In this document: positions 1 to 64,000 of the stretch, piece after piece
Layout of the letters: each line of letters starts with the position of its first letter
Position numbering within the stretch: position 1 is the first letter of the stretch
DNA from: a bacterium
Lineage (GTDB): Bacteria > Patescibacteriota > Minisyncoccia > Phycocordibacterales > UBA9973
Direction of reading: 5' to 3'
Length of the DNA stretch: 64,000 nt
NCBI GenBank assembly: GCA_037127795.1
Contig: JBAXXQ010000001.1
Location: 252,274 to 316,273 of the forward strand
Position numbers and translations under genes: made by a program
Notes under the pieces: model-generated
Seen by the model: only the letters and a program-made list of their open reading frames with translations
What the model was told of the DNA's origin: nothing
The model's database searches: none

Positions 1-3
1 ATT

Positions 4-339
4 ATGATAGTGCTTTTAAAAACTTTTTTGTTTGTCGGTATTATTGCCGTGTCTGTATTGTTTCTCTATATTATTGGGTGGTACTTAGGGCGACGCAATT
101 TATTTGTCCCAGGTGGTAAGAATGCAACAATAATTCTTATTGCACTGACAATTTTGGGCGGGATACCAGCATTGCTTTATATTCCACATATTCCTTCTAT
201 TATGGATACAGGAAAGGATGGTGTAGATGCTGGAGTATGGCTTATGATCGGTAGTTTTGTATCAAACGCTATTACTATTATGAATGGTGCCAAGTCCGGG
301 CAAAAAAGTATAACGAAAGAAGTTCTCAAAAAACCGTAG
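4..339 (+). CDS. Hypothetical small polytopic membrane protein. ORF abuts the window edge and may be 5' partial.
   Basis: ORF track; hydrophobic segments; followed by hairpin terminator. Confidence 0.4.
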   Translation: MIVLLKTFLFVGIIAVSVLFLYIIGWYLGRRNLFVPGGKNATIILIALTILGGIPALLYIPHIPSIMDTGKDGVDAGVWLMIGSFVSNAITIMNGAKSGQKSITKEVLKKP

Positions 340-400
340 CAGGTAAAATGTAAAAATTTAATATTGAGATATTGTACTGTAGTATCTTTGTATTTAAAAA

Positions 401-427
401 GCCGCAATATATTTGCGGCTTTTTTGT
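401..427 (+). terminator. Rho-independent terminator
   Basis: Hairpin gccgcaa-tatat-ttgcggc followed by TTTTTT. Confidence 0.55.
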
Positions 428-466
428 ATGATATACTAGTGATATTATAATTTTTTTACAGACCAT

Positions 467-916
467 ATGATACAGATTTTTTTATTGGGAATTTTGGGGG
501 CGGTTATTAGTGCAATTATAGGGACTATCTGGTATTCACCAAATACTCCTATGGGAAAAATCCATATGGAATCTATCGGATTTTCGAAGCTTTCAAAAGA
601 AGAGCAAGAAAAAAAGATTGTAGCAATGAAGCCACACATGTGGAAAAGCTATCTCGCGCAAATGTTCTTCTCTTTTTTGTCTGCAGTATTTATTGCATTT
701 GTTATGACGATGACCAAGCAAAATGGCGTTGCACCATATATAGTATATTTTTATGTACTTTCTGTTTGGCTTTGTTTTACTGCGCCTTTGATAGGACAGT
801 CATTGCTTTGGGGGAATTGCGATCCAAAATTGAAATGGAAAAAATTCTTCTCAGATATTTTTGCAAACTTGGTGATGTTTGTAGTGATAGTATTTGTGTG
901 TAGTTTGATAGTATAA
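467..916 (+). CDS. Hypothetical integral membrane protein (4 predicted TM helices)
   Basis: ORF track; strongly hydrophobic composition. Confidence 0.45.
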   Translation: MIQIFLLGILGAVISAIIGTIWYSPNTPMGKIHMESIGFSKLSKEEQEKKIVAMKPHMWKSYLAQMFFSFLSAVFIAFVMTMTKQNGVAPYIVYFYVLSVWLCFTAPLIGQSLLWGNCDPKLKWKKFFSDIFANLVMFVVIVFVCSLIV

Positions 917-931
917 AAATAATATAAATAT

Positions 932-1333
932 ATGTTAAAAGAATTTAAACAATTTTTATTGAGAGGTAATGTAGTAGATCTCGCAGTCGGTGTGGTTATT
1001 GGTGCAGCGTTTGGTACTATTGTGACAGCGCTTGTTGCAGATTTACTCACCCCATTGATAGCCGCTATTGCAAAGGTTCCAGATTTTTCTGGTATGTTTT
1101 TCACTATTCACGGAAGTAAATTTATGTACGGACATTTTATCAATGCACTGTTCTCATTTTTACTTGTTGCTTCATCGGTATTTTTCTTTGTAGTAAAACC
1201 AATGAATGTACTCATTGCGCGTTCTCGTAAAGAGGTTCCTATAGACCCAACAACAAAAAAATGTACTGAATGTCTTAGCGAGATCCCAATAGATGCAAAG
1301 CGTTGCGCGCATTGTACACAAATAATTGTATAA
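932..1333 (+). CDS. mscL: Large-conductance mechanosensitive channel MscL, with an unusual C-terminal CxxC...CxxC tail
   Basis: N-terminus [28 protein letters not shown] matches the MscL signature (E. coli [28 protein letters not shown]); TM1/TM2 layout; C-terminal KKCTECL...RCAHCTQ. Confidence 0.8.
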   Translation: [133 protein letters not shown]

Positions 1334-1341
1334 AAATAAAA

Positions 1342-1367
1342 AGCTCAACCTAGGTTGAGCTTTTTTC
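1342..1367 (+). terminator. Rho-independent terminator
   Basis: agctcaacc-tagg-ttgagct stem followed by T-tract. Confidence 0.55.
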
Positions 1368-1400
1368 GATGTAATACTTATTAGGGAAAAGTCTATATAT

Positions 1401-1431
1401 TGACATAAATATGTATATATGCTATCATATA
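1401..1431 (+). promoter_or_regulatory. Sigma70-like promoter with extended -10 (TTGACA-17-TGcTATCAT)
   Basis: ttgacataaatatgtatatatgctatcatat upstream of ORF 1442/1469; shares the ATATGC-TAT motif with the 31 nt repeat promoters at 33032 and 47126. Confidence 0.4.
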
Positions 1432-1441
1432 TACAAATATA

Positions 1442-2017
1442 TTGTTTAAAAATCAAAATTTTTTTATTATGGAATCTAGTCTTTTTTGGAGTCATGCATT
1501 AATGCACAGTACTCCGTTGTATGTTTTTGTTATAGCGCACGGCATTATGTACAGCATGCTCCTGTTAGGGAGAAAGGTTTTTGAAGGTCATGCATATGAT
1601 GTATCCTTATCTTCAAGATATGGAGACATAGGCCTGACCGCCTTCTGTATATATGCTGGGTATATATTACAACAACATGAAGCTCGTGAATTTATTGGTA
1701 GTTGGATGGAGAATCCGGTATATCATTATTGTTCACTTGGAGCTGCTGTTATATGTGCTGCTGTATATTTTATTGACCAAAAGCCAAAATACGAAATGGA
1801 TGGCTGGCACGCTATAGTGGTAGTACCATTGTTTGTGTACTTTATTGGTACACTTGCTCCGGTGTATTATTATTTCGGCTCTCCAGTACAGATTGCTATC
1901 GGTGTCTTATTCCTTGTCTCATGGATAATTTTTCTTATCATAGACATAAGAGAGGAAAGACTAAACCAAAGAATGTGGCTTGCAATACATAAGCCGTGGG
2001 TTCGATTTAAAAAGTAG
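1442..2017 (+). CDS. Hypothetical integral membrane protein (alternative start at 1469, MESSLFW)
   Basis: ORF track; multiple hydrophobic helices; terminator downstream. Confidence 0.45.
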   Translation: MFKNQNFFIMESSLFWSHALMHSTPLYVFVIAHGIMYSMLLLGRKVFEGHAYDVSLSSRYGDIGLTAFCIYAGYILQQHEAREFIGSWMENPVYHYCSLGAAVICAAVYFIDQKPKYEMDGWHAIVVVPLFVYFIGTLAPVYYYFGSPVQIAIGVLFLVSWIIFLIIDIREERLNQRMWLAIHKPWVRFKK

Positions 2018-2043
2018 TTTTTAACTGGGTATTTTATCCAAAA

Positions 2044-2072
2044 AGGTCTTCGTTTTTACGGAGACCTTTTTT
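2044..2072 (+). terminator. Rho-independent terminator
   Basis: ggtcttcg...cggagacc hairpin followed by TTTTTT. Confidence 0.45.
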
Positions 2073-2120
2073 ATTTGTGTATATACCTTTTCTGGTATAG
2101 AATGCGAAAAAAATAATTGT

Positions 2121-2609
2121 ATGAGAAAAAAACCTTTTTGGGTTACTGAACGTGATAAACGTTCTTTAAAAAGTGACCATATCAACAAAGTTTTAGGAGA
2201 AAAAAATGTTATTCATAGAAAAAAATCTGATATTGTACATTCAGAAAAAATCATGACAAAACATCATCGGAGACCTCGCGCTCTTGATGGAAGTAATTTT
2301 CCATCAAATATTTCCATGATTTCAAATGAGATCCATAAGGCCTGGACTCTTATTATGGGTGATATGAGTGCGGAGCAAATTTGTAATCATATAAATATAC
2401 ATTTTAAACCTAGAAGTGCTACGGTTATATGTATTTTTATTAATGGGCATCGTTGTAAAAAAGCTGGTGCACCTGGGACCCATGATGAAGCAAAGATTTC
2501 TTATGCATGGAGAATTTTATTTAAGGATTGTAGAAGTTTTAAAAGTAAAATTGATTTTATCAACAGTACCTTACTTGACCCAAGCTATCATCTGTACATC
2601 AGGTATTAA
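2121..2609 (+). CDS. Small HNH (His-Me finger)-like protein of the degenerate, Cys-less type
   Basis: Motif KHH-RRP-RAL-DG-SNFPSN...NEIHKAWTLIMGDMSAEQI resembles the small HNH family (KHHIIPRSRGG...N...HxAWHxLFGNxTPEE). Confidence 0.4.
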   Translation: MRKKPFWVTERDKRSLKSDHINKVLGEKNVIHRKKSDIVHSEKIMTKHHRRPRALDGSNFPSNISMISNEIHKAWTLIMGDMSAEQICNHINIHFKPRSATVICIFINGHRCKKAGAPGTHDEAKISYAWRILFKDCRSFKSKIDFINSTLLDPSYHLYIRY

Positions 2610-2613
2610 TAAA

Positions 2614-2645
2614 ATCCCACCAGACGTGTGTTTGGTGGGATTTTT
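2614..2645 (+). terminator. Rho-independent terminator
   Basis: atcccaccagac-gtgtg-tttggtgggat hairpin plus T-tract. It lies inside the 5' extension of ORF 2628, which argues for the later start at 2661. Confidence 0.5.
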
Positions 2646-2660
2646 ATATATACTATACCT

Positions 2661-3707
2661 ATGGAAACAACAATTAGAAAAACTATTGGTATATGTGGAG
2701 TGGTCGTAGGGTTTGGGGCAATGCTCTATGTTTTATTTATTGCAAAAACTATTTTGTTGTATCTCGTCGTTGCTATCATGCTCGCTATAGCAATATATCC
2801 GCTCGTTTCTCGTATTGAAAAAATACTACACGTGCGAAAAACACTCGCTGTCATACTTTCATATATTATTTTAGGGGTACTAGTTGGTCTTATTATTGGA
2901 GAGGTTATTGTACCACTTGCACACCAAGGGACTTCGTTCATTCGCAATATTCCTACTGTGTGGAGTACGTTTTTGCAAAATCCTCACGTCTTGGAATTGG
3001 TGACTCGGTATCATTTAGAAAATAGTCTCGCGCAACTCTCAAATCAGACATCAGGAATATTGCTTGGTGGAGGAGGATCTATTGTTGTTATTACAGGAAG
3101 TATTATTGCGCAAATAACAGCGACTACTATAGTATTGGTTTTGACATTTTTATTACAAATTGAAGGAGAAAATATTTGGCATTCACTACTTGGTTTTCTC
3201 ACAGAAAAAGATGCGGCAAATGCAAGACGTATCGGAGCAAAAATTACTAAAGCAATCAGTGGGTTTGTTTCAGGAAATTTGTTTATCAGTCTCATTGCGG
3301 GGACAGTAACATTCTTTACGTTGTGGCTACTCAAAGTACCCTATGCATTTGCGCTTGCGGGGCTTGTCGCGGTATTTGATCTTATCCCGCTTATTGGCGC
3401 CTCTATCGCAACTATTGCTATCGGGCTTGTCGCACTTTCAAAAGGACTTTTTGTGGCAATTCTTGCGGTGGGCATTATCTTGATATATCAGTTTGTTGAA
3501 GGGCATTTTATACAACCAATTGTGTATTCAAAATCTATCAATCTCTCTGCGTTGATAATTGTTATTGCTAGTGTGTTTGGTGCAGAGCTTGGAGGTATAC
3601 TCGGTATCTTGATGGCTATACCAGTAGCGGCTGTTATTCAAATAATTTGTATTGAGACATACGAATTTTTTGCAAATAGAAAAGTGCATACAGAGGTTGT
3701 AGGGTAA
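2661..3707 (+). CDS. AI-2E family transporter (PerM/UPF0118-like permease)
   Basis: ~350 aa polytopic membrane protein with conserved Gly-rich loop and C-terminal helices typical of the AI-2E family; start set at METTIRK after the upstream terminator. Confidence 0.6.
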   Translation: METTIRKTIGICGVVVGFGAMLYVLFIAKTILLYLVVAIMLAIAIYPLVSRIEKILHVRKTLAVILSYIILGVLVGLIIGEVIVPLAHQGTSFIRNIPTVWSTFLQNPHVLELVTRYHLENSLAQLSNQTSGILLGGGGSIVVITGSIIAQITATTIVLVLTFLLQIEGENIWHSLLGFLTEKDAANARRIGAKITKAISGFVSGNLFISLIAGTVTFFTLWLLKVPYAFALAGLVAVFDLIPLIGASIATIAIGLVALSKGLFVAILAVGIILIYQFVEGHFIQPIVYSKSINLSALIIVIASVFGAELGGILGILMAIPVAAVIQIICIETYEFFANRKVHTEVVG

Positions 3708-3765
3708 AAAAAATGATTTATTGACATTTCAATATTTTAAAGTAGTATTACAAAAAATATTGTAA

Positions 3766-4254
3766 ATGAAAAAAACGAAAAAAGTGTGCGTAATTGCACT
3801 ATCTTTTGGTATGCGTAGTCTTACCGAAAATAGAAGAGATGAATACGGTATTAGTAATTATTCTATTGCACAAGTTGCGATGGGATATAACCTTCCTATT
3901 ATTTCTCAGTGGGAAATTTCGAGATTGTTATCTATCGAAAAAGTTACACCTGTTCTTTCTGTGGAGTCAAAAAGAGGTAAATATCTTGATTCTCGAGATG
4001 TACTCATTGCGGCAAAAAACTTCATGGATCAAAACGGTTTTACTCATGCGGTATTGGTCGGACATCATGCACATCTACCAAGGGTGCGTATGATAGCTGA
4101 ATCAATGAAAATTGATTTGGAGAGAGATCTTGATAATTATTGGTGGATTCCTTATGATAATTTTTCTACACAGTGGTGGACCAGAACGTGGTATTTTTGG
4201 TGGCTTCGTGAACCGTTGGTATATATTCATCATCTAACTAAAGGGTGGATATAA
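3766..4254 (+). CDS. DUF218 / YdcF-ElyC-SanA-like protein
   Basis: AVLVGHHAHLPRVRMIAESM resembles the DUF218 core (VLVTSxxHMxRA). Confidence 0.45.
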   Translation: MKKTKKVCVIALSFGMRSLTENRRDEYGISNYSIAQVAMGYNLPIISQWEISRLLSIEKVTPVLSVESKRGKYLDSRDVLIAAKNFMDQNGFTHAVLVGHHAHLPRVRMIAESMKIDLERDLDNYWWIPYDNFSTQWWTRTWYFWWLREPLVYIHHLTKGWI

Positions 4255-4324
4255 AAATGTATTTAAAAGCTATTCGTAATAGGATGGCTTTTTTATTTTG
4301 TATATATTGGTATACTTATCACAT

Positions 4325-4570
4325 ATGGAAGACTCAAAAGAAATTTGGTTTAGACGCAAATTGTATGGCTGGGGGTGGACACCTTGTACATGGCAAGGCT
4401 GGGCAACACTACTCGCATAGGTAGTAATTGTTGCAGTATTGGCAGGAGGGCTCGATTACTTTTTTTGGAGGAAAATAGGAGTATTACTTGCTACCGCTAT
4501 GCTCATATATATTTGCTACACCAAAGGAGAAAAGCCGTGCTGGCAGTGGGGGAAGCGCAAAGATTTATAA
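4325..4570 (+). pseudogene. Trp-rich small membrane ORF interrupted by a single in-frame TAG at 4418 (pseudogene, readthrough, or two micro-ORFs)
   Basis: Manual translation: MEDSKEIWFRRKLYGWGWTPCTWQGWATLLA-TAG-VVIVAVLAGGLDYFFWRKIGVLLATAMLIYICYTKGEKPCWQWGKRKDL-TAA. Both halves are in the same frame. Confidence 0.25.
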
Positions 4571-4599
4571 TTGACTTTATTTGTATATATGATACAATA
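4571..4599 (+). promoter_or_regulatory. Sigma70-like promoter (TTGACT-16-TACAAT)
   Basis: ttgactttatttgtatatatgatacaat upstream of the 4618 ORF. Confidence 0.35.
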
Positions 4600-4617
4600 T
4601 GAAAAATTATTGTATAT

Positions 4618-4944
4618 ATGACAACAGCAAAAGGTGGTACACCGTACATCCCACAAAGTACGTCGCACAAAAACTCTCATGTAGTTCATGATGACGTGAT
4701 TAATAACTACATTGCAGATTCTGGAAAATTTAAAGTATGCAGACTCATTCACGGAAGAGAATCAAAGCGCCTCGGAGGAAAAGACTTTAATACAGTAACA
4801 GAAGCCTTGCAGGTTGCTGAGCATTTTATCAAACAGAGGGCGACTTCTGTTCAGGTTTTTGATGATCAAGGGAAAGATTTGCTTTCCAATGGAAAAGTAA
4901 AAGATGAATATTTATATTTGTTGGATACAGTCCCTACTGCCTAA
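4618..4944 (+). CDS. Hypothetical soluble protein
   Basis: ORF track; strong terminator immediately downstream. Confidence 0.4.
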   Translation: MTTAKGGTPYIPQSTSHKNSHVVHDDVINNYIADSGKFKVCRLIHGRESKRLGGKDFNTVTEALQVAEHFIKQRATSVQVFDDQGKDLLSNGKVKDEYLYLLDTVPTA

Positions 4945-4951
4945 GTTAGTA

Positions 4952-4994
4952 AGCCCGAGAAAAAATGAAATATCATTTTTTCTCGGGCTTTTTT
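4952..4994 (+). terminator. Rho-independent terminator (long hairpin)
   Basis: agcccgagaaaaaatga / tcattttttctcgggct followed by TTTTTT. Confidence 0.6.
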
Positions 4995-5016
4995 GTTTTT
5001 GTGATAAAATCAAAAC

Positions 5017-6093
5017 ATGCGTATAGAAAATGAAATAAAACTTGATTATAGTGATGTGTTGTTGCGACCAAAAAGAAGTACTCTTGAATCTCGTAAAGAA
5101 GTAGAGCTTGAGCGAACTATGGCATTTTATCATTCATCCAAAACATGGACAGGTATTCCTATTATGGCGGCAAATATGGCAACGTGTGGGACATTCGATA
5201 TGGCTCGTGCACTCGCGCCACACAAAATGATTACGACATTTCATAAATACTATACTGTCGCAGACTACACAGAATTCTTTTCTTCTTTTAATAATCCTGA
5301 CTACATTGCATACACGCTCGGTATACGCGATGAAGATATTGCAAAATTGCGAGAAATGATAGACACCAAGCTGATATACAATTTTTCTTTTATTTGTATC
5401 GATGTACCCAATGGTTATTTGGAACGATTTTTAGAAGCAATAAAATTGGTACGTTCATTGTGTCCTGATCATATTATTATTGCTGGTAATGTTGTAACAA
5501 ATGAAATGACTGAAGAGATAATTCTCTCTGGTGCAGATATTGTAAAGGTAGGTATTGGCCCAGGATCTGTGTGTACTACTCGTCGTATGACGGGTGTCGG
5601 ATATCCGCAACTTTCTGCGGTTATAGAATGTGCTGATGCGGCGCACGGTATCTCAAATGGGCGTGGCGGATACGGACTCGTGATTGCAGACGGCGGACAA
5701 CAATACCCTTCATGTATTGCAAAAGCGTTTTGTGGGGGAGCAGACTTTAATATGGCAGGGTCACTATTTTCTGGTTTTGATGAAAGTGCGGGGAATGTGA
5801 TAGAAAAAGATGGGAAAAAGTTTAAAGAATATTTTGGTTCATCATCAAATAAAGCATTGCAAGATTTTTATGGTAAAAAAGATGCACACCGAGCTTCAGA
5901 AGGACGCTTTGTATTGATGCCATACAAGGGTGGTAGTGTAAATGTTTTTATACAAGATTTGTTCGGCTCACTTCGTAGTACAGGTACCTATATTGGTGCA
6001 AAACGACTCAAAGAATTTCCAAAACGTGCGACATTTATACAAGTGCACCACCAACTTACTACCTATTTAGAAAAATACGATATCGGAGAATAG
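5017..6093 (+). CDS. guaC: GMP reductase (IMPDH/GMPR family, no CBS insert)
   Basis: Near-colinear match to E. coli GuaC: MRIE..L.F.DVL.RPKRSTL.SR..VELER, GIGPGSVCTTR, GVGYPQLSAVIECADAAHG, catalytic Cys loop. Confidence 0.8.
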   Translation: MRIENEIKLDYSDVLLRPKRSTLESRKEVELERTMAFYHSSKTWTGIPIMAANMATCGTFDMARALAPHKMITTFHKYYTVADYTEFFSSFNNPDYIAYTLGIRDEDIAKLREMIDTKLIYNFSFICIDVPNGYLERFLEAIKLVRSLCPDHIIIAGNVVTNEMTEEIILSGADIVKVGIGPGSVCTTRRMTGVGYPQLSAVIECADAAHGISNGRGGYGLVIADGGQQYPSCIAKAFCGGADFNMAGSLFSGFDESAGNVIEKDGKKFKEYFGSSSNKALQDFYGKKDAHRASEGRFVLMPYKGGSVNVFIQDLFGSLRSTGTYIGAKRLKEFPKRATFIQVHHQLTTYLEKYDIGE

Positions 6094-6133
6094 TGAGGTG
6101 CTATATATAGATTTTGTGCTATACTAAGCCCCT

Positions 6134-7546
6134 ATGAAATTATTTTCCAGAAAAACAAAAATTATCGCAACCATTGGCCCGGGGTCAGAATCAAAAGAAA
6201 TGTTCGCAAAACTTATTCACGCAGGGGTGAATGTAGCGCGTACCAATATGAGTCATGATGATCACGCAGGGCACACCAAGCGTATCAAAACTATTCGTGC
6301 TGTTTCAAAAAAAGAAGGAGTACCAGTAGCTATCTTGCAAGATCTTTCAGGACCAAAAATCCGTATTGGAGACTTTGCACAAGGACCTGTTGAGCTCGTA
6401 CCAGGAAAGCAATTTATTCTTTCAGGAACTCCTTGTGAAGGAGACGCAACAAAAGTATTTTTCAATTACCCAGATATTCGTCGCGATCTCAAGGTAGGAC
6501 AAGTGATCATGCTTGATGATGGAAAAAAGAAACTCGTAGTAACAAAAATTGCAGGAGATGATATCATAACAAAAGTTGTTGTCGGTGGTACAACAAAATC
6601 TCGTCGTGGGGTGAACCTCCCAGGTGCATACCTTTCTATTTCTGCACTCACAGACAAAGACAAAAAAGATCTCGCACTCGGTCTTGAGCTTGGTGTAGAT
6701 ATTATTGCATTGTCATTTGTGCGTACCGCAAAAGATATTGAAGAGCTTCGTGGTTTGATAAAAAAAGCAAAAGGTAATCAACTCATTGTTGCAAAGATTG
6801 AGACAGAAGAAGCAATTGCAAATATTGATGAAATTATTGCAGCAACAGATGCAGTTATGGTTGCTCGTGGAGATCTCGCTGTAGAGATTGGTCCAGAACG
6901 TGTTCCTGCTATTCAAAAAACTATTATAAAAAAATGTAATGATCTTGGTAAGCCGGTTATTGTTGCAACACAAATGCTCGAATCAATGATTCAAAGTCCA
7001 GTACCTACTCGTGCTGAAGTTTCAGACGTTGCGAATGCAATTTTTGATGGTGCAGATGCAGTCATGCTTTCAGAAGAAACAGCACTCGGTGCATATCCAG
7101 TAGAAGCAGTAACTACTATGCATCATGTTGCGCTCGATATTGAAGCACACATTGGGACACACCGTAGATTCCGTGTTCGTCATGACGATATTGTAGACTC
7201 TATTAGTTCTTCTGTAGTACACAACGCTGAAGACGCACATGCTCGTGCTATTGTTGCGCTTACTTCGAGTGGATTCACTCCTCGTATGATTGCTCGATAC
7301 AAGCCACAACAACCAATCATTGTACTTACTAGTTCAGAGCTTGTTGCTCGCCAAGTAATGCTTTCATATGGTTGTTTCCCAATTGTAGAAAAGAAATTCA
7401 AAGATATTTCTCAAGTTATGAAGGGGGTACATACATACTTGGAGCAAAAAGATTTGATCAATAAAAAAGATATCGTTATTCTATCAGCGGGGACTCCATG
7501 GGGTGTTTCTGGTGGTACAAACATGCTCGCAGTGCTTTCTCAATAG
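6134..7546 (+). CDS. pyk: Pyruvate kinase
   Basis: KTKIIATIGPGSES, NVARTNMSHDDH, MVARGDLAVEIG and C-terminal domain; 470 aa. Confidence 0.85.
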   Translation: MKLFSRKTKIIATIGPGSESKEMFAKLIHAGVNVARTNMSHDDHAGHTKRIKTIRAVSKKEGVPVAILQDLSGPKIRIGDFAQGPVELVPGKQFILSGTPCEGDATKVFFNYPDIRRDLKVGQVIMLDDGKKKLVVTKIAGDDIITKVVVGGTTKSRRGVNLPGAYLSISALTDKDKKDLALGLELGVDIIALSFVRTAKDIEELRGLIKKAKGNQLIVAKIETEEAIANIDEIIAATDAVMVARGDLAVEIGPERVPAIQKTIIKKCNDLGKPVIVATQMLESMIQSPVPTRAEVSDVANAIFDGADAVMLSEETALGAYPVEAVTTMHHVALDIEAHIGTHRRFRVRHDDIVDSISSSVVHNAEDAHARAIVALTSSGFTPRMIARYKPQQPIIVLTSSELVARQVMLSYGCFPIVEKKFKDISQVMKGVHTYLEQKDLINKKDIVILSAGTPWGVSGGTNMLAVLSQ

Positions 7547-7563
7547 TGGTATACTAGAGAGGT

Positions 7564-7920
7564 ATGAATATCATAATAAAATCAACAAACATGGAGCTTA
7601 CTCCGGCGATTAAGGATTATGCAGAAAAGCGTATCTCAAAAGCAATTGTAAAATATGTCACTGATGCCGCAGATCTTTCTATAGAAGTTGCAAAGACTAC
7701 CAATCATCACAAAAACGGTGATGTATTTATGGCAGAAACAAATGTCACTACTCCACTCGGTACACAATATCGCGCAGTGTCTGAAAAACCAGATCTCTAC
7801 GAAGCGATAGATGATGTCCGTGATACATTGGTACGTGAATTAAATAACTCAAAAGATAAAAAAGAAAATCTCTGGAGACGAAGCTCTCGCGCAATCAAAA
7901 AGATGGTACGAAAGTGGTAG
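7564..7920 (+). CDS. hpf: Ribosome hibernation promoting factor (HPF/RaiA, short form)
   Basis: N-terminus M.I.I.S.N.ELTPAI.DYAEKRISK with the beta-alpha-beta-beta-beta-alpha HPF signature; ~118 aa. Confidence 0.7.
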   Translation: MNIIIKSTNMELTPAIKDYAEKRISKAIVKYVTDAADLSIEVAKTTNHHKNGDVFMAETNVTTPLGTQYRAVSEKPDLYEAIDDVRDTLVRELNNSKDKKENLWRRSSRAIKKMVRKW

Positions 7921-7944
7921 TATTACGATAGTAAAAATAATAAG

Positions 7945-7983
7945 CATAGAGTATACTGTATGTATCTCTATGCTTTTATTTTT
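7945..7983 (+). terminator. Hairpin terminator after hpf (overlaps the start codon of the next gene)
   Basis: aagcatagag...ctctatgctt hairpin followed by ttattttttg. Confidence 0.35.
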
Positions 7984-10900
7984 TGTTCGACACAAGAAGA
8001 CTTTTTTTGCGCTCACATTTGTGTTTCTTTTTGGTGCAACAGTGTCTTTTGCGAATCCTCCTGTAGGTGGCTATGACCCTGGTACTATCCTTGATCCAGA
8101 TTGTGCACCAGGTAGTACAGACTGTACAGTAAATATAAATAATAAAATTAGTGCAGGAAATGGGGTTGAATTTGTCGGGCAAGCAATACAAGTCAAACTC
8201 GATGGAGCAAGTCTTTATAAATCAAATACGGGGTTAAAAATTTCTGATGGGTATATTGGACAAAGTTCTATTACTACTGTCGGGACTATTATTGCGGGGC
8301 ACTGGCATGGCGATGTGATAGATATTGCGCATGGTGGTACTGGGCTTGGCGCAACACCACAAAACGGAGAATTCCTTATCGGTAATGGTACTGGATACGA
8401 TTTGGTAAATCTTGCTGGGGCTGATGGTGTTGTTATTACAAATTCAGGAAGTACTGTGACTATTGGTCTTGGTACTAGTAATATACCAGTTATAACGAGT
8501 GTTTCTGGTACTGACTATATTCCAATCTATCAAACCACTAGTCCTGATGTTCGTAAAAAAATCACCTATAATGATTTGTTTTCTGGTGTTTTAGGGTCTT
8601 TGAAATATCAGGGTACATGGGATCCTGGTACAAACACACCTGCTATAGCAGATAGTGATTGTAATAGTTCTGCAAAAGGTAATTTTTATATTGTAGGTGC
8701 TTCAGGTAATAGACATATTGGTAGTGAATTTAGTTGGGAGTCTGGTGACTGGCTTATTTGTAAGGGGACTGTTTGGGAAGAGGTTGAAAAAACAAATAAT
8801 ATTGATTCTGTATTTGGTCGTATGGGAAGTGTTGTTGCTATGAATGGGGACTATACCGCATCACAAATCACTAATGTACCTTTTGGTAGTATTAGTTCTA
8901 TTACAGTGCAAAATGCTATTAATGAACTTGCGACAGAAAAAGAGCCAGTGATTGTTCCAGGACTTGCAAATGAATATTGGCGAGGAGATAAAACATGGCA
9001 AACATTGGATACTTCAAATGTTTCAGAGCATCCAGCAAGATTGTATTTTACTAATGCTCGCGCGGTAACAGCACTTACCGGGCAAAATCTTTCTATTTTT
9101 AATAACAATGTGGGATACAATTCTGGTACAGGTGCAGTAGGGCAAATTCCTTTTTGGAATGGTACAAATACTATAACAGGTGATACAGGGCTTGTTTGGG
9201 ATAATACTGATAAACAGCTTGTTATTGGTGGTGGGTCAAACTTCGCATTCTCTACACCATCTGCGGTGACTTTTAATATTGGTGGAAATGTCGATACGTT
9301 TTTTCAGGCAAATATTCAAAATCAGTCAAATGGTGCAAACGCATCAACTGATTGGATTGCAACATCTGACAATGGAAATGAGCTCGCAAACTATGTAGAT
9401 ATGGGAATTAATAGTTCTGGGTACAATACACCATCATTCAATATTACCGGAGTAAATGATGCATATTTATATAGTGCTGGAAATGATTTTGCGATCGGTA
9501 ATGCATCAATAGGAAAATCTTTAAAATTCTTTACTGGTGGAACAACTACTGCAAATCAGCGTTTAGTTATAGATGGTACAGGTGATGTAGTTTTTACACC
9601 AACATCTTCGTCTGCGACAACCTCATCATCTTCATTATCGTTTAATTCGACGTATGCGTTGACGGCTGCAAATACTGCAGTAACCACAGGGACTGTGTCG
9701 GCATTGGTAACAGCTCAGGGTGAGGTGGTCGGAAGTAGTATTACAAACGGGGTATTTAATGCGAGTGGACACAAATTGAGCTCTGCGGTGACATGGCCTA
9801 CAGTGCTTACTCCGACGTATTTTGATGAATATGATATTGCTGCGGGTGCAGGGTATTCACCAGTGATTCAATCTATTTCTATTGATACCGCTGTTACCGG
9901 AGGAAGTAATCAGCTTATTGGAGATTTGCGATATTCAACAGATGGAGGAAATACTTTTACATCTGCTGGGTCTGTAAAAAATTTCCCATTAACCTCTGGA
10001 TCGTATTTAACATTTTCATATACAGGTCTTTCTATTTCTGTTCCTAGTAATACTACTATTATATTTAGAGTATTTATATATGCGTCAGGAGTGGTGACAT
10101 CATCTCGTTCGGTGTATATGCGTAATATGCAAATTAATGGACAGATTGGTACTTCTACTGGATCTGTAAAAGGGGTAAGTATTGCAGGTAATTATACTGC
10201 ATCTGCAAGTAACCACGTGCTTAGTGCTTTGTACATAAATGGTACCTATAATGCCGCTGGGTATACTGGAGTAAAAAATTATGATTTGTATCAAGCAAAT
10301 GCGGCCGCAAGTAATTATTTTGCAGGAGTGGTAGGTATTGGGAATCTCAATCCGACATACATGCTCGATGTAGGAAGTAGTAGTGTCTCTGGTATTGTCG
10401 GGCGTTTTACGAATGCAACAGGGTCTTGTACGATATCTCCGACAACAACATCACTCTCATGTTCTTCAGATATAAATCTTAAGAAAAATATTGTCGTACT
10501 TGCAGACAATACACTCTTTACGCTCAGCACTATAACTACAGCACCAACAGCTACTACATTGGATAAAATAATGTCCCTTACCCCAGTGCAATATAATTGG
10601 AAAACAGAACAAGATACCGACCCAAAACACACCGGATTTATCGCGCAACAAGTAGAGCAAATATTCCCAGATCTCGTACTTACTGATCCAGAGACAAATC
10701 TCAAATCTGTAAACTATATGGGCTTTGCGCCATATCTTGTACAAGCGGTACAAGAGATAAATGTTACTATAAAAAATCTTTCTTCATTGGATACTGGAAA
10801 TATAAATTCTCTCGGCTCGCTCATAAAACAATTTCTTGCTGATTCAAAAAATAATATAGAAGATTTGTATGCAAAAAATATCCATAGTAGTAATCAAATT

Positions 10901-11044
10901 TGTATCAATAGTACTTGTATCAATGAAGATCAACTCAAACAAATGTTGAACAATACTACTCCGGTACAGCAATCAGTAGTAGATATTTCTATACAAGACC
11001 CTGCTATACCAGCAGTAATACCTGATACGAATTCTACCCAATAA
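7970..11044 (+). CDS. Giant secreted tail-fibre-like protein with C-terminal intramolecular chaperone / auto-processing domain (peptidase S74-like), paralog 1
   Basis: Signal peptide; Gly/Thr/Ser/Asn-rich body; C-terminal SCSSDINLKKNIV...LTPVQYNWK...HTGFIAQQVEQIFPDLV matches the endosialidase/tail-fibre chaperone motif (S-D-x-x-L-K-x-N-I ... GhIAQ-V); conserved CxxxxC-DQLKxML tail. Confidence 0.7.
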   Translation: MLLFFVRHKKTFFALTFVFLFGATVSFANPPVGGYDPGTILDPDCAPGSTDCTVNINNKISAGNGVEFVGQAIQVKLDGASLYKSNTGLKISDGYIGQSSITTVGTIIAGHWHGDVIDIAHGGTGLGATPQNGEFLIGNGTGYDLVNLAGADGVVITNSGSTVTIGLGTSNIPVITSVSGTDYIPIYQTTSPDVRKKITYNDLFSGVLGSLKYQGTWDPGTNTPAIADSDCNSSAKGNFYIVGASGNRHIGSEFSWESGDWLICKGTVWEEVEKTNNIDSVFGRMGSVVAMNGDYTASQITNVPFGSISSITVQNAINELATEKEPVIVPGLANEYWRGDKTWQTLDTSNVSEHPARLYFTNARAVTALTGQNLSIFNNNVGYNSGTGAVGQIPFWNGTNTITGDTGLVWDNTDKQLVIGGGSNFAFSTPSAVTFNIGGNVDTFFQANIQNQSNGANASTDWIATSDNGNELANYVDMGINSSGYNTPSFNITGVNDAYLYSAGNDFAIGNASIGKSLKFFTGGTTTANQRLVIDGTGDVVFTPTSSSATTSSSSLSFNSTYALTAANTAVTTGTVSALVTAQGEVVGSSITNGVFNASGHKLSSAVTWPTVLTPTYFDEYDIAAGAGYSPVIQSISIDTAVTGGSNQLIGDLRYSTDGGNTFTSAGSVKNFPLTSGSYLTFSYTGLSISVPSNTTIIFRVFIYASGVVTSSRSVYMRNMQINGQIGTSTGSVKGVSIAGNYTASASNHVLSALYINGTYNAAGYTGVKNYDLYQANAAASNYFAGVVGIGNLNPTYMLDVGSSSVSGIVGRFTNATGSCTISPTTTSLSCSSDINLKKNIVVLADNTLFTLSTITTAPTATTLDKIMSLTPVQYNWKTEQDTDPKHTGFIAQQVEQIFPDLVLTDPETNLKSVNYMGFAPYLVQAVQEINVTIKNLSSLDTGNINSLGSLIKQFLADSKNNIEDLYAKNIHSSNQICINSTCINEDQLKQMLNNTTPVQQSVVDISIQDPAIPAVIPDTNSTQ

Positions 11045-11049
11045 AACCT

Positions 11050-11274
11050 TTTGTTTTGTAGTCTTTACATAGTATACTTATAGCGTATATGCGCCACTTT
11101 TTTATCACACACAAGAAAACATTCTTCGCAATGTTATTTGTGATACTTTTTAGTACTACTATCTCTTTTGCTGACCGTGCAAACCCCTACACTGCAGGAG
11201 AAACTCTTGATCCAGACTGTGCGCCAGGAAGTGGGGTGAATTGTACGGTACATATTGCTGGTGGAGGAGGAACT
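11050..11274 (+). repeat. Copy A of a ~225 bp identical cassette (promoter + 5' end of gene)
   Basis: Sequence from tttgttttgtagtctttacatag... to ...gctggtggaggaggaact is identical to 14127-14354 except for a 3 nt GGA indel. Confidence 0.85.
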
Positions 11275-14121
11275 CAGACATTGCAAGATGTAACAACTGC
11301 AGGGAATTCTATAACTAATGATATTGGGAATCTTGCTGATAATACATGGAGGATAAATAGTAATGGTGTTGCAAGATTTGGACATCCTATAACTGGTACT
11401 GGAGTAGAGATAGACCCGGATGGAACTATACAATCAGTTGGTGGTAGTTATTCTACGTTTTTTACCGTGTATCCAGGTGGAGGGCAAATTTTAATGGGAG
11501 ATTTTGATGAAACTAGTGGTAAAACAAAATATTTATTAGATGATGTAGCACAAACCCAAACCTTCAATGCTAATAATGGGTTCTTATTTACAGGTGTTAA
11601 TTATCCAGGAGGGTTTGCAAGTATCAACCCAGATACTAATGAAATATTGTTAGGAGAATTCAACACATCAAATGATAATACACATATAGATATATTAAAT
11701 AATTCAGGACATACAGGTAATTATATAAGAACATATTCAAATCATGGGGAATTTAATAATTTAGGTGAAGGGATTAATTTAGATTTTGAACACAACCTAT
11801 TTCAATTAGGTGTATACAGTCAAGAAGGTCTTCAAACCTATATCTCTTTAGATGACAATGCTCAGACTCAATCTTTTAATGCTAGTAATGGGTTTAATTT
11901 TACAGGAAATAATTTTTCTTATGCAAATAGTGGTGGAGAGTATTTAATTAATGCAAACTTTAATAATCGAACTATTGTAATAGGAGATAATCAGCGTATT
12001 GCTGGTAATGGTAATAATTTAACTATTGATGATAATAACAATCTTATTACTTTAGGTAATATATCTTTAAGTGCTTCAATTGAATTAAACACATGGTCAG
12101 GTATAAATACATATTATGCTTATAGGGGGCATAATTTTACAGGAGGTGGTACATTGTCTACTGATGGTGATATAAGTGTAGGAAATAATATTGGAAACAC
12201 TGTTACAGGAGGATGGAGTATAGATAATGCAGGCGCAGCTCATTTTGCAGCAGGGAGCTTCAGTGTAGAAGGTAATGGTAATATTAATAGTGATGGTCAA
12301 TTAAGCCTTGCGGGTGGTAATGCCGGAATATTTAGTGATGGAAGTTTTAGTACTTATAATAACTCACTTGCTGCTAAAACAATAAGTTACAATGGGCATT
12401 TGTTACAAGTAACAGATAGTGTTTATGGTGGTAATTTTTTTAATGTAACAGAGGATGGTACTTTATCAATATCTCAATCTTCAAGTGGCAACAACACATT
12501 ATACATAAATGGTAGTGGTCAGTTCTATATAGCAGATAAGCAGAATGGTTACCAAACATTTAATGTGGGGTATGATTATTCTTATTTTCAAGATAAATAT
12601 TATGGTACTGGTATAGATGCTCAATATGCAAGATTTGAAAAAGATAATATATTCTTTCAAGATGTAACTGGTACACAGAAATATTTTACAGCTGATACTT
12701 TTGGTATACAAACAACTGATCCGATATCTGGAGTTAATGTGTTAGGTCCTAAATGGCTGTTAGGAAGATATAATACTAGTACTCAATCTTTAAATGTTTC
12801 TGTTGATGGTACACAATATAATATTCCTACGCAAACAATTTCGGTAAATGTATCAAATAATTCCGTATACTCTAGTTTATTAGGAAGTTCTAATTTGGCA
12901 TATTCTAATGTTTTAGGAAATAACGCAGGTCTTGGGGCAAGTGGTACATATAATAATTTTTTAGGACCACTTAGTGGCTTTGGAACAAGTGCCTCTTATT
13001 CAAATTTTATTGGAAACGGTGCTGGAGGGTTTGCGACAAATGCATCTCACTCCAACTTTATCGGAGATGGAGCTGGAGCCTTCTCATCATCTTCATCATA
13101 TTCTACCTTTATAGGTTTTCATGCTGGTGCTGATAGTATTTTTAATCCTTTAAATGGACAAAACAATATTATTATTGGTACAAATATAACTCTTCCTCCG
13201 AGTACAAGTAATGCTATTAATATAGGCGGTGTTTTGTTCGGTCTTAATACTCAAAATGATTATAGTGCCAATACTGCTTATTTTACCGCTGTTACCTCTG
13301 GCAAAATAGGTATTGCTAATGCTAATCCGTATTATACCCTCGACGTAGGTAATTCGTCGGTATCAGGAATAGTAGCTCAGTTCACCAACTCATCAGGTAG
13401 TTGTACTATCTCCCCAACAGGTTCAGCAGTTTCTTGTTCTTCCGACATCAACCTCAAGAAAAATATTGTTGCACTCAAGGATAATACACTCTTCACTCTC
13501 AACACTATCACTACAGCACCAACAGCTACCACACTAGACAAACTCATGACACTTACTCCAGTAAGTTACAACTGGAAAACAGAAAACGATACTGATAATA
13601 AACACACTGGATTCATCGCACAACAAGTAGAACAAGTATTCCCAGATCTAGTAACTACAGATCCAACCACTAATCTCAAATCTCTCAACTATATGGGCTT
13701 TGCACCGTATATAGTACAAGCAATACAAGAAATGAATTTCAAGATGACTGCAATCATTCCTGATGATCTTGATGCGACTGCGTATGCAAAAATAAAAAGT
13801 TTCTTGCATCAAGTTGCAACTGATGGAGAAATTACTTTCAATACTTTGAAAACAACACTTATCACTAGTGATGAAATTCGTGCAAATAAAACAACAACCA
13901 ACCAGCTCTGTGTCGGCACCACTTGTATCGATAGTGATCAGCTTGCAAAAATGCTCCAGTCTGCAAATTCACAAAATACAGCGCCAGGTACTCTTGTAGC
14001 AACTCCAGATACTACACAAACTCCAGCAACACCAGACCCTATACTAGCTCCTACTCCTGACCCAGCCCCAAGTACACCTGCTGTCACCGACACTACGACA
14101 CCTACTGTTTCTACACAATAA
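11089..14121 (+). CDS. Giant secreted tail-fibre-like protein with C-terminal S74-like intramolecular chaperone domain, paralog 2
   Basis: Same architecture; first 62 codons and 44 nt upstream identical to paralog 3; Gly/Ala/Asn repeat block; SSDINLKKNIVAL...YNWK...HTGFIAQQVEQVFPDLV; Pro/Thr-rich C-tail. Confidence 0.7.
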   Translation: MRHFFITHKKTFFAMLFVILFSTTISFADRANPYTAGETLDPDCAPGSGVNCTVHIAGGGGTQTLQDVTTAGNSITNDIGNLADNTWRINSNGVARFGHPITGTGVEIDPDGTIQSVGGSYSTFFTVYPGGGQILMGDFDETSGKTKYLLDDVAQTQTFNANNGFLFTGVNYPGGFASINPDTNEILLGEFNTSNDNTHIDILNNSGHTGNYIRTYSNHGEFNNLGEGINLDFEHNLFQLGVYSQEGLQTYISLDDNAQTQSFNASNGFNFTGNNFSYANSGGEYLINANFNNRTIVIGDNQRIAGNGNNLTIDDNNNLITLGNISLSASIELNTWSGINTYYAYRGHNFTGGGTLSTDGDISVGNNIGNTVTGGWSIDNAGAAHFAAGSFSVEGNGNINSDGQLSLAGGNAGIFSDGSFSTYNNSLAAKTISYNGHLLQVTDSVYGGNFFNVTEDGTLSISQSSSGNNTLYINGSGQFYIADKQNGYQTFNVGYDYSYFQDKYYGTGIDAQYARFEKDNIFFQDVTGTQKYFTADTFGIQTTDPISGVNVLGPKWLLGRYNTSTQSLNVSVDGTQYNIPTQTISVNVSNNSVYSSLLGSSNLAYSNVLGNNAGLGASGTYNNFLGPLSGFGTSASYSNFIGNGAGGFATNASHSNFIGDGAGAFSSSSSYSTFIGFHAGADSIFNPLNGQNNIIIGTNITLPPSTSNAINIGGVLFGLNTQNDYSANTAYFTAVTSGKIGIANANPYYTLDVGNSSVSGIVAQFTNSSGSCTISPTGSAVSCSSDINLKKNIVALKDNTLFTLNTITTAPTATTLDKLMTLTPVSYNWKTENDTDNKHTGFIAQQVEQVFPDLVTTDPTTNLKSLNYMGFAPYIVQAIQEMNFKMTAIIPDDLDATAYAKIKSFLHQVATDGEITFNTLKTTLITSDEIRANKTTTNQLCVGTTCIDSDQLAKMLQSANSQNTAPGTLVATPDTTQTPATPDPILAPTPDPAPSTPAVTDTTTPTVSTQ

Positions 14122-14126
14122 AATTG

Positions 14127-14354
14127 TTTGTTTTGTAGTCTTTACATAGTATACTTATAGCGTATATGCGCCACTTTTTTATCACACACAAGAAAACATT
14201 CTTCGCAATGTTATTTGTGATACTTTTTAGTACTACTATCTCTTTTGCTGACCGTGCAAACCCCTACACTGCAGGAGAAACTCTTGATCCAGACTGTGCG
14301 CCAGGAAGTGGGGTGAATTGTACGGTACATATTGCTGGTGGAGGAGGAGGAACT
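14127..14354 (+). repeat. Copy B of the ~225 bp identical cassette
   Basis: Direct comparison with 11050-11274. Confidence 0.85.
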
Positions 14355-17300
14355 AATGGGTGGGATAGTATGTTGGCGCAAAATCAAGTACAGACGCAGG
14401 ATAGAACTATTGATGTTAATAATAAATATTTACGATTTAGTAATATAAATGAAGTTGATTTTTCTGGGGTCTCTGGTCAAAACACTATTGAAATTGTGGA
14501 AGGGCAGGTAAATATGGGAGATATTGGTGGGGTTGGAAATGGTGTTTATTTTTCAGTTGATAGTCCTAATAATAAAATTTATTCATTGGCTGGAGGAAAT
14601 CCAGCTGGATTGAATCTTGATTTTAATAATCAAATATATGAATTGGGTGATTATGGTCACAATAATGATGCTACAACATTATCAGTAGATAATACTCATG
14701 ATATTATTTCTACTTATAGTGGTTCAAATAATTATAAAAATTCAGGTATTTATTTAGATTATGGAAATGCTGATTTTTATTATGGTGATTATGGTCACAA
14801 TCAAAATGGTACAGCAATTTTACTTGATGATCTAGCTCAAACCCAAACCTTCAATGCTAATAATGGGTTTACGTTTAATACTGACAATGGAGGATTTATT
14901 GTATCAGGTAGCAACAGTTACCATTATCAAGATGGGTTATTAGGGGCAATAATATCAGGTAGAATAGCATTTATAGGGGATAATTCTGGCGACTTTAATA
15001 GTACTAGTTTATTGGTTAATGACAATACTGGACAACAATTTATTGATTTTAATGCGCAAAACGGTTTCCAATTCACAGGAGGTTCTATAAGTAGTGATGG
15101 TAATATCTTACTAACAAACGGGGGTACTATATCTGCAAATGCAAATGATTTACAACTAATAAATAATGGTAATTCAAACTATATAAATGTAGGCGCAGGT
15201 GGTAATATAGAGGCACATTCAACAACTGGTGGGACGATAGCATTACAAGATGATTTAAATGGTGCAAAAATATTAATTAACAATTATGCGGGTGATATTG
15301 AATTAACATCTACTTTAGGAGCACCAATAAAAATGTTTGGAGGTAGTGTTCAAACTGATGGTGATATAGAAGGTGGTGGCAAGATAACCACACCTAATTC
15401 AACATTATTTTCAGATGGTTCTGTAGGACTTCCTCATGCTGCTATTAATGTAGACGGGGGTGGTTATTTATCTAATGGTAATTTTAGTTGGGATGCAGGT
15501 GGAAATATAACTACTTATGGTGATTTAAGTTTAATGGGGGGTAATGCGGGGATATTTTCAAATGGACATATATTTTCGGGGGTAGATGGGTTTAATAATT
15601 TTGATGCAACGCAATCTGGTTCACTTACAATTGCTTCAATTAGTGATGGAACAGCAACATTATTTACTGGTGGCGATGGAGATTTTTACATAGCAGATAA
15701 AACAAGTGGTAACCAAACATTCTATGTAGATGTAGCTGGAATGCAAACAACCGATGCAGTAGCGGGGGCGGGAACACTAAGCCCTGCGTGGAAGCTTGGA
15801 AGTTATAATAGCACTTCTGAATCTGTCGCTGTGTCTATTGGGGGTACACTATACAATCTCTCTACGCATGGTGTCGCACTCGATAGTAACAATAGCTTTA
15901 TTGTCGGAGGGGCTGGATCTTTTGGTGCAAATATAAATTCTGTATATGTAGGATTTGCAGCTGGGACTGGTGCAAATGATGCAAACAATTCAAACTTCCT
16001 TGGTGCAAATGCAGGGCTCAATGCGCAATTTGCAAACCATTCAAATTTCTTTGGTGCAGATGCTGGTAATGGTGCAATCAATGCAAGTGTCTCAAACTTC
16101 ATTGGGTACCAGGCGGGGTATGGGGCTGTGAATGCTACGGGCTCAAACTTCTTGGGGCAAGATGCCGGTCATGGTGCAACATATGCAACCAATTCAAACT
16201 TCTTTGGATTCCAGGCTGGATATGGTGCGCTCGGTAGTAATAGCTCTCCATTTAATAGTAACTTCTTTGGGTATCAAGCAGGGTATGGTGATTACAATCT
16301 CACCGACTCAAACTTCTTTGGATACCAAGCAGGATATATTGCAAATACTGCTATAAGTTCAAACTTCTTTGGAAATAGCGCAGGGTATGGAGCAACTAAT
16401 GCTGCGTATGCAAACTTTATGGGGTTTTATGCTGGGTATGGAGCTGGTAATGCAAACGGCTCAAACTTCTTTGGACGCAATGCAGGAGATTCTGCAAGTA
16501 ATGCATCATATTCAAACTTTATTGGATTTGCAGCAGGTAAGTATGCAACAAATGCTCAAATTTCAAACTTTATTGGAATCGGCGCAGGTCTTGATGCAAC
16601 AAATGCAAGTGAGTCAAATTTCTTTGGAGATAATACTGGGCGTGGTGCAACCAATGCTTCAAATGCAATATTTATAGGTGCAAGTGCTGGGTATAATGAT
16701 GCTGTAAATAATGTTTCAACTGGAGGGTTTTCAATTCTTATAGGGCCACATACAAATACTGGTGGCTATTCAAACAGTATTGCAATAGGTGGCTCTGCTA
16801 CCAATACCGCAACAAATCAATTTATGATCGGCTCAACTTCATTCCCAATCAATACTACTGTCATCAAAGGTGCAAGTACACAATGTACTATCACCACAGG
16901 TACAGGTATTGCATGTTCGTCTGATGCAAGTCTCAAGAAAAATATTGTAGCCGTACAAGATGGTACGCTTGCAAAAGTACTTGCACTCCGCCCGGTAACA
17001 TACAACTGGAATGATGAACAAGATACTGATCCGACACATATAGGATTCATTGCGCAAGAAGTAGAAACAGTATTCCCACAAGTAGTATCTATAGACCCTG
17101 CAACACATCTCAGACTGCTCTCTACGACCTCACTTATTCCTTATACTATCAAAGCTATACAAGAGATGCATATTACTATTACGTCTGTAATTCCAGATAC
17201 TCTTGATAGTACTGCGTATGGCAAAATAAAAGAATTTTTGCGAGAAATTGCTACAGAAGGGAAGGCTGTAGTAGATATTGTACAAACACATACACTCTGT

Positions 17301-17528
17301 GTAGACGATGTGTGTGTCACCCGTGATCAGTTCAAAAACATGGTCCAGCAAGCAGGTCAGCAACAAAGTGCTCCGAGTGTTGTTGTGCCTGTAGCACCTA
17401 GTACAACACCAGTAACCACTCCAACACCAGTTTCATCAGACGCTACTGTAGTAGACCCAGTTGTTACCCCAACACCAAGTCCTGTGGTAGATACTACTCC
17501 TGCTCCTGCATCTTCTGAAAATCAGTAA
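14166..17528 (+). CDS. Giant secreted tail-fibre-like protein with long SNFxG-xAG-GA-NA repeat array and C-terminal S74-like chaperone domain, paralog 3
   Basis: Identical N-terminus to paralog 2; ~17 tandem 14-16 aa Gly/Ala/Asn repeats; CSSDASLKKNIVAV...YNWN...HIGFIAQEVETVFPQV; Pro/Thr/Val-rich tail. Confidence 0.7.
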   Translation: MRHFFITHKKTFFAMLFVILFSTTISFADRANPYTAGETLDPDCAPGSGVNCTVHIAGGGGGTNGWDSMLAQNQVQTQDRTIDVNNKYLRFSNINEVDFSGVSGQNTIEIVEGQVNMGDIGGVGNGVYFSVDSPNNKIYSLAGGNPAGLNLDFNNQIYELGDYGHNNDATTLSVDNTHDIISTYSGSNNYKNSGIYLDYGNADFYYGDYGHNQNGTAILLDDLAQTQTFNANNGFTFNTDNGGFIVSGSNSYHYQDGLLGAIISGRIAFIGDNSGDFNSTSLLVNDNTGQQFIDFNAQNGFQFTGGSISSDGNILLTNGGTISANANDLQLINNGNSNYINVGAGGNIEAHSTTGGTIALQDDLNGAKILINNYAGDIELTSTLGAPIKMFGGSVQTDGDIEGGGKITTPNSTLFSDGSVGLPHAAINVDGGGYLSNGNFSWDAGGNITTYGDLSLMGGNAGIFSNGHIFSGVDGFNNFDATQSGSLTIASISDGTATLFTGGDGDFYIADKTSGNQTFYVDVAGMQTTDAVAGAGTLSPAWKLGSYNSTSESVAVSIGGTLYNLSTHGVALDSNNSFIVGGAGSFGANINSVYVGFAAGTGANDANNSNFLGANAGLNAQFANHSNFFGADAGNGAINASVSNFIGYQAGYGAVNATGSNFLGQDAGHGATYATNSNFFGFQAGYGALGSNSSPFNSNFFGYQAGYGDYNLTDSNFFGYQAGYIANTAISSNFFGNSAGYGATNAAYANFMGFYAGYGAGNANGSNFFGRNAGDSASNASYSNFIGFAAGKYATNAQISNFIGIGAGLDATNASESNFFGDNTGRGATNASNAIFIGASAGYNDAVNNVSTGGFSILIGPHTNTGGYSNSIAIGGSATNTATNQFMIGSTSFPINTTVIKGASTQCTITTGTGIACSSDASLKKNIVAVQDGTLAKVLALRPVTYNWNDEQDTDPTHIGFIAQEVETVFPQVVSIDPATHLRLLSTTSLIPYTIKAIQEMHITITSVIPDTLDSTAYGKIKEFLREIATEGKAVVDIVQTHTLCVDDVCVTRDQFKNMVQQAGQQQSAPSVVVPVAPSTTPVTTPTPVSSDATVVDPVVTPTPSPVVDTTPAPASSENQ

Positions 17529-18345
17529 AAGATATTCGTTTGCCATTTTCTGGAATAACAGTATCTATAATAAAATTGCCGCCTACGAAGTGTGCTTCTA
17601 CTATTTTTACTCGCTTAGTAATGCCTTCTTTTTTTGTATAAAAATATAATCCTGGCCAGCCAAAGTATGCGCGGTATTTTCTATCGAGTTCTATAGGATC
17701 ATCATCAAGATTGATTTCTCCGTGTTCTTTGGTGATTTTTTTTGTCTTACTTATATGTCGTGTGTCTTGTGGTATTGGGTGAGTATTATGTAAAAAAATA
17801 TCTTGGATAGTCTGAGGGAGTATCGCTACTGCGAGCGTGTTTAATTTTGCACGAAGGCTTCCTGTCGTGTCGTCTGGTGCTATAGCAAGCTCTTGTTGTG
17901 CAATGATATCTCCTGCATCGAGCTCATATACCATTTGTTGTATTGCAATACCAGTGACAGCATCGCCATGCAAAATAGCACTTTCTACAGGGGTTGCGCC
18001 GCGGTATTTGGGGAGGAGGGAATAGTGCACATTTATAGTGCCATACGTAGGAAGTTGTATAAGTGCTTCAGGGAGGATTTTGCCATATGCGACAACAACA
18101 AAAAGATCAAAATGTTCTTTTTGTAATTGCTCTATATATTCTGGTGTAATACGTTCTGGTTGATATACTGGGATATGCTCGTAGTCGCCCCAGTGTTTGG
18201 GAGCAGGAGACTCGATATGCATTCCACGACCTACTGGTCTATCTGGGTTGGTAATAATTGCACTAGGAGTAAGTCCCGCGTTTTTTAAACTATCTAAAAA
18301 GTCTACGGTAAATGCTGGTGTTCCAAAGAATGCTATTTTTTTCAT
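17494..18345 (-). CDS. fmt: Methionyl-tRNA formyltransferase
   Basis: MKKIAFFGTP...; formyl-transferase N-domain (HYSLLPKYRG) and C-terminal domain; def-fmt operon context; 3' end overlaps the giant gene 3' end by 35 nt on the opposite strand. Confidence 0.85.
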   Translation of the reverse strand: MKKIAFFGTPAFTVDFLDSLKNAGLTPSAIITNPDRPVGRGMHIESPAPKHWGDYEHIPVYQPERITPEYIEQLQKEHFDLFVVVAYGKILPEALIQLPTYGTINVHYSLLPKYRGATPVESAILHGDAVTGIAIQQMVYELDAGDIIAQQELAIAPDDTTGSLRAKLNTLAVAILPQTIQDIFLHNTHPIPQDTRHISKTKKITKEHGEINLDDDPIELDRKYRAYFGWPGLYFYTKKEGITKRVKIVEAHFVGGNFIIDTVIPENGKRISFTDFQKMQEQE

Positions 18346-18842
18346 TATTTTGTGTGATGAGGTGCTGGTACATCTTCGAGATTACTTGCTTTGTCTATAA
18401 AAAGGACACCAACAAGGTGGTCCATTTCATGTTGAAAAATTTGTGCGAGTAGTCCGCGACCACTCAATACAAATTCATTACCAGCAAAATTTGTTGCACG
18501 AATAGTTGCTGTTTCTGAACGTTTTACTTTGCCGTATTTCCAGCGTACAGAAAGACATCCTTCAGATACTACTACTTTCTTTTTTCCTACACGGATAAAA
18601 GAAGGATTGATACAAACGATATCATTTTCTGCATCAGAAAAAATCTTTTTTGATATGACAAAAATTTGTTTACTTACTCCTATTTGTGGTGCAGCAATAG
18701 CAACACCGTCTTCTTCGTGAGAAAGCGCTTCGCTCATATCATTGAGTATTTTTTGCAGTGCGGGAGTATTGAATTCGTCGGCGCCTACTGGTGCTGCGTC
18801 GTGGCGCAATACAGGAGCTGGTTCTTGCAAGATAGGTTTCAT
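18345..18842 (-). CDS. def: Peptide deformylase
   Basis: Motifs EGCLS and HEMDHL (metal ligands). Confidence 0.85.
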   Translation of the reverse strand: MKPILQEPAPVLRHDAAPVGADEFNTPALQKILNDMSEALSHEEDGVAIAAPQIGVSKQIFVISKKIFSDAENDIVCINPSFIRVGKKKVVVSEGCLSVRWKYGKVKRSETATIRATNFAGNEFVLSGRGLLAQIFQHEMDHLVGVLFIDKASNLEDVPAPHHTK

Positions 18843-18843
18843 G

Positions 18844-20130
18844 TTATTTCAATTGCTTAATGTATGTATGGAGATCGGTGAGAGCGACAGTGTCTTGTGA
18901 GCGTGTTTCCATATTGCGAACGAGGACGCTACCTTCCATAGCTTCTTTTTGTCCAAAGATTATTGCATACGGTGCTCCCGATTTTTCTGCAATACCAAGT
19001 TGTGCAGAAAGAGAATCTTTTGAAAGAGATTGCAATATTGGTACATGTGCCTTACGAAGAATTTCAATAACATTGAGACTCTTTAATTTTGCATCAAGAC
19101 CGATTTGTATAAAGTATACCTTTGGTTTTTTGAGTATTCGTGGAGTGAGATCTTTGCACCATGGGCGTTCAATAATACGATCTACACCGATACTACCACC
19201 AACTGCAGGAATATCTTTCTTTGAGCCAAGTTGTTTGCCGAGATAGTCATATCTACCACCGCCAGCGATAGTCATAAGACCGCCGTCTTCTGTTGGTTCC
19301 ATGATTTCAAACACCGTGTGTGTGTAATACGAAAGTCCACGTACAAGACAATTGTCTATACGATAGGGGATATTCATTTCTTCTAGGTATTCAAGTACTT
19401 CTTTGAAGTGTTTTTTGCCATATAGAGAAAGAGATGAAAGAGAACTTGGTGCGTTTTTATTTATCTCTTTTGTTTTTGGATCCTTTGAATCAAGGATGCG
19501 GAGTGGATTTGTTTTGAGACGTTCTTTGTCTATAGCAGGAAGTACATCAATGTGTTTTTTGTAATAGTTGGTAAGCTCTTTGATATATAGCGGGCGAGAT
19601 TCTTTGTCTCCAATAGAGTTTATATTTACTACGAGTTCTTTTGCGCCTGCTTCTTCGAGCATAGTATAGATCGCTTTGATAATAAGTGCGTCCATAATAC
19701 TCTTGTCATTACCAAGTATATCTATATCAAATTGAGTGAATTGTCGGTAGCGGCCTTTTTGAGGATTGTCATGGCGAAATACAGGACCAGAGTGGTAGAA
19801 CATCAATGGTTGTGGTTCGTTTTGCATACCGTGCTCGATATATGCACGCATGAGACTTGCAGTGTGTTCTGGGCGAAGCGCGAGATGGTCACCTCCTTTT
19901 GTTTTGAGGGTGTACATTTCTTTGTCGACAATATCTGTCCCTACACCTACCGCACTAGTAAATGTTTCTTCGTATTCAAAAATAGGTGTTTCTATTGGTG
20001 AGAAGCCAAAATAGATAGCAACCTCTTGTGCCTTTTCAAAAAACCCTTGCATCTTGTAGTAGTCTGCGCCCATTATGTCGCGTACTCCTTTTGGACTTGC
20101 TATTTCTTTTTTATTAGTTTGTTTTTCCAT
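18844..20130 (-). CDS. hisS: Histidyl-tRNA synthetase
   Basis: Class II motifs: RPEHTASLMRAY, FRHD..QKGRYRQFTQ, GGGRYDYL. Confidence 0.85.
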   Translation of the reverse strand: MEKQTNKKEIASPKGVRDIMGADYYKMQGFFEKAQEVAIYFGFSPIETPIFEYEETFTSAVGVGTDIVDKEMYTLKTKGGDHLALRPEHTASLMRAYIEHGMQNEPQPLMFYHSGPVFRHDNPQKGRYRQFTQFDIDILGNDKSIMDALIIKAIYTMLEEAGAKELVVNINSIGDKESRPLYIKELTNYYKKHIDVLPAIDKERLKTNPLRILDSKDPKTKEINKNAPSSLSSLSLYGKKHFKEVLEYLEEMNIPYRIDNCLVRGLSYYTHTVFEIMEPTEDGGLMTIAGGGRYDYLGKQLGSKKDIPAVGGSIGVDRIIERPWCKDLTPRILKKPKVYFIQIGLDAKLKSLNVIEILRKAHVPILQSLSKDSLSAQLGIAEKSGAPYAIIFGQKEAMEGSVLVRNMETRSQDTVALTDLHTYIKQLK

Positions 20131-20704
20131 ATGATGATTTTTCTGATCCTGGATAAATAGCGAACTTGGTTACCGGAAGCAATCGTAGTAATGCGACACC
20201 ACGAATATTTTCTTTAGGGACTGTACCCCAACTTCGTGAATCGTAACTTCCTGCGCGATTGTCTCCCATAACAAAATATTGATCTGCTGGTACGGTAACT
20301 TCCATATAGTCCTCTCGAGGGTGAGTGATATATGGTTCATTAAGAACAAGACCTTCAGGATGATCTTTGTTGATAATGGTTACCTTGGTGCTGTAGATTT
20401 TCACTGTTTCTCCTGGGAGACCAATAATACGTTTGATGTAGTATTTGGTAGGTTCTGGTGGAGCTTTGAATGTGACTACATCACCGCGAGTGTATTGATG
20501 ACCGAGATGGTAACTAATCTCATCGATAATAAGATAGTCAGAAGTACCAAATTCTGGATCCATACTTGCGCCATTTACGATAAAAGGACGTACAATAAAC
20601 GCTTGTATAAAAATAGCGAGTCCGACAGCGAGACAAATATATAAAATATCATCAAATGATACCCGAATACGGTCCTTCCATGTCTTTGTTGTTTCAACTT
20701 CCAT
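20114..20704 (-). CDS. lepB: Signal peptidase I
   Basis: NGASMDP (catalytic Ser box), YIKRIIGLPGE, GDNRAGSYDSRSWG. Confidence 0.8.
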   Translation of the reverse strand: MEVETTKTWKDRIRVSFDDILYICLAVGLAIFIQAFIVRPFIVNGASMDPEFGTSDYLIIDEISYHLGHQYTRGDVVTFKAPPEPTKYYIKRIIGLPGETVKIYSTKVTIINKDHPEGLVLNEPYITHPREDYMEVTVPADQYFVMGDNRAGSYDSRSWGTVPKENIRGVALLRLLPVTKFAIYPGSEKSSYGKTN

Positions 20705-20782
20705 TGTAGGGCTAGTATAGCAAAAAAAGCTTTATAATACAAAATACAAGACAAAAACCCTTTTTTGGTGTTTACTATAGCT

Positions 20783-21346
20783 ATGTATATCATTGCAGGG
20801 CTCGGAAATATAGGAAAAAAGTATGAAAACCATCGCCACAATATGGGCTTTATGGTACTCGATGCATATGCCAAAAAACACGATATATCTTTTACCGAAG
20901 AGAAGCTTTTTGTAGGAAGTGTTGCAAAAGTAGCTGATATGACTTTTGTAAAACCTGCAACATTTATGAATGATTCTGGATTATCTGTAAAAAAACTATT
21001 ACGCGATCCAGAAGATAGTGTAGTGGTAGTGTATGACGATATCGATATCAATCTCGGAGAAATAAAATGTTCTTTTGGGAAAAGTGCGGGAGGACACAAT
21101 GGGGTGCAGTCTGTTATTGATCACTTCGGTACCAAAGAATTTTTTCGGATTCGCGTAGGGGTGCGGCCAGTGCATGAAGAACTACAAAAACATATTTTAC
21201 CGCCGCACGGTTTTGAAAATTTTTTACTTTCAAATTTTGCACCACAAGAGCTTGCGCTTGTAGAACAGGGGATTGCAAAAGCGGTGACAGTACTCGAACA
21301 ACTTGGTCAAAAAACATTTGAAGAAATAATGAACGCGCATAATTAA
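20783..21346 (+). CDS. pth: Peptidyl-tRNA hydrolase
   Basis: IAGLGNIGKKYENHRHNMGF (Pth motif GLGNPG..Y..TRHN.G); ATG at 20783 preferred over the track's TTG start. Confidence 0.8.
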   Translation: MYIIAGLGNIGKKYENHRHNMGFMVLDAYAKKHDISFTEEKLFVGSVAKVADMTFVKPATFMNDSGLSVKKLLRDPEDSVVVVYDDIDINLGEIKCSFGKSAGGHNGVQSVIDHFGTKEFFRIRVGVRPVHEELQKHILPPHGFENFLLSNFAPQELALVEQGIAKAVTVLEQLGQKTFEEIMNAHN

Positions 21347-21393
21347 AATTTGACAGAAATAGTAATATATGTAATTATTGCTTAAATTAAATT

Positions 21394-21894
21394 TTGTCAA
21401 CTATGTCTATTAATTCATGGATCCTACTTATTGTAGGGGTAATTTTATTGTTTTGTTTTTTATACTTTAATAGAGATCTTTTTAAATCAAAAAGACTTGA
21501 AGAAGAAAAAAAGTTAAGAGAGATTATGCACCCTTGGGGGATATTATCTTTTGCTGGGCGTAATATATGTAAGCTTTTTGTTGTGGAAGAAATTCTTAAT
21601 GATCGAGTAGGTATTCGGTATGTTGGAGAATTCCCTCAATATATTACATGCCCATACGCTGATAAAGAGGTAGAAACAATTAGTTTTACTGGCTCATTAC
21701 TTGAAAGAAAAGAGCTTTCTTTTCTTTCGCGAAAAGATCTTCCGATTGAGATACAGGAGATTGGTTGTATTATACAATTTCTTTCTGTTAAGGATAATGT
21801 TTTTGAAGTAAAAAAATATCATCCTGATAATAGATTTCTTAGTGCACTTATATGTATTGATACGTATATAGGTACTATTTCTAAAAAGAATTAG
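21394..21894 (+). CDS. Hypothetical N-terminally membrane-anchored protein
   Basis: ORF track; N-terminal TM helix; bidirectional terminator downstream. Confidence 0.4.
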   Translation: MSTMSINSWILLIVGVILLFCFLYFNRDLFKSKRLEEEKKLREIMHPWGILSFAGRNICKLFVVEEILNDRVGIRYVGEFPQYITCPYADKEVETISFTGSLLERKELSFLSRKDLPIEIQEIGCIIQFLSVKDNVFEVKKYHPDNRFLSALICIDTYIGTISKKN

Positions 21895-21895
21895 C

Positions 21896-21934
21896 AAAAA
21901 GCCGTTTGGAAAATTTCCAAACGGCTTTTTTACT
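21896..21934. terminator. Bidirectional rho-independent terminator between the 21394 gene (+) and rpsA (-)
   Basis: aaaaagccgtttggaaa / tttccaaacggcttttt perfect palindrome flanked by A/T tracts. Confidence 0.6.
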
Positions 21935-21955
21935 GAATGTTGTACAAATAAAGAA

Positions 21956-23074
21956 TTATTTAGATTCTTTTTCGTCTTTCAATTCTTCAAGTTTTTGTTC
22001 ACCAAAAACGAGAGTCATACGTTGTTCTTTTGGTTCGAAGAGAGTCACAGTAAATGGATATGTTTTTCCAAGTACAAGTGCTTCTTTGAGTTTTTCTTCA
22101 CCACCAAATGTTGAATTGTGGACAAGTCCAGCAACTCCTTCTTTGATAGAAACCAATGCGCCGTGTTTGTTGTAGCGAAGTACTACTCCTTTTACAATGT
22201 CGCCACGCTTGATAGTTTTTTCAAATGAACTCCAAGGGTTTGCTTTCAATGCTTTGATAGAAAGAGAAATTTTTCCGTCTTTGATATCAATGATTTTTGC
22301 TTTAACAGTATCTTTGAGTTTGAAGAGTGCACGAGGATCTTCTACGAGGCCCCAATCAAGCTCACTGATGTGTACAAGTCCTTCGAGACCGTCTTCGATT
22401 TTGAGGAATACTCCGAAGTCTACAATACCTGTTACAGAACATTCAAGTTCATCACCAACAGCATATTTACTTACTACTTCTTCGCGTTCTTCTGGATTTG
22501 TTTCTTTTTCAGAGAAGATAAGTTTTCCTTCTTTTGGATTTGCAGAAATAATCATCACAGGAAGTTTTGTTCCTACGAGTTTCTTCAATTCACGCAAGAT
22601 TTTGTCCTTATCAGAGTCTTCTACGCGAGGGTAGTGCTCAGGCTTGAGTTGTGATGCTGGAAGAAATCCAGATACACCTTGCCATTCCATGATAAGACCA
22701 CCTTTGTTTGCATCTTTGATTGCAATATCAAAAATAGTTTTTGCCTTGATAGCATCTTCTGCTTCTGCCCATACGAGTGCTTGTTTTGCTTCTTTCAAAG
22801 AAAGCTCAACATACCCATCAGTATTTTCTGCTTCAACAACTTTTGCTTTTACCAAGTCACCGATATTGATATTTTTTACCAAATCACGTGCAGCGATAAA
22901 TTCGCGACCGTATATGATACCTGTACCAAATGGTGCGAGATCTACATATACTGATGCTTTTTGTATTGCCAAAACTTTTCCCTCAACAATTTCATCAACT
23001 GCTGGTTTTGTAGGACCTGTTTCCTCGGCAACTACTGCTGTTTTTTCTACTAATTCGTCTTTTTTTGTTTTCAT
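21956..23074 (-). CDS. rpsA: 30S ribosomal protein S1 (short, 4 S1-domain form)
   Basis: Repeated S1 domains (GKVLAIQKASVYVDL..., GDLVKAKVVEAE..., GDELECSVTGIVDFGVFLKI..., GDIVKGVVLRYNKHGALVSI...). Start set at MKTKKDE (23074); the track's TTG-extended start at 23161 reads through a structured leader. Confidence 0.8.
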   Translation of the reverse strand: MKTKKDELVEKTAVVAEETGPTKPAVDEIVEGKVLAIQKASVYVDLAPFGTGIIYGREFIAARDLVKNINIGDLVKAKVVEAENTDGYVELSLKEAKQALVWAEAEDAIKAKTIFDIAIKDANKGGLIMEWQGVSGFLPASQLKPEHYPRVEDSDKDKILRELKKLVGTKLPVMIISANPKEGKLIFSEKETNPEEREEVVSKYAVGDELECSVTGIVDFGVFLKIEDGLEGLVHISELDWGLVEDPRALFKLKDTVKAKIIDIKDGKISLSIKALKANPWSSFEKTIKRGDIVKGVVLRYNKHGALVSIKEGVAGLVHNSTFGGEEKLKEALVLGKTYPFTVTLFEPKEQRMTLVFGEQKLEELKDEKESK

Positions 23075-23165
23075 AAAAATAAATTGCCACCCGACAAAGG
23101 TGGCGACCCTAATTATTAGGGTAACGACCTTTGTAGATTTCATTTTGATTGGCGGTCTCAAAATG
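23075..23165 (-). promoter_or_regulatory. Structured rpsA 5' leader with mutually exclusive hairpins
   Basis: Minus-strand RNA: acaaaggt-cgtta-CCCTAAT-a-ATTAGGG-tcgcc-acctttgt nested stem, competing with the ccacc-tttgtcg-ggtgg hairpin located ~14 nt before the AUG. Confidence 0.35.
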
Positions 23166-23271
23166 AGGTTATTCTACAATGGTTAATTGTTAATTTTGTT
23201 ACTTCACTACAATAATCTGAAGTACGTGTAGGATAGCATATTGGGACTAAAAAATCAACGTATGATATACT

Positions 23272-23916
23272 GTGACCATTATGGTAATTACACATTTCGG
23301 AAAAGGCTATTTTAAGCTCACTTTAGGGGATTTGACCATTGCTATCAATCCGCCAGCAAAGGACAGTAAAGGGTTCCCCAAGCCACCTCGTTTTGGTGCT
23401 GATATTGCACTTATAAGTTTGCACCACCCAGACTACGATGATGCAGAGACAGTATCTCTCGGAGACAAACAACCATTTGTGATCGATGGTCCTGGAAGTT
23501 ATGAGATACGAGATATCTTTTTTACTGGCGCATCTAGTACTACTGTATTTAATGGAGAATCAAAAATAAATACCGTGTACAGTTTTGAGCTCGATGGTAT
23601 CAAAGTAGCTTTTATGGGGATTCTCAATAACGACGCAGTCCTCAGTGGAGAAGCAAAAGAAATCGCAAGTATTGCAGATATTATTTTTGTCCCAATCGGT
23701 GGCGGTAATGTCTACGATAGTGCAAAAGCATACAAGACAGCGCTTTCTTTTGAACCAAACGTTATTATTCCGTATGAATTTGATGATGCGTCACTCGCTC
23801 GGTTTTTGAAAGATGGTGGACAAGAAAAAACTGAAGTTATAGAAAAATACACTGTAAAACGAAGAGATTTGGACGGTAAACAGGGGACTATTGTTGTAAT
23901 AGAAAGTAAATCATAA
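23272..23916 (+). CDS. MBL-fold metallo-hydrolase
   Basis: ~210 aa; His-rich motif region (ISLHHPDYDD) and beta-lactamase-fold spacing; typical small Zn-hydrolase of reduced genomes. Confidence 0.5.
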   Translation: MTIMVITHFGKGYFKLTLGDLTIAINPPAKDSKGFPKPPRFGADIALISLHHPDYDDAETVSLGDKQPFVIDGPGSYEIRDIFFTGASSTTVFNGESKINTVYSFELDGIKVAFMGILNNDAVLSGEAKEIASIADIIFVPIGGGNVYDSAKAYKTALSFEPNVIIPYEFDDASLARFLKDGGQEKTEVIEKYTVKRRDLDGKQGTIVVIESKS

Positions 23917-23928
23917 CAACCTTTTTGT

Positions 23929-24120
23929 ATGGATACCAAGCCATCAACTAAAAAAACATATATACCAATCATCGTATCTATACTATGTGGTATTGTGTTG
24001 TTTAGTATTATGGTAGTACGTCTTTTGAATAGTCTACAAAATCCTCAAGTAAAAAATACAAATGAATTTGAGTCTTTTTATAAAACACTTACCAACAAAA
24101 CGCAATCGTTTTTTCAGTAA
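23929..24120 (+). CDS. Small single-pass membrane protein (hypothetical)
   Basis: 63 aa ORF with one TM helix directly upstream of gyrA. Confidence 0.3.
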   Translation: MDTKPSTKKTYIPIIVSILCGIVLFSIMVVRLLNSLQNPQVKNTNEFESFYKTLTNKTQSFFQ

Positions 24121-24145
24121 AAAAATGATATACTAGGAGTATCAT

Positions 24146-26596
24146 ATGGCAGAAAAAATACCAGTAGAAGAAGAAATCGCACGAGGAAAGACTGTTCCGG
24201 TAAATATTGTACGCGAGATGAAAGATAGTTTTATCGACTATGCGATGAGTGTTATTACTGATCGTGCGCTTCCTGATGTGCGTGATGGATTGAAGCCGGT
24301 ACACCGACGTATTTTGTATTCTATGCATGATAGTGGGCATACTGCATCTGCAAAATTTGTAAAATCTGCTCGTATTGTCGGAGACGTGCTTGGTAAATAC
24401 CATCCACACGGAGACACATCAGTGTATGATGCTATGGTAGGTATGGCACAGCCATTCTCATATAGATATCCGCTCATTCAAGGGCAGGGAAACTTCGGAT
24501 CTGTCGACGGTGATAGTGCTGCTGCGATGCGTTATACCGAGGCTCGTATGTCAAAACTCGCTAGTGAAATGATGCGAGATATCGAAAAAGATACTATCGA
24601 TTTTCGTCCCAACTACGACTCAACTCGCAAAGAGCCGTCTGTGCTTCCAACAGCAGTACCAAGTCTTCTTTTGAATGGTACATTGGGTATTGCGGTGGGT
24701 ATGGCAAGTAATATTCCTCCACACAACCTCGGTGAAGTGGTAGATGCATGTTTGCACCTTATAGAGCATGATGATGCTACAAATGAAGATATCGCAGAAT
24801 TCATCAAAGGGCCGGATTTCCCAACAGGAGGAATTGTATTTAATAAAGCCGATATTTTACACGCTATTGCGACTGGTCGCGGTGGTGTAGTATGTCGCGG
24901 AGAAGCTGAAATAACAGAGACAAAATCAGGGTTATATCAGATTACTGTATCGTCTTTGCCGTACCGTGTGAACCGTGCAACCTTTGTAGAATCTATTGCA
25001 AATCTCGTACAAGAAAAGAAGCTTGAAGGAATCAAATCTCTTGACGATCTTTCTGCAAAAGATACACGCATTGTTGTAGGACTCAAGACTGGAGTAAATC
25101 CACAAAAAGTTTTGAACTTCTTGTACAAACACACCCAACTCGAGCAAACATATCACTACAACATGGTGGCACTTGTTGATGGTGTGCCAGAGACACTTTC
25201 TATCAAGTCTATTTTGAATGCATTTATTGGACATCGTGAAGTAGTGATTCGTCGTCGTACTGCATTTGATTTGCAAAAAGCAAAAGACCGTGAGCATATC
25301 TTGCTTGGTTTGAAAAAAGCACTCGATCATATCGATCGGATCATTAGTCTTATCCGTGCCTCAAAAGACTCTGCTGCTGCAAAAGTTAATTTGATAAAAG
25401 AATTTAAATTCTCTGATTTACAAGCAGATGCTATTTTGGAAATGCGTTTGCAAAAATTGGCAGGTCTCGAAAGAAAAGCGGTGGAGCTTGAATTGAAAGA
25501 AAAACAAGAACTCATCAAAGAGCTCGAAAGTCTTCTCGCAAGTACTAAAAAAATCTTCAAAGTTATTGCTACAGAATTGGCAGAAATAAAAGACAAATAT
25601 GGTGATGAGCGAAAAACAAAAGTTATTGCTGGAGGAACAAATAAAGTAAGTGATGAAGATTTGATCCCAGAAAAAGATTCTATCTTGGTATTTACTGCGG
25701 GTGGGTATGTGAAGCGTACAGATCCAGATGAATATAAAATGCAAAAGCGTGGAGGTGTCGGCGTGGTAGATCTCGAAACAAAAGAAGAAGATTTTATTAC
25801 ACAACTTTTGGTGACAGATACACATAGTGATTTGTTGTTCTTTACCAATCTTGGTAAGGCATACCAAATAAAAATGTATGAACTTCCAGAAGGACGTCGT
25901 GCAACAAAAGGTAAGTCTATTATGAATTATTTGTCTCTTGCATCAGATGAGCAGGTGACTTCTATTCTCGCTGTACCAAAGAAATTGAAAGAAGAAAAAG
26001 CTTCATTGATGCTTATCACCAAACAAGGTGTTGCCAAAAAAGTTTCTTATGAGAGTTTCAAAGATGTTCGTCGCAGTGGTATTATCGCTATTCGTTTGGA
26101 CAAGGGTGACGAGCTCGGCAATGTGCTTCGTGTACAAAAAAATAATAGTGTTATTCTTGCAACAAAGACTGGGCAAAGTATCCGCTTCTTGGAAACAGAT
26201 ATTCGTGAAATGGGACGTACTGCAGGAGGGGTACGTGCTATGAAGCTTGGAAAAAATGATGTAATTATCGGTGCTGATGTAGTACAAGAAGAAAAAGATG
26301 TGTTTATGCTTGTAATGGGTGCAAACGGTCTTGGTAAGAAAACAGCAATGGAAGAATACAAGATTCAAAAGCGTGGAGGCTCTGGTATAAAGACTGCAAA
26401 AGTAACTGCAAAAACAGGAGAACTTATGGTTGCAAAAATTGTAAAGAACGACAGTGAGCTTGTTGCTATGTCAAAGAAAGGACAAGTGATCCGTGTAGAC
26501 CTCAATACTATTCCTTCATCAGGAAGACAAACACAAGGAGTAACAATCATGAAGCTTCGCGCAGGAGACTCTCTTGCAAGTGTAACTTGTGTGTAA
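24146..26596 (+). CDS. gyrA: DNA gyrase subunit A
   Basis: [29 protein letters not shown]; QRD-region; C-terminal beta-pinwheel repeats; 816 aa. Confidence 0.9.
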
Positions 26597-26638
26597 ATTG
26601 TATACACGCATATAATAAACGTGATACACTAGATTCAT

Positions 26639-27163
26639 ATGTTTATGGATCCTAAGATTACACTTTCTGGAATGAATTTTCAGGTGACAGATACTGTTGC
26701 AGATTTTGGTGCTGGAAGTGGATTTCTTGCATTTACTCTCGCACAAATGATACCGAGTGGTCATGTGTTTGCTATTGAAATAAATAAAGACATGGTGACG
26801 CGTATTGCAAAAGAAGCAGAGGATAAAAATATTACCAACATACATCCACTCTGGGGAGATATAGAAATTTTGGGAGGAAGTGGACTCGCTGATGCGGCAG
26901 TAGATACTGTCGTACTATCCAATGTATTGTTTCAGCTCGAAGATAAAAAAGGAGTATTTGCAGAAGTAAAACGAGTACTCAAACCAGGTGGGCGAGTACT
27001 TCTTATAGATTGGTCTGATTCTTTTTCTGGGCTTGGTCCAGCACCGCATCATGTGTTTACCAAAGATCAGGCTATGGCACTTTTAGGTGAGTTTGGGTTT
27101 ATTATAAAAAATGACAATCTTCCGGTCGGAGATCATCATTATGCTATACTAAGTAGTATATAA
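26639..27163 (+). CDS. Class I SAM-dependent methyltransferase (small)
   Basis: Motif I VADFGAGSGFLA; post-I acidic residue; LKPGGRVLLIDW motif. Confidence 0.6.
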   Translation: MFMDPKITLSGMNFQVTDTVADFGAGSGFLAFTLAQMIPSGHVFAIEINKDMVTRIAKEAEDKNITNIHPLWGDIEILGGSGLADAAVDTVVLSNVLFQLEDKKGVFAEVKRVLKPGGRVLLIDWSDSFSGLGPAPHHVFTKDQAMALLGEFGFIIKNDNLPVGDHHYAILSSI

Positions 27164-27164
27164 T

Positions 27165-28466
27165 ATGACAAGTTTTAAAAACATTTTACTTGGACTCTTT
27201 ATTGTACTTTTTGTCGGCGCTATTTTGGTATTTTCTGGGGTGATAAATATTGGTGGGACGACACAACAAAAAGTGCAAACAAATTTATCCCTTTGGGGAC
27301 CGTTTCCTTCAATTGCTATGCAGGGTATTATTACTGATTTTAATAATATTGATACGTATACACAAATTAGTTATACCCAAGTCTTACCAAATGATTTGCA
27401 TAGGCAGCTCGTCGAAGCTATCGCTTCAGGGAAAGGACCTGATATGGTCATTTTTTCAAACGAAAATTTCTTACAAGATATTGATAAGTTATATGTAACA
27501 CCTTTTGCTACATATCCTGAGAGAACATTTCGTGATACGTATATAGATGGAGCTAGTACGTTTTTAAATAATGATGGTGTTGTTTTGTATCCGCTCGTTG
27601 TTGATCCTTTGGTTGTGTATTACAACAAAGATCTTCTTGCTGCTGCAAAATATATCTATCCTCCTCGTACATGGTCTGGGCTCAATCAAAGCGTGCCACT
27701 ATTTTTGAAAAAAGATAAAACAGGTATTACGCAAAGTGCTATTGCATTGGGTGAATCTCCTAATATGGAGCATTTCAAGAAAATATTTTCTACTCTGTTA
27801 TTACAATCAGGGGTTCCTGTTGTTTCTTATAATACTGATGCAAAGAGGTATTTAGTAAAACTTAATACTGAGCGATCTGACCCAAATAAAGCGACACCAC
27901 AAGAACAAGCATTTTTGTACTATCAATCATTTGCTGATCCGACAAGTCAGCTCTACAGTTGGAATAAAAAACTTCCAGAAGCACAAGACGCGTTTCTTTC
28001 TGGAAAGAGTGCCTTTTATCTTGCTCCCGCTAGTGAATTGTTTGAAATTCAAACAAAAAATCCAAATCTTAATTTTGATACGACGGCAATGTTTCAACCA
28101 GACAATGCGGTAAGACCTATTACATACGGTACTATTTATGGTGTAGGTATTCTCAAAAATAGTTCAAATCTTGCTGTTGCGTACAATGTACTCGGTTCTC
28201 TTTTGGGAAAAGATATTGTCGATACTATATCAAAACAGGTATCACTTCCTCCGGCACGTCGTGACCTTTTACAGGTACAACCAGCAAATCCATATGCTGC
28301 AGTATTTTTTAATCAAGCACTACAAACATTTACATGGCCTGATCCTGATAAAAATGGTACTGATACTGCCTTTCGTGATATGATAAGACAAGCAGCTTCA
28401 GGGGAAAGAGATATTAATCAAGCATTATATGAAACACAAAATCAAATTCAATCTTATATTCAGTAG
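27165..28466 (+). CDS. Extracellular solute-binding protein (ABC family 1, MalE-like), membrane-anchored, orphan
   Basis: N-terminal TM anchor; PLVVDPLVVYYNKDLL...PPRTWSGL matches the SBP family-1 signature; no adjacent permease or ATPase. Confidence 0.5.
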   Translation: MTSFKNILLGLFIVLFVGAILVFSGVINIGGTTQQKVQTNLSLWGPFPSIAMQGIITDFNNIDTYTQISYTQVLPNDLHRQLVEAIASGKGPDMVIFSNENFLQDIDKLYVTPFATYPERTFRDTYIDGASTFLNNDGVVLYPLVVDPLVVYYNKDLLAAAKYIYPPRTWSGLNQSVPLFLKKDKTGITQSAIALGESPNMEHFKKIFSTLLLQSGVPVVSYNTDAKRYLVKLNTERSDPNKATPQEQAFLYYQSFADPTSQLYSWNKKLPEAQDAFLSGKSAFYLAPASELFEIQTKNPNLNFDTTAMFQPDNAVRPITYGTIYGVGILKNSSNLAVAYNVLGSLLGKDIVDTISKQVSLPPARRDLLQVQPANPYAAVFFNQALQTFTWPDPDKNGTDTAFRDMIRQAASGERDINQALYETQNQIQSYIQ

Positions 28467-28824
28467 TTTATTTTTATTCATAACAGCTATACCAGCTTTT
28501 GCAAAAGGTCCAGCAGGAAGTGTTATAGGTATTCCTTGTGATGGAGTAAATTGTAACATTGAGGATATTTTTACCTTGATTAATAATCTCATAAAATTTG
28601 CTATTACAAAATTATTTTTCCCAATTTTTATTGTAGCTATTTTGTACATTGGATGGAGTTATCTTACCGCTGGTGGAGATACCAAGAAGGTTGCTAATGT
28701 AAAACAAATGGCTTGGCATATGTTTTTAGGGGTAATCCTTGTTCTTGCATCATGGCTTATTGTTAAAACAGTACTCGATGTACTAGGGGCAACAGATGCG
28801 GGGATGTTTTTGACAGGTAATTAA
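28429..28824 (+). CDS. VirB2/TrbC-like pilin-type protein 1 (signal peptide + two-helix hairpin)
   Basis: Sec signal (AIPAFA/KG), then two long hydrophobic helices separated by a TAGGDTKK loop; overlaps the SBP gene by 38 nt. Confidence 0.5.
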   Translation: MKHKIKFNLIFSSLFLFITAIPAFAKGPAGSVIGIPCDGVNCNIEDIFTLINNLIKFAITKLFFPIFIVAILYIGWSYLTAGGDTKKVANVKQMAWHMFLGVILVLASWLIVKTVLDVLGATDAGMFLTGN

Positions 28825-28840
28825 TGTATACTTATATTAT

Positions 28841-29323
28841 ATGCAATATAAAAATCTTAAAAAAATATTCGCTGTAGGTATATTTTTGGGAATAATGTTT
28901 TTTTCAAATTTGTTAGTATTTGCTCAAGGTAACCCTGGTGCAAATAGTACTGGGACACCAACAAATAATCCTGGTGCAAATGCTACAGCAAATCAAACAA
29001 CTCCATCTGCTACGGCAAATAATACTGTTATTCCGCCAGGAGATACAAAGATAAGTTATAGTATTAATAACCCGCTTGGAGTTACTAGTATTGATGAGGT
29101 TATACAAAAAATAATGGCTGTTATAGTTAAACTCGCAGTTCCTGTAATTATCTGCCTCTTTTTATATACAGGATTTATGTTTATTACAGCACAGGGAGAT
29201 ACCACAAAATTAAAAACAGCAAAAACTATGCTTTGGCAAGTAATTGTAGGAACTATTATTATCCTTGGTGCATGGGCTATAGCAGCTGCTATTGTTACAA
29301 CAGTAAGCTTAATAACAGGATAA
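28841..29323 (+). CDS. VirB2/TrbC-like pilin-type protein 2 with Asn/Thr/Pro-rich spacer
   Basis: Signal (LLVFA/QG); low-complexity NPGANSTGTPTNNPGANATANQTT linker; helix-AQGDTTK-helix C-terminal hairpin. Confidence 0.5.
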   Translation: MQYKNLKKIFAVGIFLGIMFFSNLLVFAQGNPGANSTGTPTNNPGANATANQTTPSATANNTVIPPGDTKISYSINNPLGVTSIDEVIQKIMAVIVKLAVPVIICLFLYTGFMFITAQGDTTKLKTAKTMLWQVIVGTIIILGAWAIAAAIVTTVSLITG

Positions 29324-29324
29324 T

Positions 29325-30476
29325 ATGAAAAGATTTTTATTCTCACTCATACTAATAGTAAGTATATCAATCCCGGCATTTGCCTTTGCTGGAGAGATAA
29401 CAGCACAAAGTCAGTGTAAAAATTTATCTAGCATTTCAACAAGTGCTCAATATACTATTTGCTGTACGAGTACTTTTAAGGCCGCTATTTGTAGTAGTCT
29501 TACCACAAGTCAACAATGCACTTTAGGAGTACTTCCTGCGGATCAATGTCAGAATCAGTGTGATTCTATAAAATCAAAAAATGACTATGATGTATGTTGT
29601 AATCTTTCTGATCATCCTATTTGTAAGTCACTTTCAGTACCAGAACAATGTGCATACGGAGCGCCTATTAATCCATCGCTCTGTGTGTCTACGCAACAGC
29701 AAGTGACCCAGAATCAACCTCAAACATACACTCCTGGTGCGACTTATACATCAGGGCAATGTGATGCATTTTCTAGTATTGATTCTTTGGATAAGTACAA
29801 TAGTTGTTGTGTTGATTTAAAAACAAATACTCCTCATTCTCCTCAACCTACAAGTTGTCTTACAATGACAAAAAATCAACAATGTGCTCTGGGGGTACTT
29901 CCTGCTGATCAGTGCCAGAATCAATGTAGTTCTATTACCTCTAGGGATGATTATACGACTTGTTGTGCAGGTGCTGTTGTTGCCAACTCATGTGTTGCAT
30001 TATCACAAGCAGATATATGTTTGTTCAAAACTTTTAATTCTACTATTGAGGCAACAAATGCGGGCTGTCCGGATGCAAATATTGCCGGGTTTGTTTCTCC
30101 TGGTTCTGGGGTTGGGGGAAGTCTTTTAGGGGGTGATCCTTTGGGAACATATAGTAAAAATGTTGTCGTAGAAACAACCTGTTCAAAAGTAAATCTTTCA
30201 AAAGTTGACTTGAAAAGTTTTTGGAGTTTCTTTTTGTGGGTTCGATGTTTTATAGGAAGTCTATTTCCATTATTGATGACAATTGCGTTCCTTGTCTTTA
30301 TGTGGAATATTGTCAACTACATAATTAAACCTAATGCATTAAAGAATAATGAGCGCCGTACATATATAATCGCGGGATTAATAGGGTTATTTGTTATTGT
30401 TGGTATGTGGGGCTTGGTTGCATTCACAACATCAACCCTTGGAATAGGAAGTGTTATACCACAGCTGCCATTGTAG
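29325..30476 (+). CDS. Cys-rich secreted modular protein with C-terminal VirB2-like two-helix membrane hairpin
   Basis: Signal (AFAFA/GE); two ~110 aa tandem Cys-rich modules (QQC.LGVLPADQCQNQC.SI.S..DY..CC repeated); C-terminal FFLWVRCFIG...AFTTSTLGIG hairpin. Confidence 0.5.
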   Translation: MKRFLFSLILIVSISIPAFAFAGEITAQSQCKNLSSISTSAQYTICCTSTFKAAICSSLTTSQQCTLGVLPADQCQNQCDSIKSKNDYDVCCNLSDHPICKSLSVPEQCAYGAPINPSLCVSTQQQVTQNQPQTYTPGATYTSGQCDAFSSIDSLDKYNSCCVDLKTNTPHSPQPTSCLTMTKNQQCALGVLPADQCQNQCSSITSRDDYTTCCAGAVVANSCVALSQADICLFKTFNSTIEATNAGCPDANIAGFVSPGSGVGGSLLGGDPLGTYSKNVVVETTCSKVNLSKVDLKSFWSFFLWVRCFIGSLFPLLMTIAFLVFMWNIVNYIIKPNALKNNERRTYIIAGLIGLFVIVGMWGLVAFTTSTLGIGSVIPQLPL

Positions 30477-30545
30477 ATTTGATATATAGGTGTGGTATAC
30501 TATAAGGGTACTAAATAATTAAAAGATAGTAATTAATTGTAATTT

Positions 30546-30926
30546 ATGAAAAAATTTTTGATAGCATTAAGTGCAGTACTTGTTCCTGCAAGTTTGTACG
30601 CACAATCACCAAGTCATTTGAATAATCTTATAGATGAAATTTTTAACCTTGCAAATAAGGCTGTTGCGTTTTTGATGATATTGGCAACATTGTATTTTAT
30701 CTGGGTTATTATAAAACTTATTACACAAACAGATTCTGCAAAAAGAAAAGAAAACAAAGAGCAAGTAAAATGGGCAGTTATTGGTCTTGCTATTATGGTC
30801 TGTGTATGGGGTCTTATCCGTTTTGCTGCTGATACTCTTGGTATTAGTACAACTAATGGAAACCAAAATAATATTGCAATCCCTTGTCCACCAGGTACAA
30901 ACCCTGTTGGAGGTGGTTGTCGTTAA
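30546..30926 (+). CDS. VirB2/TrbC-like pilin-type protein 4
   Basis: Signal (SLYA/QS); two hydrophobic helices separated by a TQTDSAKRKENKEQ loop; Gly/Cys C-tail. Confidence 0.5.
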   Translation: MKKFLIALSAVLVPASLYAQSPSHLNNLIDEIFNLANKAVAFLMILATLYFIWVIIKLITQTDSAKRKENKEQVKWAVIGLAIMVCVWGLIRFAADTLGISTTNGNQNNIAIPCPPGTNPVGGGCR

Positions 30927-30940
30927 GCTACTACAATACT

Positions 30941-31315
30941 ATGTTGTCTGAATTTATTGCATTTGCACAGGTATCACACGATCAGACATTAGAAGGTGTT
31001 TTATCTCGTATTAATTATTATATTATCAATCCCGCAATTATGTTGCTTTTTACGATAGCGACAGTGGTATTTATTTGGGGGATTATAAAATATATTAGAA
31101 ATGCTGCAGATCCAAAAAAGCGTAAAGAAGGACAAGATCATATGTTGTGGGGGATTATAGGATTTACTATTATGGTAGGAGTATACGGGATTATTACTAT
31201 AATTACTCAATTTTTTGGGTTCTCAAATGTAACTGTAACTCCAACAAAAATAAAAGTAACTCCTCAAAATATCCCATCGGTAAAAATTAAATCTTTTAAT
31301 TTACCTACTAAATAA
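30941..31315 (+). CDS. VirB2/TrbC-like pilin-type protein 5
   Basis: Start chosen at ATG 30941 (track ORF 30884 overlaps the previous gene); two helices around RNAADPKKRKEGQD. Confidence 0.45.
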   Translation: MLSEFIAFAQVSHDQTLEGVLSRINYYIINPAIMLLFTIATVVFIWGIIKYIRNAADPKKRKEGQDHMLWGIIGFTIMVGVYGIITIITQFFGFSNVTVTPTKIKVTPQNIPSVKIKSFNLPTK

Positions 31316-31334
31316 AAACTACCTACAAATAAGA

Positions 31335-31368
31335 AAAGCCTTCCTGAAATCAGGAAGGCTTTTTTTTT
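31335..31368. terminator. Bidirectional rho-independent terminator
   Basis: aagccttcctga-aa-tcaggaaggctt followed by TTTTTTTTT. Confidence 0.6.
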
Positions 31369-31388
31369 GTGGAATAAGGAACATAACA

Positions 31389-31997
31389 TTACTTTGGATC
31401 TGATATTTCTACGTGTAATTTTTTTACAGGAGTAATTGTGTGTATAACAATAACGCACAATCTCGGAAAGGTTGTATTTGTTTGTTCGATAGTTGTATTG
31501 TTTTTTACACGATAGTAAAAAAGTTTTTTTGCATCTCGTGCAAAAACTTCAAACTCACCTGATTCAGAAATTGTTTCAAATCGCTTCATGTCTGGAGCGG
31601 TAAACTTAATCGTTTCATCAGATTTCAAATCCATTTCTTTTCCAAAAGTAACTCTCGGTGTACACATTTCTTTGAAAGTGTATTTAATCTTTTCTGGCCA
31701 TACAAAATCAGGTGGATTCCACGAAATTAGTATGATACAGAATAAAATTATTCCAATGAGCCACCAAATCCAGGAAGGAAATGAACTTGGTTTTTTAAAG
31801 TTTTTTACTAAAAAGTAAATACCAGTAAAAAACCCAACAATGCCCACCATATATAACATCCAAACCCCCATGAATAACCAGAAAATCAGGATAATGATTG
31901 CGAATATCAATAAAGCAGCAAGTGTGTAAAATAAAAATAATTTTTTACTACTCTTGTGGGCTTTACGAGTCCCGTATTGATTACTACTGTTGTCCAT
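31389..31997 (-). CDS. Membrane protein with C-terminal beta-rich domain (possible NfeD-like partner of the upstream SPFH-like protein)
   Basis: Two or three TM helices then a soluble C-terminal domain; start taken at MDNSS (31997) to limit overlap. Confidence 0.4.
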   Translation of the reverse strand: MDNSSNQYGTRKAHKSSKKLFLFYTLAALLIFAIIILIFWLFMGVWMLYMVGIVGFFTGIYFLVKNFKKPSSFPSWIWWLIGIILFCIILISWNPPDFVWPEKIKYTFKEMCTPRVTFGKEMDLKSDETIKFTAPDMKRFETISESGEFEVFARDAKKLFYYRVKNNTTIEQTNTTFPRLCVIVIHTITPVKKLHVEISDPK

Positions 31998-32988
31998 TAT
32001 TACCTCCTCTTTTTTTTGTACCAGTTTCTTCATCATCTTTTCCAAGTAGAATCGATTCTAGTGTTGATAGAGTACCACCTCCTTGATTAAAATACTTAAG
32101 TCCTTGCGGAAGGCCTTTGTTCGATGCTTCTGCTACTTTTGCAAGATTTTCAGATGTTTTGTTAATAAAATCTGCATGAGCTTTATATTTTTTCTCAATA
32201 AATTTCATGTTTACCTCATTCATTGCATCTTGTCCTTTGGCTTTAAGTTCTTCTGTTTTAAGGATGTGTTCTTGTGCTTTAGTATTGTTTTCTTCTATAC
32301 CAATATTTTCTTCTGCATTTAAAAAATCTTGCGATTCTTCAGCTACAAAGATATATGGTATAGCAGGGAAGCCTAAAATTTTGAATTGATTAGAGGTAAA
32401 AAAGTCAGAATTATTAAGCTTGGTGATATCTTTATCTATCTCACTTAATATATCTGTACCTGCTACTTGTCTAATTTCTTTAAACTTTTTTTTGCTTGCC
32501 CACTCACGAACAACACTAATCACTTGGTTATGGATCTGCCCCAATGGATCTTCGAGACCTTTTGCTTTTATTGGGTTTCCTATCTCTACTGAGATTTGAA
32601 GTACCAATTCCAGACTTGCTGCATCTTCAGATATTACTTCCGCAACATCAAGATGTGATTCATTTTTCATAATATCTACCCATTCCTCTCTTGTCCCAAT
32701 TACTAATTTAGATTTTAAGAATTGTCTTAGGTTGATATATTTTTTTCTCTCCACACCATTTATGGTGATCATTTCAGTTGCCGCAGATTCTACATCTGCA
32801 ACTTCTTCTTTCCAGCGAAGTTTAACCTTGCTTGTTCCATAAGGCCAAACAATAAGAGGGAAATTGGCATCGGTAATACCGCTAGGGTCGCTTGGGTCAT
32901 TTATGATCCAGTCAACGTCTTTGCCAAATTTTGTCATGATGGTATATACTCCAGTCTTTTCTGGTACCAATTGGATAAATTTTGTCAT
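31984..32988 (-). CDS. SPFH/band-7 (flotillin)-like protein, TM-less (tentative)
   Basis: N-terminal beta-rich region (LIVWPYGTSKVKLRWKEE...ITINGVERKKYINLRQ) then a long Lys/Glu/Ala coiled-coil tail, as in flotillin-like proteins. Confidence 0.35.
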   Translation of the reverse strand: MTKFIQLVPEKTGVYTIMTKFGKDVDWIINDPSDPSGITDANFPLIVWPYGTSKVKLRWKEEVADVESAATEMITINGVERKKYINLRQFLKSKLVIGTREEWVDIMKNESHLDVAEVISEDAASLELVLQISVEIGNPIKAKGLEDPLGQIHNQVISVVREWASKKKFKEIRQVAGTDILSEIDKDITKLNNSDFFTSNQFKILGFPAIPYIFVAEESQDFLNAEENIGIEENNTKAQEHILKTEELKAKGQDAMNEVNMKFIEKKYKAHADFINKTSENLAKVAEASNKGLPQGLKYFNQGGGTLSTLESILLGKDDEETGTKKRGGNNGQQ

Positions 32989-33031
32989 ACTAGTAATGTT
33001 TATTTTGTTTTTAATGTATTTGTATATATAA

Positions 33032-33062
33032 TAGCATATTTATATATAAAAGTCAAGTATCT
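33032..33062 (-). promoter_or_regulatory. Copy 1 of a 31 nt repeated promoter module (minus strand TTGACT-17-TGcTATTAT) driving gene 31984-32988
   Basis: tagcatatttatatataaaagtcaagtatct identical to 47126-47156; ~44 nt upstream of the minus-strand start codon. Confidence 0.55.
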
Positions 33063-33115
33063 GAATAACCCTTATATATACTATACTTATCGCATATAAA
33101 TTAATACAAAATATT

Positions 33116-34186
33116 ATGTTAGAACGATTTGAAAAGGCGCTACATTCGCAAGAAAACCCAACGAATGAAAAAGGGTATGAGCCTAGCTTAAAAGAAGTTT
33201 TGAAGAAAAAAGAAGACTCTGATTTATTTGGTGAATTACTCAAAAGAGAAGGTAAGATAAATCTTGCTACCCGACTGGCAAAAGGTGAACTTACTGAATC
33301 TGATATCGAAGAACTCGATGAATATCGGACTGACTTTATGGGATCTATGGATCGAGTTAAAACAGTAAAAGAATCTATATCAAAAGAGCTTATTCATGCA
33401 TATACAAGACATAATTCAGACCTACAGAAAGTAATTTCTTTGGTGGGGGTAGATGAATATGAATCAATAGTAAAAGATAAATTGGCACGTCTTTCTATTA
33501 CAGCACCAGATGATTTTGAGGCTTTGTATAGATCTGTTGAAAGTAAGAATGATTACAAAGACGGGTATTATAAAAACTTAGATGAGCGAGTTGTTGCTCT
33601 CTGTAAAGAAAAAAAGATTAATCCAGAAGAATACTTCAAGGCTATCCTTGTTGAAGATCCTGATGAAAGAGAAGAAGCATTGCGAACTGTTGTACGTAAG
33701 GGGTATTCTTGGTTTGGAAAAGCAACAGATTGGCTTTCTAAGGGGGCGTACTCTAGAGATGATAGAGATACACTAACTGATACTTCAAGGTATATCTTTA
33801 GTGCGAACGATGATATGCGGGATGCTCAGGGTGAAGTCGGATATTTTCTCGCAGCTCTTACTTCAAATGAGGTTATTCGAAATGCTGTTTCAAAAGAGAT
33901 AATTGGAGATCCTGCAAATAAAGAAGTTTTTGAAGGTTTTAGTACTATAAAAAATGAACAACCTACAAAAGAAAAGGTTCAATTAGATTGGAATTCTTAC
34001 AAAGCTCAAGTAAAAGATTGGGCAGATCTTACTCCTGACGATCAGGATATGCACCGAGAGTCATTTCTGGATACTCAAAAAGAATTGTATGAGAAACAGC
34101 AAAGTAAAAAAACTAGTTTCTGGTCTTCAATTTTTGGAAGTTTCTTTGATCTCTTTGCTACTATTAATAAAGATAGTCTTAAATAA
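33116..34186 (+). CDS. Hypothetical highly charged alpha-helical protein (356 aa)
   Basis: ORF track; no recognisable motif; hydrophobic C-terminal tail. Confidence 0.45.
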   Translation: MLERFEKALHSQENPTNEKGYEPSLKEVLKKKEDSDLFGELLKREGKINLATRLAKGELTESDIEELDEYRTDFMGSMDRVKTVKESISKELIHAYTRHNSDLQKVISLVGVDEYESIVKDKLARLSITAPDDFEALYRSVESKNDYKDGYYKNLDERVVALCKEKKINPEEYFKAILVEDPDEREEALRTVVRKGYSWFGKATDWLSKGAYSRDDRDTLTDTSRYIFSANDDMRDAQGEVGYFLAALTSNEVIRNAVSKEIIGDPANKEVFEGFSTIKNEQPTKEKVQLDWNSYKAQVKDWADLTPDDQDMHRESFLDTQKELYEKQQSKKTSFWSSIFGSFFDLFATINKDSLK

Positions 34187-34191
34187 TATAT

Positions 34192-34404
34192 ATGACACAC
34201 GAAGAACTATATACTACATTCATGGATTTTGTTGAGAAAAATGATGAAATAGGAGCACGGCAATTTCTCATCGATCATCTGAATGATTTTCCTGAAGAAA
34301 TACGAAAACAAATCGCTTTTGAATTTTTTGTTGACGCAGTTAAAAAAGATGAGGCTATTGAGTCTATTCAAAAAAGAGCATTAGAGATTATTACACAAGA
34401 ATAA
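34192..34404 (+). CDS. Hypothetical small acidic protein (70 aa), co-transcribed with 33116
   Basis: 5 nt after the upstream stop; terminator follows. Confidence 0.35.
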   Translation: MTHEELYTTFMDFVEKNDEIGARQFLIDHLNDFPEEIRKQIAFEFFVDAVKKDEAIESIQKRALEIITQE

Positions 34405-34420
34405 TAGTGCATATAAAAAA

Positions 34421-34443
34421 CCTCTCATATTGAGAGGTTTTTT
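34421..34443. terminator. Bidirectional terminator (also ends the minus-strand tRNA operon)
   Basis: cctctca-tat-tgagagg flanked by AAAAAA and TTTTTT. Confidence 0.55.
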
Positions 34444-34446
34444 ATA

Positions 34447-34522
34447 TGGTGCGCCTAGCAGGACTTGAACCTGCGACATTCTCCTTAAGAGGGAGCTGCT
34501 CTACCAACTGAGCTATAGGCGC
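34447..34522 (-). tRNA. tRNA-Lys (anticodon CTT), CCA encoded
   Basis: Reverse complement GCGCCTATAGCTCAGTTGGTAGAGC...CTCTTAA...GGTTCAAGTCCTGCTAGGCGCACCA folds into a cloverleaf. Confidence 0.8.
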
Positions 34523-34623
34523 ATATTTATTTTGTAAAAGTATTTTTCTATAGTATCACTTTGCGAACGGAGCCGCTACAACTGAACTATGGGTGCGTAT
34601 ATGCATTTTATAAAAATGCCGTG

Positions 34624-34705
34624 TGCCGAGGAGAGGACTTGAACCTCCATACCTCGCGGTGCTTGCTCCTAAGGCAAGTGCGTCTACCAATTTCGCCACC
34701 TCGGC
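34624..34705 (-). tRNA. tRNA-Leu (anticodon TAG), long variable arm, no encoded CCA
   Basis: Reverse complement GCCGAGGTGGCGAAATTGGTAGACGC...CTTAGGA...GGTTCAAGTCCTCTCCTCGGCA. Confidence 0.8.
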
Positions 34706-34740
34706 ATGAATCATACTATATACTATCTTTGTAGGTTTTT

Positions 34741-34900
34741 CAACAAAACAATTTATTTGGGACTCGGTCACGAGTTACTAATTCGCCTTGCTCATAAGTA
34801 CTCGCGACCCCGCCTCAGCGCTGTATCGCCTCCCAGGCGCGCGCTTCCGGCTTTCTCGTCTGCACTCAAGGCAATCATAAAAAATACTCAAAAGAGTGTT
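34741..34900 (-). ncRNA. Candidate structured RNA (GC-rich island within the tRNA operon); identity unknown
   Basis: Local GC is much higher than the surrounding spacers; complementary segments ggtcacgagt...actcgcgacc, GCGCGC palindrome, CCGGAAGC; no ORF; co-oriented between two tRNA-Leu genes. Confidence 0.2.
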
Positions 34901-34911
34901 TTTTATGATTG

Positions 34912-34994
34912 TGCCCGAGGCGGGACTCGAACCCGCACGACATCACTGTCTGAGGATTTTAAGTCCTCTATGTCTACCATTCCATCACTCGGGC
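34912..34994 (-). tRNA. tRNA-Leu (anticodon TAA), long variable arm
   Basis: Reverse complement GCCCGAGTGATGGAATGGTAGACATAGAGGACTTAAAATCCTC...GCGGGTTCGAGTCCCGCCTCGGGCA. Confidence 0.8.
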
Positions 34995-35016
34995 AAAGAA
35001 CACGCAAAATGCGTTG

Positions 35017-35088
35017 AGGTCCGGGCGAGAATCGAACTCGCGTATAGTTCTTTTGCAGAGAACCGCCTTACCACTTGGCCACCGGACC
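35017..35088 (-). tRNA. tRNA-Cys (anticodon GCA)
   Basis: Reverse complement GGTCCGGTGGCCAAGTGGTAAGGCGGTTCTCTGCAAAAGAAC...GCGAGTTCGATTCTCGCCCGGACCU; discriminator U. Confidence 0.8.
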
Positions 35089-35096
35089 GTTATATA

Positions 35097-35423
35097 CTAC
35101 TCGTCTTTACTGAGTAGTGCGTCTATAGTTTGTCTTGCTTTTTCTCCTTTGTCAATCATTGTATCAATAAAAGGAATTGTGTGAAAGGGGAACCCTTTTT
35201 TGATATAATCGCGCATTTCTTTGCGTTGACGCTTCAAAAAATTGAGCGCGTCTTCTTCTTGAGATTCTGGAAGTACTGTCACGAGGATATCTGCTTTGCG
35301 ATCTTTTTCGTAAAGGTGTACAGAGGTCACGGTGATAAGTGATGTTTTGTTGGTCACTGTCTCAATAAAGCGTGCTGCACGCTCTCGGATGATTTCTTCT
35401 TTTTTTGCGTTTTTATTTTCCAT
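35097..35423 (-). CDS. rbfA: Ribosome-binding factor A
   Basis: Downstream of infB; KH-like core LITVTSVHLYEKDRKADILVTV. Confidence 0.7.
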   Translation of the reverse strand: MENKNAKKEEIIRERAARFIETVTNKTSLITVTSVHLYEKDRKADILVTVLPESQEEDALNFLKRQRKEMRDYIKKGFPFHTIPFIDTMIDKGEKARQTIDALLSKDE

Positions 35424-35427
35424 ATTT

Positions 35428-36912
35428 TTATACTGTCTTAAAGGTAAATACTTCTAATACATCACCAGGGGCGATATCTGTTTTACATTCGACGAGCATA
35501 CCACATTCTCCTTCAGAAAGTTCTTTTACTTTTTGCTTTGCATGTTGTATTTCGATAATAGTACCTTCTGCAATAGGGAAGTCGCGACGAACAATACTTA
35601 CTCGAGCACGCTCGCTGATCTTACCTTCATCTACGCGACAACCAATAACTTGACGTTCTTTTGTTTTTGAAAATACTTTCAAAACTTTTGCAGTACCGAG
35701 TACTTCACGAACTTCTTTGCGAGGGCGACGCTTTTCGAGTTCTATTTCGAGCCATTCAGTAAGTTTGTAAATAATATTGAAACGCTCTACTGTCGCACCA
35801 ACTTTTTCATTGAGCTCTCGTGCTGCATTGTCGAGCGCTACATTGAAACCAAGAATAATAGTTTCTTTGTCTGATTGCGCAAGCTTCACATCACTTTCTG
35901 CAATAGCGCCGATTCCTTTACCAATAATCTTGATACGAACACCGTCTATTTGCATACGTTCAATTTCTTTTTGTGTTGCTTCTACAGTACCGTACACATC
36001 AGCCTTGATGATAAGAGGAATAACTTTTGCTTCATTGTCCACAATCATAGTTATTTTGTCATCACTTTTGGCAAATTCCAATTCTTCGATATATGCGAGT
36101 GCATCTTTCTTTTTATCAAATACTGCAATAGGGACACCAACACTAGGGAGACTATCAAATCCTACAAGTGCTACGGGGGTACCAGGGGTAGCTGCTTCTA
36201 TAGGCTTCCCGAGGAAGTTTTCCATGATACGAGTAGTGGTCATTGCTGTCCCTGTTACAAGGAATTGTCCTTTGTGGAGTGTACCGTTTTTGATAATAAT
36301 AGTTGCGTGAATACCGCGACGTTCATCGAGGCGACTTTCGATCACGAGTCCTTCTACAGTACCTTCTGCATCTCCTGCGATACCTTCCATATCTGCAATA
36401 AGAATAATAGTTTCTAGGAGGTCTGACACATTGGTACCTTGTTTTGCAGAAATAGCAACGAATGGGATATTTCCTCCGTATCCTTCTACAAGTACTTCTT
36501 GCTCTGCGAGAGATTGTTTGGTGCGCTCGATATTTGCATTTGGTCTATCTATCTTGTTTATTGCAACGATAAAAGGAATACCTGCTGCACGGATAGTGTG
36601 GAGTGCTTCGATAGTTTGTGCTTTTACACCGTCTTCTGCAGAAACAACAAGAATAGCAATATCACATGCTGCAGCACCACGAGTACGCATACCAGTAAAT
36701 GCGGCGTGTCCTGGTGTATCGAGGAATGTTATTGAGCGAGATTCTTTTTGGTAGGGAATAGTGATCTCGTATGCACTGAGGTGTTGTGTGATACCGCCCG
36801 CTTCTCCATCAACCACATTTGTTTTGCGGATGTAGTCTAGCAAGGTACTTTTTCCATGGTCGATGTGACCCATGATTGCTACTATTGGTGGTCGTGGAGT
36901 TGAATTTTTCAT
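35428..36912 (-). CDS. infB: Translation initiation factor IF-2 (short form lacking the N-terminal extension)
   Basis: G-domain GHIDHGKSTLLD, DTPGH, NKID; domains II-IV; 494 aa. Confidence 0.9.
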   Translation of the reverse strand: MKNSTPRPPIVAIMGHIDHGKSTLLDYIRKTNVVDGEAGGITQHLSAYEITIPYQKESRSITFLDTPGHAAFTGMRTRGAAACDIAILVVSAEDGVKAQTIEALHTIRAAGIPFIVAINKIDRPNANIERTKQSLAEQEVLVEGYGGNIPFVAISAKQGTNVSDLLETIILIADMEGIAGDAEGTVEGLVIESRLDERRGIHATIIIKNGTLHKGQFLVTGTAMTTTRIMENFLGKPIEAATPGTPVALVGFDSLPSVGVPIAVFDKKKDALAYIEELEFAKSDDKITMIVDNEAKVIPLIIKADVYGTVEATQKEIERMQIDGVRIKIIGKGIGAIAESDVKLAQSDKETIILGFNVALDNAARELNEKVGATVERFNIIYKLTEWLEIELEKRRPRKEVREVLGTAKVLKVFSKTKERQVIGCRVDEGKISERARVSIVRRDFPIAEGTIIEIQHAKQKVKELSEGECGMLVECKTDIAPGDVLEVFTFKTV

Positions 36913-37379
36913 AATGTTTTTTTGGCCTCTGCGAGAGCGAGAGATTCTTCTTTAGTTAATGCTTGTTGTGGTTTGAATTCACGTATTTGTTTTGCGTATA
37001 CACCAGTATGGTTGCGACTAGTGATCACAGAGAGTACGTAGCCATTTCCTTTTTCATCAAGGAAGCCGCTCGCAAAACTTTGTTCGCCACCATCGTTGGT
37101 AAATGCGTTGTATCTAATAAGTGAGTATCCGCGAATACTTTTTTGTACACGAGAATCGATAATATCGAGTGCTTCTTTATGCGCAGCAAGCACGTCGTCT
37201 GTCCGAGCTGTTTTTTCAGTAAGCCAGGCGAGGGTCGCTTCGAGCGATTTGCCGTCTTTGCCAATCATAAATGACCGAAGTTTCTTTTCTTGTTGTAATA
37301 CCATATATCCGACACCAATAATACCTAAAATGCACAGAATAGATGCAATAGAGATAAGTAATGATATACTGCTAGACAT
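36909..37379 (-). CDS. Hypothetical N-terminally anchored protein (DUF4446-like), translationally coupled to infB
   Basis: 4 nt overlap with infB start; single N-terminal TM helix. Confidence 0.4.
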   Translation of the reverse strand: MSSSISLLISIASILCILGIIGVGYMVLQQEKKLRSFMIGKDGKSLEATLAWLTEKTARTDDVLAAHKEALDIIDSRVQKSIRGYSLIRYNAFTNDGGEQSFASGFLDEKGNGYVLSVITSRNHTGVYAKQIREFKPQQALTKEESLALAEAKKTL

Positions 37380-37405
37380 AAGACTTCCATTATACGTTAT
37401 TTCCT

Positions 37406-38560
37406 ATGTTTTTCAAGTATTTTTCAAAAAAACGTCGTATATACCTCGATTTTGCTTCTCGGGCTGTTTTTGGCAGTTCTGTGGGTAATCCGAACGCTTT
37501 ACACCAAGAAGGGCTTCATGAAGCTGCACGGCTTGCTACTGCGCGAGAAAATATAGCAAAAATAATAAAAGTACAGCCTAGCGAAGTGGTGTTTACGAGT
37601 GGGGCAACTGAGTCAAACAATATCGCATTACAGGGGGTAGTGTATGGACTACTTGCGCGAGGGTACAAAAAAGAAGAAATAGAAATTATTACGAGCGATA
37701 TAGAGCATGCGTCTATTTCTGAAGTTGCACAAGGACTCGCTGATCGTGCTGGTATTGTGTATACACAAATTACTCATACTGATGGCTATGTGAATCCCAA
37801 AGATATTGTTCCAAGTAAAAATATTCGTGCATGTATTGTGTCTATTATTTTTGTGCAAAATGAAATTGGTAGTATCCAGCCCATAAAAGAAATTGCAAAA
37901 CGTATTCGCCATGTGCGAAAAGAATTTCCGGAAACTGTTTTTGTATTACACACTGATGCGACACAAGCTCCTTTGTATATAGACCTTTCTGTACCAAGTC
38001 TCGGTATAGATATGATGACGGTGGGCTCTGCAAAATTGCCAGTACAAAATGGGGTAGGGTTTTTGTATATAAAAAAGAATACTCCTATGGCGCCAGTGTA
38101 TTTTGGTGGGGGACAAGAATTTGGATTTCGCTCAGGAACACAACCAGTAGCTCTTATAGAACATTTTGCACATGCAGTAGTAGCGGCGCAAAAGATGCGC
38201 GCATCTTTTGCGCCGCACATCCAAAATCTCCGCGATTATTTCGAAACACGTATTCAAGAAAGTTTTCCTTTTATACAAATCTCAAGTATTGCTGGCTATC
38301 GCGCTCCACATATAAGTCATCTTTTAATCCCACATATAGATAGCGAGCTTTTGGTTATAGAGCTCGACGCACGAGGGATAGCAGTATCTTCACAAAGTGC
38401 ATGTAGTAATGATACCGAGAAGCATCTTCCAGAAAACCTCCAACCCAAAAACGTCGCAACATTACGCGTATCATTTGGCAGTACTACCAAAAAACGTGAT
38501 ATAGATAGATTAGTTAAGGCTATATCACAAGTATTGACAAAATATAATAAAAGTTTATAG
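37406..38560 (+). CDS. Cysteine desulfurase (class V aminotransferase, IscS/NifS-like)
   Basis: IYLDFAS...NPNALHQEG..., SGATESNN, PLP-lysine region GSAKLPVQNGVGFLYIKK, C-terminal catalytic Cys loop SSQSACSN. Confidence 0.75.
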   Translation: MFFKYFSKKRRIYLDFASRAVFGSSVGNPNALHQEGLHEAARLATARENIAKIIKVQPSEVVFTSGATESNNIALQGVVYGLLARGYKKEEIEIITSDIEHASISEVAQGLADRAGIVYTQITHTDGYVNPKDIVPSKNIRACIVSIIFVQNEIGSIQPIKEIAKRIRHVRKEFPETVFVLHTDATQAPLYIDLSVPSLGIDMMTVGSAKLPVQNGVGFLYIKKNTPMAPVYFGGGQEFGFRSGTQPVALIEHFAHAVVAAQKMRASFAPHIQNLRDYFETRIQESFPFIQISSIAGYRAPHISHLLIPHIDSELLVIELDARGIAVSSQSACSNDTEKHLPENLQPKNVATLRVSFGSTTKKRDIDRLVKAISQVLTKYNKSL

Positions 38561-38579
38561 TATATAAAATTAATTGTAA

Positions 38580-39056
38580 ATGAAAAAAAATCTTATATCG
38601 TATAAAGATATTGCAACTATACCTGAAGGGTATGTATATAAATCACCAAAAATAAAATCAAGATATTTATGGACGTTATTTTTTGGTTTTTTAACAGGTG
38701 ATTTAAATCCTGTACATATCAATATATTTACTTATAAAAAATACAAATCAAAACTAGGAGGACTTTCTCGTCATGGTATAAGCACTATTGCTCAGGCTGA
38801 AAGTTTTATTTTTAAAATATTTACCTTTATTGAGCCTACTGAAATAATTGCACAAGGATATAATGTTATACGATATCTAGCCCCGATACATATTGGAGAC
38901 ACGATAGAGTATTCCTATACACTTGTAAGTAAAAAAATTTCAGAAGAAAAAGAGTCTGCTAAATGTACTTGGTTGATAGTAGGAACCAATCAAATAGGTA
39001 AACAAGTATTTACCTGTGAATGGGTAGTTTTGTATTATAAAATAGAAAGGGTATAA
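38580..39056 (+). CDS. MaoC-like hotdog-fold dehydratase
   Basis: GDLNPVHIN motif and hotdog length (~158 aa). Confidence 0.5.
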   Translation: MKKNLISYKDIATIPEGYVYKSPKIKSRYLWTLFFGFLTGDLNPVHINIFTYKKYKSKLGGLSRHGISTIAQAESFIFKIFTFIEPTEIIAQGYNVIRYLAPIHIGDTIEYSYTLVSKKISEEKESAKCTWLIVGTNQIGKQVFTCEWVVLYYKIERV

Positions 39057-39064
39057 AAATAAAA

Positions 39065-39096
39065 TGCCTCCTGTATGTATACTGGAGGCATTTTTT
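39065..39096. terminator. Bidirectional rho-independent terminator
   Basis: tgcctcc...ggaggca stem flanked by AAAA and TTTTTT. Confidence 0.6.
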
Positions 39097-39304
39097 ACAC
39101 GTTAAAATAAAAATTTTCAAAAGGTTGGCGTTCTTCAAGAAGTCGCTTTTCTCTCATTCTTCGAAGCTTTTCGCATTCTGCTGTAATTTTAGGAGAATTG
39201 TAATCAACTTTTTTGAATTGGAAATTTTCTCCGTTTTTAAAAATTTCAGAAAGCGATGCTTTTTGTTTCGGAGTACACTCTATTCTGATTGGTTTGTTTT
39301 CCAT
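39095..39304 (-). CDS. Small hypothetical protein (start MENKPIRIE)
   Basis: ORF track 39095-39337, trimmed to an internal ATG. Confidence 0.3.
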   Translation of the reverse strand: MENKPIRIECTPKQKASLSEIFKNGENFQFKKVDYNSPKITAECEKLRRMREKRLLEERQPFENFYFNV

Positions 39305-39394
39305 ATTTTTTTCTTTTACTATACCAAAAATAGGCAATAAGTCTATGGTTTTATATAAGTATAAAATTGTTTTAGTTTATGCTATATTATTTTT

Positions 39395-42091
39395 ATGCCC
39401 CCATTAAGTCAATTTACTACCAAAGCAAAAGAAGCGATAAAACGAGCCCATGAGCTCGCTATTGAGCGTGGACAAAACAATGTCGGCGCATTGCATTTGC
39501 TCGCAGGGCTTTTGATACAAGAAGAATCAAACATTATTCCATTACTTGAAACTATGGATGTCGATACTATCCACCTTTCAGACACTGTTCTTGAGTCTAT
39601 GGAAGAAGTGCAAGGCTCTACTACTGTCGCACCGTCATATCAGATGTTCCTCACAAGTGATCTCGCACATACTATCGAGCAATCTCTCAAAGTTGCTGCA
39701 GAATTAAAAGATCCATTTGTTTCTACTGAACATTTGTTTATCGCATTGTGTGATACAAAAAATCAGACTACTGATATTCTCGCAAAATTTAATATTACAA
39801 AAAAAGGATGCGTCGAAGCATTGCTCCAATACCGCAGTGAACCACAAGCAAAAACTTCTGGTACAAAAATGCGCATGATAGGAAAATTTACTCGCAACCT
39901 TACCGATATGGCGCGCGAAGACAAACTCGATCCTGTGATAGGACGCGATATGGAAATAATGCGTATTATGCAGATTCTTTCTCGCCGTACCAAGAACAAT
40001 CCTATTTTGATAGGTGAAGCGGGAACTGGAAAAACTGCTGTTGTAGAAGGTCTTGCAAATCGTATTGCACGTGGAGATGTAAGTGAATCTTTGAAAGATA
40101 AACAAATTGTATCACTCGATATTGGATCACTCCTCGCAGGGACAAAGTATCGTGGAGAATTCGAAGAGCGGTTGAAACAAATTTTGAAAGAAATAGAAGC
40201 TGCACAAGGAAAGATTATTCTTTTTATTGATGAGATACATAGTATTGTAGGAGCAGGAAGTGCTGAAGGTACTGTCGATATGGCAAATATGCTCAAGCCT
40301 GCACTTGCTCGAGGTGAGCTTCGTGCAATAGGTGCGACAACACTCAAAGAATATCAAAAACATATAGAAAAAGATCCTGCGCTCGCACGACGATTCCAGC
40401 CGGTATTTGTCGAAGAACCAAGCGTAGAAGACACCGTCGCTATACTTCGTGGGTTGAAAGAAAAGTATGAGCTCTATCATAGTGTACGCATTACTGATGA
40501 TGCGATAGTCTCTGCAGTGGAGCTCTCTAGTCGCTATATAACCAACAGATTCCTCCCAGACAAGGCAGTAGACTTGCTTGATGAGGCGTGTTCTGCGCTT
40601 CGTATGGTTCTCGAAAATAAGCCGATATTACTCGATGAAGCGTATCGCAAAATAATGCGTCTCGAAATAGAGAAAGAAGCATTGAAAAAAGATCTTGATC
40701 AGGGTGGTGATATTGCACAGCATGCAAAAGCTCGCATGAAAGATATTGAGCTTGAAATTGCAAATATCACAGAAAAAAATCGTGAGCTCGAAATGAAATG
40801 GAAAGGTGAAAAAACATTGCTCGATGATATGAGTAAGTTGAAAAAAGATTTGGATCTTCTCCGTCTCGAAGCAGAAAATGCAGAGCAACGTGCAGATCTT
40901 GGTCGTGCTGCAGAGATTCGCTATGGACACATTCCACTTTTGCAAAAAGAATTTGATGCAAAATCTGTAAAGCTTAAAAAATTACAAAAAAATCGACGTG
41001 TATTGAAAGAAGAAATTACGAGTGAAGATATTGCAAGTGTGGTCGCTCGATGGACAGGAGTACCAGTAATAAAAATGCTCGAAGAAGAGCGAGAAAAATT
41101 GTTACATCTTGAAGCAGAGCTCAAAAAGCGTGTCGTAGGGCAAGATATTGCAATAGAAAAAATCTCTCATGTGGTACGTCGCAATCGCGCAGGTATTGGT
41201 GATCCAAATCGTCCTATTGGCTCATTCCTTTTCCTTGGTCCGACAGGAGTAGGGAAGACAGAGCTCACCAAAGCACTTGCAGAATATATGTTTAATGACG
41301 AAAAAGCGCTTATTCGTGTCGATATGAGTGAATACATGGAGCGCCATGCAGTATCGAAGCTTATTGGCTCACCACCAGGATATGTCGGCTATGATGAAAG
41401 TGGGCAACTCACCGAAGCGGTCCGTCATCGCCCATACTCTGTAATACTTTTTGATGAAGTAGAAAAAGCTCACCCGGAAGTATTCAATGTATTACTCCAA
41501 GTGCTCGATGATGGACATCTCACCGATAGTAAGGGACGAAAAGTGAACTTTAAAAATACGATTATTATTATGACTTCAAATATTGGGTCACAATATATTC
41601 AAAAAATGGAAACTATTGGATTCCATACCAATAGCAATGAGAGAGAATACATGCAGACCAAAGAAAAAGTCGAAGAGTCTCTCAAAGAATATTTCCGCCC
41701 AGAATTTCTCAATCGTATCGATGAGGTAGTAGTCTTTGATATGCTCGGGGTAGAGGAGATTGCATCAATAGTACGTATTCGTTTTGATCAGGTCCTTGCT
41801 CGGCTCAAAGAAAAACAAATCGCTGTCACTATCGATGAAAAAGCACTTTCATTATTGGCAAGTCTCGGGTATAATCCTATGTACGGGGCACGCCCCCTCA
41901 ATCGGCTCATTCAGACTAAAGTCTTGAATCCGATTGCAAAACAAATCATTTCTGCAGAAATTTCTGCAGGTGATACAGTCCTCGTAACTGTAAAAGATAA
42001 TGACATCATTGTCTCAAAAGTTTCAAAAAAGCGAGCGACGACTAGTTCTTTCCAAAAACAATCTCCCAAAAAGGCCAAAATTGCTAATTAA
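39395..42091 (+). CDS. clpB: ATP-dependent chaperone ClpB
   Basis: Clp N-domain repeats, two AAA+ modules (GEAGTGKTAV, GPTGVGKTEL), long coiled-coil M-domain, 898 aa. Confidence 0.9.
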   Translation: MPPLSQFTTKAKEAIKRAHELAIERGQNNVGALHLLAGLLIQEESNIIPLLETMDVDTIHLSDTVLESMEEVQGSTTVAPSYQMFLTSDLAHTIEQSLKVAAELKDPFVSTEHLFIALCDTKNQTTDILAKFNITKKGCVEALLQYRSEPQAKTSGTKMRMIGKFTRNLTDMAREDKLDPVIGRDMEIMRIMQILSRRTKNNPILIGEAGTGKTAVVEGLANRIARGDVSESLKDKQIVSLDIGSLLAGTKYRGEFEERLKQILKEIEAAQGKIILFIDEIHSIVGAGSAEGTVDMANMLKPALARGELRAIGATTLKEYQKHIEKDPALARRFQPVFVEEPSVEDTVAILRGLKEKYELYHSVRITDDAIVSAVELSSRYITNRFLPDKAVDLLDEACSALRMVLENKPILLDEAYRKIMRLEIEKEALKKDLDQGGDIAQHAKARMKDIELEIANITEKNRELEMKWKGEKTLLDDMSKLKKDLDLLRLEAENAEQRADLGRAAEIRYGHIPLLQKEFDAKSVKLKKLQKNRRVLKEEITSEDIASVVARWTGVPVIKMLEEEREKLLHLEAELKKRVVGQDIAIEKISHVVRRNRAGIGDPNRPIGSFLFLGPTGVGKTELTKALAEYMFNDEKALIRVDMSEYMERHAVSKLIGSPPGYVGYDESGQLTEAVRHRPYSVILFDEVEKAHPEVFNVLLQVLDDGHLTDSKGRKVNFKNTIIIMTSNIGSQYIQKMETIGFHTNSNEREYMQTKEKVEESLKEYFRPEFLNRIDEVVVFDMLGVEEIASIVRIRFDQVLARLKEKQIAVTIDEKALSLLASLGYNPMYGARPLNRLIQTKVLNPIAKQIISAEISAGDTVLVTVKDNDIIVSKVSKKRATTSSFQKQSPKKAKIAN

Positions 42092-42148
42092 GTATTTTTT
42101 GTGCTGGGTATTGTTTTAATATCCCCGTTATGTATAATAACGGGACCA

Positions 42149-42231
42149 GCGTCGGTGGTAGAGTGGTCAATTACAACAGACTGTAAATCTGTCGCCTTCG
42201 GGCTACGAAGGTTCAAATCCTTCCCGGCGCA
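42149..42231 (+). tRNA. tRNA-Tyr (anticodon GTA), long variable arm
   Basis: GCGTCGGTGGTAGAGTGGTCAATTACAACAGACTGTAAATCTGTCGCCTTCGGGCTACGAAGGTTCAAATCCTTCCCGGCGCA; G-U pair in acceptor stem. Confidence 0.8.
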
Positions 42232-42243
42232 CAAAATACAAAA

Positions 42244-42270
42244 ACACCAGAATACTCTGGTGTTTTTGTA
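42244..42270 (+). terminator. Rho-independent terminator after tRNA-Tyr
   Basis: acaccag-aatactc-tggtgt followed by TTTTT. Confidence 0.55.
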
Positions 42271-42346
42271 TTTTGTGCCTATTATATAAAATTAGAATTT
42301 ATATAATACTATTGACATGTTTTAAAAAAGAAATTATTATATATTT

Positions 42347-43435
42347 ATGAATATAAAAAATTTACCTGATGGATTGCAAGAAAAATTTCCATTAAGCTCA
42401 AAAAAATTTTGGAAAAAATACTTAAGTGCAAATATTTCACTTTTGGTAATTACTATAATATTAACACCTTTTATTATTTTGGTTATTTCTTCGTTAAGTA
42501 CTTATGATCAAGGTGCTTTTTATGTAGGTTTGGTCATAATAAGTCTTTTTGTATTACTATGTATAATATCTCTGTTGCGTGCATGGTATATAAAAGCATA
42601 TATACGTAGTTATTATTACAATAATGAGAAAAATTATATTACTATACGTAAAGGAGTTTTTACTTCTGCGGAAATTCACGTACCATATCACAAAATTCAA
42701 GATGTTTATGTCGATCAAGATTTTCTTGATCGAATTATGGGGCTATATGATGTACATATTGCAAGTGCAACTATTGGGTCATCTATAGAGGCTCATATTG
42801 ATGGTGTTGAAAAAAAATCAGCTGATGGTTTAAAAGATTTTTTACTATCGAAAATACAAAATAGTGGAGAAAATTCTTCAGAAAATGGTGTGGATATAAA
42901 AATACAACCTAATATTACAAATTCAAATAAAATAATATTAAATTTTGATAATAAAATATCAAGTGATGAATATCCTATTATTTCAGCATGGTGGATAGGG
43001 AGCATTCTATCTCGTATTGGAACTTTAATTATAATTGCCTTTCTTGTTATGATACGTACTTCGCAAAATGGTATAAATAGTTCAACTATTATTTTGCTAG
43101 CCAGCTTTTTTGTTATTGGATTTTTTTGGGGAATAATAAGACTATCTTTATTTGTTAGAAATTATAGCTTTGATTTTACTCCTGAATATTTATATGCTCG
43201 TTATGGAATTTTTTCAATAACAGAAATTCATATGCCGTATAATACTATTCAAGATGTAAGAATTGAGCAATCTTTCTTTGATAAAATATTTGGTGTTTAT
43301 ACTATTATGATTGAAAATGCTGTGGGTGGGGGTAGAACATTGGCCCTTATTGGACTCTCAAAAACAAGTGCGGATACAATTTTTATTACTATTAAAGATC
43401 AAGTCATGGGAAAGCATGATGTAAATAAAATTTAA
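42347..43435 (+). CDS. YdbT-like membrane protein with two bPH_2 (DUF304) domains
   Basis: Two repeats of TM-pair followed by F.S.EIH.PY..IQDV...Q.F.D.I.G.Y. Confidence 0.55.
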   Translation: MNIKNLPDGLQEKFPLSSKKFWKKYLSANISLLVITIILTPFIILVISSLSTYDQGAFYVGLVIISLFVLLCIISLLRAWYIKAYIRSYYYNNEKNYITIRKGVFTSAEIHVPYHKIQDVYVDQDFLDRIMGLYDVHIASATIGSSIEAHIDGVEKKSADGLKDFLLSKIQNSGENSSENGVDIKIQPNITNSNKIILNFDNKISSDEYPIISAWWIGSILSRIGTLIIIAFLVMIRTSQNGINSSTIILLASFFVIGFFWGIIRLSLFVRNYSFDFTPEYLYARYGIFSITEIHMPYNTIQDVRIEQSFFDKIFGVYTIMIENAVGGGRTLALIGLSKTSADTIFITIKDQVMGKHDVNKI

Positions 43436-43441
43436 TTTTTT

Positions 43442-44266
43442 ATGGAACAATATAATTCTTATAAAAAAGTAAAAAATAATAAATTTACTAATCTTATTAT
43501 ATTAAGTATTTTTATTATAATATCGGTTGTTATTTTTATTATCTATTTTTTAATAAATAATAAAGAATTTGGATTCTCATCAAATATTTCTTCGTATGCT
43601 AATTCTGCTCAAGAAAATTTAAATAAAGGAAAATATTCTGAAGCAGCAGCTGATTTTGATAAAATAATAGCTATTGCACCTAAAGATTCTAAGATACTTG
43701 CATATGCGTATAGTGCAAAAGCAGATGCCGAATTTTTAGATAATAATATGAGCTCTGCTGAGTCTGACTATAATCAGGCATTACTGATTAATCCTGAATT
43801 AAAGGATGCTTATTATTCTCTTGCTAAGATATATAGAGCAAAAAATCAAAAGAAAGCTATTTCATTTTTAGAAAAAGCTATCTCTTTAGATCCAAAAAAT
43901 ATACAAAAACCATCAAATGAATATATATTAGATACAGAAAATTTAATATATGGCGGTATGGGGGATAATCAAAAAGTCATTGAAATCAGTACTAAAATGC
44001 TTTCTTTTAATCCAAATAATGGAGATGCTTATTTTGAAAGAGGTACCGCATATAGTAATCTTCATCAATTTAAGTTGGCATTAGATGATCTTAATAAAGC
44101 AATGTCTATTAGTTCGGCATGGAATACATATCTTGTTAGAGGTAGTGTTGAAAAAAGTTTAAGCATGAAAACTCAGGCGTGTGATGATTTTAAACAAATT
44201 AAAACACCACCAATTGATCCTGGGTATGTGCTTGGATATAAAGATTTGTCTGATTATTGTAAATAG
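43442..44266 (+). CDS. Membrane-anchored tetratricopeptide-repeat protein
   Basis: N-terminal TM helix; repeated A..Y..A..Y...G.Y..A TPR pattern. Confidence 0.55.
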   Translation: MEQYNSYKKVKNNKFTNLIILSIFIIISVVIFIIYFLINNKEFGFSSNISSYANSAQENLNKGKYSEAAADFDKIIAIAPKDSKILAYAYSAKADAEFLDNNMSSAESDYNQALLINPELKDAYYSLAKIYRAKNQKKAISFLEKAISLDPKNIQKPSNEYILDTENLIYGGMGDNQKVIEISTKMLSFNPNNGDAYFERGTAYSNLHQFKLALDDLNKAMSISSAWNTYLVRGSVEKSLSMKTQACDDFKQIKTPPIDPGYVLGYKDLSDYCK

Positions 44267-44285
44267 GGTATAAAATTTTTATTTA

Positions 44286-45353
44286 TTGTATACTATATAC
44301 ACAATGACTCATCATATAAATCGGTACTTTTTGAAAGTTGCAGGTATTGGAGTACTTATACTTGTCTGTGCGTTTTTTGGGTCTCAATTATTTGATGCGC
44401 GGATAGAGTCAAAGCAAAAAGCTGATCTTATAGAAGAAACAAAAGAGCTTGCATCATTTGTTGATTGGCAAAATATTGCAAATCTTCATGCAGACGAAAC
44501 CGATCTCACAAACCCAGAATATATTCATCTCAAAAAAGTATTTGTAAATTTTCATGAAGCAGATAAAGATAGTCGCTTTGCATACTTGCTTGGTTTTCAT
44601 GAAAATACAGGAAAGCAATTTTTTTATGTTGATTCAGAAGATCCGCATTCAAAAGATTATTCTGCACCAGGATCTGTATATGAAGAAACAACACAAAAAG
44701 ATGTTACTGGTTTCAAATCTGGTACTTGGTATGTCGAAGGTCCATATAGAGATAGTTGGGGCGAATGGGTATCTGGTAATGCACCAGTAAAAAATAATGC
44801 AGGTGTAGTGGTGGCTCAAGTCGGGATAGATATTTCTACTGCGCAATGGCATAGACAAATCCTTGTTTCAAATCTTATTATCGCAATCATTACATTTTTA
44901 TGTCTTTGTATTACACTCATTCTCGCAAAAGTATTTTATAAAAAAGAGCAAAAAGTTGCAGAGCTTACCAAAGAAAAAGAAGTCTTGCTTCATGATGTAT
45001 CTGCGCTCAAGTCAGTACAACTCCTCGCATATGTCGGGCGTATCACTATTCAATTCCCAGAAAAGATTATTTCCCTTGATGAACAATTTGCGCCATTGTA
45101 CAAAGAGCAAAAAACTGACACACTATCATTCAATGATGTTCGTGCATATATACACCCAGACGATATAGAGCATTTTGAAAAAATGTTGGGAGAAATAGAA
45201 GGTGGAAGTGTCTCATATACGTGGTGCGATATACGATTTGGTAATTTGGAGAATGGCTTTCGCGAGTATCATATCTATGGTAATGTAAAAAAAGAAGAAA
45301 ATAGCGTCGTATTTTCTGGTATTATGCAAGATATTTCAGATATAAAATCCTAA
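44286..45353 (+). CDS. Membrane sensor protein: extracytoplasmic Cache-like domain flanked by two TM helices plus a cytoplasmic PAS domain, no output domain
   Basis: TM1 (VAGIGVLILV), ~170 aa periplasmic region, TM2 (LIIAIITFLCLCITLIL), C-terminal PAS-like fold (...YIHPDD...W..RF...G.....G.....D....). Confidence 0.45.
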   Translation: MYTIYTMTHHINRYFLKVAGIGVLILVCAFFGSQLFDARIESKQKADLIEETKELASFVDWQNIANLHADETDLTNPEYIHLKKVFVNFHEADKDSRFAYLLGFHENTGKQFFYVDSEDPHSKDYSAPGSVYEETTQKDVTGFKSGTWYVEGPYRDSWGEWVSGNAPVKNNAGVVVAQVGIDISTAQWHRQILVSNLIIAIITFLCLCITLILAKVFYKKEQKVAELTKEKEVLLHDVSALKSVQLLAYVGRITIQFPEKIISLDEQFAPLYKEQKTDTLSFNDVRAYIHPDDIEHFEKMLGEIEGGSVSYTWCDIRFGNLENGFREYHIYGNVKKEENSVVFSGIMQDISDIKS

Positions 45354-45354
45354 T

Positions 45355-46092
45355 ATGAAAGAAGAAAGTATTTATTTATATGGCAAACATGCGCTCCGTG
45401 AAGCGCTTATTGCTCGTCCCCAAGTTATCAAAAAAGTCTTTCTCGACGACAATGCCATGGCGGATCGTGATATCACTGATATCCTCGCAAAAAATAATAT
45501 CACCCCGGGCAAGCTCAAAGGGCAATCTGATATCGGCGTATCAAAAGACGCAGTACACCAAGGAGTAATTGCGCTTCTCAAAAATGAAAACCTCTATACA
45601 CCAATGTCTGTCGTAGATGATATTTTCAAAGAAAAGCAAAATCCACTTTTTGTACTTCTCGACGAGCTCCATGATCCACACAATGTAGGTGCTATTATTC
45701 GGTCTGCGGTAGCGTTTGGTGCAAGTGCAATATTTATACCAGAACACAATCAATCTCCAATCACTGGTACAGTAATCAAGACTTCTGTCGGTATGGCATT
45801 TCGTATTCCTATTATTCAAATTGGTAATGTGAACCAAACCATCCGTACACTCAAAGAAAAAGGTGTCTGGGTATATGGGCTCGTGATGGATGGCGACACT
45901 GTACTCAAAAATGCGCAGTTTGATACACCGACACTTGTCGTAGTAGGAAATGAAAGTGATGGCATCCGCCTCAAAACTTTGGAGCTCTGTGATATCAAGC
46001 TCTCTATACCAATGAATCCAGATTGTGAATCTCTCAATGCATCTATCGCAACATCTGTTGTTTTGTACGAATGGAGTAGGGGGAATTTGTAA
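45355..46092 (+). CDS. TrmH-family RNA 2'-O-methyltransferase (RlmB-like)
   Basis: SpoU substrate-binding N-domain plus SPOUT motifs (LLDELHDPHNVGAIIRSA, LVVGNESDGI, LSIPM...SLNAS). Confidence 0.75.
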   Translation: MKEESIYLYGKHALREALIARPQVIKKVFLDDNAMADRDITDILAKNNITPGKLKGQSDIGVSKDAVHQGVIALLKNENLYTPMSVVDDIFKEKQNPLFVLLDELHDPHNVGAIIRSAVAFGASAIFIPEHNQSPITGTVIKTSVGMAFRIPIIQIGNVNQTIRTLKEKGVWVYGLVMDGDTVLKNAQFDTPTLVVVGNESDGIRLKTLELCDIKLSIPMNPDCESLNASIATSVVLYEWSRGNL

Positions 46093-46095
46093 AAT

Positions 46096-46560
46096 ATGAA
46101 AAAAGTTTTTGTAGTATTATCTATAATATCTTGGATAGTGCTCTCTTTTACAGTTTTTAGTTATTTAAATGTAAGAGATACTATTAAAGATAGTTATCGT
46201 TTGCAAGATTCTTTTGTCAAAAGAGTATCTGAAATAAATGATTACTATGATACTCATAAAGTTTACCCAAAAGATGAAGATATCTTTGTTCTTAGTGAAA
46301 AAGAATCTAATAAAGAAAAACTAAATAATTTTATACCAAAAAATACTGATAAATATGTTTTAATTTTTCAAAGAGGCCATTATGATGTATGGTATGAATA
46401 TTACGCATATCCATCAGGTATCACCTCCTTGTCTTTTAATATAAAAGATTATATTAGTTTTTATTATTGGACACTTCCGCTTTTAATATTCACATTATTG
46501 AGTTTTTTAGGTTGGTACATTTTTTCAAAAAAAGAAAAAGATAATTATCTTCAAAAATAA
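46096..46560 (+). CDS. Hypothetical membrane protein (N- and C-terminal TM helices)
   Basis: ORF track; 4 nt after the trmH stop. Confidence 0.4.
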   Translation: MKKVFVVLSIISWIVLSFTVFSYLNVRDTIKDSYRLQDSFVKRVSEINDYYDTHKVYPKDEDIFVLSEKESNKEKLNNFIPKNTDKYVLIFQRGHYDVWYEYYAYPSGITSLSFNIKDYISFYYWTLPLLIFTLLSFLGWYIFSKKEKDNYLQK

Positions 46561-46696
46561 TCACATCTAAAACACGAAAATTTTCTGCTGAGAATTTTCT
46601 TTGTTCTGCGCCAGTCGCGCCATACAAAGTTTTATATATGAATATTTTTTCCGATATAAAATAAATAAAGCCGCTCATATAGAGCGGGCATATTAC

Positions 46697-47083
46697 TTAT
46701 CCAAGATTCATCCATAAGATTTCATCTTGATAAGTTATTATTTCATAATCTAGATTATCAAAACTTATAAAAAAGTTTCTTCCAGGTATTATGTTTTCAA
46801 TCCTAGGTATATCAGCATCAATTTCGCGAGCTGTTTCTATAACTGAGATTACATCATTATCCAATCTAAAATTGAATTTTTTTTCAAGCGTAAAGATAAG
46901 ATTTTCTTTGCTTTCTGGAGATAAGTTATCCCAATTTGCTAATAAATTTAAAACTCGATTACAAAAAGATTCGTGTTCGTTTTGTAAAATTTTTTTCTCT
47001 AATAGCATCTTAAGACAATCTGTTCTTTTCATAAAGAAATCTAAAATTGAATAATCTCTAAGAAAAAGTACTATCTTTCTCAT
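46697..47083 (-). CDS. Hypothetical protein driven by the repeated promoter module
   Basis: ORF track; promoter repeat 43 nt upstream. Confidence 0.4.
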   Translation of the reverse strand: MRKIVLFLRDYSILDFFMKRTDCLKMLLEKKILQNEHESFCNRVLNLLANWDNLSPESKENLIFTLEKKFNFRLDNDVISVIETAREIDADIPRIENIIPGRNFFISFDNLDYEIITYQDEILWMNLG

Positions 47084-47125
47084 TTGTTTTTTATTTTTTT
47101 TGTTAAGAAATATTTAATTATATAT

Positions 47126-47156
47126 TAGCATATTTATATATAAAAGTCAAGTATCT
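47126..47156 (-). promoter_or_regulatory. Copy 2 of the 31 nt repeated promoter module (minus strand TTGACT-17-TGcTAATAT)
   Basis: Identical 31-mer to 33032-33062. Confidence 0.55.
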
Positions 47157-47203
47157 ATGATATACATCTTTATTTATGGGCTTTTTTCTGCTATTATCAT
47201 TGT

Positions 47204-48523
47204 ATGGAAAATACTCAAAAGGTAGTTACAAGATTTGCCCCAAGTCCAACAGGGAATTTGCACTCAGGTTCATATAGAACCGCTATTTTTTCATATTTAT
47301 TTGCAAAAAAGCACAATGGGGAATTTATTTTACGTATAGAAGATACAGACAAAGAACGCTCAAAAAAAGAATTTGAAGACAATATTTTGGACAGTCTACA
47401 ATGGCTCGGTATTTCGTATGATAGCTTTTATCGCCAAAGCGAACACATTGCTCGCCACCAACAAGTACTCGCACAGCTTATTGCAGATGGCCATGCATAT
47501 ATTTCAAAAGAAGAGGCAAAAGATGGTAGTGGAGTAATCAAAGAAATCGTCCGTTTCAAAAATCCTGGCACTGATATAAGCTTCCAAGATGAGATCAAAG
47601 GTACAGTGACTATGCACACTGGTGACCTTGGAGATTTTGTTATTGCAAAAAGTGCAACAGAGCCGCTCTTTCACCTTGCAGTAGTGGTAGACGATTTTGA
47701 TGAAGGGGTGACGCATGTAATCCGTGGAGAAGACCATGTATCAAATACACCGCGCCAGATACTCATCCAGCGCGCAATCGGTGCTCCTACGCCTATATAT
47801 GCCCATATACCACTTGTACTCGGGCTCGATAAGCAAAAGCTCTCAAAGCGCAAAGGGGCCCTCGCTATGACCGAATATAGAGATCTTGGGTATTTGCCAG
47901 TGGCACTTTTGAATATGGTTTCTATGGTGGGGTGGAACCCAGGGACACCACAAGAACTTTTTGACAAAGTTGCGCTTATTGCAGAGTTTGATCTCGCAAA
48001 AGTGCAAAAGTCTCCTGCAGTATTCAATCCAGAAAAGCTTGATTGGTTCAATCGTGAATATATCAAACAACTTTCTTCTGTTGAATTTTGGAACTATGCA
48101 GAAAAATATATTGCACAAGATATAAAACTCGAAACTCTTTTGCGTGAGCGAATTACAAAATTTAGTGATATCAAGACTATGGTAGATAGTGGGGAATTGT
48201 CTTGGTTTTTTGCTGAGCCTGATATGAAGCTCGAAAATATTGTATGGAAAAATCTCAAAAATGATACAGAAGGTATTACAAAAACAAAAAAATATATTGC
48301 GACAGTAGTAGAAAATTTGGAAGTAGTACCAGAAGCTAATTGGAATAAAGATAGTATAAAAAGTGCTATATGGGATTTCGTAGAAGCGACAGGAAAAGGT
48401 GATGTGCTCTGGCCTATGCGACTTACGCTCTCAGGGCTCGATCGTTCTCCAGATCCATTTGAGCTTGCAGAAATTCTCGGTAAAGAAAAAACTATTGCAC
48501 GATTGCAAAAGGTTATTTCGTAA
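47204..48523 (+). CDS. gltX: Glutamyl-tRNA synthetase (short form)
   Basis: VVTRFAPSPTGNLHSGSYRTAIF (HIGH-like) and KLSKRKG (KMSKS). Confidence 0.85.
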   Translation: MENTQKVVTRFAPSPTGNLHSGSYRTAIFSYLFAKKHNGEFILRIEDTDKERSKKEFEDNILDSLQWLGISYDSFYRQSEHIARHQQVLAQLIADGHAYISKEEAKDGSGVIKEIVRFKNPGTDISFQDEIKGTVTMHTGDLGDFVIAKSATEPLFHLAVVVDDFDEGVTHVIRGEDHVSNTPRQILIQRAIGAPTPIYAHIPLVLGLDKQKLSKRKGALAMTEYRDLGYLPVALLNMVSMVGWNPGTPQELFDKVALIAEFDLAKVQKSPAVFNPEKLDWFNREYIKQLSSVEFWNYAEKYIAQDIKLETLLRERITKFSDIKTMVDSGELSWFFAEPDMKLENIVWKNLKNDTEGITKTKKYIATVVENLEVVPEANWNKDSIKSAIWDFVEATGKGDVLWPMRLTLSGLDRSPDPFELAEILGKEKTIARLQKVIS

Positions 48524-48532
48524 TATTTGTAT

Positions 48533-50608
48533 ATGAAAAAGCAAAACGTATTTGAATTAAAAAGCGACTATAGTCCGGCTGGCGATCAACCCGAGGCTAT
48601 CAAGCAATTGAGTAAAGGACTCGATGATAATTTGCAATTGCAAACTTTGCTTGGTGCGACTGCGACTGGAAAAACTTTTACCATGGCAAATATCATTGCC
48701 GAAAAACAAAAGCCGACACTTATTATTGCGCACAACAAAACACTTGCCGCTCAGCTCGCACAAGAGTTTAAAGTATTTTTCCCTAATAATGCCGTGCACT
48801 ATTTCGTATCGTATTACGATTACTACCAGCCAGAAGCGTACATGCCGACGACTGATACATTTATCGAAAAAGATGCACAGATAAACAAAGAAATAGATAG
48901 ACTTCGCCATGCGACTACACAATCACTCCTCACTCGCAATGATTGTATTATTGTCGCGTCTGTATCTTGTATTTATGGATTGGGTTCTCCCAAGGAATAT
49001 GAAAAAGTAAATTTGCACTTGAGTTTGAATACAAAAATTACTCGTACTGAGCTTATGCAAAAGCTGGTAAGTATTCATTTTACACGGACCAATGCAGACC
49101 TTAGTCCAGGGCAATTTCGTGCATTAGGAAATAAGGTAGAGATCATGCCGGTGTCTGAAGCGGTGACATATAGTATCGATCTCGGTGTACAAGGCATACA
49201 AAAAATTCTTAAAATAGATCCTGTAACATCTCGTATTATCCAAGAAGAAGGTGATATTTTTGTCTTCCCAGCAAAACACTTTATAACCAATGAGGCTGAA
49301 AAAGATAAGGCTATAAAAGCTATAAAAAGTGAGCTCGACGCACAATTGAAACATTTTGAAAAAGAAGGGAAGCTTCTCGAAGCGGAGCGTATCAAACGCC
49401 GTACCACATACGACCTCGCTATGATAAAAGAAATGGGGTACTGCTCAGGTATAGAAAACTACTCTCGTCATATGTCTGGCAAAAATGCAGGAGAACCACC
49501 AGAGACATTGCTTTCATATTTTCCACACGACAAAAACGGAAATCCTGAATTCTTGCTTTTTATTGACGAAAGTCATGTGACATTACCGCAACTACAAGGT
49601 ATGTATGCAGGGGATGCATCTCGCAAATCTACATTGGTGGAATTCGGCTTTAGACTACCGAGTGCAAAAGATAATCGCCCACTCAAATTTGAAGAATTTA
49701 AAGAACGGATTGGGCAAACTATTTTTGTATCTGCAACACCGGGAAAATATGAAGCAGAGCATGCAGAGCAAGTGGTAGAGCAAATCATCCGTCCGACAGG
49801 ACTCGTTGATCCAGTGGTAGAGATTCGTCCTATTCTTGAAGATGGTCCATATCTCGGTCAGGTGTATGATTTTATTGCAGAAGCAGAAAAAGAAATTGCA
49901 AAAGGAGGGCGAGTACTCGCAACAACACTCACAAAAAAAATGGCAGAAGATCTTGCAAGTTTTTTGAAAGAGAAAAAAATAAAATCAGAATATTTGCACA
50001 GTGATATCAAAACCATTGAGCGTATTCAAATTATTACCAAATTCCGTAAAGGAGAATTTGATATTTTGGTTGGGGTGAACTTGCTTCGAGAAGGGCTTGA
50101 TATGCCAGAAGTTTCGCTTATTGGTATTTTGGATGCAGACAAAGAAGGCTTTTTGCGCAGTGAAGTATCACTTATTCAGACTATTGGGCGTGCTGCGAGA
50201 AATGCCGATGGGCGCGTTATACTCTACGCAGATCGCATTACAGGCTCAATGGAGCGTGCTATAGGGGAGACTAGTCGTCGTCGCGAAAAACAACTCGCGT
50301 ACAACAAAAAGCACGGTATTACCCCAATGACTATCAAGAAGAAAATCCATGACATTATGGAAGGTATGGAAAGCGATCATGCTCGCGCGGTCAATGCTGA
50401 GCTCGCGCTTGATATGGCGCTCTTTGCTGCAGCTATGGAGCCATCAAAAGGTAAAAGCGGGAGAGGAAAAAAGAATCCTATAGAAAAGCTCATCAAGCTC
50501 AAAGAAGATGAAATGAAAGAATCGGTAAAACTTCTCGATTTTGAAACCGCTGCAATCCTCCGCGATGAAATAAAAGTCTTGAAAGAAAAAACGTATATTA
50601 CGGAATAA
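48533..50608 (+). CDS. uvrB: Excinuclease ABC subunit B
   Basis: Near-colinear match to E. coli UvrB (GDQPEAI, LLGATATGKTFT, YYDYYQPEAY, DESHVT, C-terminal UVR domain). Confidence 0.9.
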   Translation: MKKQNVFELKSDYSPAGDQPEAIKQLSKGLDDNLQLQTLLGATATGKTFTMANIIAEKQKPTLIIAHNKTLAAQLAQEFKVFFPNNAVHYFVSYYDYYQPEAYMPTTDTFIEKDAQINKEIDRLRHATTQSLLTRNDCIIVASVSCIYGLGSPKEYEKVNLHLSLNTKITRTELMQKLVSIHFTRTNADLSPGQFRALGNKVEIMPVSEAVTYSIDLGVQGIQKILKIDPVTSRIIQEEGDIFVFPAKHFITNEAEKDKAIKAIKSELDAQLKHFEKEGKLLEAERIKRRTTYDLAMIKEMGYCSGIENYSRHMSGKNAGEPPETLLSYFPHDKNGNPEFLLFIDESHVTLPQLQGMYAGDASRKSTLVEFGFRLPSAKDNRPLKFEEFKERIGQTIFVSATPGKYEAEHAEQVVEQIIRPTGLVDPVVEIRPILEDGPYLGQVYDFIAEAEKEIAKGGRVLATTLTKKMAEDLASFLKEKKIKSEYLHSDIKTIERIQIITKFRKGEFDILVGVNLLREGLDMPEVSLIGILDADKEGFLRSEVSLIQTIGRAARNADGRVILYADRITGSMERAIGETSRRREKQLAYNKKHGITPMTIKKKIHDIMEGMESDHARAVNAELALDMALFAAAMEPSKGKSGRGKKNPIEKLIKLKEDEMKESVKLLDFETAAILRDEIKVLKEKTYITE

Positions 50609-52102
50609 TTATTCCACGTGTACGGTTACGTTTGTTTTTTCATTTTTTACTTTAATAAAGAATGCGAGAAAACCTCCAATACATACCACAATACTTGATA
50701 TAAGAAATACGTTTGAGTATGCGTCTACTTGTGCCTTGAGTGTTATGAGTGCGATATATTTTTGTATATCTATAAGTGCGTGGCTGTGTAGTGTACTAAA
50801 GCGATTTATTTTGATTACATAGTTTTCTGTTGAGTTGGTAAGTATGGTACCAAATATTGCAATACCAAAAGCTCCTGCAATATTTCGTGCGAGAGAGAGG
50901 ATCGATGATGCAATACCAATCTCGTGTGGATCGACAACAGATGCAATGATATTGGTACGTTGTGCCATACCGAGCCCAAGTCCAAATGCCATAACACATA
51001 GAGGGATTATGATATCAAGCGCAGTAGATCGTGGGTCTATTCTTGCAAACAAAAGCAATCCCAATGCTGCAATAAATGTACTAATAGCAATGATATAGCG
51101 AGATTCTACTTTGCCGGTGAAGCTCCCACCGATAGGAGATGCAAGTACCATCATAAATGCCATCGGCATAAATAAATACCCAGATTCTGTTGCGGTGTAG
51201 CCGAGGAATGTTTGTGCAAAAATAGGTAATAAGAAAATACTTCCCATCATACCCATGAAGACGATAAAGTTGTTTATGAGTGTATGTACAAAAGCTGGTA
51301 TTTTGAAAAACTTCAAATCAACAATCGGCTCTGGTACCTTCTTTTCTATTTCGATAAATATTTTTGTAAATACAACAATGACTACATAACAAATAATACT
51401 GCTCAATGATAGCCAGCCCCAATCGGTCCCTTTATCCAAAACCAATACCAATGCAGACAGTGCGCTACCGAGTGTGATAGCTCCCCACCAGTCAAAGAAA
51501 TTTGAAACTTTTTCAGAGCGAGATTCATTGATGAATCGCATCGCCATAAGAAGCCCAATAATACCTACGGGTAGATTTATCAAAAAGACTGAACGCCAAC
51601 CGAAGTTGTCGATAAGTGGTCCACCAAGTAGTGGGCCGAATACACTTGCTGCAGCAAATGCAGAAGACCAAATACCGAGTGCTTGTGCGCGCTCTTTACC
51701 TTCTTTAAATGTCACCGCAAGAATTGCCATAGCGGTAGGGTAGTCGGCAGATCCTGCAATTGCTTGTATCACACGAAATACAATCATAGAAGAAAGATTC
51801 CATGAAAGTCCTGCAAGTACTGATCCAAAAATGAATATAGTAAAGCCAAGTATGTACACCTTTTTTCTTCCTATAGTATCGCCAAGCTTACCCCAAATAG
51901 GGACAAATATTGCATTAGCAAGAATATATGCCGTCGCAATCCATCCCGCAGAAGATGTGGTGATATTGAAGTCGTTGATAATCTTTGGTAGGGCAAGGTT
52001 TACAATAGTTTGATCGAGGCGCCCCAAAAAGGTACCCACAATAACAGTGAGCAATATCCACCAGCGGAGGGTATTTTTCTTTTCAGGCTTTTCTTCGGGC
52101 AT
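50609..52102 (-). CDS. MFS transporter, DHA2 (EmrB/QacA-like, 14 TM)
   Basis: 14 predicted helices; GRLDQTIVNLALP and GKLGDTIGRKK motifs. Confidence 0.75.
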   Translation of the reverse strand: MPEEKPEKKNTLRWWILLTVIVGTFLGRLDQTIVNLALPKIINDFNITTSSAGWIATAYILANAIFVPIWGKLGDTIGRKKVYILGFTIFIFGSVLAGLSWNLSSMIVFRVIQAIAGSADYPTAMAILAVTFKEGKERAQALGIWSSAFAAASVFGPLLGGPLIDNFGWRSVFLINLPVGIIGLLMAMRFINESRSEKVSNFFDWWGAITLGSALSALVLVLDKGTDWGWLSLSSIICYVVIVVFTKIFIEIEKKVPEPIVDLKFFKIPAFVHTLINNFIVFMGMMGSIFLLPIFAQTFLGYTATESGYLFMPMAFMMVLASPIGGSFTGKVESRYIIAISTFIAALGLLLFARIDPRSTALDIIIPLCVMAFGLGLGMAQRTNIIASVVDPHEIGIASSILSLARNIAGAFGIAIFGTILTNSTENYVIKINRFSTLHSHALIDIQKYIALITLKAQVDAYSNVFLISSIVVCIGGFLAFFIKVKNEKTNVTVHVE

Positions 52103-52104
52103 GA

Positions 52105-52752
52105 TTATTTATTTGGATAAATGGTAATTTTTGCAGACATACCATTTTTGATTTCTGGGTATGCAGTAGTGTCAAAGCGCACTTTTATATCGAATTTTTT
52201 TGTAGGACGTTTGTCTGAAATAGAGAAGGTGATAGTAGTATCGTCTGATGTTTGACTCACACTATCGACAGTTCCTTGATATGTTTTTGAGCCGAATGCG
52301 TCAATAGTAAAGCTTGCTGTTTGTCCTGGGGTAATATCTTTGAGTCCTTTGTTTTCTTCTATTTGCCCTACAACTTCGAGATCTTCAGGGTGTATCATAG
52401 ATACTACAGTTTGTCCTGGGTTGTACAGTGCACCAAGAGTGTTTTGAATACTTACTACGGTACCAGATACTTTTGAAGAAACGATAGTACTTCCTACGAG
52501 TGCTACAGGAGTGTTTGCTTCTATGTGGCCACCTTCTTGTACATATACTGCGTTGAGGATACCAGCACTTGGTGCAGAGAGATTTATAATAGGTGCTTGT
52601 ACTTGAGAATTTTCTATTGAAATAGTATTTGCTTGCAATTCCCAAGCGATAAATACAATTACCAAAACTATTGCGCCGACAAGTCCACTAAGACTTTGTA
52701 CCCAAGGTTTTTTAAATACACTTTCTTTTTTTGTTATTTTTTCTTGTTCCAT
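52105..52752 (-). CDS. HlyD-family periplasmic adaptor, short paralog without coiled coil
   Basis: N-terminal TM, biotinyl-lipoyl-like and beta-barrel segments. Confidence 0.5.
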   Translation of the reverse strand: MEQEKITKKESVFKKPWVQSLSGLVGAIVLVIVFIAWELQANTISIENSQVQAPIINLSAPSAGILNAVYVQEGGHIEANTPVALVGSTIVSSKVSGTVVSIQNTLGALYNPGQTVVSMIHPEDLEVVGQIEENKGLKDITPGQTASFTIDAFGSKTYQGTVDSVSQTSDDTTITFSISDKRPTKKFDIKVRFDTTAYPEIKNGMSAKITIYPNK

Positions 52753-52756
52753 AAAA

Positions 52757-54013
52757 TTATTGTAATACTGCTACTTTATCATTTTGAGAAAGTCCCGATA
52801 CGACTTCTACATGGTCTTGGTCGGTAATACCGATAGTTATTTCTTTTTGGACATTGGTATTGCCTTGGTGTACTACTGCATATGTTTTTCCATTTTTATA
52901 AATGACACTTGTTTTTGGAATAAGTAAAACATTATCTTTAGTAGTTGTTTGTGCGAGCATAGTAATAGCCGCAGAATTTGGTGTAATGATTTGTCCAGGA
53001 TTTATTGCAACACTATGTATAACACCATCATTTGGTGCGGTGATTATAGTATTGTTGTAATTTGCTTGTGCGATTTGTACTGCACCGAATGCGCTTTCTA
53101 CTTGTGCTTTTGCAGTTGCAACATCTTCTGGGCGAGCGGCAGTTTGGAGATTTATAAGTGCTGCATTTGCTTGATCAAGTCCTGCTTGTGCAAGTGCTAA
53201 TACTTGGTCTTTTGTTTGTAATGCTGTTTGGTATGCATTGTAGTTTGCAGTGTAGTTTACAGAATTTTTATTTGGAATATGAATAACCCAATTTGGTTGA
53301 CTTTGTTTTGTACTAAAAGTAATGAACAATCCAGTATCTGCAATTGGTTGGGGAACAGTAGTACTCATAGTGCCTGTGTAGTTGTCGAGCATCCCTGATG
53401 CATTGAAATATCCATTATCTCCTCCTGGATATGCTTGGATTATGATGTCTCCTTGTTGGGTTTTTGTATAACTACCAGAAAGTGTTGGTGCTTGCACAGT
53501 AGTATCGTTTGAGGTGGTTGTTATTTCGAGTCCACTACTAAGCAATTTTGAATATGCATTTGCTACAGCGATAGTTTGTTGTTTAGTCGCTTGGTCGAGA
53601 TTTACTTGTGCTGTTTTTACTGCAGCTTTTGCAACATCAATTGCAGAGCTTGTCGCACCATTGAGTACTTTTTGATAATTTGCTTGTGCAAGCGCATATG
53701 CAGCTTTTGCTTGGTTTATAGAGCCTTGTGCTGTGCCATTGTCGAGCGTTGCAAGTACTTGCCCTGTTTTGACTGAGTCGCCATTGTGTACAAGGACTGA
53801 TTGAATTTTTCCTCCAGAGACAAAAGCAAGTGTAAGGTTTTTGTTTGCTATGTCTGTTTGTGTTATTGAGCCAAGTGTTACAGGAACAAAACTATATACT
53901 TTTTTGGTATGAATCATTTTGTAGCTAATACCACTTACGATAATTGCAATACCAAAAAATATTGATATAGCGAGTTTTGGTTTATTGAAAAATGTAATAA
54001 TGTGTTTTTTCAT
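52757..54013 (-). CDS. HlyD/EmrA-family efflux membrane fusion protein with long coiled coil
   Basis: N-terminal TM; Q/A/L-rich coiled coil; C-terminal beta domain. Confidence 0.65.
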   Translation of the reverse strand: MKKHIITFFNKPKLAISIFFGIAIIVSGISYKMIHTKKVYSFVPVTLGSITQTDIANKNLTLAFVSGGKIQSVLVHNGDSVKTGQVLATLDNGTAQGSINQAKAAYALAQANYQKVLNGATSSAIDVAKAAVKTAQVNLDQATKQQTIAVANAYSKLLSSGLEITTTSNDTTVQAPTLSGSYTKTQQGDIIIQAYPGGDNGYFNASGMLDNYTGTMSTTVPQPIADTGLFITFSTKQSQPNWVIHIPNKNSVNYTANYNAYQTALQTKDQVLALAQAGLDQANAALINLQTAARPEDVATAKAQVESAFGAVQIAQANYNNTIITAPNDGVIHSVAINPGQIITPNSAAITMLAQTTTKDNVLLIPKTSVIYKNGKTYAVVHQGNTNVQKEITIGITDQDHVEVVSGLSQNDKVAVLQ

Positions 54014-54014
54014 A

Positions 54015-54431
54015 TTATTTTGCGGTTATTTTTTTTAATACAGTTATAAAATATTCTTTTTCTGAAATGGTTATTTTTGAAAACATTTTTTTGAAAAGAG
54101 AATGTTTTTTATTGGTAAGGTTTTTTACAATAAGAGAAGATTTGGGGGTGAGGGTGATATGTACTGTTCGTCTATCTGCTGGATCATATTGTCGTTTGAC
54201 CAATCCTTTTTTGATCATCGGAGTTATGATTGCGGTCACCGATGGTGGAGTTATCTGGAGTAGGGAAGCGATTTCTTTCATAGTCGGGTTTTTCTTTTCC
54301 GATACTATATGCAGGATTTCCCATTGTGCCATGGTGCAATCGATTTTTTTGGTTTGATCGCGCATCGTTTCTATGATCGCTCGCTTGAAATTAATCAGTG
54401 CGTTTTCTAGCTCTATGTCTATATGGTCCAT
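54015..54431 (-). CDS. MarR-family transcriptional regulator
   Basis: Winged HTH (AQWEILHIVSEKKNPTMKEIASLLQITPPSVTAII...GLVKRQYDPADRR). Confidence 0.7.
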   Translation of the reverse strand: MDHIDIELENALINFKRAIIETMRDQTKKIDCTMAQWEILHIVSEKKNPTMKEIASLLQITPPSVTAIITPMIKKGLVKRQYDPADRRTVHITLTPKSSLIVKNLTNKKHSLFKKMFSKITISEKEYFITVLKKITAK

Positions 54432-54519
54432 ATACTTAGCTTGTCTAATTATTATATAATCTAAATATATACGTACGAGAATAAAAAGTCAAACACAGAC
54501 CCTTTCAATATATGCATTT

Positions 54520-57210
54520 TTGTGCTATAAAGCATGGATGCCAACTCCTAAAAAGATCGAAAATATTCGTCCATTACCAGACAAAAAAGCACACGATAGT
54601 ATCGTGGTAAAAGGTGCGCGAACACACAATCTCAAGAATATTTCAGTAGAAATGCCTCGAGGTAAAATGATTGCAATCACTGGGCTTTCTGGAAGTGGAA
54701 AATCTTCTCTCGCATTTGATACTATATTTGCAGAAGGACAACGTCGCTATGTCGAAAGTCTTTCTTCATATGCACGACAATTTTTGAATCAAATGCCCAA
54801 GCCTGATGTAGATGAAATCACCGGACTTTCTCCTGCGATCTCTATTGATCAAAAATCTCGTTCAAATAATCCTCGTTCGACTGTGGCGACTATTACAGAA
54901 ATATATGACTATCTTCGTGTATTGTATGCGCGTGTTGGTAAAGCATACTGTCCTGTCTGCGGTACGGTGATTCAAAAGCTTTCTCTTGAAGAAATCAACA
55001 ATTTTATCATTGCAAAAATAAAAGAAATTGCAAAAGAAAAATCTGGTACAAAAAAGAAAGTAATGGATGTAGAGTGGAATGATACTCGTATACAAATCTA
55101 TGCACCGATTGTGCGTGGAAGAAAGGGTGAATATTATCAGCTTCTATATGATTTGCTTGGAAAAGGGTTTAGTACTGTCCGCATAGATGGCAAAATATTT
55201 AGTTTGCGTGAGAAAATAGAGCTCCACAAAACAACCAATCATAATATTGAAGTATTGGTAGATGAGCTCGCTGTGCATGAGTTTAAAGATAATCCTCGTG
55301 ATGCAGAATTGCGACTTTTTGAAGCAGTAGAGCGTGCAACGCTTGAAAGTAGTGGCTTGGTGCAAATTGTTTTTGGTGTATCAGAAGATTTTGAAATGCA
55401 GACACAAGTGCAATCAGAATTTCTTTTGTCATCAAAGTTTTCTTGTCCAAATGATGGATTCTCTTTCCCAGAAATTGAACCACGCCTTTTTTCTTTCAAT
55501 AGTCCATATGGCGCATGTCCGGATTGTAATGGTATAGGATCAAAGTTTTTTGGTGGTACAGAGCCATGTGATACCTGTCATGGTAAGCGCCTTCGCCCAG
55601 AAGCATTGCATGTATTTTTGGAAGCCATAATTAAAAAAGAAATAAAAAAAATAAACGTTGTAGAACTCACAGCTCTTTCTATCGAAGAAGCATTTGAATT
55701 TTTTGCTTCAATAAAACTTTCTCCAAAAGATGCAGAAGTTGCAAAAGCGGTAATTAAAGAAATTGAAGATAGACTCATATTCTTGCTCAATGTAGGTCTT
55801 GAATATCTCACACTCGATCGTACCGCAAATACACTCTCTGGTGGGGAGAGTCAACGTATTCGTCTCGCAAGTCAGCTTGGAAGTCGTTTGGTAGGTGCTT
55901 TGTATGTGCTCGATGAGCCGACTATCGGGCTTCACCAGCGCGACAATGAACGCTTGATTCAAACATTGCTTGATTTGCGTAATGCAGGCAATACTATCCT
56001 CGTGGTAGAGCATGATGAAGATACTATTTTTGCTTCAGACTTTTTGGTGGATATTGGGCCAGGAGCTGGTATACACGGGGGAAATGTTATTGTTGCAGAT
56101 TATCTCGACACATTACTTAAAGCAAAGAAAAATGATTCAGGAAGTCGGACACTTGCATATCTTCGTCATGAAGATGAAATTGCAATTCCTGAAAAACGCC
56201 GCGATCAAGACAAAGGCACTCTTCGTATCACTGGTGCGAGTCTGCACAATATCAATAATCAAAATATAGAAATTCCGCTTGGAAAAATGGTTGCAATTAC
56301 TGGGGTATCTGGTAGTGGTAAGAGTACGTTTTTGTATGATATTTTGTATAAAAATTTGCAAGCACGTTTTGAACGTAAATTGCGTAGTGCACAAATATAT
56401 AATTGTGCCTCATTTACTGGTACAGAATATCTTGCTCGCGCAATCATGATCGACCAAAGTCCTATTGGGCGTACTCCCCGTTCAAACATTGCGACATATA
56501 CTGGAGCATTTAGTCATATTCGAGAAATTTTTGCCGCAACAGAAGAAGCACGACTTCGCGGGTGGAAGATAAATAGATTTTCATTCAATGTAAAAGGTGG
56601 TCGTTGTGAAGCCTGTGAAGGTAATGGTGAAATAGCTGTAGAGATGCACTTCTTGCCGACTGTGTATGTGACCTGTGATGTATGTAATGGAAAGCGTTTT
56701 GATAAAGAAACACTCACCGTAAAATATAAAAAGAAAAGTATATATGATGTATTGCAATTGTCTGTAGAAGAAGCACTTGCATTCTTTGGAGATATTCCCG
56801 CATTGTATGATCGATTGAAAACACTTTCTGATGTAGGTCTTGGGTATGTAAAATTGGGACAAAGTGCAACAACACTTTCTGGGGGAGAAGCACAACGTGT
56901 CAAAATTGCCTCAGAACTTTTCCGTCCATATTTAGAAAAGACTATGTACTTGCTCGATGAGCCGACAGTAGGGCTTCATTATGATGATGTAAAAAATCTT
57001 ATTGGTGTACTCAATCGTCTTGTTGCAAAAGGGAATACGGTAGTAGTGATTGAGCACAACCTTGACCTTATCAAGTGTGCAGACTATCTGGTAGATTTTG
57101 GTCCAGAAGGAGGTATAAATGGTGGAAAGATTATTGCTCGTGGTACCCCCGAAGAAGTCGCAAATAACAAACACTCACACACCGGACACTATCTCAAAAA
57201 GATTTTGTAA
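54520..57210 (+). CDS. uvrA: Excinuclease ABC subunit A (compact 896 aa form)
   Basis: Two ABC modules ([15 protein letters not shown]; [10 protein letters not shown]), Zn-finger CxxC pairs, LSGGE signatures. Confidence 0.9.
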
Positions 57211-57211
57211 A

Positions 57212-57859
57212 ATGACTAATAAACAATTAGAAAAAGCTAAAGAGGTATGGAAGTTGATTGGTCCAGTGCTTTTGAAAAAGTATAAAAGAGATAAAAATTT
57301 TTTGGATTATACTAATCCTTTTGAGTTACTTATTGCGGTAATACTTTCTGCGCAAACAACAGATGAAGGGGTAAATAAAATCACCCCTATGCTTTTTGCA
57401 AAATATGGGACGCCTGAGAAAATGGCAAAAGCAAAAATAGAAGATTTACAAATGCTTGTGCAAAAAGTAAATTACAATCGCGTGAAGGCGGGGTATATAC
57501 AAAAGACCGCCAAAACTCTCTCCGAGAGTTTTGGCGGCAAAGTCCCGCTCGATGTAGAACAATTGCAAACTCTCTCTGGTGTCGGCCGCAAAACAGCGAT
57601 AGCAGTCATGACCAATCTTTCAGATACGCCCTATGGAATCCCTGTAGATACGCATGTGCTTCGTTTTGTAAAACGGTTTAATCTCACAAAAAACACTGAC
57701 CCAAATAAAGTAGAGCAAGATTTACTACAAATAATTCCCAAAAAAGATTGGAAACGCGCCGGCTATGCAACAAAGGAATATGGAAGAAAAGAGGGGAAAG
57801 CAAGACCGTATAAACCAGAACTTGATCCATTGATGGATGTGTATAAAAAAATGCGATAG
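57212..57859 (+). CDS. HhH-GPD DNA glycosylase of the endonuclease III type, without [4Fe-4S] cysteine cluster
   Basis: HhH motif LQTLSGVGRKTAIAVM plus catalytic Asp region; no C-terminal Cys-x6-Cys-x2-Cys-x5-Cys. Confidence 0.6.
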   Translation: MTNKQLEKAKEVWKLIGPVLLKKYKRDKNFLDYTNPFELLIAVILSAQTTDEGVNKITPMLFAKYGTPEKMAKAKIEDLQMLVQKVNYNRVKAGYIQKTAKTLSESFGGKVPLDVEQLQTLSGVGRKTAIAVMTNLSDTPYGIPVDTHVLRFVKRFNLTKNTDPNKVEQDLLQIIPKKDWKRAGYATKEYGRKEGKARPYKPELDPLMDVYKKMR

Positions 57860-57866
57860 GTTTTAC

Positions 57867-58091
57867 CTAGCGCACTTCATTTGCAAGATTTGTTTCAATA
57901 TTAAATTCAGATAGTCCAACAAGGAATTCAGCTAATATTTTTTTAGTCTTATATGAAGGGTTTTTAACTCTTTCTTGCTCCAGCATTGTTTCAACTCTAA
58001 AGTCATAGGTTCGAGCATCATCCTCTGAAACAAACTTGTTTGTTGCGAGGTTAAAATCTAGACCTTCTAATAACGCATCATTATTTTCCAT
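57867..58091 (-). CDS. Small hypothetical acidic protein
   Basis: ORF track only. Confidence 0.3.
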   Translation of the reverse strand: MENNDALLEGLDFNLATNKFVSEDDARTYDFRVETMLEQERVKNPSYKTKKILAEFLVGLSEFNIETNLANEVR

Positions 58092-58124
58092 AACTATAAT
58101 TTTATGTTATAATACACTTATATT

Positions 58125-59369
58125 ATGAAACGTCAAGACTTAGAAAAAGCAAATTTATCTGAAGCACCTGGCGTGTATTTTTTCAAAGATGGGTTTGGGA
58201 AGATACTCTACATAGGTAAAGCTACTTCACTTCGCGATCGCGTGCGAAGCTATTTTTCGCCGGATGTGATCAAGACTCGTGGTCCACATATTGTCGATAT
58301 GGTTTTTAAGGCTGAAAGGGTAGATTTTCAGGAAACAGGAAGTGTGCTCGAGGCAGTTATCGTAGAAGCAAATTTAATAAAAAAACATAAGCCGTACTAC
58401 AACACCAAAGAAAAAGATGATAAGAGTTTCAATTGTGTTGCTATTACCAAAGAAGAATTTCCTCGAGTAATTATCGTCCGTCAAAAAGATATTGATACTC
58501 GCGCCAAGACTATAACTTCAGTAAAACAAAATATCACACAGGCGCCATATGATGTATTTTTTGGCCCGTATCCGAGCTCGACAACGCTCAAAGAAGTGCT
58601 TGGTATTATCCGCAAGATTTTTCCATTCAGAGATCGTGCAAGTACACAAAAAGATCGCGCAATATTTTATCGTCAGATTGGTCTTGCGCCCGATATAGAA
58701 ACAAGTGTCGGTATTGCAGCGTATAAAAAAAGTATTAGCCATATCAAGCTCCTCCTGGGTGGTAATATGAAAAAACTTATAGCAACACTTACCAAAGAAA
58801 TGCTTGCTGCTGCAAAAACAGAACATTTTGAAGAAGCAGAAATGCTCAAGCGTAAGATATTTTCATTACAACATATTCAGGATGTATCACTCATCAAACG
58901 TGAAGGAAGTTTTGAATCAAGCGGATTTCGTATAGAAGCCTATGATGTCGCGCATATTTCAGGGAGTAGTATGGTAGGGGTGATGGTAGTAGTAGATGGC
59001 GAGCAAAGTAAAAAATCTGAGTATAAAAAATTCAATATTAAGGGATTTATTAAGTCCAACGATACTGGCGCGCTCAAAGAAATACTCACGCGCAGATTTG
59101 CTCATCCAGAATGGACTATGCCGCAAGTAGTACTAGTAGATGGTGGTATAGCGCAGCAAAATATTGCACGAGAAGTACTCAAAGACCTCAATCTCAATAT
59201 ACCAATCATTGGTGTAGTCAAAGATGAACGCCATAGACCAAAAGCGATAGTAGGAGATAAGTCATTAATTGAAAAACATAAATATGCATTATTGCTCGCA
59301 AATAGCGAAGCACACAGATTTGCAATTACTTTCCACAGACAAAAACGCGCAAAAGCTCTCTTGAAATAA
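58125..59369 (+). CDS. uvrC: Excinuclease ABC subunit C (short 414 aa form)
   Basis: GIY-YIG module (PGVYFFKDGFGKILYIGKATSLRDRVRSYF), UvrB-interaction/UVR segment, partial C-terminal nuclease region; ~200 aa shorter than canonical UvrC. Confidence 0.8.
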   Translation: MKRQDLEKANLSEAPGVYFFKDGFGKILYIGKATSLRDRVRSYFSPDVIKTRGPHIVDMVFKAERVDFQETGSVLEAVIVEANLIKKHKPYYNTKEKDDKSFNCVAITKEEFPRVIIVRQKDIDTRAKTITSVKQNITQAPYDVFFGPYPSSTTLKEVLGIIRKIFPFRDRASTQKDRAIFYRQIGLAPDIETSVGIAAYKKSISHIKLLLGGNMKKLIATLTKEMLAAAKTEHFEEAEMLKRKIFSLQHIQDVSLIKREGSFESSGFRIEAYDVAHISGSSMVGVMVVVDGEQSKKSEYKKFNIKGFIKSNDTGALKEILTRRFAHPEWTMPQVVLVDGGIAQQNIAREVLKDLNLNIPIIGVVKDERHRPKAIVGDKSLIEKHKYALLLANSEAHRFAITFHRQKRAKALLK

Positions 59370-59394
59370 AAAAGTTTGCTATACTATATGCAAT

Positions 59395-61281
59395 ATGAGT
59401 GCACCATACGACCCAGAGCATATTACGTATTTTGCGGAAACAGATTTTCGTAATCAAAAAACGCGCTTCGGTATAAAAAGTCGTGATCGTACTCGTCATA
59501 TGTATGTGATCGGTAAGTCTGGTGTAGGTAAATCTACATTGCTCGAAAACATGGCAATACAAGATATTCAAGATGGCCAAGGGCTTGCTATTTTGGACCC
59601 GCACGGAAGTTTTGCAGAAAAAGCTCTTGAATATATCCCTGAGCACCGTATCAAGGATGTGATTTATTTTTCTCCATTTGATACAGAATATCCAATATCA
59701 TTCAATGTGCTCGAAGATGTGGGTGCAGACAAGCGCCACCTTGTAGTATCTGGCCTTATGAGTACATTCAAAAAGATTTGGGTGGATGCATGGAGTGCTC
59801 GTATGGAATATATTTTGACAAATACACTTCTTGCGCTTTTGGAATATCCAGGAGCGACATTGCTCGCAGTGAACCGTATGCTTTCTGATAAAGATTTTAG
59901 AAAAGCGGTAGTTGATAATATTACCGATGCTGCAGTGAAAGCATTTTGGACAGAAGAGTTTGCAAAATATACAGAGCGTATGGCTGCTGAAGCTGTCCCT
60001 GCAATACAAAACAAGGTGGGACAATTGACCGCAAATCCACTTATCCGCAATATCATCGGACAACCAAAATCAAGTTTTGATATGCGTGCATTGATGGATG
60101 ATCAAAAGATTCTTATTGTGAACCTTTCAAAAGGACGTATCGGAGAACAAAATACCAACTTGCTCGGTAGTATGATCATCACCAAGATGTATCTTGCGGC
60201 TATGAGTCGTGCAGAAGTATCTGCAGAGCGCTCAAAATCTCTCGCACCATTTTATTTTTATGTTGACGAATTCCAATCATTTGCCAATGAGACATTTGCT
60301 GATATTCTCGCAGAGGCTCGTAAATATAAATTGGCACTTATTATTGCACACCAATATGTCGCACAGATGGATGAAAAAGTTCGTGATGCGGTCTTTGGAA
60401 ACGTAGGTACTACGGTGAGTTTCCGTGTGGGGCCGCTCGATGCTGAGCTTTTGGAAAAAGTGTTTGCGCCGCAATTTATGCAAAATGATCTTATCAATCT
60501 TGGTATGGCGCAGATTTACCTTACACTTATGATCAACGATATTGGATCACAAGCATTCTCTGCGCGAACATTACCACCACTTGCTCGCCCTCCTATTTCA
60601 TATAGAAATGATGTTATAGAAGATTCACGTAAACGCAATACACTCGATAGACCAGCAGTTGAAGCAAATATTGCCGCATGGTTTGCACAAGATGTACGAC
60701 CAAAAAGAGAATATCCTCCTAGTGGAGAGCAGAGTAATAATGAACCAAGTCAAGATAAACCTCGCATAACATTTGCAGAAAATAAGCCTCCATTTGTAAA
60801 AAAACCTTTTAATCCAGATGCACCAAGAGCTCCTTTTGTAAAAAAAGAATGGCCAAAGAAAGAGTTTACTCCTCGACCACCACAAAGTCCTGCTCCAGAA
60901 AAAACTCCTGTTGCTCATAATCCATTTAAAAAAGCTTTTGCGCAAGCTCCTGAAATAGAAACAGTCTTTGAGAAAAAAGATGTAGCAAAACCTTTTACTG
61001 ATGAAAAGCCACTTATTCAAGCTATTGCTCCAGTAAAACACGCAGAACGAGGTCCGACTGAGCAAAATAAAAACCTGCTTCGAGAAGCGCTCCTAAAAGC
61101 AGTTCCAGAAAAACCTAATACACCACCTCCAAGTCCTTACATTGCTCAAGATCCTCAAAAACCAATACAACAAAATAATACGCCGCCACCTATTCCAAAA
61201 TCGCCTCCTTTGCAAAGTCCAGTACCTGATTCCTCATTACAAGAAATTAGTCACGAAGATTTAAAAAAAGTTTTGGAATAA
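59395..61281 (+). CDS. VirD4/TraG/TraD-like P-loop ATPase (type IV coupling-protein-like) lacking TM helices, with a ~230 aa proline-rich C-terminal tail
   Basis: Walker A VIGKSGVGKST; Walker B region FYFYVDEFQSF; LALIIAHQYVAQMDE motif; low-complexity P/K/E tail (PPPSPY, PPPIPKSPPLQSP). Confidence 0.5.
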   Translation: MSAPYDPEHITYFAETDFRNQKTRFGIKSRDRTRHMYVIGKSGVGKSTLLENMAIQDIQDGQGLAILDPHGSFAEKALEYIPEHRIKDVIYFSPFDTEYPISFNVLEDVGADKRHLVVSGLMSTFKKIWVDAWSARMEYILTNTLLALLEYPGATLLAVNRMLSDKDFRKAVVDNITDAAVKAFWTEEFAKYTERMAAEAVPAIQNKVGQLTANPLIRNIIGQPKSSFDMRALMDDQKILIVNLSKGRIGEQNTNLLGSMIITKMYLAAMSRAEVSAERSKSLAPFYFYVDEFQSFANETFADILAEARKYKLALIIAHQYVAQMDEKVRDAVFGNVGTTVSFRVGPLDAELLEKVFAPQFMQNDLINLGMAQIYLTLMINDIGSQAFSARTLPPLARPPISYRNDVIEDSRKRNTLDRPAVEANIAAWFAQDVRPKREYPPSGEQSNNEPSQDKPRITFAENKPPFVKKPFNPDAPRAPFVKKEWPKKEFTPRPPQSPAPEKTPVAHNPFKKAFAQAPEIETVFEKKDVAKPFTDEKPLIQAIAPVKHAERGPTEQNKNLLREALLKAVPEKPNTPPPSPYIAQDPQKPIQQNNTPPPIPKSPPLQSPVPDSSLQEISHEDLKKVLE

Positions 61282-61284
61282 TAT

Positions 61285-62601
61285 ATGAAAAAAATCACAT
61301 GCATCATTTTTATTTTTCTTATCAGTATGCCCGCTCTGGCTCATGCAGATGTAATCATAAATGAAGTTGCATGGATGGGGACTAATAAAAGCTCTAGTGA
61401 TGAATGGATTGAGCTTGCAAATACAGATAGTACTGCTGTCTCACTTGCTGGATGGAAATTGCATACCGCAGACAACAGTGTAAATATAACCCTTTCTGGA
61501 TCTATATCTGGAAATGGGTTTTATTTATTGGAGCGTACTGATGATACGACAGTACCCAATATAACAGCTGATAAAATCTATACTGGCGCGCTTTCTGATA
61601 GTGGTGAAAAGCTTATATTGGAAGACAATACCGGTAGTGTAGTACAGAGTCTTGATTTTACTGCAAAATGGCCAGCAGGGAACACGACCACAAATCAAAC
61701 CATGCAGTGGAATGGTAGTACTTGGGTCACAGGAGATGCAACACCAAAAGCAAGTAATGTACAAACGACTGCAGATACAAATATCTCTACAGTAAACACC
61801 ACAACAAATACAAGTAATGGTTCACAGCAATACGTTCCACCAAAAGTAGTACCGCATATAGAATTTTCTTTTCCATCACCTCTGTACAGTGGTATGCAAT
61901 ATGAATTTGGTGCACAAGCAGTACTTGAGTATATGACCGAGCCGTATGGATATTTTGTCTGGAATATGGGGGATGGATCACATTTTACAAAAACAGATAA
62001 TACTGACCCACTCTCGTATACCTATGAATATCCTGGTACGTATACAGTATCTTTTGCGTATTACAGATCTGCATATGAGAAAAAGTCAATACTTTCTGGT
62101 ACAAAAAAGATTGAGGTTTTGAAACCTAGTATAGATATGAGTATTATAGATAATGGCGCAGCGCTTAGTATTCAAAATAGTACAGACAAGGTGGTGGATT
62201 TGTCTGGATGGCATTTGGAAACAAGTTCTGGTAATACCGTTTTTCCTGATATGACGTATATTGCGCCAAAAGCAGATGTTATTTTTTCTGCAAAAAATTT
62301 ACAACTTAGTTCAGTGCAAGGCGCAAAAATATATACACCATTTTCTGGATTTAGTACACAAGTAATACAACCCAATACTAAGGCAAATATTGTTATAAAA
62401 AATATTACAACAAAAAATAAAAACACCACATCTCGAAGTGTTCTCGGTACTGTAGCTCAACCTATACAAAATGTATCGACAGAGCCTATTGCTGCGCCAC
62501 AAACAAAAAACCACACCAAAAGTATTATTCTCGGTGTGGTTATTGCAACAGTTATCGGCCTGTTATTACTCCTTGAGCGTTTTATGACCCAGAAGGAGTA
62601 A
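61285..62601 (+). CDS. Lamin-tail-domain (LTD) secreted protein with C-terminal membrane anchor
   Basis: Signal peptide; VIINEVAWMG...DEWIELAN...LAGWKL (LTD signature); second LTD-like segment VVDLSGWHLE; C-terminal TM (ILGVVIATVIGLLLLL). Confidence 0.6.
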   Translation: MKKITCIIFIFLISMPALAHADVIINEVAWMGTNKSSSDEWIELANTDSTAVSLAGWKLHTADNSVNITLSGSISGNGFYLLERTDDTTVPNITADKIYTGALSDSGEKLILEDNTGSVVQSLDFTAKWPAGNTTTNQTMQWNGSTWVTGDATPKASNVQTTADTNISTVNTTTNTSNGSQQYVPPKVVPHIEFSFPSPLYSGMQYEFGAQAVLEYMTEPYGYFVWNMGDGSHFTKTDNTDPLSYTYEYPGTYTVSFAYYRSAYEKKSILSGTKKIEVLKPSIDMSIIDNGAALSIQNSTDKVVDLSGWHLETSSGNTVFPDMTYIAPKADVIFSAKNLQLSSVQGAKIYTPFSGFSTQVIQPNTKANIVIKNITTKNKNTTSRSVLGTVAQPIQNVSTEPIAAPQTKNHTKSIILGVVIATVIGLLLLLERFMTQKE

Positions 62602-63346
62602 CTGGTTTTGTAGGAGTTGTTTGTGTAGCTGCTGGTGCAGTATCCACTGGAGTACTCTGTGTATCTATTTTAATACTATCAATTTCTTTATTGAGAAGTT
62701 GTACTTCTTGGTCTGAAACTTTTTGGATAGCACCATCGATAGTTTTTAATGCAGCTGTTTGAGCGGTAGTATCTGTCGGTGTTGTAGAGGTGTCTGGAGT
62801 ACTCAATACTTCAGCCTTTTTTGCTTGAAGTGTTGCTTCTATATCGGTTGTTGTTTTGAGTGCGGTATTTGGATCGTTTTGTCCTAGAGTGGTAAGCTCA
62901 GCATTCAATGCAGTAACGTGATCATCGAGTGCTTTTTCTACTGTTGCTTGTTTTGCTTCGGTAAGAGTTTTGGTTTGTGCGAGGATTTGAATTTCGTTCA
63001 AACGTGTTTCGATACGAGCTTTTTGCCAAGCAATTTTTGCAGTAGGAGTTTTCATAAATGCACCTTTTACTTCTTCATTTACATTCACCTTGAATGCATA
63101 GAGTGGATCTCCAGGAAGCGCACTATTTGCGACAACTGAGATGCTGCCACATACAAAGACTACAAACATTGATGTTGAAAGGACAATACGGAGACCGTGT
63201 TGCGCACTTTTTTGTATCCATGAAATACGAGGCATTACTGGAGTGATACTCATTTGGTATGCCATACGAGCACGCAAAGAAGCCTTCTCATCAGGAGTGA
63301 GTTTTATTTCTTTGAATGATTGTAATTTTTGTAATTTATTCTCCAT
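62582..63346 (-). CDS. Putative membrane-anchored anti-sigma factor, by position
   Basis: Overlaps the upstream ECF sigma gene by 11 nt; single TM helix; Thr/Pro-rich extracytoplasmic tail. Confidence 0.4.
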   Translation of the reverse strand: MENKLQKLQSFKEIKLTPDEKASLRARMAYQMSITPVMPRISWIQKSAQHGLRIVLSTSMFVVFVCGSISVVANSALPGDPLYAFKVNVNEEVKGAFMKTPTAKIAWQKARIETRLNEIQILAQTKTLTEAKQATVEKALDDHVTALNAELTTLGQNDPNTALKTTTDIEATLQAKKAEVLSTPDTSTTPTDTTAQTAALKTIDGAIQKVSDQEVQLLNKEIDSIKIDTQSTPVDTAPAATQTTPTKPVTPSGS

Positions 63347-63863
63347 GGTATTTGTCGTATGACTTTCTTAGTTTTTCGATAATACGATGTATTTGTACAG
63401 CGAGCGCATTTGGTGTTTTATCAAAAAGCTCTGCTATATCATCGAGTGATCGTTCTTCTGCATAACGCAGAAAGATAATTTGTTTACTTTTTTCATCAAG
63501 TTCTTCGAGAAGTTTTTGCACTGAAGCAATGTCGTCTTGTTTGAAGATTGCATCGTTTGTAGTATCGACTTCTGGTTCGAACCCTTCTGTGACGAGATCA
63601 TCCAGTGAGTACGTCTTTGATCGTTTGTAGTAGTCTACAACAGCATTGCGTGCTGTTCTGTACAAAAAGGCTTGTGGATGGTCTATTTTTTGACCGCCAG
63701 CAAGGTATTGCCATACACGAGTAAAAACGTCTTGGGTGATATCGGTTGCAAGTGCTCGGTTTTTAACCCGAAATAATACAAAACGGAAGATTGCATCTTG
63801 ATATGTTTCAAAAAGATCAAAAAAATTATCTTCTACTGATTGTGACGACTGATCTGGCTTCAT
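63336..63863 (-). CDS. ECF-type RNA polymerase sigma factor (sigma-70 regions 2 and 4)
   Basis: Region 2 (DITQDVFTRVWQY), region 4 HTH (LRYAEERSLDDIAELFDKTPNALAVQIHR). Confidence 0.7.
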   Translation of the reverse strand: MKPDQSSQSVEDNFFDLFETYQDAIFRFVLFRVKNRALATDITQDVFTRVWQYLAGGQKIDHPQAFLYRTARNAVVDYYKRSKTYSLDDLVTEGFEPEVDTTNDAIFKQDDIASVQKLLEELDEKSKQIIFLRYAEERSLDDIAELFDKTPNALAVQIHRIIEKLRKSYDKYHGE

Positions 63864-63920
63864 ATTACAAGTTCATACAGTATAGAACCTTTTGGTCAAT
63901 TTTGCTATACTTGAGCCTAT

Positions 63921-64000
63921 GGAAACACAAAAAAGCCCTCTAAAAATCGTTGTGGTCGGTGCTGGTTTTGCGGGGATTGCAACAATCAAAAAACTACAAA
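63921..64000 (+). CDS. FAD/NAD(P)-binding oxidoreductase, N-terminal fragment (runs off window)
   Basis: KIVVVGAGFAGIAT dinucleotide-binding GxGxxG motif. Confidence 0.4.

Follow-up and report, generated by a model that had tools for sequence, protein, structure and literature searches.

A tandem triplet of predicted Sec-exported fibre proteins with S74-type chaperone domains in a Patescibacteria genome

In our study, three tandem genes in the small genome of an uncultured member of the Patescibacteria were found to encode paralogous proteins (A, B, and C), which we read, with a probability of about 0.65, as Sec-exported, self-cleaving trimeric surface fibres for attachment; the anchoring, the cleavage, and the target are the parts that we infer. 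The function as a surface fibre or adhesin is proposed by analogy with known fibres. The design of a short leader, an S74 chaperone domain, and a C-terminal tail is a large, so far undescribed Patescibacteria variant of the S74 fibres. The idea of a cellular S74 fibre is itself not new, as it has been proven for the mosaic adhesive trimer (MAT) fibres of Bdellovibrio bacteriovorus (Caulton et al., 2024; PMC10769870; PDB 8ojn/8onb/8onc), and the three proteins are each already named "tail fiber domain-containing protein" in NCBI.

The genes were located in the window (the whole stretch of 64 kb of DNA that was analysed) as three consecutive open reading frames on the + strand, with the positions and lengths given in a preliminary description of this DNA. 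That description called the proteins giant; at about 1000 aa they are large, not giant.

7970..11044, + strand: fibre gene A, 1024 aa (NCBI MEI6022495.1)
11089..14121, + strand: fibre gene B, 1010 aa (MEI6022496.1)
14166..17528, + strand: fibre gene C, 1120 aa (MEI6022497.1)

No NCBIfam family was matched by A, B, or C. Simple scans of positions 7400–18400 for sigma-70 promoters and intrinsic terminators were uninformative, as shuffled sequence gave more sites and the spacers contained none, and the Rfam scan of the window gave tRNAs only.

The N-terminus of each protein contained a 28-aa signal-peptide-like segment with a basic n-region (RHKK), a hydrophobic core of 18 residues, and S-F-A at positions −3 to −1, and this was the sole hydrophobic segment of each protein. 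It was followed by a leader with the sequence DPDCAPGS(T/GV)(D/N)CTV at residues 41/42–54, so that the predicted Sec signal peptide and the Cys motif claimed earlier for the start of all three proteins are indeed present in A, B, and C.

7970..8137, + strand: signal peptide (aa 1–28) and Cys-loop leader (aa 29–56, ..YDPGTILDPDCAPGSTDCTV..) of gene A
11089..11256, + strand: signal peptide and Cys-loop leader (..YTAGETLDPDCAPGSGVNCTV..) of gene B
14166..14333, + strand: signal peptide and Cys-loop leader of gene C, first 56 residues identical to those of B

The conservation among A, B, C, and 18 relatives ended about 28 residues past the signal peptide, and the leader consensus was PPxSPYxPGxTLDPxCxPGxxC, with one predicted disulfide loop. 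Every cysteine of the three proteins was found in a close pair. Neither an LPxT[GASN] motif nor a hydrophobic run at the C-terminus was found in A, B, and C, which places them outside the sortase-anchored (LPXTG) class, and no wall- or membrane-anchoring domain of known type was found in them.

The C-terminal part of each protein contained a Peptidase_S74 domain (Pfam PF13884), with E-values of 2.2e-14 in A, 1.9e-14 in B, and 2.6e-17 in C. The corresponding scores of 53.9, 54.1, and 63.3 bits all exceeded the gathering score of 22 by a wide margin in the HMM search that the preliminary description had proposed as a check.

10466..10681, + strand: Peptidase_S74 core of gene A, aa 833–904 (Ser833 at nucleotides 10466–10468, Lys838 at nucleotides 10481–10483)
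13441..13656, + strand: Peptidase_S74 core of gene B, aa 785–856 (Ser785, Lys790)
16920..17087, + strand: Peptidase_S74 core of gene C, aa 919–974 (Ser919, Lys924)

The S-D-x-x-L-K motif was found in all three proteins, as SDINLK in A and B and as SDASLK in C, and the dyad columns were invariant in the alignment of A, B, and C. The C-terminus as a single sequence reached only E 0.2–0.4 against the PDB sequences, for which reason a profile search was needed. The profile of the C-terminal-module family matched a phage long tail fibre (6f45, 1e-11), the entry 8jov (2e-10), the intramolecular chaperone domain (ICA) of eukaryotic MyRF (7dc3, 2e-8), and the Bdellovibrio proteins Bd3182 (8ojn, 9.1e-5) and Bd2133 (8ond, 3.6e-3), where the similarity to the two MATs was weak and confined to the region before S74. 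Distant relatives of the C-terminal module were also found in Pseudobdellovibrio genomes. In the model of the chaperone domain the predicted fold was that of the solved chaperone domains, with the MyRF ICA as the best structural match. The two AF2 models, both monomers, had a mean pLDDT of 66–72, and the S74 core of gene B was modelled with pLDDT > 90. A phage S74-like intramolecular chaperone at the C-terminus is thus confirmed by Pfam, by the profile search against the PDB sequences, and by the fold. The long C-terminal consensus string proposed for the three proteins fitted A and B, whereas C was found to lack its LDVG.SSVSGIV part; within the S74 domain, an insertion of 16 aa (NTLFTL.TITTAPTAT) was missing from C as well.

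The chaperone was not located at the end of the protein, as had been noted before. The extension beyond the core, with a length of about 90–125 residues, contained a helix, a Cys hairpin-helix element, and a Pro/Thr tail. It had been put at about 150–200 aa, which is an overstatement; 191–225 residues follow the catalytic serine, of which about 100 are ordinary chaperone domain, and since about half of the claimed extension is of normal chaperone-domain length, the true extra part is only about 90–125 residues.

10901..11041, + strand: Cys hairpin-helix element (aa 978–992) and C-terminal tail (aa 993–1024) of gene A
13909..14118, + strand: Cys hairpin-helix element (aa 941–955) and Pro/Thr tail (aa 956–1010) of gene B
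17298..17525, + strand: Cys hairpin-helix element (aa 1045–1059) and Pro/Thr tail (aa 1060–1120) of gene C

The C(I/V)xxxC(I/V)xxDQ(L/F)xxM motif was conserved in all three proteins, and in the model of gene B the element was predicted to form a beta hairpin and a helix (pLDDT 82–86), followed by a disordered tail. The share of Pro+Thr+Ser in the tail was 55% in B and 49% in C, but only 34% in A, and the tail was poorly conserved (A/C identity 16–19%). The viral homologues differed in this part: past the core, a median of 11.5 residues followed in 89 viral open reading frames and of 113 in genome open reading frames, and the tail extension was found in 0/89 viral and 21/94 genome open reading frames. 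The leader, the Cys pair before the cleavage site, and the Cys hairpin tail were each present in none of the 89 viral S74 proteins sampled. In some relatives the extension was swapped for Ig-like or lectin-like (H-lectin-like) domains.

Between the leader and the chaperone, the proteins were mosaics. Protein A consisted of the leader (1–56), a module common to phage minor-tail and tail-fibre proteins (75–370), a widespread module (415–560), a unique region (560–785), and the S74 domain with the tail (785–1024). Four PHROG tail-fibre families were matched (phrog_5481, 31460, 19966, and 1210). The tblastn search of A and C against GenBank phages gave module-level matches only, none covering ≥80% of either protein, and no close viral relative of protein A was found. 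These module matches bear out the suggestion that the proteins are built from parts of phage receptor-binding proteins. The shaft of gene C was modelled as 16 strictly periodic 17-residue rungs (pLDDT 85–96); Foldseek with the repeat-shaft model gave no PDB match beyond the chaperone, and the Pfam YadA_head family was absent from protein C despite its repeats.

15897..16676, + strand: 17-residue (51-nt) repeats of gene C, SNFFGxxAGxGAxNAxx, a predicted periodic beta-solenoid-like shaft
11032..11271, + strand: 240-nt direct repeat, copy 1 (end of A, spacer, first ~60 codons of B)
14109..14348, + strand: 240-nt direct repeat, copy 2 (end of B, spacer, first ~60 codons of C)

The two copies of the 240-nt repeat were 98% identical. 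The leaders of B and C showed 98% identity, against 60% for A and B; the chaperone cores showed 82% identity for A and B, against 55% for B and C; and the shafts of A and B after the leader showed 25%. Protein B combines a 5′ end like that of C with a 3′ end like that of A and is a recombinant mosaic.

The leader was found to be widespread. The exhaustive search with the leader profile gave at least 1,659 cluster representatives (clusters at 50% identity), while the word-indexed search gave 11 short N-terminal fragments only. The match was N-terminal in nearly all of the best 150 of these at least 1,659 matches. S74 was present in 45 of the 51 long leader-bearing members sampled, and the tail element in 32 of the 45 members with leader and S74; the Ser-Lys dyad was kept in 38/45 family members. 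The homologue alignment was analysed on a 40-sequence subset of 120. The named genomes with the leader were all Patescibacteria (Paceibacterota, Nomura-, Kaiser-, and Saccharibacteria), with frequent tandem arrays, and three further loci were leader-positive too. Leader-plus-S74 homologues were found in Saccharibacteria MAGs (L022, L024, L029, L038, and L041). Some leader-bearing relatives contained GDSL lipase, F5/8 type C, or beta-propeller domains, and 7 of the 51 contained YadA_head repeats. Among the papers listed, none linked S74 or endosialidase-chaperone terms to Patescibacteria, CPR, or Saccharibacteria; one Roizmanbacteria CRISPR paper used "tail fiber" once, and the main text and supplements of a Saccharibacteria Tn-seq paper contained no tail-fibre or S74 terms.

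A previous study reported that Bd3182 cuts itself at S782, that the S782A substitution abolishes the cleavage, and that the MAT fibres are displayed on the surface (PMC10769870). Bdellovibrio employs this design in prey recognition. The proteins of our study resembled the MATs in being chromosomal non-phage genes of about 1000 aa with multiple paralogs, in the order of signal peptide, paralog-conserved N-terminal element, variable fibre, and C-terminal S74 with SDxxxK, and in the match of the family profile to the Bd3182 crystal-structure sequence (E 9e-5). However, the N-terminal element was about 28 residues long with one disulfide loop here, whereas a beta-rich domain of about 130 aa is described for the MATs. 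The chaperone was followed here by a clade-specific extension of 90–125 residues; the 13 MATs with S74, by their published description, end in this domain, with 140 residues after the serine in Bd3182 (PMC10769870). Bdellovibrio is a diderm predator, whereas our organism is a presumed monoderm Patescibacterium with tandem arrays. Patescibacteria are not among the taxa in Supplementary Table S3 of the MAT paper (PMC10769870).

With the phage chaperones (K1F endosialidase, 3GW6; T5 pb1, 4UW8; the GA-1/phi29-type neck appendage, 3GUD) the three proteins shared the Pfam family, the Ser-Lys dyad with i/i+5 spacing, and the position of the domain downstream of a repetitive fibre or shaft. The phage versions, in contrast, are without a signal peptide, are located in virion gene modules, and typically have the domain as the C-terminal end of the protein. 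MyRF (7DC3) resembles the three proteins in that its chain continues beyond the domain; it differs in being a membrane-bound transcription factor without a fibre shaft, whose segment after the ICA is a transmembrane anchor and a luminal domain. The YadA-like trimeric autotransporter adhesins share repetitive, probably trimeric, beta-rich adhesin-like shafts, including the 17-residue SNFFGxxAG repeats of protein C. They differ in that A, B, and C contained no C-terminal beta-barrel anchor (Pfam, E < 0.1), that trimerisation here would presumably proceed via S74, and that the organism is probably without an outer membrane.

The reading as surface fibres implies the following steps. The signal peptide would be removed after Ser-Phe-Ala28. 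Outside the membrane, the S74 domains of three chains would associate and template the folding of the shaft into a trimeric fibre, as suggested by the homology to endosialidase, T5 pb1, and Bd3182. The Ser-Lys dyad would then cut at the serine and release the chaperone together with the helix, the disulfide hairpin-helix, and the Pro/Thr tail, leaving a mature fibre tip that would end in a Cys-x10-Cys stapled loop. The replacement of the extension by Ig-like or lectin-like domains in relatives would be odd for a discarded piece and counts against its discard. More speculatively, and by analogy with phage and MAT fibres, the short leader might be the cell-proximal end through which the fibre is docked on a common component of the envelope; counting against this docking are the leader of about 28 residues without a known anchor domain and the lack of a conserved partner gene beside the arrays. 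The surface ligands bound might differ with the variable shafts and tips and could plausibly be those of an episymbiont's partner or host cell, where the episymbiotic lifestyle and the host binding are assumptions. The conserved 5′ and 3′ ends let the paralogs recombine so that the middles are reshuffled, as is shown by B, a C/A mosaic.

The proteins could instead be released from the cell and, as self-trimerising lectins or enzymes of the tailspike type (such as polysaccharide depolymerases), attack or bind the capsule or envelope of cells nearby. The S74 domain was first defined in endosialidase tailspikes, the GenBank phage matches included an "endo N-acetylneuraminidase" and a "hyaluronidase", and protein A contained one Asp-box-like motif (STDGGNTF, aa 656); the missing LPXTG motif and second hydrophobic segment and the enzyme-type domains of some relatives point the same way. 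However, no catalytic domain was detected in A, B, or C with Pfam, NCBIfam, or PHROGs, the closest functional precedent is surface displayed, and the invariance of the leader across paralogs and classes suggests a common docking and argues against free diffusion, which makes the release of the proteins unlikely. MyRF is anchored in the membrane by the segment that follows its ICA, and cleavage frees the N-terminal trimer. A similar C-terminal tether, in which the Pro/Thr extension holds the nascent trimer in the wall until S74 cleavage frees the mature fibre, would agree with the best structural match and with an extension confined to the cellular homologues. It would also agree with the fact that surface proteins of monoderms typically span the wall with segments rich in Pro and Thr. 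We consider such a tether improbable, as the tail is without a transmembrane segment, LPXTG motif, or known wall-binding domain, is predicted to be disordered, is poorly conserved between A and C, and is swapped for other domains in relatives; it would also be compatible with N-terminal docking rather than exclusive of it.

The genes could also be phage-derived cargo, i.e., prophage, tailocin, or mobile-element remnants or mis-assembled phage DNA that serves a virion or particle. The PHROG matches, the module likeness to phage tail proteins, and flanks that differ from genome to genome, so that conserved synteny was rejected, would fit such an origin, as would an IS200-like transposase located 6 kb from the array of a relative (L003). 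However, the locus was located between hpf (upstream) and fmt (downstream, in the run fmt-def-hisS-lepB), as first described, and housekeeping DNA was found throughout the window, with genes for IMPDH, pyruvate kinase, HPF, Fmt, Def, HisS, LepB, GyrA, IF-2, ClpB, GltX, and UvrABC. No capsid, portal, terminase, sheath, tube, or baseplate genes were found in the 64 kb, in line with the earlier remark that phage structural genes were missing nearby. The GC content (0.35–0.41) was not deviant, and each protein carried a predicted Sec signal peptide. To our knowledge, virion fibres have no Sec signal peptide. The leader and the tail were absent from the viral S74 proteins, protein A had no close viral relative, and the same architecture was found among housekeeping genes of many Patescibacteria genomes: the equivalent triplet of L003 was located between cellular genes, and gyrB, EF-G, and ribosomal protein S7 were neighbours in other genomes. 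A prophage or tailocin origin was rejected on the annotation of the window and of the locus of the relative, and the origin as phage cargo, already largely refuted, is highly improbable. The reading of the preliminary description is thus largely borne out, and neither of the two findings that it named as refuting turned up. A dedicated partner gene was likewise rejected; when the neighbours of 20 loci were clustered, the clusters held only the fibre genes themselves, shadow ORFs antisense within them, and genes that were either housekeeping or sporadic.

If the proteins were merely secreted enzymes, our finding would be a routine refinement of annotation. For protein science, the family offers a compact candidate for N-terminal docking and natural variants of the S74 chaperone that carry an extra module at the C-terminus. 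Genetic tools now exist for cultivated Saccharibacteria. In the papers covered here (PMC10633639; PMC11623550), the attachment of Patescibacteria was linked to type IV pili and a small number of generic adhesins only. A wider reading, which we hold only tentatively, is that the leader, variable shaft, S74 domain, and tail form a phylum-wide, Patescibacteria-specific fibre system that may be a principal host-recognition apparatus of these episymbionts and a cellular counterpart of phage receptor-binding proteins, with arrays reshuffled by recombination at the conserved ends to set and change the host range, the leader as a new docking signal, and the extension as a new accessory of S74 assembly in monoderm envelopes. 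For the recognition of partner cells by ultrasmall Patescibacteria and the attachment to them, a very large fibre family is an obvious candidate for the determinant of specificity, a candidacy suggested by at least 1,659 clusters, by self-assembling members similar to phage receptor-binding proteins, and by the prey-recognition design of Bdellovibrio.

The locus was found to consist of three consecutive, co-oriented genes, here called A, B and C, with the product lengths that the preliminary description had reported. The genes were located in the ORF listing as follows:

7970-11044, + strand, fibre gene A, 1024 aa
11089-14121, + strand, fibre gene B, 1010 aa
14166-17528, + strand, fibre gene C, 1120 aa

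In the same listing, A/B and B/C are separated by spacers of 44 nt. The products (MEI6022495.1-MEI6022497.1, 580,599-bp contig) carry the NCBI label 'tail fiber domain-containing protein', and no NCBIfam match was found for A, B or C. A shared CATAG(A)GTATACT element was present 10-12 nt before each ATG (7945-7957, 11068-11078 and 14145-14155), and could act as a -10-like element, in which case transcript leaders would be very short. No obvious Shine-Dalgarno-like sequence precedes the three start codons, and a search of the A-B-C spacers revealed neither a consensus sigma-70 promoter nor a terminator. The 3' ends of gene C and of fmt (- strand) overlap convergently by 35 nt (17494-17528).

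The Sec signal peptide and the DPDCAPGS..CTV motif described earlier were located in all three proteins. The signal-peptide-like N-terminus comprises 28 residues: a basic n-region (RHKK) precedes a hydrophobic core of 18 residues, and positions -3 to -1 read S-F-A. This segment is the sole hydrophobic run in each protein; the motif lies at residues 41/42-54. All cysteines were found in closely spaced pairs, as would be expected of disulfide-stapled extracytoplasmic proteins.

Cysteine pairs of the three fibre proteins
A: 45/52, 231/264, 820/831, 978/983
B: 44/52, 772/783, 941/946
C: 44/52, 907/917, 1045/1050

The C-terminal module had been described as an S74-like intramolecular chaperone, and the HMM search bore this out. 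Pfam Peptidase_S74 (PF13884) was found at residues 833-904 of A (E 2.2e-14), 785-856 of B (E 1.9e-14) and 919-974 of C (E 2.6e-17), in each case well above the curated cut-off. All three carry the S-D-x-x-L-K catalytic motif, whose Ser and Lys form invariant alignment columns. In an AlphaFold2 model of B 738-1010, built from a 25-sequence alignment, the S74 core has a pLDDT above 90; the sole meaningful Foldseek match in the PDB was the MyRF ICA domain (7dc3; probability 1.0, E only 0.03). A profile of the C-terminal module matched the PDB sequences 6f45 (phage long tail fibre, 1.2e-11), 8jov (1.7e-10) and 7dc3 (1.6e-8), as well as the Bdellovibrio fibre structures 8ojn/Bd3182 (9.1e-5) and 8ond/Bd2133 (3.6e-3). 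Taken together, the Pfam, AlphaFold2/Foldseek and PDB-profile matches make the S74 call robust, and membership in the S74 intramolecular-chaperone family is secure. The long consensus string proposed earlier fits A and B, but part of it is missing from C. The missing part includes a 16-residue insertion, NTLFTL(S/N)TITTAPTAT, inside S74 of A and B (10508-10555 and 13483-13530), which is also absent from the Pfam model; it is common to several Patescibacteria homologues and was modelled with high confidence.

The C(I/V)xxxC(I/V)xxDQ(L/F)xxM motif was present C-terminally in A, B and C, whose chains continue for 191, 225 and 201 residues, respectively, after the catalytic Ser. Bd3182, a Bdellovibrio fibre, has 140 residues after its Ser (PMC10769870). 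Since about 100 of the 191-225 residues belong to the ordinary chaperone domain, the extra segment is real, but its earlier estimate of about 150-200 aa was overstated and the true addition is about 90-125 residues. The tail after the Cys motif is Pro/Thr-rich in B (55% Pro/Thr/Ser) and C (49%) but less so in A (34%). In the AlphaFold2 model of B, the extension forms a second helix, a beta-hairpin closed by two Cys and a short helix (pLDDT 82-86), followed by a disordered Pro/Thr tail. To compare genome and viral S74 ORFs, a single profile was used to pick the 80 top-ranked loci of genomes and the 80 top-ranked viral (IMG/VR) loci, and their ORFs were scanned with HMMs for the chaperone core and the Cys-hairpin element; both sets are samples ranked by one criterion and not censuses.

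S74 ORFs in the best 80 loci of each set (viral; genome)
ORFs with S74 core: 89; 94
Cys-hairpin tail element: 0/89; 21/94
N-terminal leader: 0/89; 16/94
Cys-x10-Cys pair directly before the catalytic Ser: 0/89; 35/94
Median residues after the chaperone core: 11.5; 113

The terminal residue is Gln in A (..STQ, 11039-11041), B (..STQ, 14116-14118), C (..ENQ, 17523-17525) and many relatives. Among the matches listed, a C-terminal Gln was found in 16/91 genome S74 ORFs versus 1/88 viral ORFs. It was present in 10 of 51 proteins selected by the leader (binomial p ~1.6e-4 against 4.9% Gln in tails), and a C-terminal Glu in another 16 of these 51; the terminal Gln fits no known sorting signal. In some relatives (P0004, P0002, P0041, P0131, P0135, P0139-P0142 and P0154) a folded domain takes the place of the Pro/Thr tail or is added to it. 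This domain is bacterial Ig-like (DUF5011/PF16403) or H-type-lectin-like (PF09458; just below threshold in P0041), which would be odd if everything beyond the cleavage site were discarded with the chaperone.

Relatives of the C-terminal module were sought in 185,579 species-representative genomes. Among the matches listed, the closest were almost all Patescibacteria (Nomurabacteria, Paceibacterota, Saccharibacteria, Kaiser-, Zambryski-, Uhr- and Dojkabacteria, Minisyncoccia), and the more distant ones included Pseudobdellovibrio, Bacteroidota and others. Across Patescibacteria classes the leader aligns as the signal peptide followed by a Cys-loop segment of consensus PPxSPYxPGxTLDPxCxPGxxNCTV, with invariant Ala28, Tyr34, Leu40, Pro42, Cys44 and Pro46 in the alignment. 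An exhaustive HMMER search of 1.84 billion cluster representatives with the leader profile yielded 1,659 proteins with E ≤ 1e-3, of which 188 reached E ≤ 1e-10, and nearly all of the 150 best matches listed had the leader at the extreme N-terminus. In a sample of 51 long members picked by the leader alone, Peptidase_S74 was found in 45, YadA-head repeats in 7 and a bacterial Ig-like domain after S74 in 5; the 45 S74 members retained the Cys-hairpin tail in 32 cases and the [ST]-D-x3-K motif in 38. This co-occurrence indicates that leader, S74 and tail belong together in a single coherent architecture. The locus represents a distinct Patescibacteria-type fibre architecture, undescribed as such in the literature searched.

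The fibre proteins matched the PHROGs tail-fibre families phrog_5481, 19966 and 31460 and the PblB-type phrog_1210. Protein A is a mosaic of modules.

Modules of A (residues)
1-56, leader
75-370, module duplicated in a metagenomic relative
193-351, match to phage minor-tail/tail-fibre proteins at 31-38% identity
415-560, widespread module
560-785, unique region
C-terminal of the unique region, S74 block

A single Asp-box-like motif, STDGGNTF (aa 656-663, 9935-9958), was found in the unique pre-S74 region of A, and none in B or C. Protein C contains a 51-nt (17-residue) repeat, SNFFGxxAGxGAxNAxx, modelled by AlphaFold2 as 16 strictly periodic rungs (pLDDT 85-96), which is consistent with a predicted beta-helical shaft; Foldseek found no monomeric PDB counterpart of this model. 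Residues 606-1059 of C matched phage tail-structural/virion-structural proteins, and residues 784-1008 matched PblB-type receptor-binding proteins. In searches with A and with C, no phage protein reached 80% coverage of either.

A 240-nt repeat, 98% identical (11032-11271 and 14109-14348), covers the spacer and the first ~60 codons of B and C, and the spacers of B and C are near-identical (41/44 nt).

Identity between neighbouring paralogs (A/B; B/C)
Leader: 60%; 98%
Shaft: 25%; 41%
Pre-S74 tip: 55%; 30%
Chaperone core: 82%; 55%

On these sequence identities B is a recombinant, and conserved ends around variable middles are the pattern that would be expected of cassette-like reshuffling. Because conserved ends flank variable middles, short-read assemblies break inside the fibre genes. 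A Logan contig assembled independently from short reads of the same organism stops exactly at the stop codon of gene A, and most homologues of the C-terminal module in databases lie on 1-2 kb contigs; the fibre genes therefore fragment assemblies, and fibre copy number in MAGs is probably underestimated.

In our study, the annotation of the 64-kb window agreed with the earlier placement of the locus between hpf and fmt. The genes for an AI-2E transporter, an IMPDH/GMP-reductase family protein, pyruvate kinase and HPF lie upstream of A, and those for Fmt, Def, HisS and LepB lie downstream of C on the opposite strand. Farther along are S1, GyrA, IF-2, ClpB, GltX, UvrA/B/C, tRNAs and a few type IV secretion-like genes. 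The tRNAs include a four-tRNA cluster at 34447-35088 (-; Lys-CTT, Leu-TAG, Leu-TAA, Cys-GCA) and tRNA-Tyr at 42149-42232 (+). A monoderm-type T4SS has been reported for Patescibacteria. A weak T4SS-pilin-like ORF (28841-29323, below the Pfam threshold) and the genes for a VirD4/TraG-like coupling protein, a Lamin-tail-domain and PKD protein and a DUF5667 protein (59395-61281, 61285-62601 and 62582-63346, respectively) are further envelope-related genes of the window and are consistent with such a system.

When relatives were surveyed for copy number and synteny, tandem arrays recurred but the flanks were not syntenic between genomes. Fibre arrays were found as a triplet in a Paceibacterota MAG (L003) and as pairs in L031 and L054; S74-ending arrays from outside this family, without the leader motif, comprised four genes in a Saccharibacteria MAG (L037, 5069-16562) and five in a Chitinophagaceae MAG (L075, 1379-11501). 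The L003 triplet is set among cellular genes (HhH-GPD glycosylase, MFS transporter, RNase J, solute-binding protein). Recurrent neighbours were gyrB, EF-G and ribosomal protein S7. A large CarboxypepD_reg surface protein occurred in three loci, all Pfam-scanned (L020 3907-5823, L030 10961-14191, L038 10551-12491), and a second family in three (L020 10910-12658, L024 14726-16456, L054 16770-18512), whose identity as a PilB-like type II/IV secretion ATPase comes from a Pfam scan of the L020 member only. Both families adjoin or sit within a few kb of the fibre genes, too sparsely for linkage. No broadly shared neighbour family was found at the fibre loci. The fibres appear self-sufficient, in keeping with an intramolecular chaperone.

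The best-supported reading of A, B and C is an exported, self-cleaving fibre with seven steps. The proteins would be exported by Sec and lose their signal peptide, after which, by homology, the C-terminal chaperone would nucleate trimerisation, as has been shown for endosialidase, T5 pb1 and Bd3182. Conservation of the Ser-Lys motif suggests autoproteolysis, by which the chaperone and extension would be released and a disulfide-stapled tip exposed. Docking to the envelope might be the task of the invariant Cys-loop leader, and ligand binding that of the variable shafts and tips. Recombination between paralogs, shown at the sequence level, diversifies the fibres. One rival is that the proteins are released tailspike-like enzymes or lectins. 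Another takes MyRF as its model: the Pro/Thr tail would be a transient wall tether, and cleavage would free the fibre. Phage or tailocin cargo is essentially excluded: no capsid, portal, terminase, tube, sheath or baseplate genes were found in the 64-kb window, and nothing in it amounts to an obvious prophage. The housekeeping flanks, the absence of virion genes and an unremarkable GC (0.35-0.41 across the locus) rule out a prophage. The earlier suggestion of a cellular fibre built of phage receptor-binding parts is supported, with the consensus string and the extension size corrected.

The nearest described system is the mosaic adhesive trimer (MAT) fibres of Bdellovibrio bacteriovorus, of which Caulton et al. 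(2024) reported 21, surface displayed, with a signal peptide and a conserved ~130-aa N-domain (PMC10769870). Thirteen of the 21 end in S74 with an SDxxxK motif, and Bd3182 self-cleaves at S782, which S782A blocks (PMC10769870). The taxa given with S74-like fibres in its Supplementary Table S3 are Micavibrio, Ca. Uabimicrobium, Omnitrophica and Dokdonia; Patescibacteria are absent from that list (PMC10769870). A, B and C share with MATs a terminal S74 region, a signal peptide, a similar size, occurrence as paralogs and a weak sequence homology, but lack the MAT N-domain, because conservation in their family stops after about 28 residues; the post-chaperone extension is an additional feature. 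By analogy, they would work like a MAT or phage fibre. Among the papers listed in the literature searches, none joined Patescibacteria/CPR with S74 or the endosialidase chaperone; 'tail fiber' has a single mention in a CRISPR paper on Roizmanbacteria. The adhesins named in a Saccharibacteria genetics paper are exclusively of VCBS, dockerin and FN3 type, and tail-fibre and S74 terms are absent from its supplements. Domain-level annotation in NCBI and a published cellular precedent, the MAT fibres, are already established. What makes the Patescibacteria-specific family worth following up is how large and coherent it is, together with its leader and tail elements and its relevance to the question of how episymbionts recognise their hosts.

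Follow-up and report, generated by a model that had tools for sequence, protein, structure and literature searches.

A 222-nt tract of complete identity between two tandem tail-fibre-like genes of a Paceibacterota-like genome, probably arisen by recent gene conversion

The window analyzed here, a stretch of 64,000 nt, originates from the tiny genome of a Paceibacterota-like bacterium (Patescibacteria/CPR), which is available as a MAG. It contains an array of three tandem paralogs, named g1, g2 and g3 in the following, with hpf on one side of the array and fmt on the other. The genes were defined by ORF list and translation, and each of them encodes a C-terminal domain matching PF13884:

7970-11044, plus strand: g1, fibre paralog 1, 1024 aa, PF13884 at aa 833-904 (E=2.2e-14)
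11089-14121, plus strand: g2, fibre paralog 2, 1010 aa, PF13884 at aa 785-856 (E=1.9e-14)
14166-17528, plus strand: g3, fibre paralog 3, 1120 aa, PF13884 at aa 919-974 (E=2.6e-17)

The product of g2 carries the NCBI name 'MAG: tail fiber domain-containing protein [bacterium]' and is recorded on a 580,599-bp contig; for g1, PHROG tail-fibre families were matched. The label "fibre", as used in a preceding sequence-only reading of this DNA, is therefore reasonable from the domain content, but it does not hold in the sense of phage genes, as the locus is cellular: the array is surrounded by housekeeping genes (IMPDH, pyruvate kinase, HPF, fmt, def, hisS, lepB, gyrA), and given these neighbours and the absence of other phage genes nearby, the idea that the locus stems from a phage or prophage was rejected. 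Two more distant relatives have hpf directly next to fmt and fibre genes are absent there; across the genomes compared, the number of fibre genes at this site is 0, at least 2, or 3. The array is best explained as a lineage-specific insertion between hpf and fmt. The 44-nt spacers between the three genes contain no intrinsic terminators, and the C-termini of g1 and g2 both read ...STQ*.

All three proteins share the same layout: a conserved signal peptide is followed by a Cys-loop module, then comes the variable body, and the C-terminus is formed by a Peptidase_S74 chaperone domain that is predicted to be self-cleaving. The corresponding features are:

11089-11172, plus strand: region coding for the g2 signal peptide (aa 1-28), MRHFFITHKKTFFAMLFVILFSTTISFA, read from the sequence (g3 equivalent 14166-14249)
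11173-11271, plus strand: mature N-terminal Cys-loop module of g2, aa 29-61, ...YTAGETLDPDCAPGSGVNCTVHIAGGGG, from sequence and profile (g3 equivalent 14250-14351)
13441-13656, plus strand: Peptidase_S74 chaperone core of g2, predicted cleavage at Ser785, with Lys790, in CSSDINLKKNI, from Pfam, motif and profile (g1 10466-10681, g3 16920-17087)
15968-16690, plus strand: 51-nt (17-aa) SNFFGxxAGxGAxNA tandem repeats in the body of g3, from the repeat families

Judged by eye, the signal peptide of g2 consists of a basic n-region (R2, H3, H8, K9, K10) and a hydrophobic core of 14 residues, with S-F-A occupying positions -3 to -1. The motif FFxxHK(K/R)T...SxA is conserved in 138 family representatives. 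The g1-g3 proteins are probably secreted by means of a family-specific Sec signal peptide. The following module of about 33 aa, in which C44 and C52 are invariant across g1, g2 and g3, terminates in a (GGA)n-encoded Gly linker at 11260-11271 and may represent the cell-proximal docking end of the protein. A profile of aa 1-65 retrieved 465 representative proteins at E<=1e-3 in a HMMER scan, nearly all as N-terminal matches, so that at least 465 cluster representatives have this N-terminal module; when the 65-aa N-terminal alignment was used as query in a word-index search of proteins, there were no matches, and only the full HMMER scan found the family. One protein of 4275 aa with 19 matched stretches (P0009) was set aside, as it contains one DPxC that is not N-terminal and the module motif is absent. 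No model for the Cys-loop module was found in Pfam and NCBIfam, and NCBIfam gave no match to any of the three proteins.

At the other end of the proteins, the PF13884 scores of 53.9 (g1), 54.1 (g2) and 63.3 bits (g3) all exceed the curated cut-off of 22. The domain starts with CSSD(I/A)(N/S)LKKNI, which places a Ser and a Lys(+5) at S833/K838 (g1), S785/K790 (g2) and S919/K924 (g3); we take this pair to be the catalytic dyad, by S911/K916 of endoNF. Of the 84 S74 domains of the family, 82 contain the motif [ST]DxxxK. While single-sequence searches of the PDB with the C-terminal domains yielded no significant match, a profile of 12 C-terminal sequences matched the solved tail-fibre chains 6F45 (8e-7) and 8JOV (2.5e-4) as well as MYRF 7DC3 (0.0097). 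The S74 domain would drive trimer folding and would then cut itself off, in g2 at Ser785, and the products of g1-g3 are probably secreted, trimeric, tail-fibre-like surface proteins. Between the two ends, the bodies of g2 and g3 are colinear with about 35% amino acid identity and internal motifs in common; faint YadA_head matches were obtained on family members. The layout of conserved ends and a variable middle, as described in the sequence-only reading, turned out to be family-wide, since the N-terminal module and the C-terminal S74 domain are combined in 118 of 125 long family representatives. The accompanying statement that the last ~600 nt are ~80% identical including paralog 1 was overstated: 77-82% identity applies to the S74 core of ~270 nt and to g1/g2 only (10475-10744 vs 13450-13719), while this core is about 62-69% identical for g2/g3 and g1/g3, the final ~300 nt of the genes are 37-61% identical among the paralogs, and the longest exact matches between their 3' ends measure 14-20 nt.

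A tract of identity lies at the start of g2 and g3, and a second, shorter island of identity further downstream:

11050-11274, plus strand: identical tract, copy A, 39 intergenic promoter-region nt and g2 codons 1-62, from a 222-nt maximal exact match (11050/14127) and BLAST alignment
14127-14354, plus strand: identical tract, copy B, 39 intergenic nt and codons 1-63 of g3, longer by one GGA than copy A, from exact match, alignment and motif count
11551-11582, plus strand: second exact g2/g3 identity island, 32 nt, motif AQTQTFNANNGF, from exact-match and repeat-family analysis (partner 14838-14869)

Positions 11050-11271 equal 14127-14348 over 222 nt with zero mismatches, in agreement with the initial description of two tracts that are identical but for a GGA indel; the match is followed by the extra GGA in g3 and then by ACT in both copies, to 11274 and 14354, respectively. 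The extent originally given, 44 nt upstream plus ~62 codons, is correct for the coding part (61 codons, 62 in g3), whereas only 39 of the 44 intergenic nt belong to the tract: the 5 nt right after the upstream stop codons differ between the spacers (AATTG vs AACCT). In the 18 nt upstream of the tract 14 positions are identical between the copies. In the whole window, the non-coding 39 nt are present at these two places and nowhere else, compared with 0.00 occurrences expected from shuffles. At the other boundary the sharp divergence reported before is evident, as all of the first 60 codons are the same in both genes (60/60), while the next 30-codon windows encode 23-28% identical amino acids. 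In the windows flanking the tract, the nucleotide identity in the g2/g3 codon alignment is 37-38%, and outside the tract only about half of the codons for identical amino acids in g2 and g3 are also identical as codons. To g1, the tract region is 63-67% identical. The 3' boundary falls into the (GGA)n Gly linker, where the N-terminal module common to the family (profile positions 1-64) ends. As a side observation, the Logan contig L020 terminates at position 14848, within the g3 copy of the 32-nt island.

Within the tract lies the most probable promoter element of these genes:

11073-11078, plus strand: TATACT, the -10 element of highest probability, located 10 nt before the ATG of g2, from conservation and enrichment (g3 14150-14155; g1 7952-7957, 12 nt before its ATG)

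All three genes are preceded by the invariant sequence AGTATACT, and a 17-nt block containing TATACT (11066-11082) is conserved in the sister genome, L014. Furthermore, TATACT is found 7-12 nt before the start in eight out of ten family loci of other genomes. The promoter proposed earlier, TTGTAG-17-TATAGC, is present in the sequence (TTGTAG at 11056-11061, a 17-nt spacer, TATAGC at 11079-11084), but the conserved -10 element is TATACT rather than TATAGC, and the suggested -35 element TTGTAG reads TTCTAA in the sister genome. Starts preceded by a box of the type TA[TCA]A[ACT]T ending 5-13 nt upstream were counted for 22 of the 57 genes in the window, vs 2.5 expected, and SD-like cores for 4 of 57, vs 3.4 expected by chance. 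The SD-less, near-leaderless layout of gene starts is, on this sequence evidence, genome-wide; the suggestion of SD-less or leaderless translation thus stands as far as near-leaderless starts are concerned, but it describes a trait of the organism and is not peculiar to the cassette. As the spacing between the -10 box and the start is 6-12 nt, many mRNAs may have a leader of 0-5 nt rather than none, and the mRNAs of g1-g3 would be leaderless or carry a leader of at most 5 nt. Genomes dominated by leaderless transcription are described as having a -10-like TAnnnT box a few nt upstream of the starts and most genes without SD (Zheng et al., 2011, PMC3160421; GeneMarkS-2, PMC6028130). Compared with these descriptions, the box near the starts and the lack of an SD in most genes are alike, and the spacing of 6-12 nt is different. 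A literature search yielded no paper on leaderless transcription in Patescibacteria; this locus cleanly exemplifies how genes of the phylum can start without SD and nearly without leader.

The comparison with the sister genome is informative on the age and origin of the tract identity. In L014 the orthologous tract is 84% identical (30/39 non-coding and 153/183 coding nt), and it differs at 35 of 222 positions while the 17-nt TATACT block is conserved; on codon level there are 12 synonymous-only and 11 non-synonymous differences. The block 3-777 of L014 is colinear with window positions 10592-11366, which run from the 3' end of g1 across spacer and tract into 92 nt of g2-specific head (82.6%), and the g3 tail has its colinear counterpart in block 2123-3982 (79%). 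The L014 gene gX is a hybrid with a g2-like head and a g3-like tail, in which the amino acid sequence switches at GIQTTD|AV; its middle shows no nucleotide similarity to g2 or g3, whereas its flanks are 79-83% identical. This hybrid bears out, on an evolutionary time scale, the earlier idea that recombination reshuffles these genes; together with the site without fibre genes in the distant relatives it indicates that recombination remodels the array over evolutionary time. Among other relatives, a scan of genome contigs identified one, a Saccharibacteria MAG, and a metagenome scan recovered ten family loci, none with tandem copies; no second genome with two tract-bearing tandem genes was recovered among the relatives or in the contig and metagenome scans.

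Taken together, we consider it probable that g2 and g3 underwent a recent gene conversion within a tandem, mosaic fibre array, and this is the best explanation for the tract. The 222/222 identical nt have sharp boundaries and include non-coding and synonymous sites, and within the tract the paralogs are closer to each other (100%) than to the ortholog (84%), while outside of it the reverse applies: L014, with a single gene as outgroup, shares 79-83% identity with the g2 head as well as with the g3 tail, and these two are at most about 35% identical to each other on amino acid level. The recombination signature noted in the sequence-only reading is thereby corroborated, as non-coding and synonymous sites are homogenized and the orthologous tract reaches only 84%. 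We infer a non-reciprocal homologous recombination between g2 and g3, which would have overwritten promoter, signal peptide and N-terminal module in one event, with a conversion tract that would start 5 nt past the upstream stop codon and end in the (GGA)n Gly linker, i.e., at a domain boundary. Since the L014 tract is only 84% identical, such a conversion would be much younger than the species split. Each gene has a putative -10-type promoter (TATACT) of its own 10-12 nt from the ATG and no Shine-Dalgarno sequence. In the longer term, recombination at short conserved islands in the fibre genes may generate hybrids and changes in copy number, by which the array would evolve as a mosaic. Gene conversion of such a tract is an ordinary event and the process is well known. 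Independent contigs spanning either copy of the tract were not found (L013 stops at 10658, L020 at 14848, and the L014 scaffold ends inside a g1-like gene), and consensus building may have raised the identity slightly.

An unlikely alternative is that g2 or g3 was duplicated very recently and that the part of one copy following the linker was replaced by a divergent allele acquired by HGT, leaving the tract as a remnant. Wholesale replacement of the middle does occur between close relatives, as gX with its unrelated middle demonstrates, the syntenic orthologs of other Paceibacterota are of unequal length (1366 vs 918 aa), and copy number varies among relatives. Nevertheless, this scenario requires at least two events compared with one for conversion, the colinear bodies of g2 and g3 with their common motifs look like those of old paralogs, and since gX combines a g2-like head with a g3-like tail, the two types of body are older than the tract identity.

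Slightly less probable still is a programmed or high-frequency shuffling of cassettes, in which the 5' tracts and the 3' chaperone ends anchor swaps of the receptor-binding cores and thereby create fibre and host-range variation within the population. The conserved ends and variable middles throughout the family, the hybrid gene in L014, the second 32-nt island common to g2 and g3 and the three assemblies that break within the array, which fits strain heterogeneity, would all be compatible with it. However, the tracts are direct repeats, and recombination between them alone can do no more than remove or duplicate the body of g2 and cannot swap cores; moreover, the 3' ends (62-82% identical) are poor substrates for homologous recombination because their exact matches are so short. 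The core-swapping mechanism put forward initially is not supported. Silent donor cassettes as in systems of the pilE/pilS, vlsE or MgPa type are absent, since g1, g2 and g3 are all complete ORFs with start codon, signal peptide and an own promoter-like TATACT element. An arrangement resembling a shufflon or an invertible promoter was not found either: inverted pairs are weak (74-86% complementarity over 19-27 nt), none of them flanks the tracts, and no recombinase, invertase or reverse transcriptase was detected in the ~40 ORFs scanned, which include part of the small ORFs. A DGR, which would have a template/variable repeat pair differing at adenines in the 3' part of its target gene, is likewise not indicated by a repeat that is 100% identical, located 5' and inclusive of non-coding DNA. 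Finally, the sole recombinant observed is one between species of ~89% identity and not one within a population.

It is very improbable that the identity is an artefact of assembly or polishing, such as collapsed strain variants, a chimeric join via the repeat or consensus smoothing. The source is a MAG, the 222-nt repeat is longer than usual k-mers, and L013 and L020 (same population) as well as the L014 scaffold fragment inside the array, but the junction of the g2 end with the tract has its own 5-nt variant and the GGA indel tells the copies apart, a two-copy direct repeat leaves only one linear path through all segments, in the L014 contig the tract is independently joined to a g1-like end on one side and to a g2-like head on the other, and the flanks are found at 100% identity in two other assemblies (L020: window 14848-18713). 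Purifying selection on the sequence itself, with the tract as a regulatory DNA or RNA element (e.g., for leaderless initiation or as regulator site) kept identical, is the least credible reading and already largely refuted by the sister genome: the 17-nt block around TATACT and AGTATACT are indeed conserved, between species and upstream of all three paralogs, respectively, but outside this block 35/222 positions differ in L014 with 12 synonymous-only codons, so that selection on nucleotide level cannot explain 100% identity, and g1 does the same role at 63-67% identity.

Several known systems come close to the g1-g3 array. Phage tail fibres and endosialidase tailspikes reportedly end in a C-terminal intramolecular chaperone (Peptidase_S74), e.g., in K1F endoNF and T5 pb1. 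The g1-g3 family resembles these by C-terminal PF13884 with the Ser-x4-Lys motif, by its matches to PHROG tail-fibre families and solved tail-fibre chains, and by its modules, which evolve as a mosaic: the attachment end is conserved, the repeat-rich body variable and the chaperone exchangeable. It differs from them by its position among cellular housekeeping genes, and by the Sec signal peptide and Cys-loop module, which are absent from the phage records, where matches are limited to the C-terminal 11-40%. In H. pylori babA/babB and Neisseria opa, adhesin paralogs are homogenized by gene conversion and have near-identical 5' (and 3') ends with divergent middle binding regions; in bab, non-reciprocal recombination yields chimeras and alters expression or binding. 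The near-identical 5' segment and divergent middles of g2 and g3 are alike, but the bab loci are dispersed and subject to slipped-strand phase variation, while g1-g3 are adjacent, all apparently expressed, and homogenized only at the 5' end. In the S. aureus lpl cluster of tandem surface-protein paralogs, recombination at conserved intragenic segments leads to hybrids and copy-number change (Tsuru and Kobayashi, 2008, PMC2568036). The array described here shares with lpl a conserved unit of 3' end, spacer and next 5' end (L014 3-777 vs window 10592-11366), a hybrid gene and a varying copy number; unlike in lpl, where the site is a central conserved region, two ends and small islands are conserved here, and the hybrid was seen in one comparison genome.

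Patescibacteria presumably live in attachment to the cells of other microbes, and their attachment proteins are mostly uncharacterized; a literature search found no relevant paper on S74 or tail-fibre proteins in CPR/Patescibacteria. A far-reaching and tentative view, which we regard as doubtful at present, is that the cassette is a phylum-wide, unannotated 'address' for tail-fibre-like Patescibacteria adhesins, composed of the FFxxHK(K/R)T...SxA signal peptide and a YxPGETLDPxCAPGxxNC docking module, and that in this lineage the array is an actively recombining fibre-switching locus. If this were true, the population could use the 222-nt and 32-nt tracts together with the chaperone cores to gain and lose fibre variants and thereby change the host cells to which the episymbiont can attach. 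Close relatives compared here display gene gain, hybrid formation and 5'-end homogenization in the fibre family, and a large family of secreted fibres with a tail-fibre chaperone end thus appears to evolve by modular recombination, as do phage receptor-binding proteins and pathogen adhesins. With anchoring and binding as the putative roles of the g1-g3 proteins, the locus offers candidate determinants of host recognition and a defined N-terminal module as a candidate surface-anchoring signal.

The identical stretch lies in an array of three tandem fibre genes, given here in window coordinates.

Open reading frames of the fibre array
7970-11044, same strand as g2 and g3: g1 (fibre paralog 1), ORF of 1024 aa
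11089-14121, same strand as g1 and g3: g2 (fibre paralog 2), ORF of 1010 aa
14166-17528, same strand as g1 and g2: g3 (fibre paralog 3), ORF of 1120 aa

The identical 5' stretches of g2 and g3 reported in the sequence-only reading are present, as 11050-11271 and 14127-14348 form a maximal exact match of 222 nt, past which a GGT(GGA)n run has one additional GGA in g3, followed by ACT in both copies. The tract starts 5 nt past the upstream gene's stop codon and covers 39 of the 44 spacer nucleotides and the coding sequence to codon 61 (62 in g3); the window contains exactly two copies of its 39-nt non-coding part, with 0.00 occurrences expected from shuffles. On its 5' side homology between the g1 and g2 ends remains recognisable (14/18 nt identical) and both proteins terminate in ...STQ*. 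Codons 1-60 of g2 and g3 are identical at 60/60 positions, and the sharp divergence already noted downstream is seen in the next 30-codon windows, with 23-28% amino-acid identity. The 3' boundary coincides with the end of the N-terminal module at a Gly linker, and the two copies stand as direct repeats at a spacing of 3,077 bp.

Within the tract all synonymous and non-coding positions are identical between g2 and g3; outside of it, the same codon is used at only about half of the positions with identical amino acids, and the g1 version of the module has 63-67% nucleotide identity. The decisive comparison to distinguish conversion from selection is the sister genome, represented by scaffold L014 (ENA ERZ19026949 scaffold_27, sample SAMEA9560601), which has a GyrA protein 99% identical and housekeeping DNA approximately 89-98% identical to that of the window. 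Its orthologous tract is 84% identical (30/39 non-coding and 153/183 coding nucleotides), differing in 12 codons by synonymous changes only and in 11 by non-synonymous ones. Because the L014 tract is only 84% identical, the sequence is free to drift, and the tract identity of g2 and g3 must therefore have arisen by recombination long after the two species separated. As proposed from the sequence, the tract is best explained by recent gene conversion, a well-known process between paralogs, in an adhesin-like array that evolves fast and is specific to this Patescibacteria lineage. Such an event would have made the tandem genes g2 and g3 alike in promoter, signal peptide and N-terminal module.

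The array is also mosaic among relatives. L014 contains a g1-like 3' end, a single hybrid gene, gX, and then fmt. Its positions 3-777 are colinear with window 10592-11366 (82.6%; g1 end, spacer, tract and 92 nt of g2-specific head) and positions 2123-3982 with the g3 tail at 15720-17600 (79%), while the 1.3 kb in between resemble neither g2 nor g3 at the DNA level. The encoded protein switches from g2-like to g3-like at GIQTTD|AV.

Segments of the gX protein
Residues 1-95: 85% identical to g2
Residues 95-555: 20-50% identical to either gene, with a 44-aa insertion common with g2
Residues ~560-1080: 80-97% identical to g3

In two more distant relatives (GyrA 82-84%) the fibre genes are absent and hpf abuts fmt, the 9.6-kb array region (7921-17493) being missing in L016 (3216-4420) and L023 (3266-4462). 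From the gX hybrid and this hpf/fmt adjacency it follows that the site holds zero, at least two or three fibre genes depending on the relative and that the genes are recombinant mosaics. Syntenic single-copy family members in two other Paceibacterota genomes have 1366 versus 918 aa. The pattern is like that of the lpl cluster of S. aureus, in which tandem paralogs evolve with a conserved unit that reaches from the 3' end of one gene across the spacer into the 5' end of the next (PMC2568036). Just upstream of hpf, L016 carries a gene for a large serine recombinase.

It had further been suggested that the variable cores are swapped by cassette shuffling between conserved ends. A programmed shuffling system is unlikely, since crossover between direct repeats can do no more than remove or duplicate the g2 body, and core swapping would require a second exchange. 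The 3' ends share exact matches of just 14-20 nt. Moreover, g1, g2 and g3 are each complete, which leaves no silent cassettes; approximately 40 scanned ORFs included no recombinase, integrase or reverse transcriptase, and no inverted repeats flanking the segments were found. Occasional homologous recombination is sufficient for the data. The proposed similarity of the 3' ends, approximately 80% over 600 nt including g1, was overstated: a chaperone core of approximately 270 nt reaches 77-82% for g1/g2 only, comparisons with g3 give 62-69%, and the last approximately 300 nt give 37-61%. The only other long exact match of g2 and g3 is a 32-nt island (11551-11582 and 14838-14869; 92% over 51 nt) encoding LLDD(V/L)AQTQTFNANNGF, within bodies otherwise approximately 35% identical; it is possibly another micro-conversion patch or else an anchor for recombination. 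The Logan contig L020 terminates within this island.

An assembly artefact would account for the identity or the tandem order differently. The flanks are found at 100% identity in two other assemblies, L013 (GCA_964516085.1; 5695-10658) and L020 (Logan SRR12676973; 14848-18713), which both end inside the array; the L014 scaffold also ends in its g1-like gene, and a tract copy of this genome is crossed by no independent contig. The artefact is nevertheless argued against, as the two junctions carry different 5-nt variants, the GGA indel tells the copies apart, a two-copy direct repeat permits just one linear path, and the g1-like end, tract and g2-like head are independently joined in L014; the identity tract is taken to be real.

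A phage origin of the locus was rejected, because the neighbours of the array are IMP dehydrogenase, pyruvate kinase and hpf (ribosome hibernation factor) at one end and fmt, def, hisS and lepB (signal peptidase) at the other, and gyrA, clpB, uvrABC, infB, tRNAs and further housekeeping genes in the rest of the window likewise mark a cellular chromosome. The organism is placed in the Patescibacteria (CPR) because named GyrA homologs at approximately 80-82% identity belong to Paceibacterota, Nomurabacteria or Minisyncoccia. Rfam matches within the window are confined to a minus-strand tRNA cluster (34447-35088; Lys-CTT, Leu-TAG, Leu-TAA, Cys-GCA) and a separate tRNA-Tyr (42149-42232). The regions 28429-31315, 59395-61281 and 61285-62601 hold a small-gene cluster whose L014 counterparts match T4SS_pilin, a VirD4/TrwB-like coupling protein gene and, adjoining the latter, a lamin-tail-domain protein gene; these belong to the type IV secretion or DNA-uptake apparatus of Patescibacteria. 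At its 3' end, g3 overlaps the convergent fmt by 35 nt (17494-17528), and a similar overlap exists in L014 (3882-3910).

The NCBI record for g2, from a contig of 580,599 bp, is titled 'MAG: tail fiber domain-containing protein [bacterium]'. Pfam Peptidase_S74 (S74), the chaperone domain, scores above cut-off at the C-terminus of all three proteins, with the motif CSSD(I/A)(N/S)LKKNI, in which Ser is followed by Lys five residues on. Among solved structures, a profile of 12 S74 sequences matches tail-fibre chains 6F45 and 8JOV as well as 7DC3, the auto-processing domain of MYRF; matches in PHROGs and in tblastn searches against phage genomes are confined to the C-terminal part. Within g3, 15968-16690 comprises approximately 14 tandem 51-nt (17-aa) SNFFGxxAGxGAxNA repeats, and family members show faint YadA_head matches. 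Three contigs of a Saccharibacteria relative (L001/L003/L004), 99.9% identical over 10.6 kb, split or stop exactly inside the equivalent repeat array, from 10657, which suggests repeat-number variation or assembly breaks.

The coding part of the tract (11089-11271, aa 1-61) encodes a predicted signal peptide of 28 residues, read directly from the sequence, in which a basic n-region and a hydrophobic core precede S-F-A at the predicted cleavage site, followed by a segment of approximately 33 residues with two invariant cysteines, ...YTAGETLDPDCAPGSGVNCTVHIAGGGG. This N-terminal module, of the pattern FFxxHK(K/R)T...SxA + TPPxSPYxPGETLDPxCAPGxxNC, has no model in Pfam or NCBIfam. A profile of residues 1-65 matches 465 representative proteins at E<=1e-3, nearly always N-terminally. 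The family is represented here by P0008-P0156 and loci L002, L005, L007, L011, L021 and L022, and its consensus is Ff..HKt...FL.lFS.tv.yAtPP.SPYtPGeTLDP.CAPGsTNCtV. Among the 125 listed matches with at least 500 aa, 118 also have the C-terminal S74 domain, so that the layout of conserved ends and a variable middle, rightly recognised before, is standard across a large family rather than peculiar to the array. The same module also stands at the start of giant beta-propeller proteins of the LVIVD/Kelch type (L005, L007).

The promoter described earlier, with TTGTAG and TATAGC as hexamers and leaderless or SD-less translation, was supported in its second part; the hexamers have to be reassigned, because just 4 nt separate TATAGC from the ATG, a spacing that would put the transcription start inside the ORF. 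TTGTAG reads TTCTAA in L014, which keeps a 17-nt block (11066-11082), and the element invariant 5' of g1, g2 and g3 is AGTATACT.

Positions of the invariant TATACT
7952-7957: g1, 12 nt before ATG
11073-11078: g2, 10 nt before ATG
14150-14155: g3, 10 nt before ATG

The g1 TATACT lies between the arms of a 19-nt inverted repeat (7933-7951 / 7966-7984; 84% complementary, loop of 14 nt) that also overlaps the g1 start codon. Nothing comparable is present at g2 or g3, and the repeat could serve as an operator, as a terminator for hpf or as a 5' hairpin of the mRNA.

TATACT stands 7-12 nt before the start of family members at 8/10 other loci. The window shows essentially no SD signal: of 57 genes, SD-like cores precede four (3.4 expected by chance). 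In 22 of the 57 (2.5 expected), 5-13 nt lie between the end of a -10-like hexamer and the start codon; frequently it has the extended form TGnTATACT, ending 6-12 nt before the start (e.g., 6114-6133, 7544-7563, 20705-20724 on the minus strand, and 59375-59394). These counts suggest that mRNAs throughout the genome of this Patescibacteria lineage are leaderless or have very short leaders. SD-less, near-leaderless gene starts would be a genome- and family-wide habit, and these starts and the large, unannotated family of the N-terminal module are more interesting by-products than the conversion tract.

What the first reader, a model, noticed from the sequence alone, without database searches (positions are those of the whole stretch)
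15950..16700. Long array of ~15-residue Gly/Ala/Asn repeats (SNFxG-xAGxGA-NAxx) with 14 nt DNA direct repeats every ~48-57 nt
In paralog 3 the motif SNF(F/I/L)G..AG.GA.NA.. recurs about 17 times (...SNFLGANAGLNAQFANHSNFFGADAGNGAINASVSNFIGYQAGYGAVNATGSNFLGQDAGHGATYATNSNFFGFQAGYG...). A shorter array is in paralog 2 (12880-13150: YSNVLGNNAGLGASG.YNNFLGPLSGFGTSASYSNFIGNGAGGFATNASHSNFIGDGAGAF). The regular spacing of small residues and Asn/Phe is what is expected of a parallel beta-solenoid or beta-roll, as in tail-fibre shafts or the head repeats of trimeric adhesins. At DNA level the 14-mer tcaaacttctttgg (with variants) recurs at 16142, 16195, 16303, 16360, 16459, 16507, 16561 and 16612. That gives a substrate for slipped-strand or unequal recombination that would change repeat number and fibre length.
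Basis: partly seen in the sequence, partly recalled or inferred. Interest (0 to 1): 0.5.

Follow-up and report, generated by a model that had tools for sequence, protein, structure and literature searches.

The report
17-residue beta-solenoid shaft of fibre protein
The repeats are real and most likely form a rigid, stacked-coil shaft in a secreted, self-cleaving, tail-fibre-like surface protein of a small-genome bacterium; this repeat type is common in nature but uncatalogued, and here it shows no sign of rapid repeat-number switching.

Summary
Gene 14166-17528 (+) carries 13 canonical S-N-F-x-G-x-x-A-G-x-x-A-x-N-A-x-x units at 15990-16664. The period is exactly 17 aa (51 nt), not about 15, and one unit has 21 aa. 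One degenerate unit lies on each side. The upstream paralog has 5 units (12904-13152).

The array sits just upstream of a Peptidase_S74 intramolecular-chaperone domain. I therefore read it as the shaft of a trimeric, self-cleaving fibre.

The repeat family is large: 2,838 cluster representatives, 93% of unit intervals equal to 17 aa, 3-59 units per protein. No Pfam model, NCBIfam model or PDB sequence matches the array.

The slipped-strand idea is only weakly supported. Units are about 60% identical in DNA and the longest exact repeat is 16 nt. The only independent close relative (84% nt identity) has the same 13-unit layout. Close pairs in other lineages do differ by exact 17- or 34-aa indels.

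Unexplained: the core Asn and Phe use the rare codons AAC and TTC at those positions specifically. Verdict: an ordinary structural repeat, a new member of a known kind.

The parts
14166..17528 (+). Gene p3: 1120-aa precursor of a secreted fibre-like protein (NCBI MEI6022497.1, 'tail fiber domain-containing protein')
   Evidence: ORF, translation, exact database match
14166..14249 (+). Predicted Sec signal peptide (MRHFFITHKKTFFAMLFVILFSTTISFA, followed by DRANPY)
   Evidence: By inspection: basic n-region, hydrophobic h-region, SFA cleavage-like site. No predictor was run.
14109..14348 (+). 5' leader block (upstream ~57 nt plus the first 61 codons), 98% identical to 11032-11271 at the start of p2
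   Evidence: the repeat finder family D4, alignment
14349..15737 (+). Variable N-terminal half, only about 31% identical to the closest relative. It ends at the conserved G[MI]QTTD junction (residue 525).
15939..15989 (+). Degenerate first coil (SVYVGFAAGTGANDANN)
15990..16664 (+). Thirteen canonical 17-residue units S-N-F-x-G-x-x-A-G-x-x-A-x-N-A-x-x. The fifth unit (16194-16256) has 21 residues.
   Evidence: One coil per unit in the AlphaFold model.
16665..16715 (+). Degenerate last coil (AIFIGASAGYNDAVNNV)
16716..16916 (+). C-terminal cap or neck (GGFSILIGPHTNTGGYSNSIAIGGSATNTATNQFMIGS...TQCTITTGTGIAC) with NSIAIG-type motifs reminiscent of YadA heads. It is conserved in many family members.
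   Evidence: Modelled with lower confidence, pLDDT 55-71.
16920..17087 (+). Peptidase_S74 intramolecular chaperone / autoprotease domain (residues 919-974). The S919-D-A-S-L-K924 motif fits the Ser-Lys dyad spacing.
   Evidence: Pfam PF13884, E 2.6e-17, 63.3 bits against a cut-off of 22. The motif was read. The dyad assignment is by analogy and was not tested.
17367..17525 (+). Pro/Thr/Val-rich C-terminal tail
11089..14121 (+). Paralog p2 (1010 aa) with a Peptidase_S74 domain and a short array
12904..13152 (+). p2 short array: 5 units (SNVLG, NNFLG, SNFIG, SNFIG, STFIG) encoded with ordinary AAT/TTT codons
7970..11044 (+). Paralog p1 (1024 aa): same signal-peptide type and Peptidase_S74 domain, but no SNFxG array

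Best explanation
Region 15939-16715 encodes about 15 stacked coils, 13 of them canonical, of a narrow beta-solenoid with 17 residues per coil. This solenoid forms the shaft of a secreted fibre-like protein.

The small conserved residues (Gly5, Ala8, Gly9, Ala12, Ala15) together with Ser1, Asn2, Phe3 and [F/I/L]4 build the tight core and turns. Positions 6, 7, 10, 11, 16 and 17 are free to vary and presumably lie on the surface.

The array is followed by a cap and then a Peptidase_S74 intramolecular-chaperone domain. By analogy with phage endosialidase and tail-fibre proteins, that domain would nucleate trimerisation, drive folding of the upstream beta-structure, and then cut itself off at Ser919 using Lys924. 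The product would be a stable trimeric fibre.

At about 4.8 Å per coil, 15 coils give a spacer of about 7 nm, so unit number sets shaft length.

The gene is one of three tandem paralogs in a housekeeping region of a low-GC, probably Patescibacteria (CPR) genome. The product is therefore most likely a cell-surface fibre or adhesin built from phage-type modules.

Shown by tool results: the repeat, its period, the solenoid prediction, the Peptidase_S74 domain, the family's size, and the conservation of unit number in the relative. Inferred: trimer formation, self-cleavage, surface location, adhesive role, and which unit positions face the core or the surface (no coordinates were available).

The 14-nt DNA repeat is a by-product of the invariant S-N-F-F-G core combined with a position-specific codon preference. 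It is not a dedicated recombination signal.
For: Repeat and period.

Family consensus: 2,671 units give S(92%) N(96%) F(97%) [FIL] G x x A(86%) G x x A(90%) T(60%) N(46%) A(86%) x x. In the fetched homologs 2,671 of 2,878 adjacent-unit intervals are 17 aa.

Peptidase_S74: E 2.6e-17, 1.9e-14 and 2.2e-14 in the three paralogs. PHROGs matches to tail-fibre and receptor-binding families cover the C-terminal parts. Of the 95 aligned array-containing sequences, 25 also carry Peptidase_S74.

Phage link: the family occurs in IMG/VR viral contigs, in one case immediately upstream of a holin-like gene and a few kb upstream of an endolysin-like gene.

Cellular context: IMPDH and pyruvate kinase lie upstream; fmt, def, hisS, lepB and gyrA lie downstream. 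The downstream genes are syntenic in the related contigs L016 and L025, and the upstream genes in L022-L024. GC content is not deviant.

Conserved unit number: the 91%-aa relative has the same layout.
Against: The model is a monomer, so it cannot show whether each chain forms its own solenoid or three chains intertwine.

Foldseek found no significant PDB match (best E 0.33, TM 0.25 or less), and no PDB sequence relative covers the array even with a profile. The fold assignment therefore rests on prediction plus generic solenoid similarity at 14% identity or less.

DSSP assigns only one 3-residue strand and one bridge per coil.

Self-cleavage, trimerisation and surface display are untested. If the Peptidase_S74 domain cleaves, the Pro/Thr-rich tail is lost, so how the fibre stays on the cell is unclear.
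Confidence: 0.7

Rival explanations
1. Contingency-type hypervariable repeat. The 14-16-nt direct repeats spaced 51 nt apart drive frequent slipped-strand or unequal recombination, so the population carries fibres of different length.
For: All nine exact direct-repeat pairs of 14 nt or more in the array have in-frame offsets. The core 14-mer is more uniform than the protein requires. Other lineages show exact 17- or 34-aa indels between proteins 69-86% identical. Unit number ranges from 3 to 59 across the family. Related-strain contigs break inside the paralog cluster, which could reflect heterogeneity.
Against: Units are only about 60% identical in DNA, and the longest exact repeat is 16 nt. 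TRF sees only partial, imperfect arrays. The relative at 84% nt identity has the identical 13-unit layout, including the irregular unit, and two independent assemblies of that relative are 100% identical across the array. The AAC codon preference recurs in unrelated family members that use different Ser codons, so it reflects codon-level selection and not maintenance of a DNA signal. The contig breaks are also explained by the 240-nt near-identical 5' ends of p2 and p3.
Confidence: 0.1
2. Intertwined triple beta-helix or other three-chain fibre fold. The 17-residue units do not form a solenoid within one chain. Instead, three chains wrap around a common axis, as in the segments just upstream of Peptidase_S74 domains in endosialidase and T5 fibre proteins.
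For: The Peptidase_S74 domain directly follows the array and cap. From my knowledge of phage fibre structures, such domains chaperone triple-beta-helix segments. The monomer model cannot exclude this. Foldseek finds no close single-chain PDB analogue.
Against: AlphaFold places a confident single-chain solenoid (pLDDT up to 98) without any partner chains. A strict 17-residue period with invariant Gly and Ala turns is typical of self-contained coils. The best viral match is a YadA-like head, where each chain has its own roll.
Confidence: 0.12
3. Enzymatic tailspike-like beta-helix (polysaccharide depolymerase or lyase), not a passive shaft.
Against: No Pfam beta-helix, pectate-lyase or glycosidase model matches. 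The coils are uniform and minimal at 17 residues, without the long loops or irregular coils that form active sites. Identity to the enzymes is 10% or less. Unit number varies from 3 to 59 in the family, which is hard to reconcile with a fixed catalytic groove.
Confidence: 0.05
4. Curli-like functional amyloid subunit or ice-binding solenoid.
Against: The array is embedded in a 1120-aa protein with a Peptidase_S74 domain. No curli-type or other secretion genes appeared among the neighbouring genes scanned. The period is 17 residues, against about 22 for curlin repeats (from my knowledge).
Confidence: 0.03

Closest known systems
Phage tail fibres and tailspikes capped by the Peptidase_S74 intramolecular chaperone (K1F endosialidase, T5 L-shaped fibre, GA-1 neck appendage; Schwarzer et al. 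2007, cited in PMC12220804)
   Same: A C-terminal PF13884 domain scores above threshold, with the S-D-x-x-x-K motif. It follows an elongated beta-rich region. PHROGs tail-fibre families match the C-terminal parts.
   Different: The gene is chromosomal, lies among housekeeping genes and carries a signal peptide. The upstream region is a 17-residue repeat array that no solved S74-bearing protein matches by sequence. An extra ~145 residues, including a Pro/Thr-rich tail, follow the Pfam-matched S74 region (residues 919-974).
YadA-like head (left-handed parallel beta-roll) of trimeric autotransporter adhesins
   Same: Short Gly/Ala/Asn-rich repeats with an x-N-[hydrophobic]-[hydrophobic]-G core. 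The cap contains NSIAIG-type motifs. The best viral structure match carries that annotation. A trimeric context is expected.
Autotransporter and TPS passenger beta-helices with short regular repeats (pertactin, Ag43, TibA, EtpA)
   Different: Identity is 7-14%. Those coils are wider, about 19-25 residues (from my knowledge). There is no autotransporter barrel or TPS domain here. Foldseek finds the similarity insignificant.
Chlorovirus glycoprotein repeat and related fibre repeats of giant viruses and Tenacibaculum phages
   Same: A Tenacibaculum phage protein annotated 'Chlorovirus glyco repeat' appears among the weak BFVD structure matches. The literature notes that YadA-like repeats, collagen repeats and the endosialidase chaperone co-occur in variable surface-adhesion genes (PMC13620141).
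   Different: No Pfam match to that repeat. BFVD E-values for the named match are only about 0.02, with TM below 0.5.
Contingency loci with tandem coding repeats
   Same: In-frame direct repeats at a fixed spacing. Whole-unit indels occur among related family members.
   Different: The DNA units are about 60% identical, not near-perfect. No copy-number change was seen in the close relative.

Membership tests
Peptidase_S74 (intramolecular chaperone of endosialidase) - applies to the whole protein | Match to Pfam PF13884 above the gathering score | tested here: met
   63.3 bits against a cut-off of 22, E 2.6e-17, residues 919-974. The paralogs score 54.1 and 53.9 bits.
Peptidase_S74 (intramolecular chaperone of endosialidase) - applies to the whole protein | Ser-Lys catalytic dyad in an S-D-x-x-x-K motif at the start of the domain | tested here: met
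   S919-D-A-S-L-K924 in p3, and SSDINLKK in p1 and p2. The assignment is by analogy with endosialidase, from my knowledge.
Peptidase_S74 (intramolecular chaperone of endosialidase) - applies to the whole protein | Trimerisation and autocatalytic release of the domain | not testable with these tools
   Needs expression and mutagenesis, or a multimer prediction.
SNFxG 17-residue repeat family (uncurated; defined here) | Consensus S-N-F-[FIL]-G-x-x-A-G-x-x-A-T-N-A-x-x in tandem | tested here: met
   13 units in p3. The family consensus comes from 2,671 units. 2,838 cluster representatives match at E of 1e-3 or better, and 413 at 1e-30 or better.
SNFxG 17-residue repeat family (uncurated; defined here) | Strict 17-residue period | tested here: met
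   11 of 12 intervals in p3. 2,671 of 2,878 intervals across the fetched homologs.
YadA-like head (Hep_Hag / YadA_head) of trimeric autotransporter adhesins | Match to the Pfam YadA_head repeat model | tested here: not met
   No hit for p3 at E up to 0.1, and none in the 95 aligned sequences at E up to 0.01.
YadA-like head (Hep_Hag / YadA_head) of trimeric autotransporter adhesins | 14-16-residue repeat forming a left-handed beta-roll | tested here: inconclusive
YadA-like head (Hep_Hag / YadA_head) of trimeric autotransporter adhesins | C-terminal YadA-type membrane anchor | tested here: not met
   Apart from one sub-threshold match near the N-terminus, the only Pfam domain found is Peptidase_S74.
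Right-handed parallel beta-helix (pectate-lyase-like) tailspike enzymes | Sequence-model match or catalytic groove | tested here: not met
Contingency-locus tandem repeat | Near-identical DNA units | tested here: not met
   Mean unit identity 60%, maximum 75%. The longest exact repeat is 16 nt. TRF reports 71-78% matches over partial arrays.
Contingency-locus tandem repeat | Copy number differs between close relatives or within populations | tested here: not met
   The same 13-unit layout is present in the 84%-nt relative, which was assembled in two samples. Only one independent relative was available and no read data. Other lineages do show 17- and 34-aa indels.
RTX-type calcium-binding beta-roll | GGxGxDxUx nonapeptide repeats | tested here: not met
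   The period is 17 and there is no conserved Asp.

The most novel reading that the evidence does not exclude
The three tandem genes are a modular set of cell-surface fibres of an episymbiotic small-genome (CPR) bacterium. In this reading a conserved 'chassis' (17-residue solenoid shaft, cap, and self-cleaving Peptidase_S74 domain) is recombined with rapidly exchanged N-terminal halves at fixed junctions, namely the shared 240-nt 5' leader and the G[MI]QTTD motif. This would retarget attachment to host cells, much as phages swap receptor-binding modules.

In addition, the invariant Asn and Phe of each coil would be under position-specific synonymous-codon selection. That would be an unusually clean natural case of codon choice tied to one structural position. 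Possible causes include translational accuracy.
Probability: 0.2. Interest if true: 0.55.

Novelty: new member of a known kind. Interest (0 to 1): 0.3.

Why it matters
For this window the finding is mainly tidy annotation: the repeats are the shaft of a tail-fibre-like surface protein.

Three wider points could be useful.

1. The 17-residue SNFxG repeat is very common in metagenomes (2,838 cluster representatives at 50% identity), yet no Pfam model, NCBIfam model or sequence-related solved structure covers it. One structure plus a curated model would annotate thousands of proteins.

2. Phage-type fibre modules sitting in the core chromosome of a probable CPR bacterium are candidates for the host-attachment apparatus of these episymbionts.

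3. The position-specific AAC/TTC codon preference recurs in independent genes. It offers a compact natural test case for selection on synonymous sites at a defined structural position.

Tried and rejected
- **Family libraries on the array.** Pfam and NCBIfam gave no model on the array itself, and PHROGs matched only the C-terminal parts.
- **PDB by sequence.** A single-sequence search and a profile search found nothing on the array. The profile hit only a downstream 'GKVGIG' motif in 8ojn. The C-terminal 281 aa gave nothing meaningful.
- **Single-sequence AlphaFold.** pLDDT was 53, too low to use. It was replaced by the alignment-based model.
- **Structure libraries.** Foldseek against PDB found no significant hit. 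The afdb50 library was unavailable.
- **Phage collections.** tblastn against the GenBank phage collection (50,697 records) found only Sphingomonas phage PAU gp257. A pattern scan of viral contigs with the alignment failed for lack of conserved stretches. The single-protein scan worked.
- **Search for closer relatives.** Genome and metagenome scans returned only relatives at 33-57% identity. The close relative came instead from the exhaustive protein search and cluster look-ups.
- **Frameshift-avoidance hypothesis for the AAC/TTC preference.** I considered avoidance of an A-AAU-UUY slippery heptamer. It does not fit: the preference also occurs with TCT and TCC serine codons (L005, L009), and p2 contains TCA-AAT-TTT.
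- **Recent amplification or homogenisation.** I considered this as the source of the uniform 14-mer. It does not fit: Gly and Ala synonymous sites in the same units look equilibrated, and the Asn and Phe codons flip between the window and its relative.
- **RNA and regulatory scans.** Rfam found nothing in 7000-18500. The promoter and terminator scans were uninformative, with fewer hits than in shuffles.
- **Literature.** Searches found no paper on this repeat or on S74 proteins of Patescibacteria. Two papers gave only general context.
Full report
**What is at the coordinates.**
The finding lies inside a 3,363-nt ORF, 14166-17528 on the + strand (1120 aa). This is the third of three tandem, same-strand ORFs: p1 7970-11044, p2 11089-14121 and p3 14166-17528. 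I checked the translation with a motif scan. It shows [SA]-N-F-[FILM]-G at residues 609, 626, 643, 660, 677, 698, 715, 732, 749, 766, 783, 800 and 817. That is 13 units, eleven intervals of exactly 17 residues and one of 21.

A degenerate unit precedes the array (SVYVGFAAGTGANDANN, 15939-15989) and another follows it (AIFIGASAGYNDAVNNV, 16665-16715). The motif does not occur anywhere else in the protein.

The period is therefore 17 aa (51 nt), not about 15. The count is about 15 units, 13 of them canonical, not about 17. The short array in p2 is also real, with five units at 12904-13152.

**The DNA repeat.**
TCAAACTTCTTTGG matches with 2 or fewer mismatches at eleven in-register positions between 15990 and 16614. 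It matches only once elsewhere on the + strand of the window.

The units as a whole are diverged. Mean pairwise nt identity is 60% and the maximum is 75%. Tandem Repeats Finder reports only partial arrays at 71-78% matches. The longest exact direct repeat is 16 nt, and all nine exact pairs of 14 nt or more have in-frame offsets.

The core is nevertheless more uniform than the protein requires. Ser-Asn-Phe is TCA-AAC-TTC in 11/13, 11/13 and 10/13 units. Background usage in the window's other long ORFs is TCA 27%, AAC 19% and TTC 23%, giving binomial p values of 5e-6, 6e-7 and 6e-5. Gly and Ala synonymous sites in the same units follow ordinary usage. The second conserved Asn of the unit (position 14) is AAT in 9 of 9 cases.

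**Protein context.**
All three paralogs match Pfam Peptidase_S74, the 'chaperone of endosialidase', near the C-terminus. The E-values are 2.6e-17, 1.9e-14 and 2.2e-14. In p3 the domain begins at S919-D-A-S-L-K924. From my knowledge of endosialidase, this fits the Ser-Lys dyad spacing of that autoprotease.

PHROGs tail-fibre and receptor-binding families match the C-terminal parts only. NCBIfam has no match.

The N-terminus looks like a Sec signal peptide by inspection. NCBI names the protein 'tail fiber domain-containing protein' (MEI6022497.1, from a MAG labelled only 'bacterium', on a 580.6-kb contig).

The neighbours are housekeeping genes. An AI-2E transporter, IMPDH and pyruvate kinase lie upstream. 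fmt, def, hisS, lepB, S1 and gyrA lie downstream. GC content across the cluster is not deviant. The nearest homologues found in named genomes are Candidatus Parcubacteria and Paceibacteria MAGs. The host is therefore probably a Patescibacteria (CPR) bacterium, and the cluster is chromosomal, not an obvious prophage.

**How common the repeat is.**
An exhaustive HMMER search with the 317-aa array against 1.84 billion cluster representatives gave 2,838 proteins at E of 1e-3 or better and 413 at 1e-30 or better. Typical identity was about 50%, in proteins of up to 4,953 aa.

Among the fetched homologues, 2,671 of 2,878 adjacent-unit intervals are exactly 17 residues, and proteins hold 3-37 units. 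One Parcubacteria ORF has 59 units.

The consensus from 2,671 units is S(92%) N(96%) F(97%) [F/I/L] G x x A(86%) G x x A(90%) T(60%) N(46%) A(86%) x x. Positions 2-5, 8 and 9 were partly fixed by the pattern used to collect the units.

No Pfam model matches the array in p3 or in any of the 95 aligned sequences. Of those 95, 25 carry Peptidase_S74, two carry BppL_N and two carry collagen repeats. No PDB sequence matches the array, even with a profile.

The family also occurs in IMG/VR viral contigs. In L017 the array protein sits immediately upstream of a holin-like gene and a few kb upstream of an endolysin-like gene. In the GenBank phage collection searched, only Sphingomonas phage PAU gp257 matches.

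**Structure.**
The single-sequence AlphaFold model was poor (pLDDT 53), though already periodic. With a 95-sequence alignment (A1), the model of residues 575-918 reached pLDDT 81.2 and pTM 0.79, with ten-residue blocks up to 98.

DSSP places one three-residue strand at unit positions 2-4 (N-F-x) and one isolated bridge about ten residues later in every unit. This gives strands at model residues 19-21, 36-38, 53-55 and so on, with the single 21-residue step at the irregular unit. That is one coil per unit, a narrow beta-solenoid.

- cyanophage and other tailspikes;
- Ag43, TibA, UpaB and EtpA.

All have 14% identity or less.

Foldseek against PDB found nothing significant (best E 0.33), so no solved structure is a close analogue. 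In BFVD the best hit is a 'Trimeric autotransporter adhesin YadA-like head domain-containing protein' of an uncultured phage (E 7e-8, 29% identity). Further significant matches are unnamed viral proteins, and a Tenacibaculum phage protein annotated with a chlorovirus glycoprotein repeat appears at E 0.02.

I could not access coordinates. Handedness and the inward or outward orientation of residues are therefore not established.

**Does the repeat number change?**
The closest relative came from the exhaustive search: P0007, encoded on ENA contig L016, which carries the same downstream genes (fmt, def, then an incomplete ORF at the contig end). A full-length copy, P0282, lies on a 315-kb contig from a second sample (L025). 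The two are 100% identical over the C-terminal half, so they represent one independent relative sampled twice.

Over the array that relative is 84% identical in nt and 91% in aa to the window. It has exactly the same 13 units in the same order, including the 21-residue unit, with no indel.

Elsewhere in the family, pairs at 69-86% aa identity differ by exact whole-unit indels. The 17-aa cases are P0161/P0269, P0024/P0026, P0013/P0268 and P0047/P0097. The 34-aa case is P0177/P0209.

Whole-unit gain and loss is therefore a real evolutionary process in this family, plausibly through in-register slippage or recombination. Nothing here points to a fast switch.

**The codon anomaly.**
The AAC preference at Asn-2 recurs in independent family members from other low-GC genomes. 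The AAC/AAT counts are L005 9/0, L006 9/2, L009 19/0, L010 10/2, L011 7/1 and L012 18/6. Asn elsewhere in the same genes is mostly AAT. The preference is absent in L001, L002 and L004.

The Ser codon differs between loci (TCA versus TCT or TCC), so this is not inheritance of a 14-mer. Pooled over loci, Asn-2 differs from Asn-14 of the same units (Fisher p 1.5e-5).

Between the window and its relative, the Asn-2 and Phe-3 codons flip in 3 of 13 and 4 of 13 units. The bias is thus a maintained equilibrium, not frozen sequence.

A context effect exists in the background: Asn before Phe is AAC in 7 of 23 cases, and before Tyr in 9 of 18. It is too weak to explain 11 of 13. Phe-3 is TTC in all seven units where position 4 is Phe (TTT), which fits avoidance of long T runs.

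I could not decide between translational accuracy at a structurally critical Asn, homopolymer avoidance, and codon context. Whichever applies, the 14-nt DNA repeat is best read as a by-product of an invariant peptide core plus a codon preference.

**Mechanism proposed.**
I propose the following sequence of events.
1. The precursor is exported.
2. The C-terminal Peptidase_S74 domain brings three chains together and chaperones folding of the cap and the solenoid array.
3. The domain then cleaves itself off, leaving a stable trimeric fibre.

In the mature fibre the array would be a shaft of about 7 nm, from 15 coils at about 4.8 Å each (the rise per coil is from my knowledge of beta-solenoids). 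Its presumably exposed positions (6, 7, 10, 11, 16, 17) are rich in Tyr, Asn, Gln and Ser.

The repeat, its period, the predicted solenoid, the S74 domain, and the family's distribution are shown by tool results. Trimerisation, cleavage, surface display and any adhesive role are inferred.

**Comparison with known systems.**
The protein is a member of the Peptidase_S74 family by the sequence criteria tested.

The array works like the repeats of YadA-like heads and autotransporter beta-helices. It fails the membership tests for YadA heads that could be run: no Pfam match, a period of 17 against 14-16, and no anchor domain.

It is not a contingency repeat by the DNA-identity criterion.

The kind of thing (a beta-solenoid repeat shaft in an S74-capped fibre protein) is known, and NCBI already labels the gene as tail-fibre-like. 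I therefore rate it a new member of a known kind, of modest interest. The mildly interesting points are the size of this uncurated, structurally unsolved repeat family, its presence in a CPR chromosome, and the codon bias.

**Other observations.**
- p2 and p3 share a 240-nt block at 98% identity, covering about 57 nt upstream and the first 61 codons. They diverge abruptly after it.
- The relative's gene is mosaic. Its C-terminal half is 91% identical to p3, but its N-terminal half is only 31% identical. Its sequence just before the junction (FSADTFGIQTTD) resembles p2.
- Every related-strain contig that reaches the cluster ends inside it.

These points suggest module exchange among paralogs. 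I did not test that further.

Noticed in passing
window 11032-11271 and 14109-14348: The starts of p2 and p3 share a 240-nt block at 98% identity, covering about 57 nt upstream plus the first 61 codons (signal peptide, PYTAGETLDPDCAPGSGVNC motif, Gly run). Similarity then stops abruptly. This suggests recent gene conversion or a shared 5' cassette.
   Followed up: partly
window 14349-15737 versus L025 672-2300 and L016 560-2170; junction near window 15738 (GMQTTD): The closest relative's orthologue is mosaic. It is 91% aa identical to p3 from about residue 525 onward but only about 31% identical before that. Its sequence just upstream of the junction (FSADTFGIQTTD) is p2-like. The N-terminal half, not the repeat array, is the fast-changing or exchanged module.
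   Followed up: partly
window 15990-16664; also L005, L006, L009-L012, L016: There is a position-specific synonymous codon bias. Asn-2 and Phe-3 of each unit use the rare AAC and TTC codons, whereas Asn-14 of the same units and Asn elsewhere use AAT. The bias recurs in independent family members but not in all of them. The cause is unresolved.
   Followed up: partly
L016, L022, L023, L024, L025 (ENA GROS21-1 metagenome scaffolds): All five related-strain contigs that reach the paralog cluster terminate inside it. L016 also has a run of N and frame breaks in the N-terminal half of the orthologue. This could reflect assembly collapse at the shared 240-nt block or real strain heterogeneity.
   Followed up: no
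window 11532-11582, 11844-11894, 14819-14869 (and 14646-14693 / 14784-14831): The N-terminal halves of p2 and p3 contain a second, longer-period repeat module (LDD-x-AQTQ-[TS]-FNA-x-NGF-x-F). The same module occurs in proteins P0003, P0004 and P0006, which lack the SNFxG array and the S74 domain.
   Followed up: no
window 15939-16715: Ten N-x-S/T sequons fall within the 259-aa array region, several of them at the conserved N14-A15-[S/T]16 position. This recalls glycosylated adhesin beta-helices and 'glycoprotein repeat' proteins. No glycosyltransferase context was examined.
   Followed up: no
window 15939-16715 (+ strand RNA): The array RNA folds better than dinucleotide shuffles (z = -3.3, only 20 shuffles). 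The likely cause is the recurring TGCAA/TTGCA-type self-complementary Ala-codon strings. No Rfam family matches.
   Followed up: no
window 7970-11044: Paralog p1 has no SNFxG array. Its central part matches different phage tail families (phrog_5481 and phrog_31460). Its C-terminal S74 region is 71% nt identical to that of p2 (10332-10631 versus 13307-13606).
   Followed up: no
window ~7590-7920 (+): A small ORF between pyruvate kinase and p1 (MELTPAIKDYAEKRISK...) corresponds to the Ribosomal_S30AE (hibernation factor) gene called at the same position in the related contigs L022-L024.
   Followed up: no
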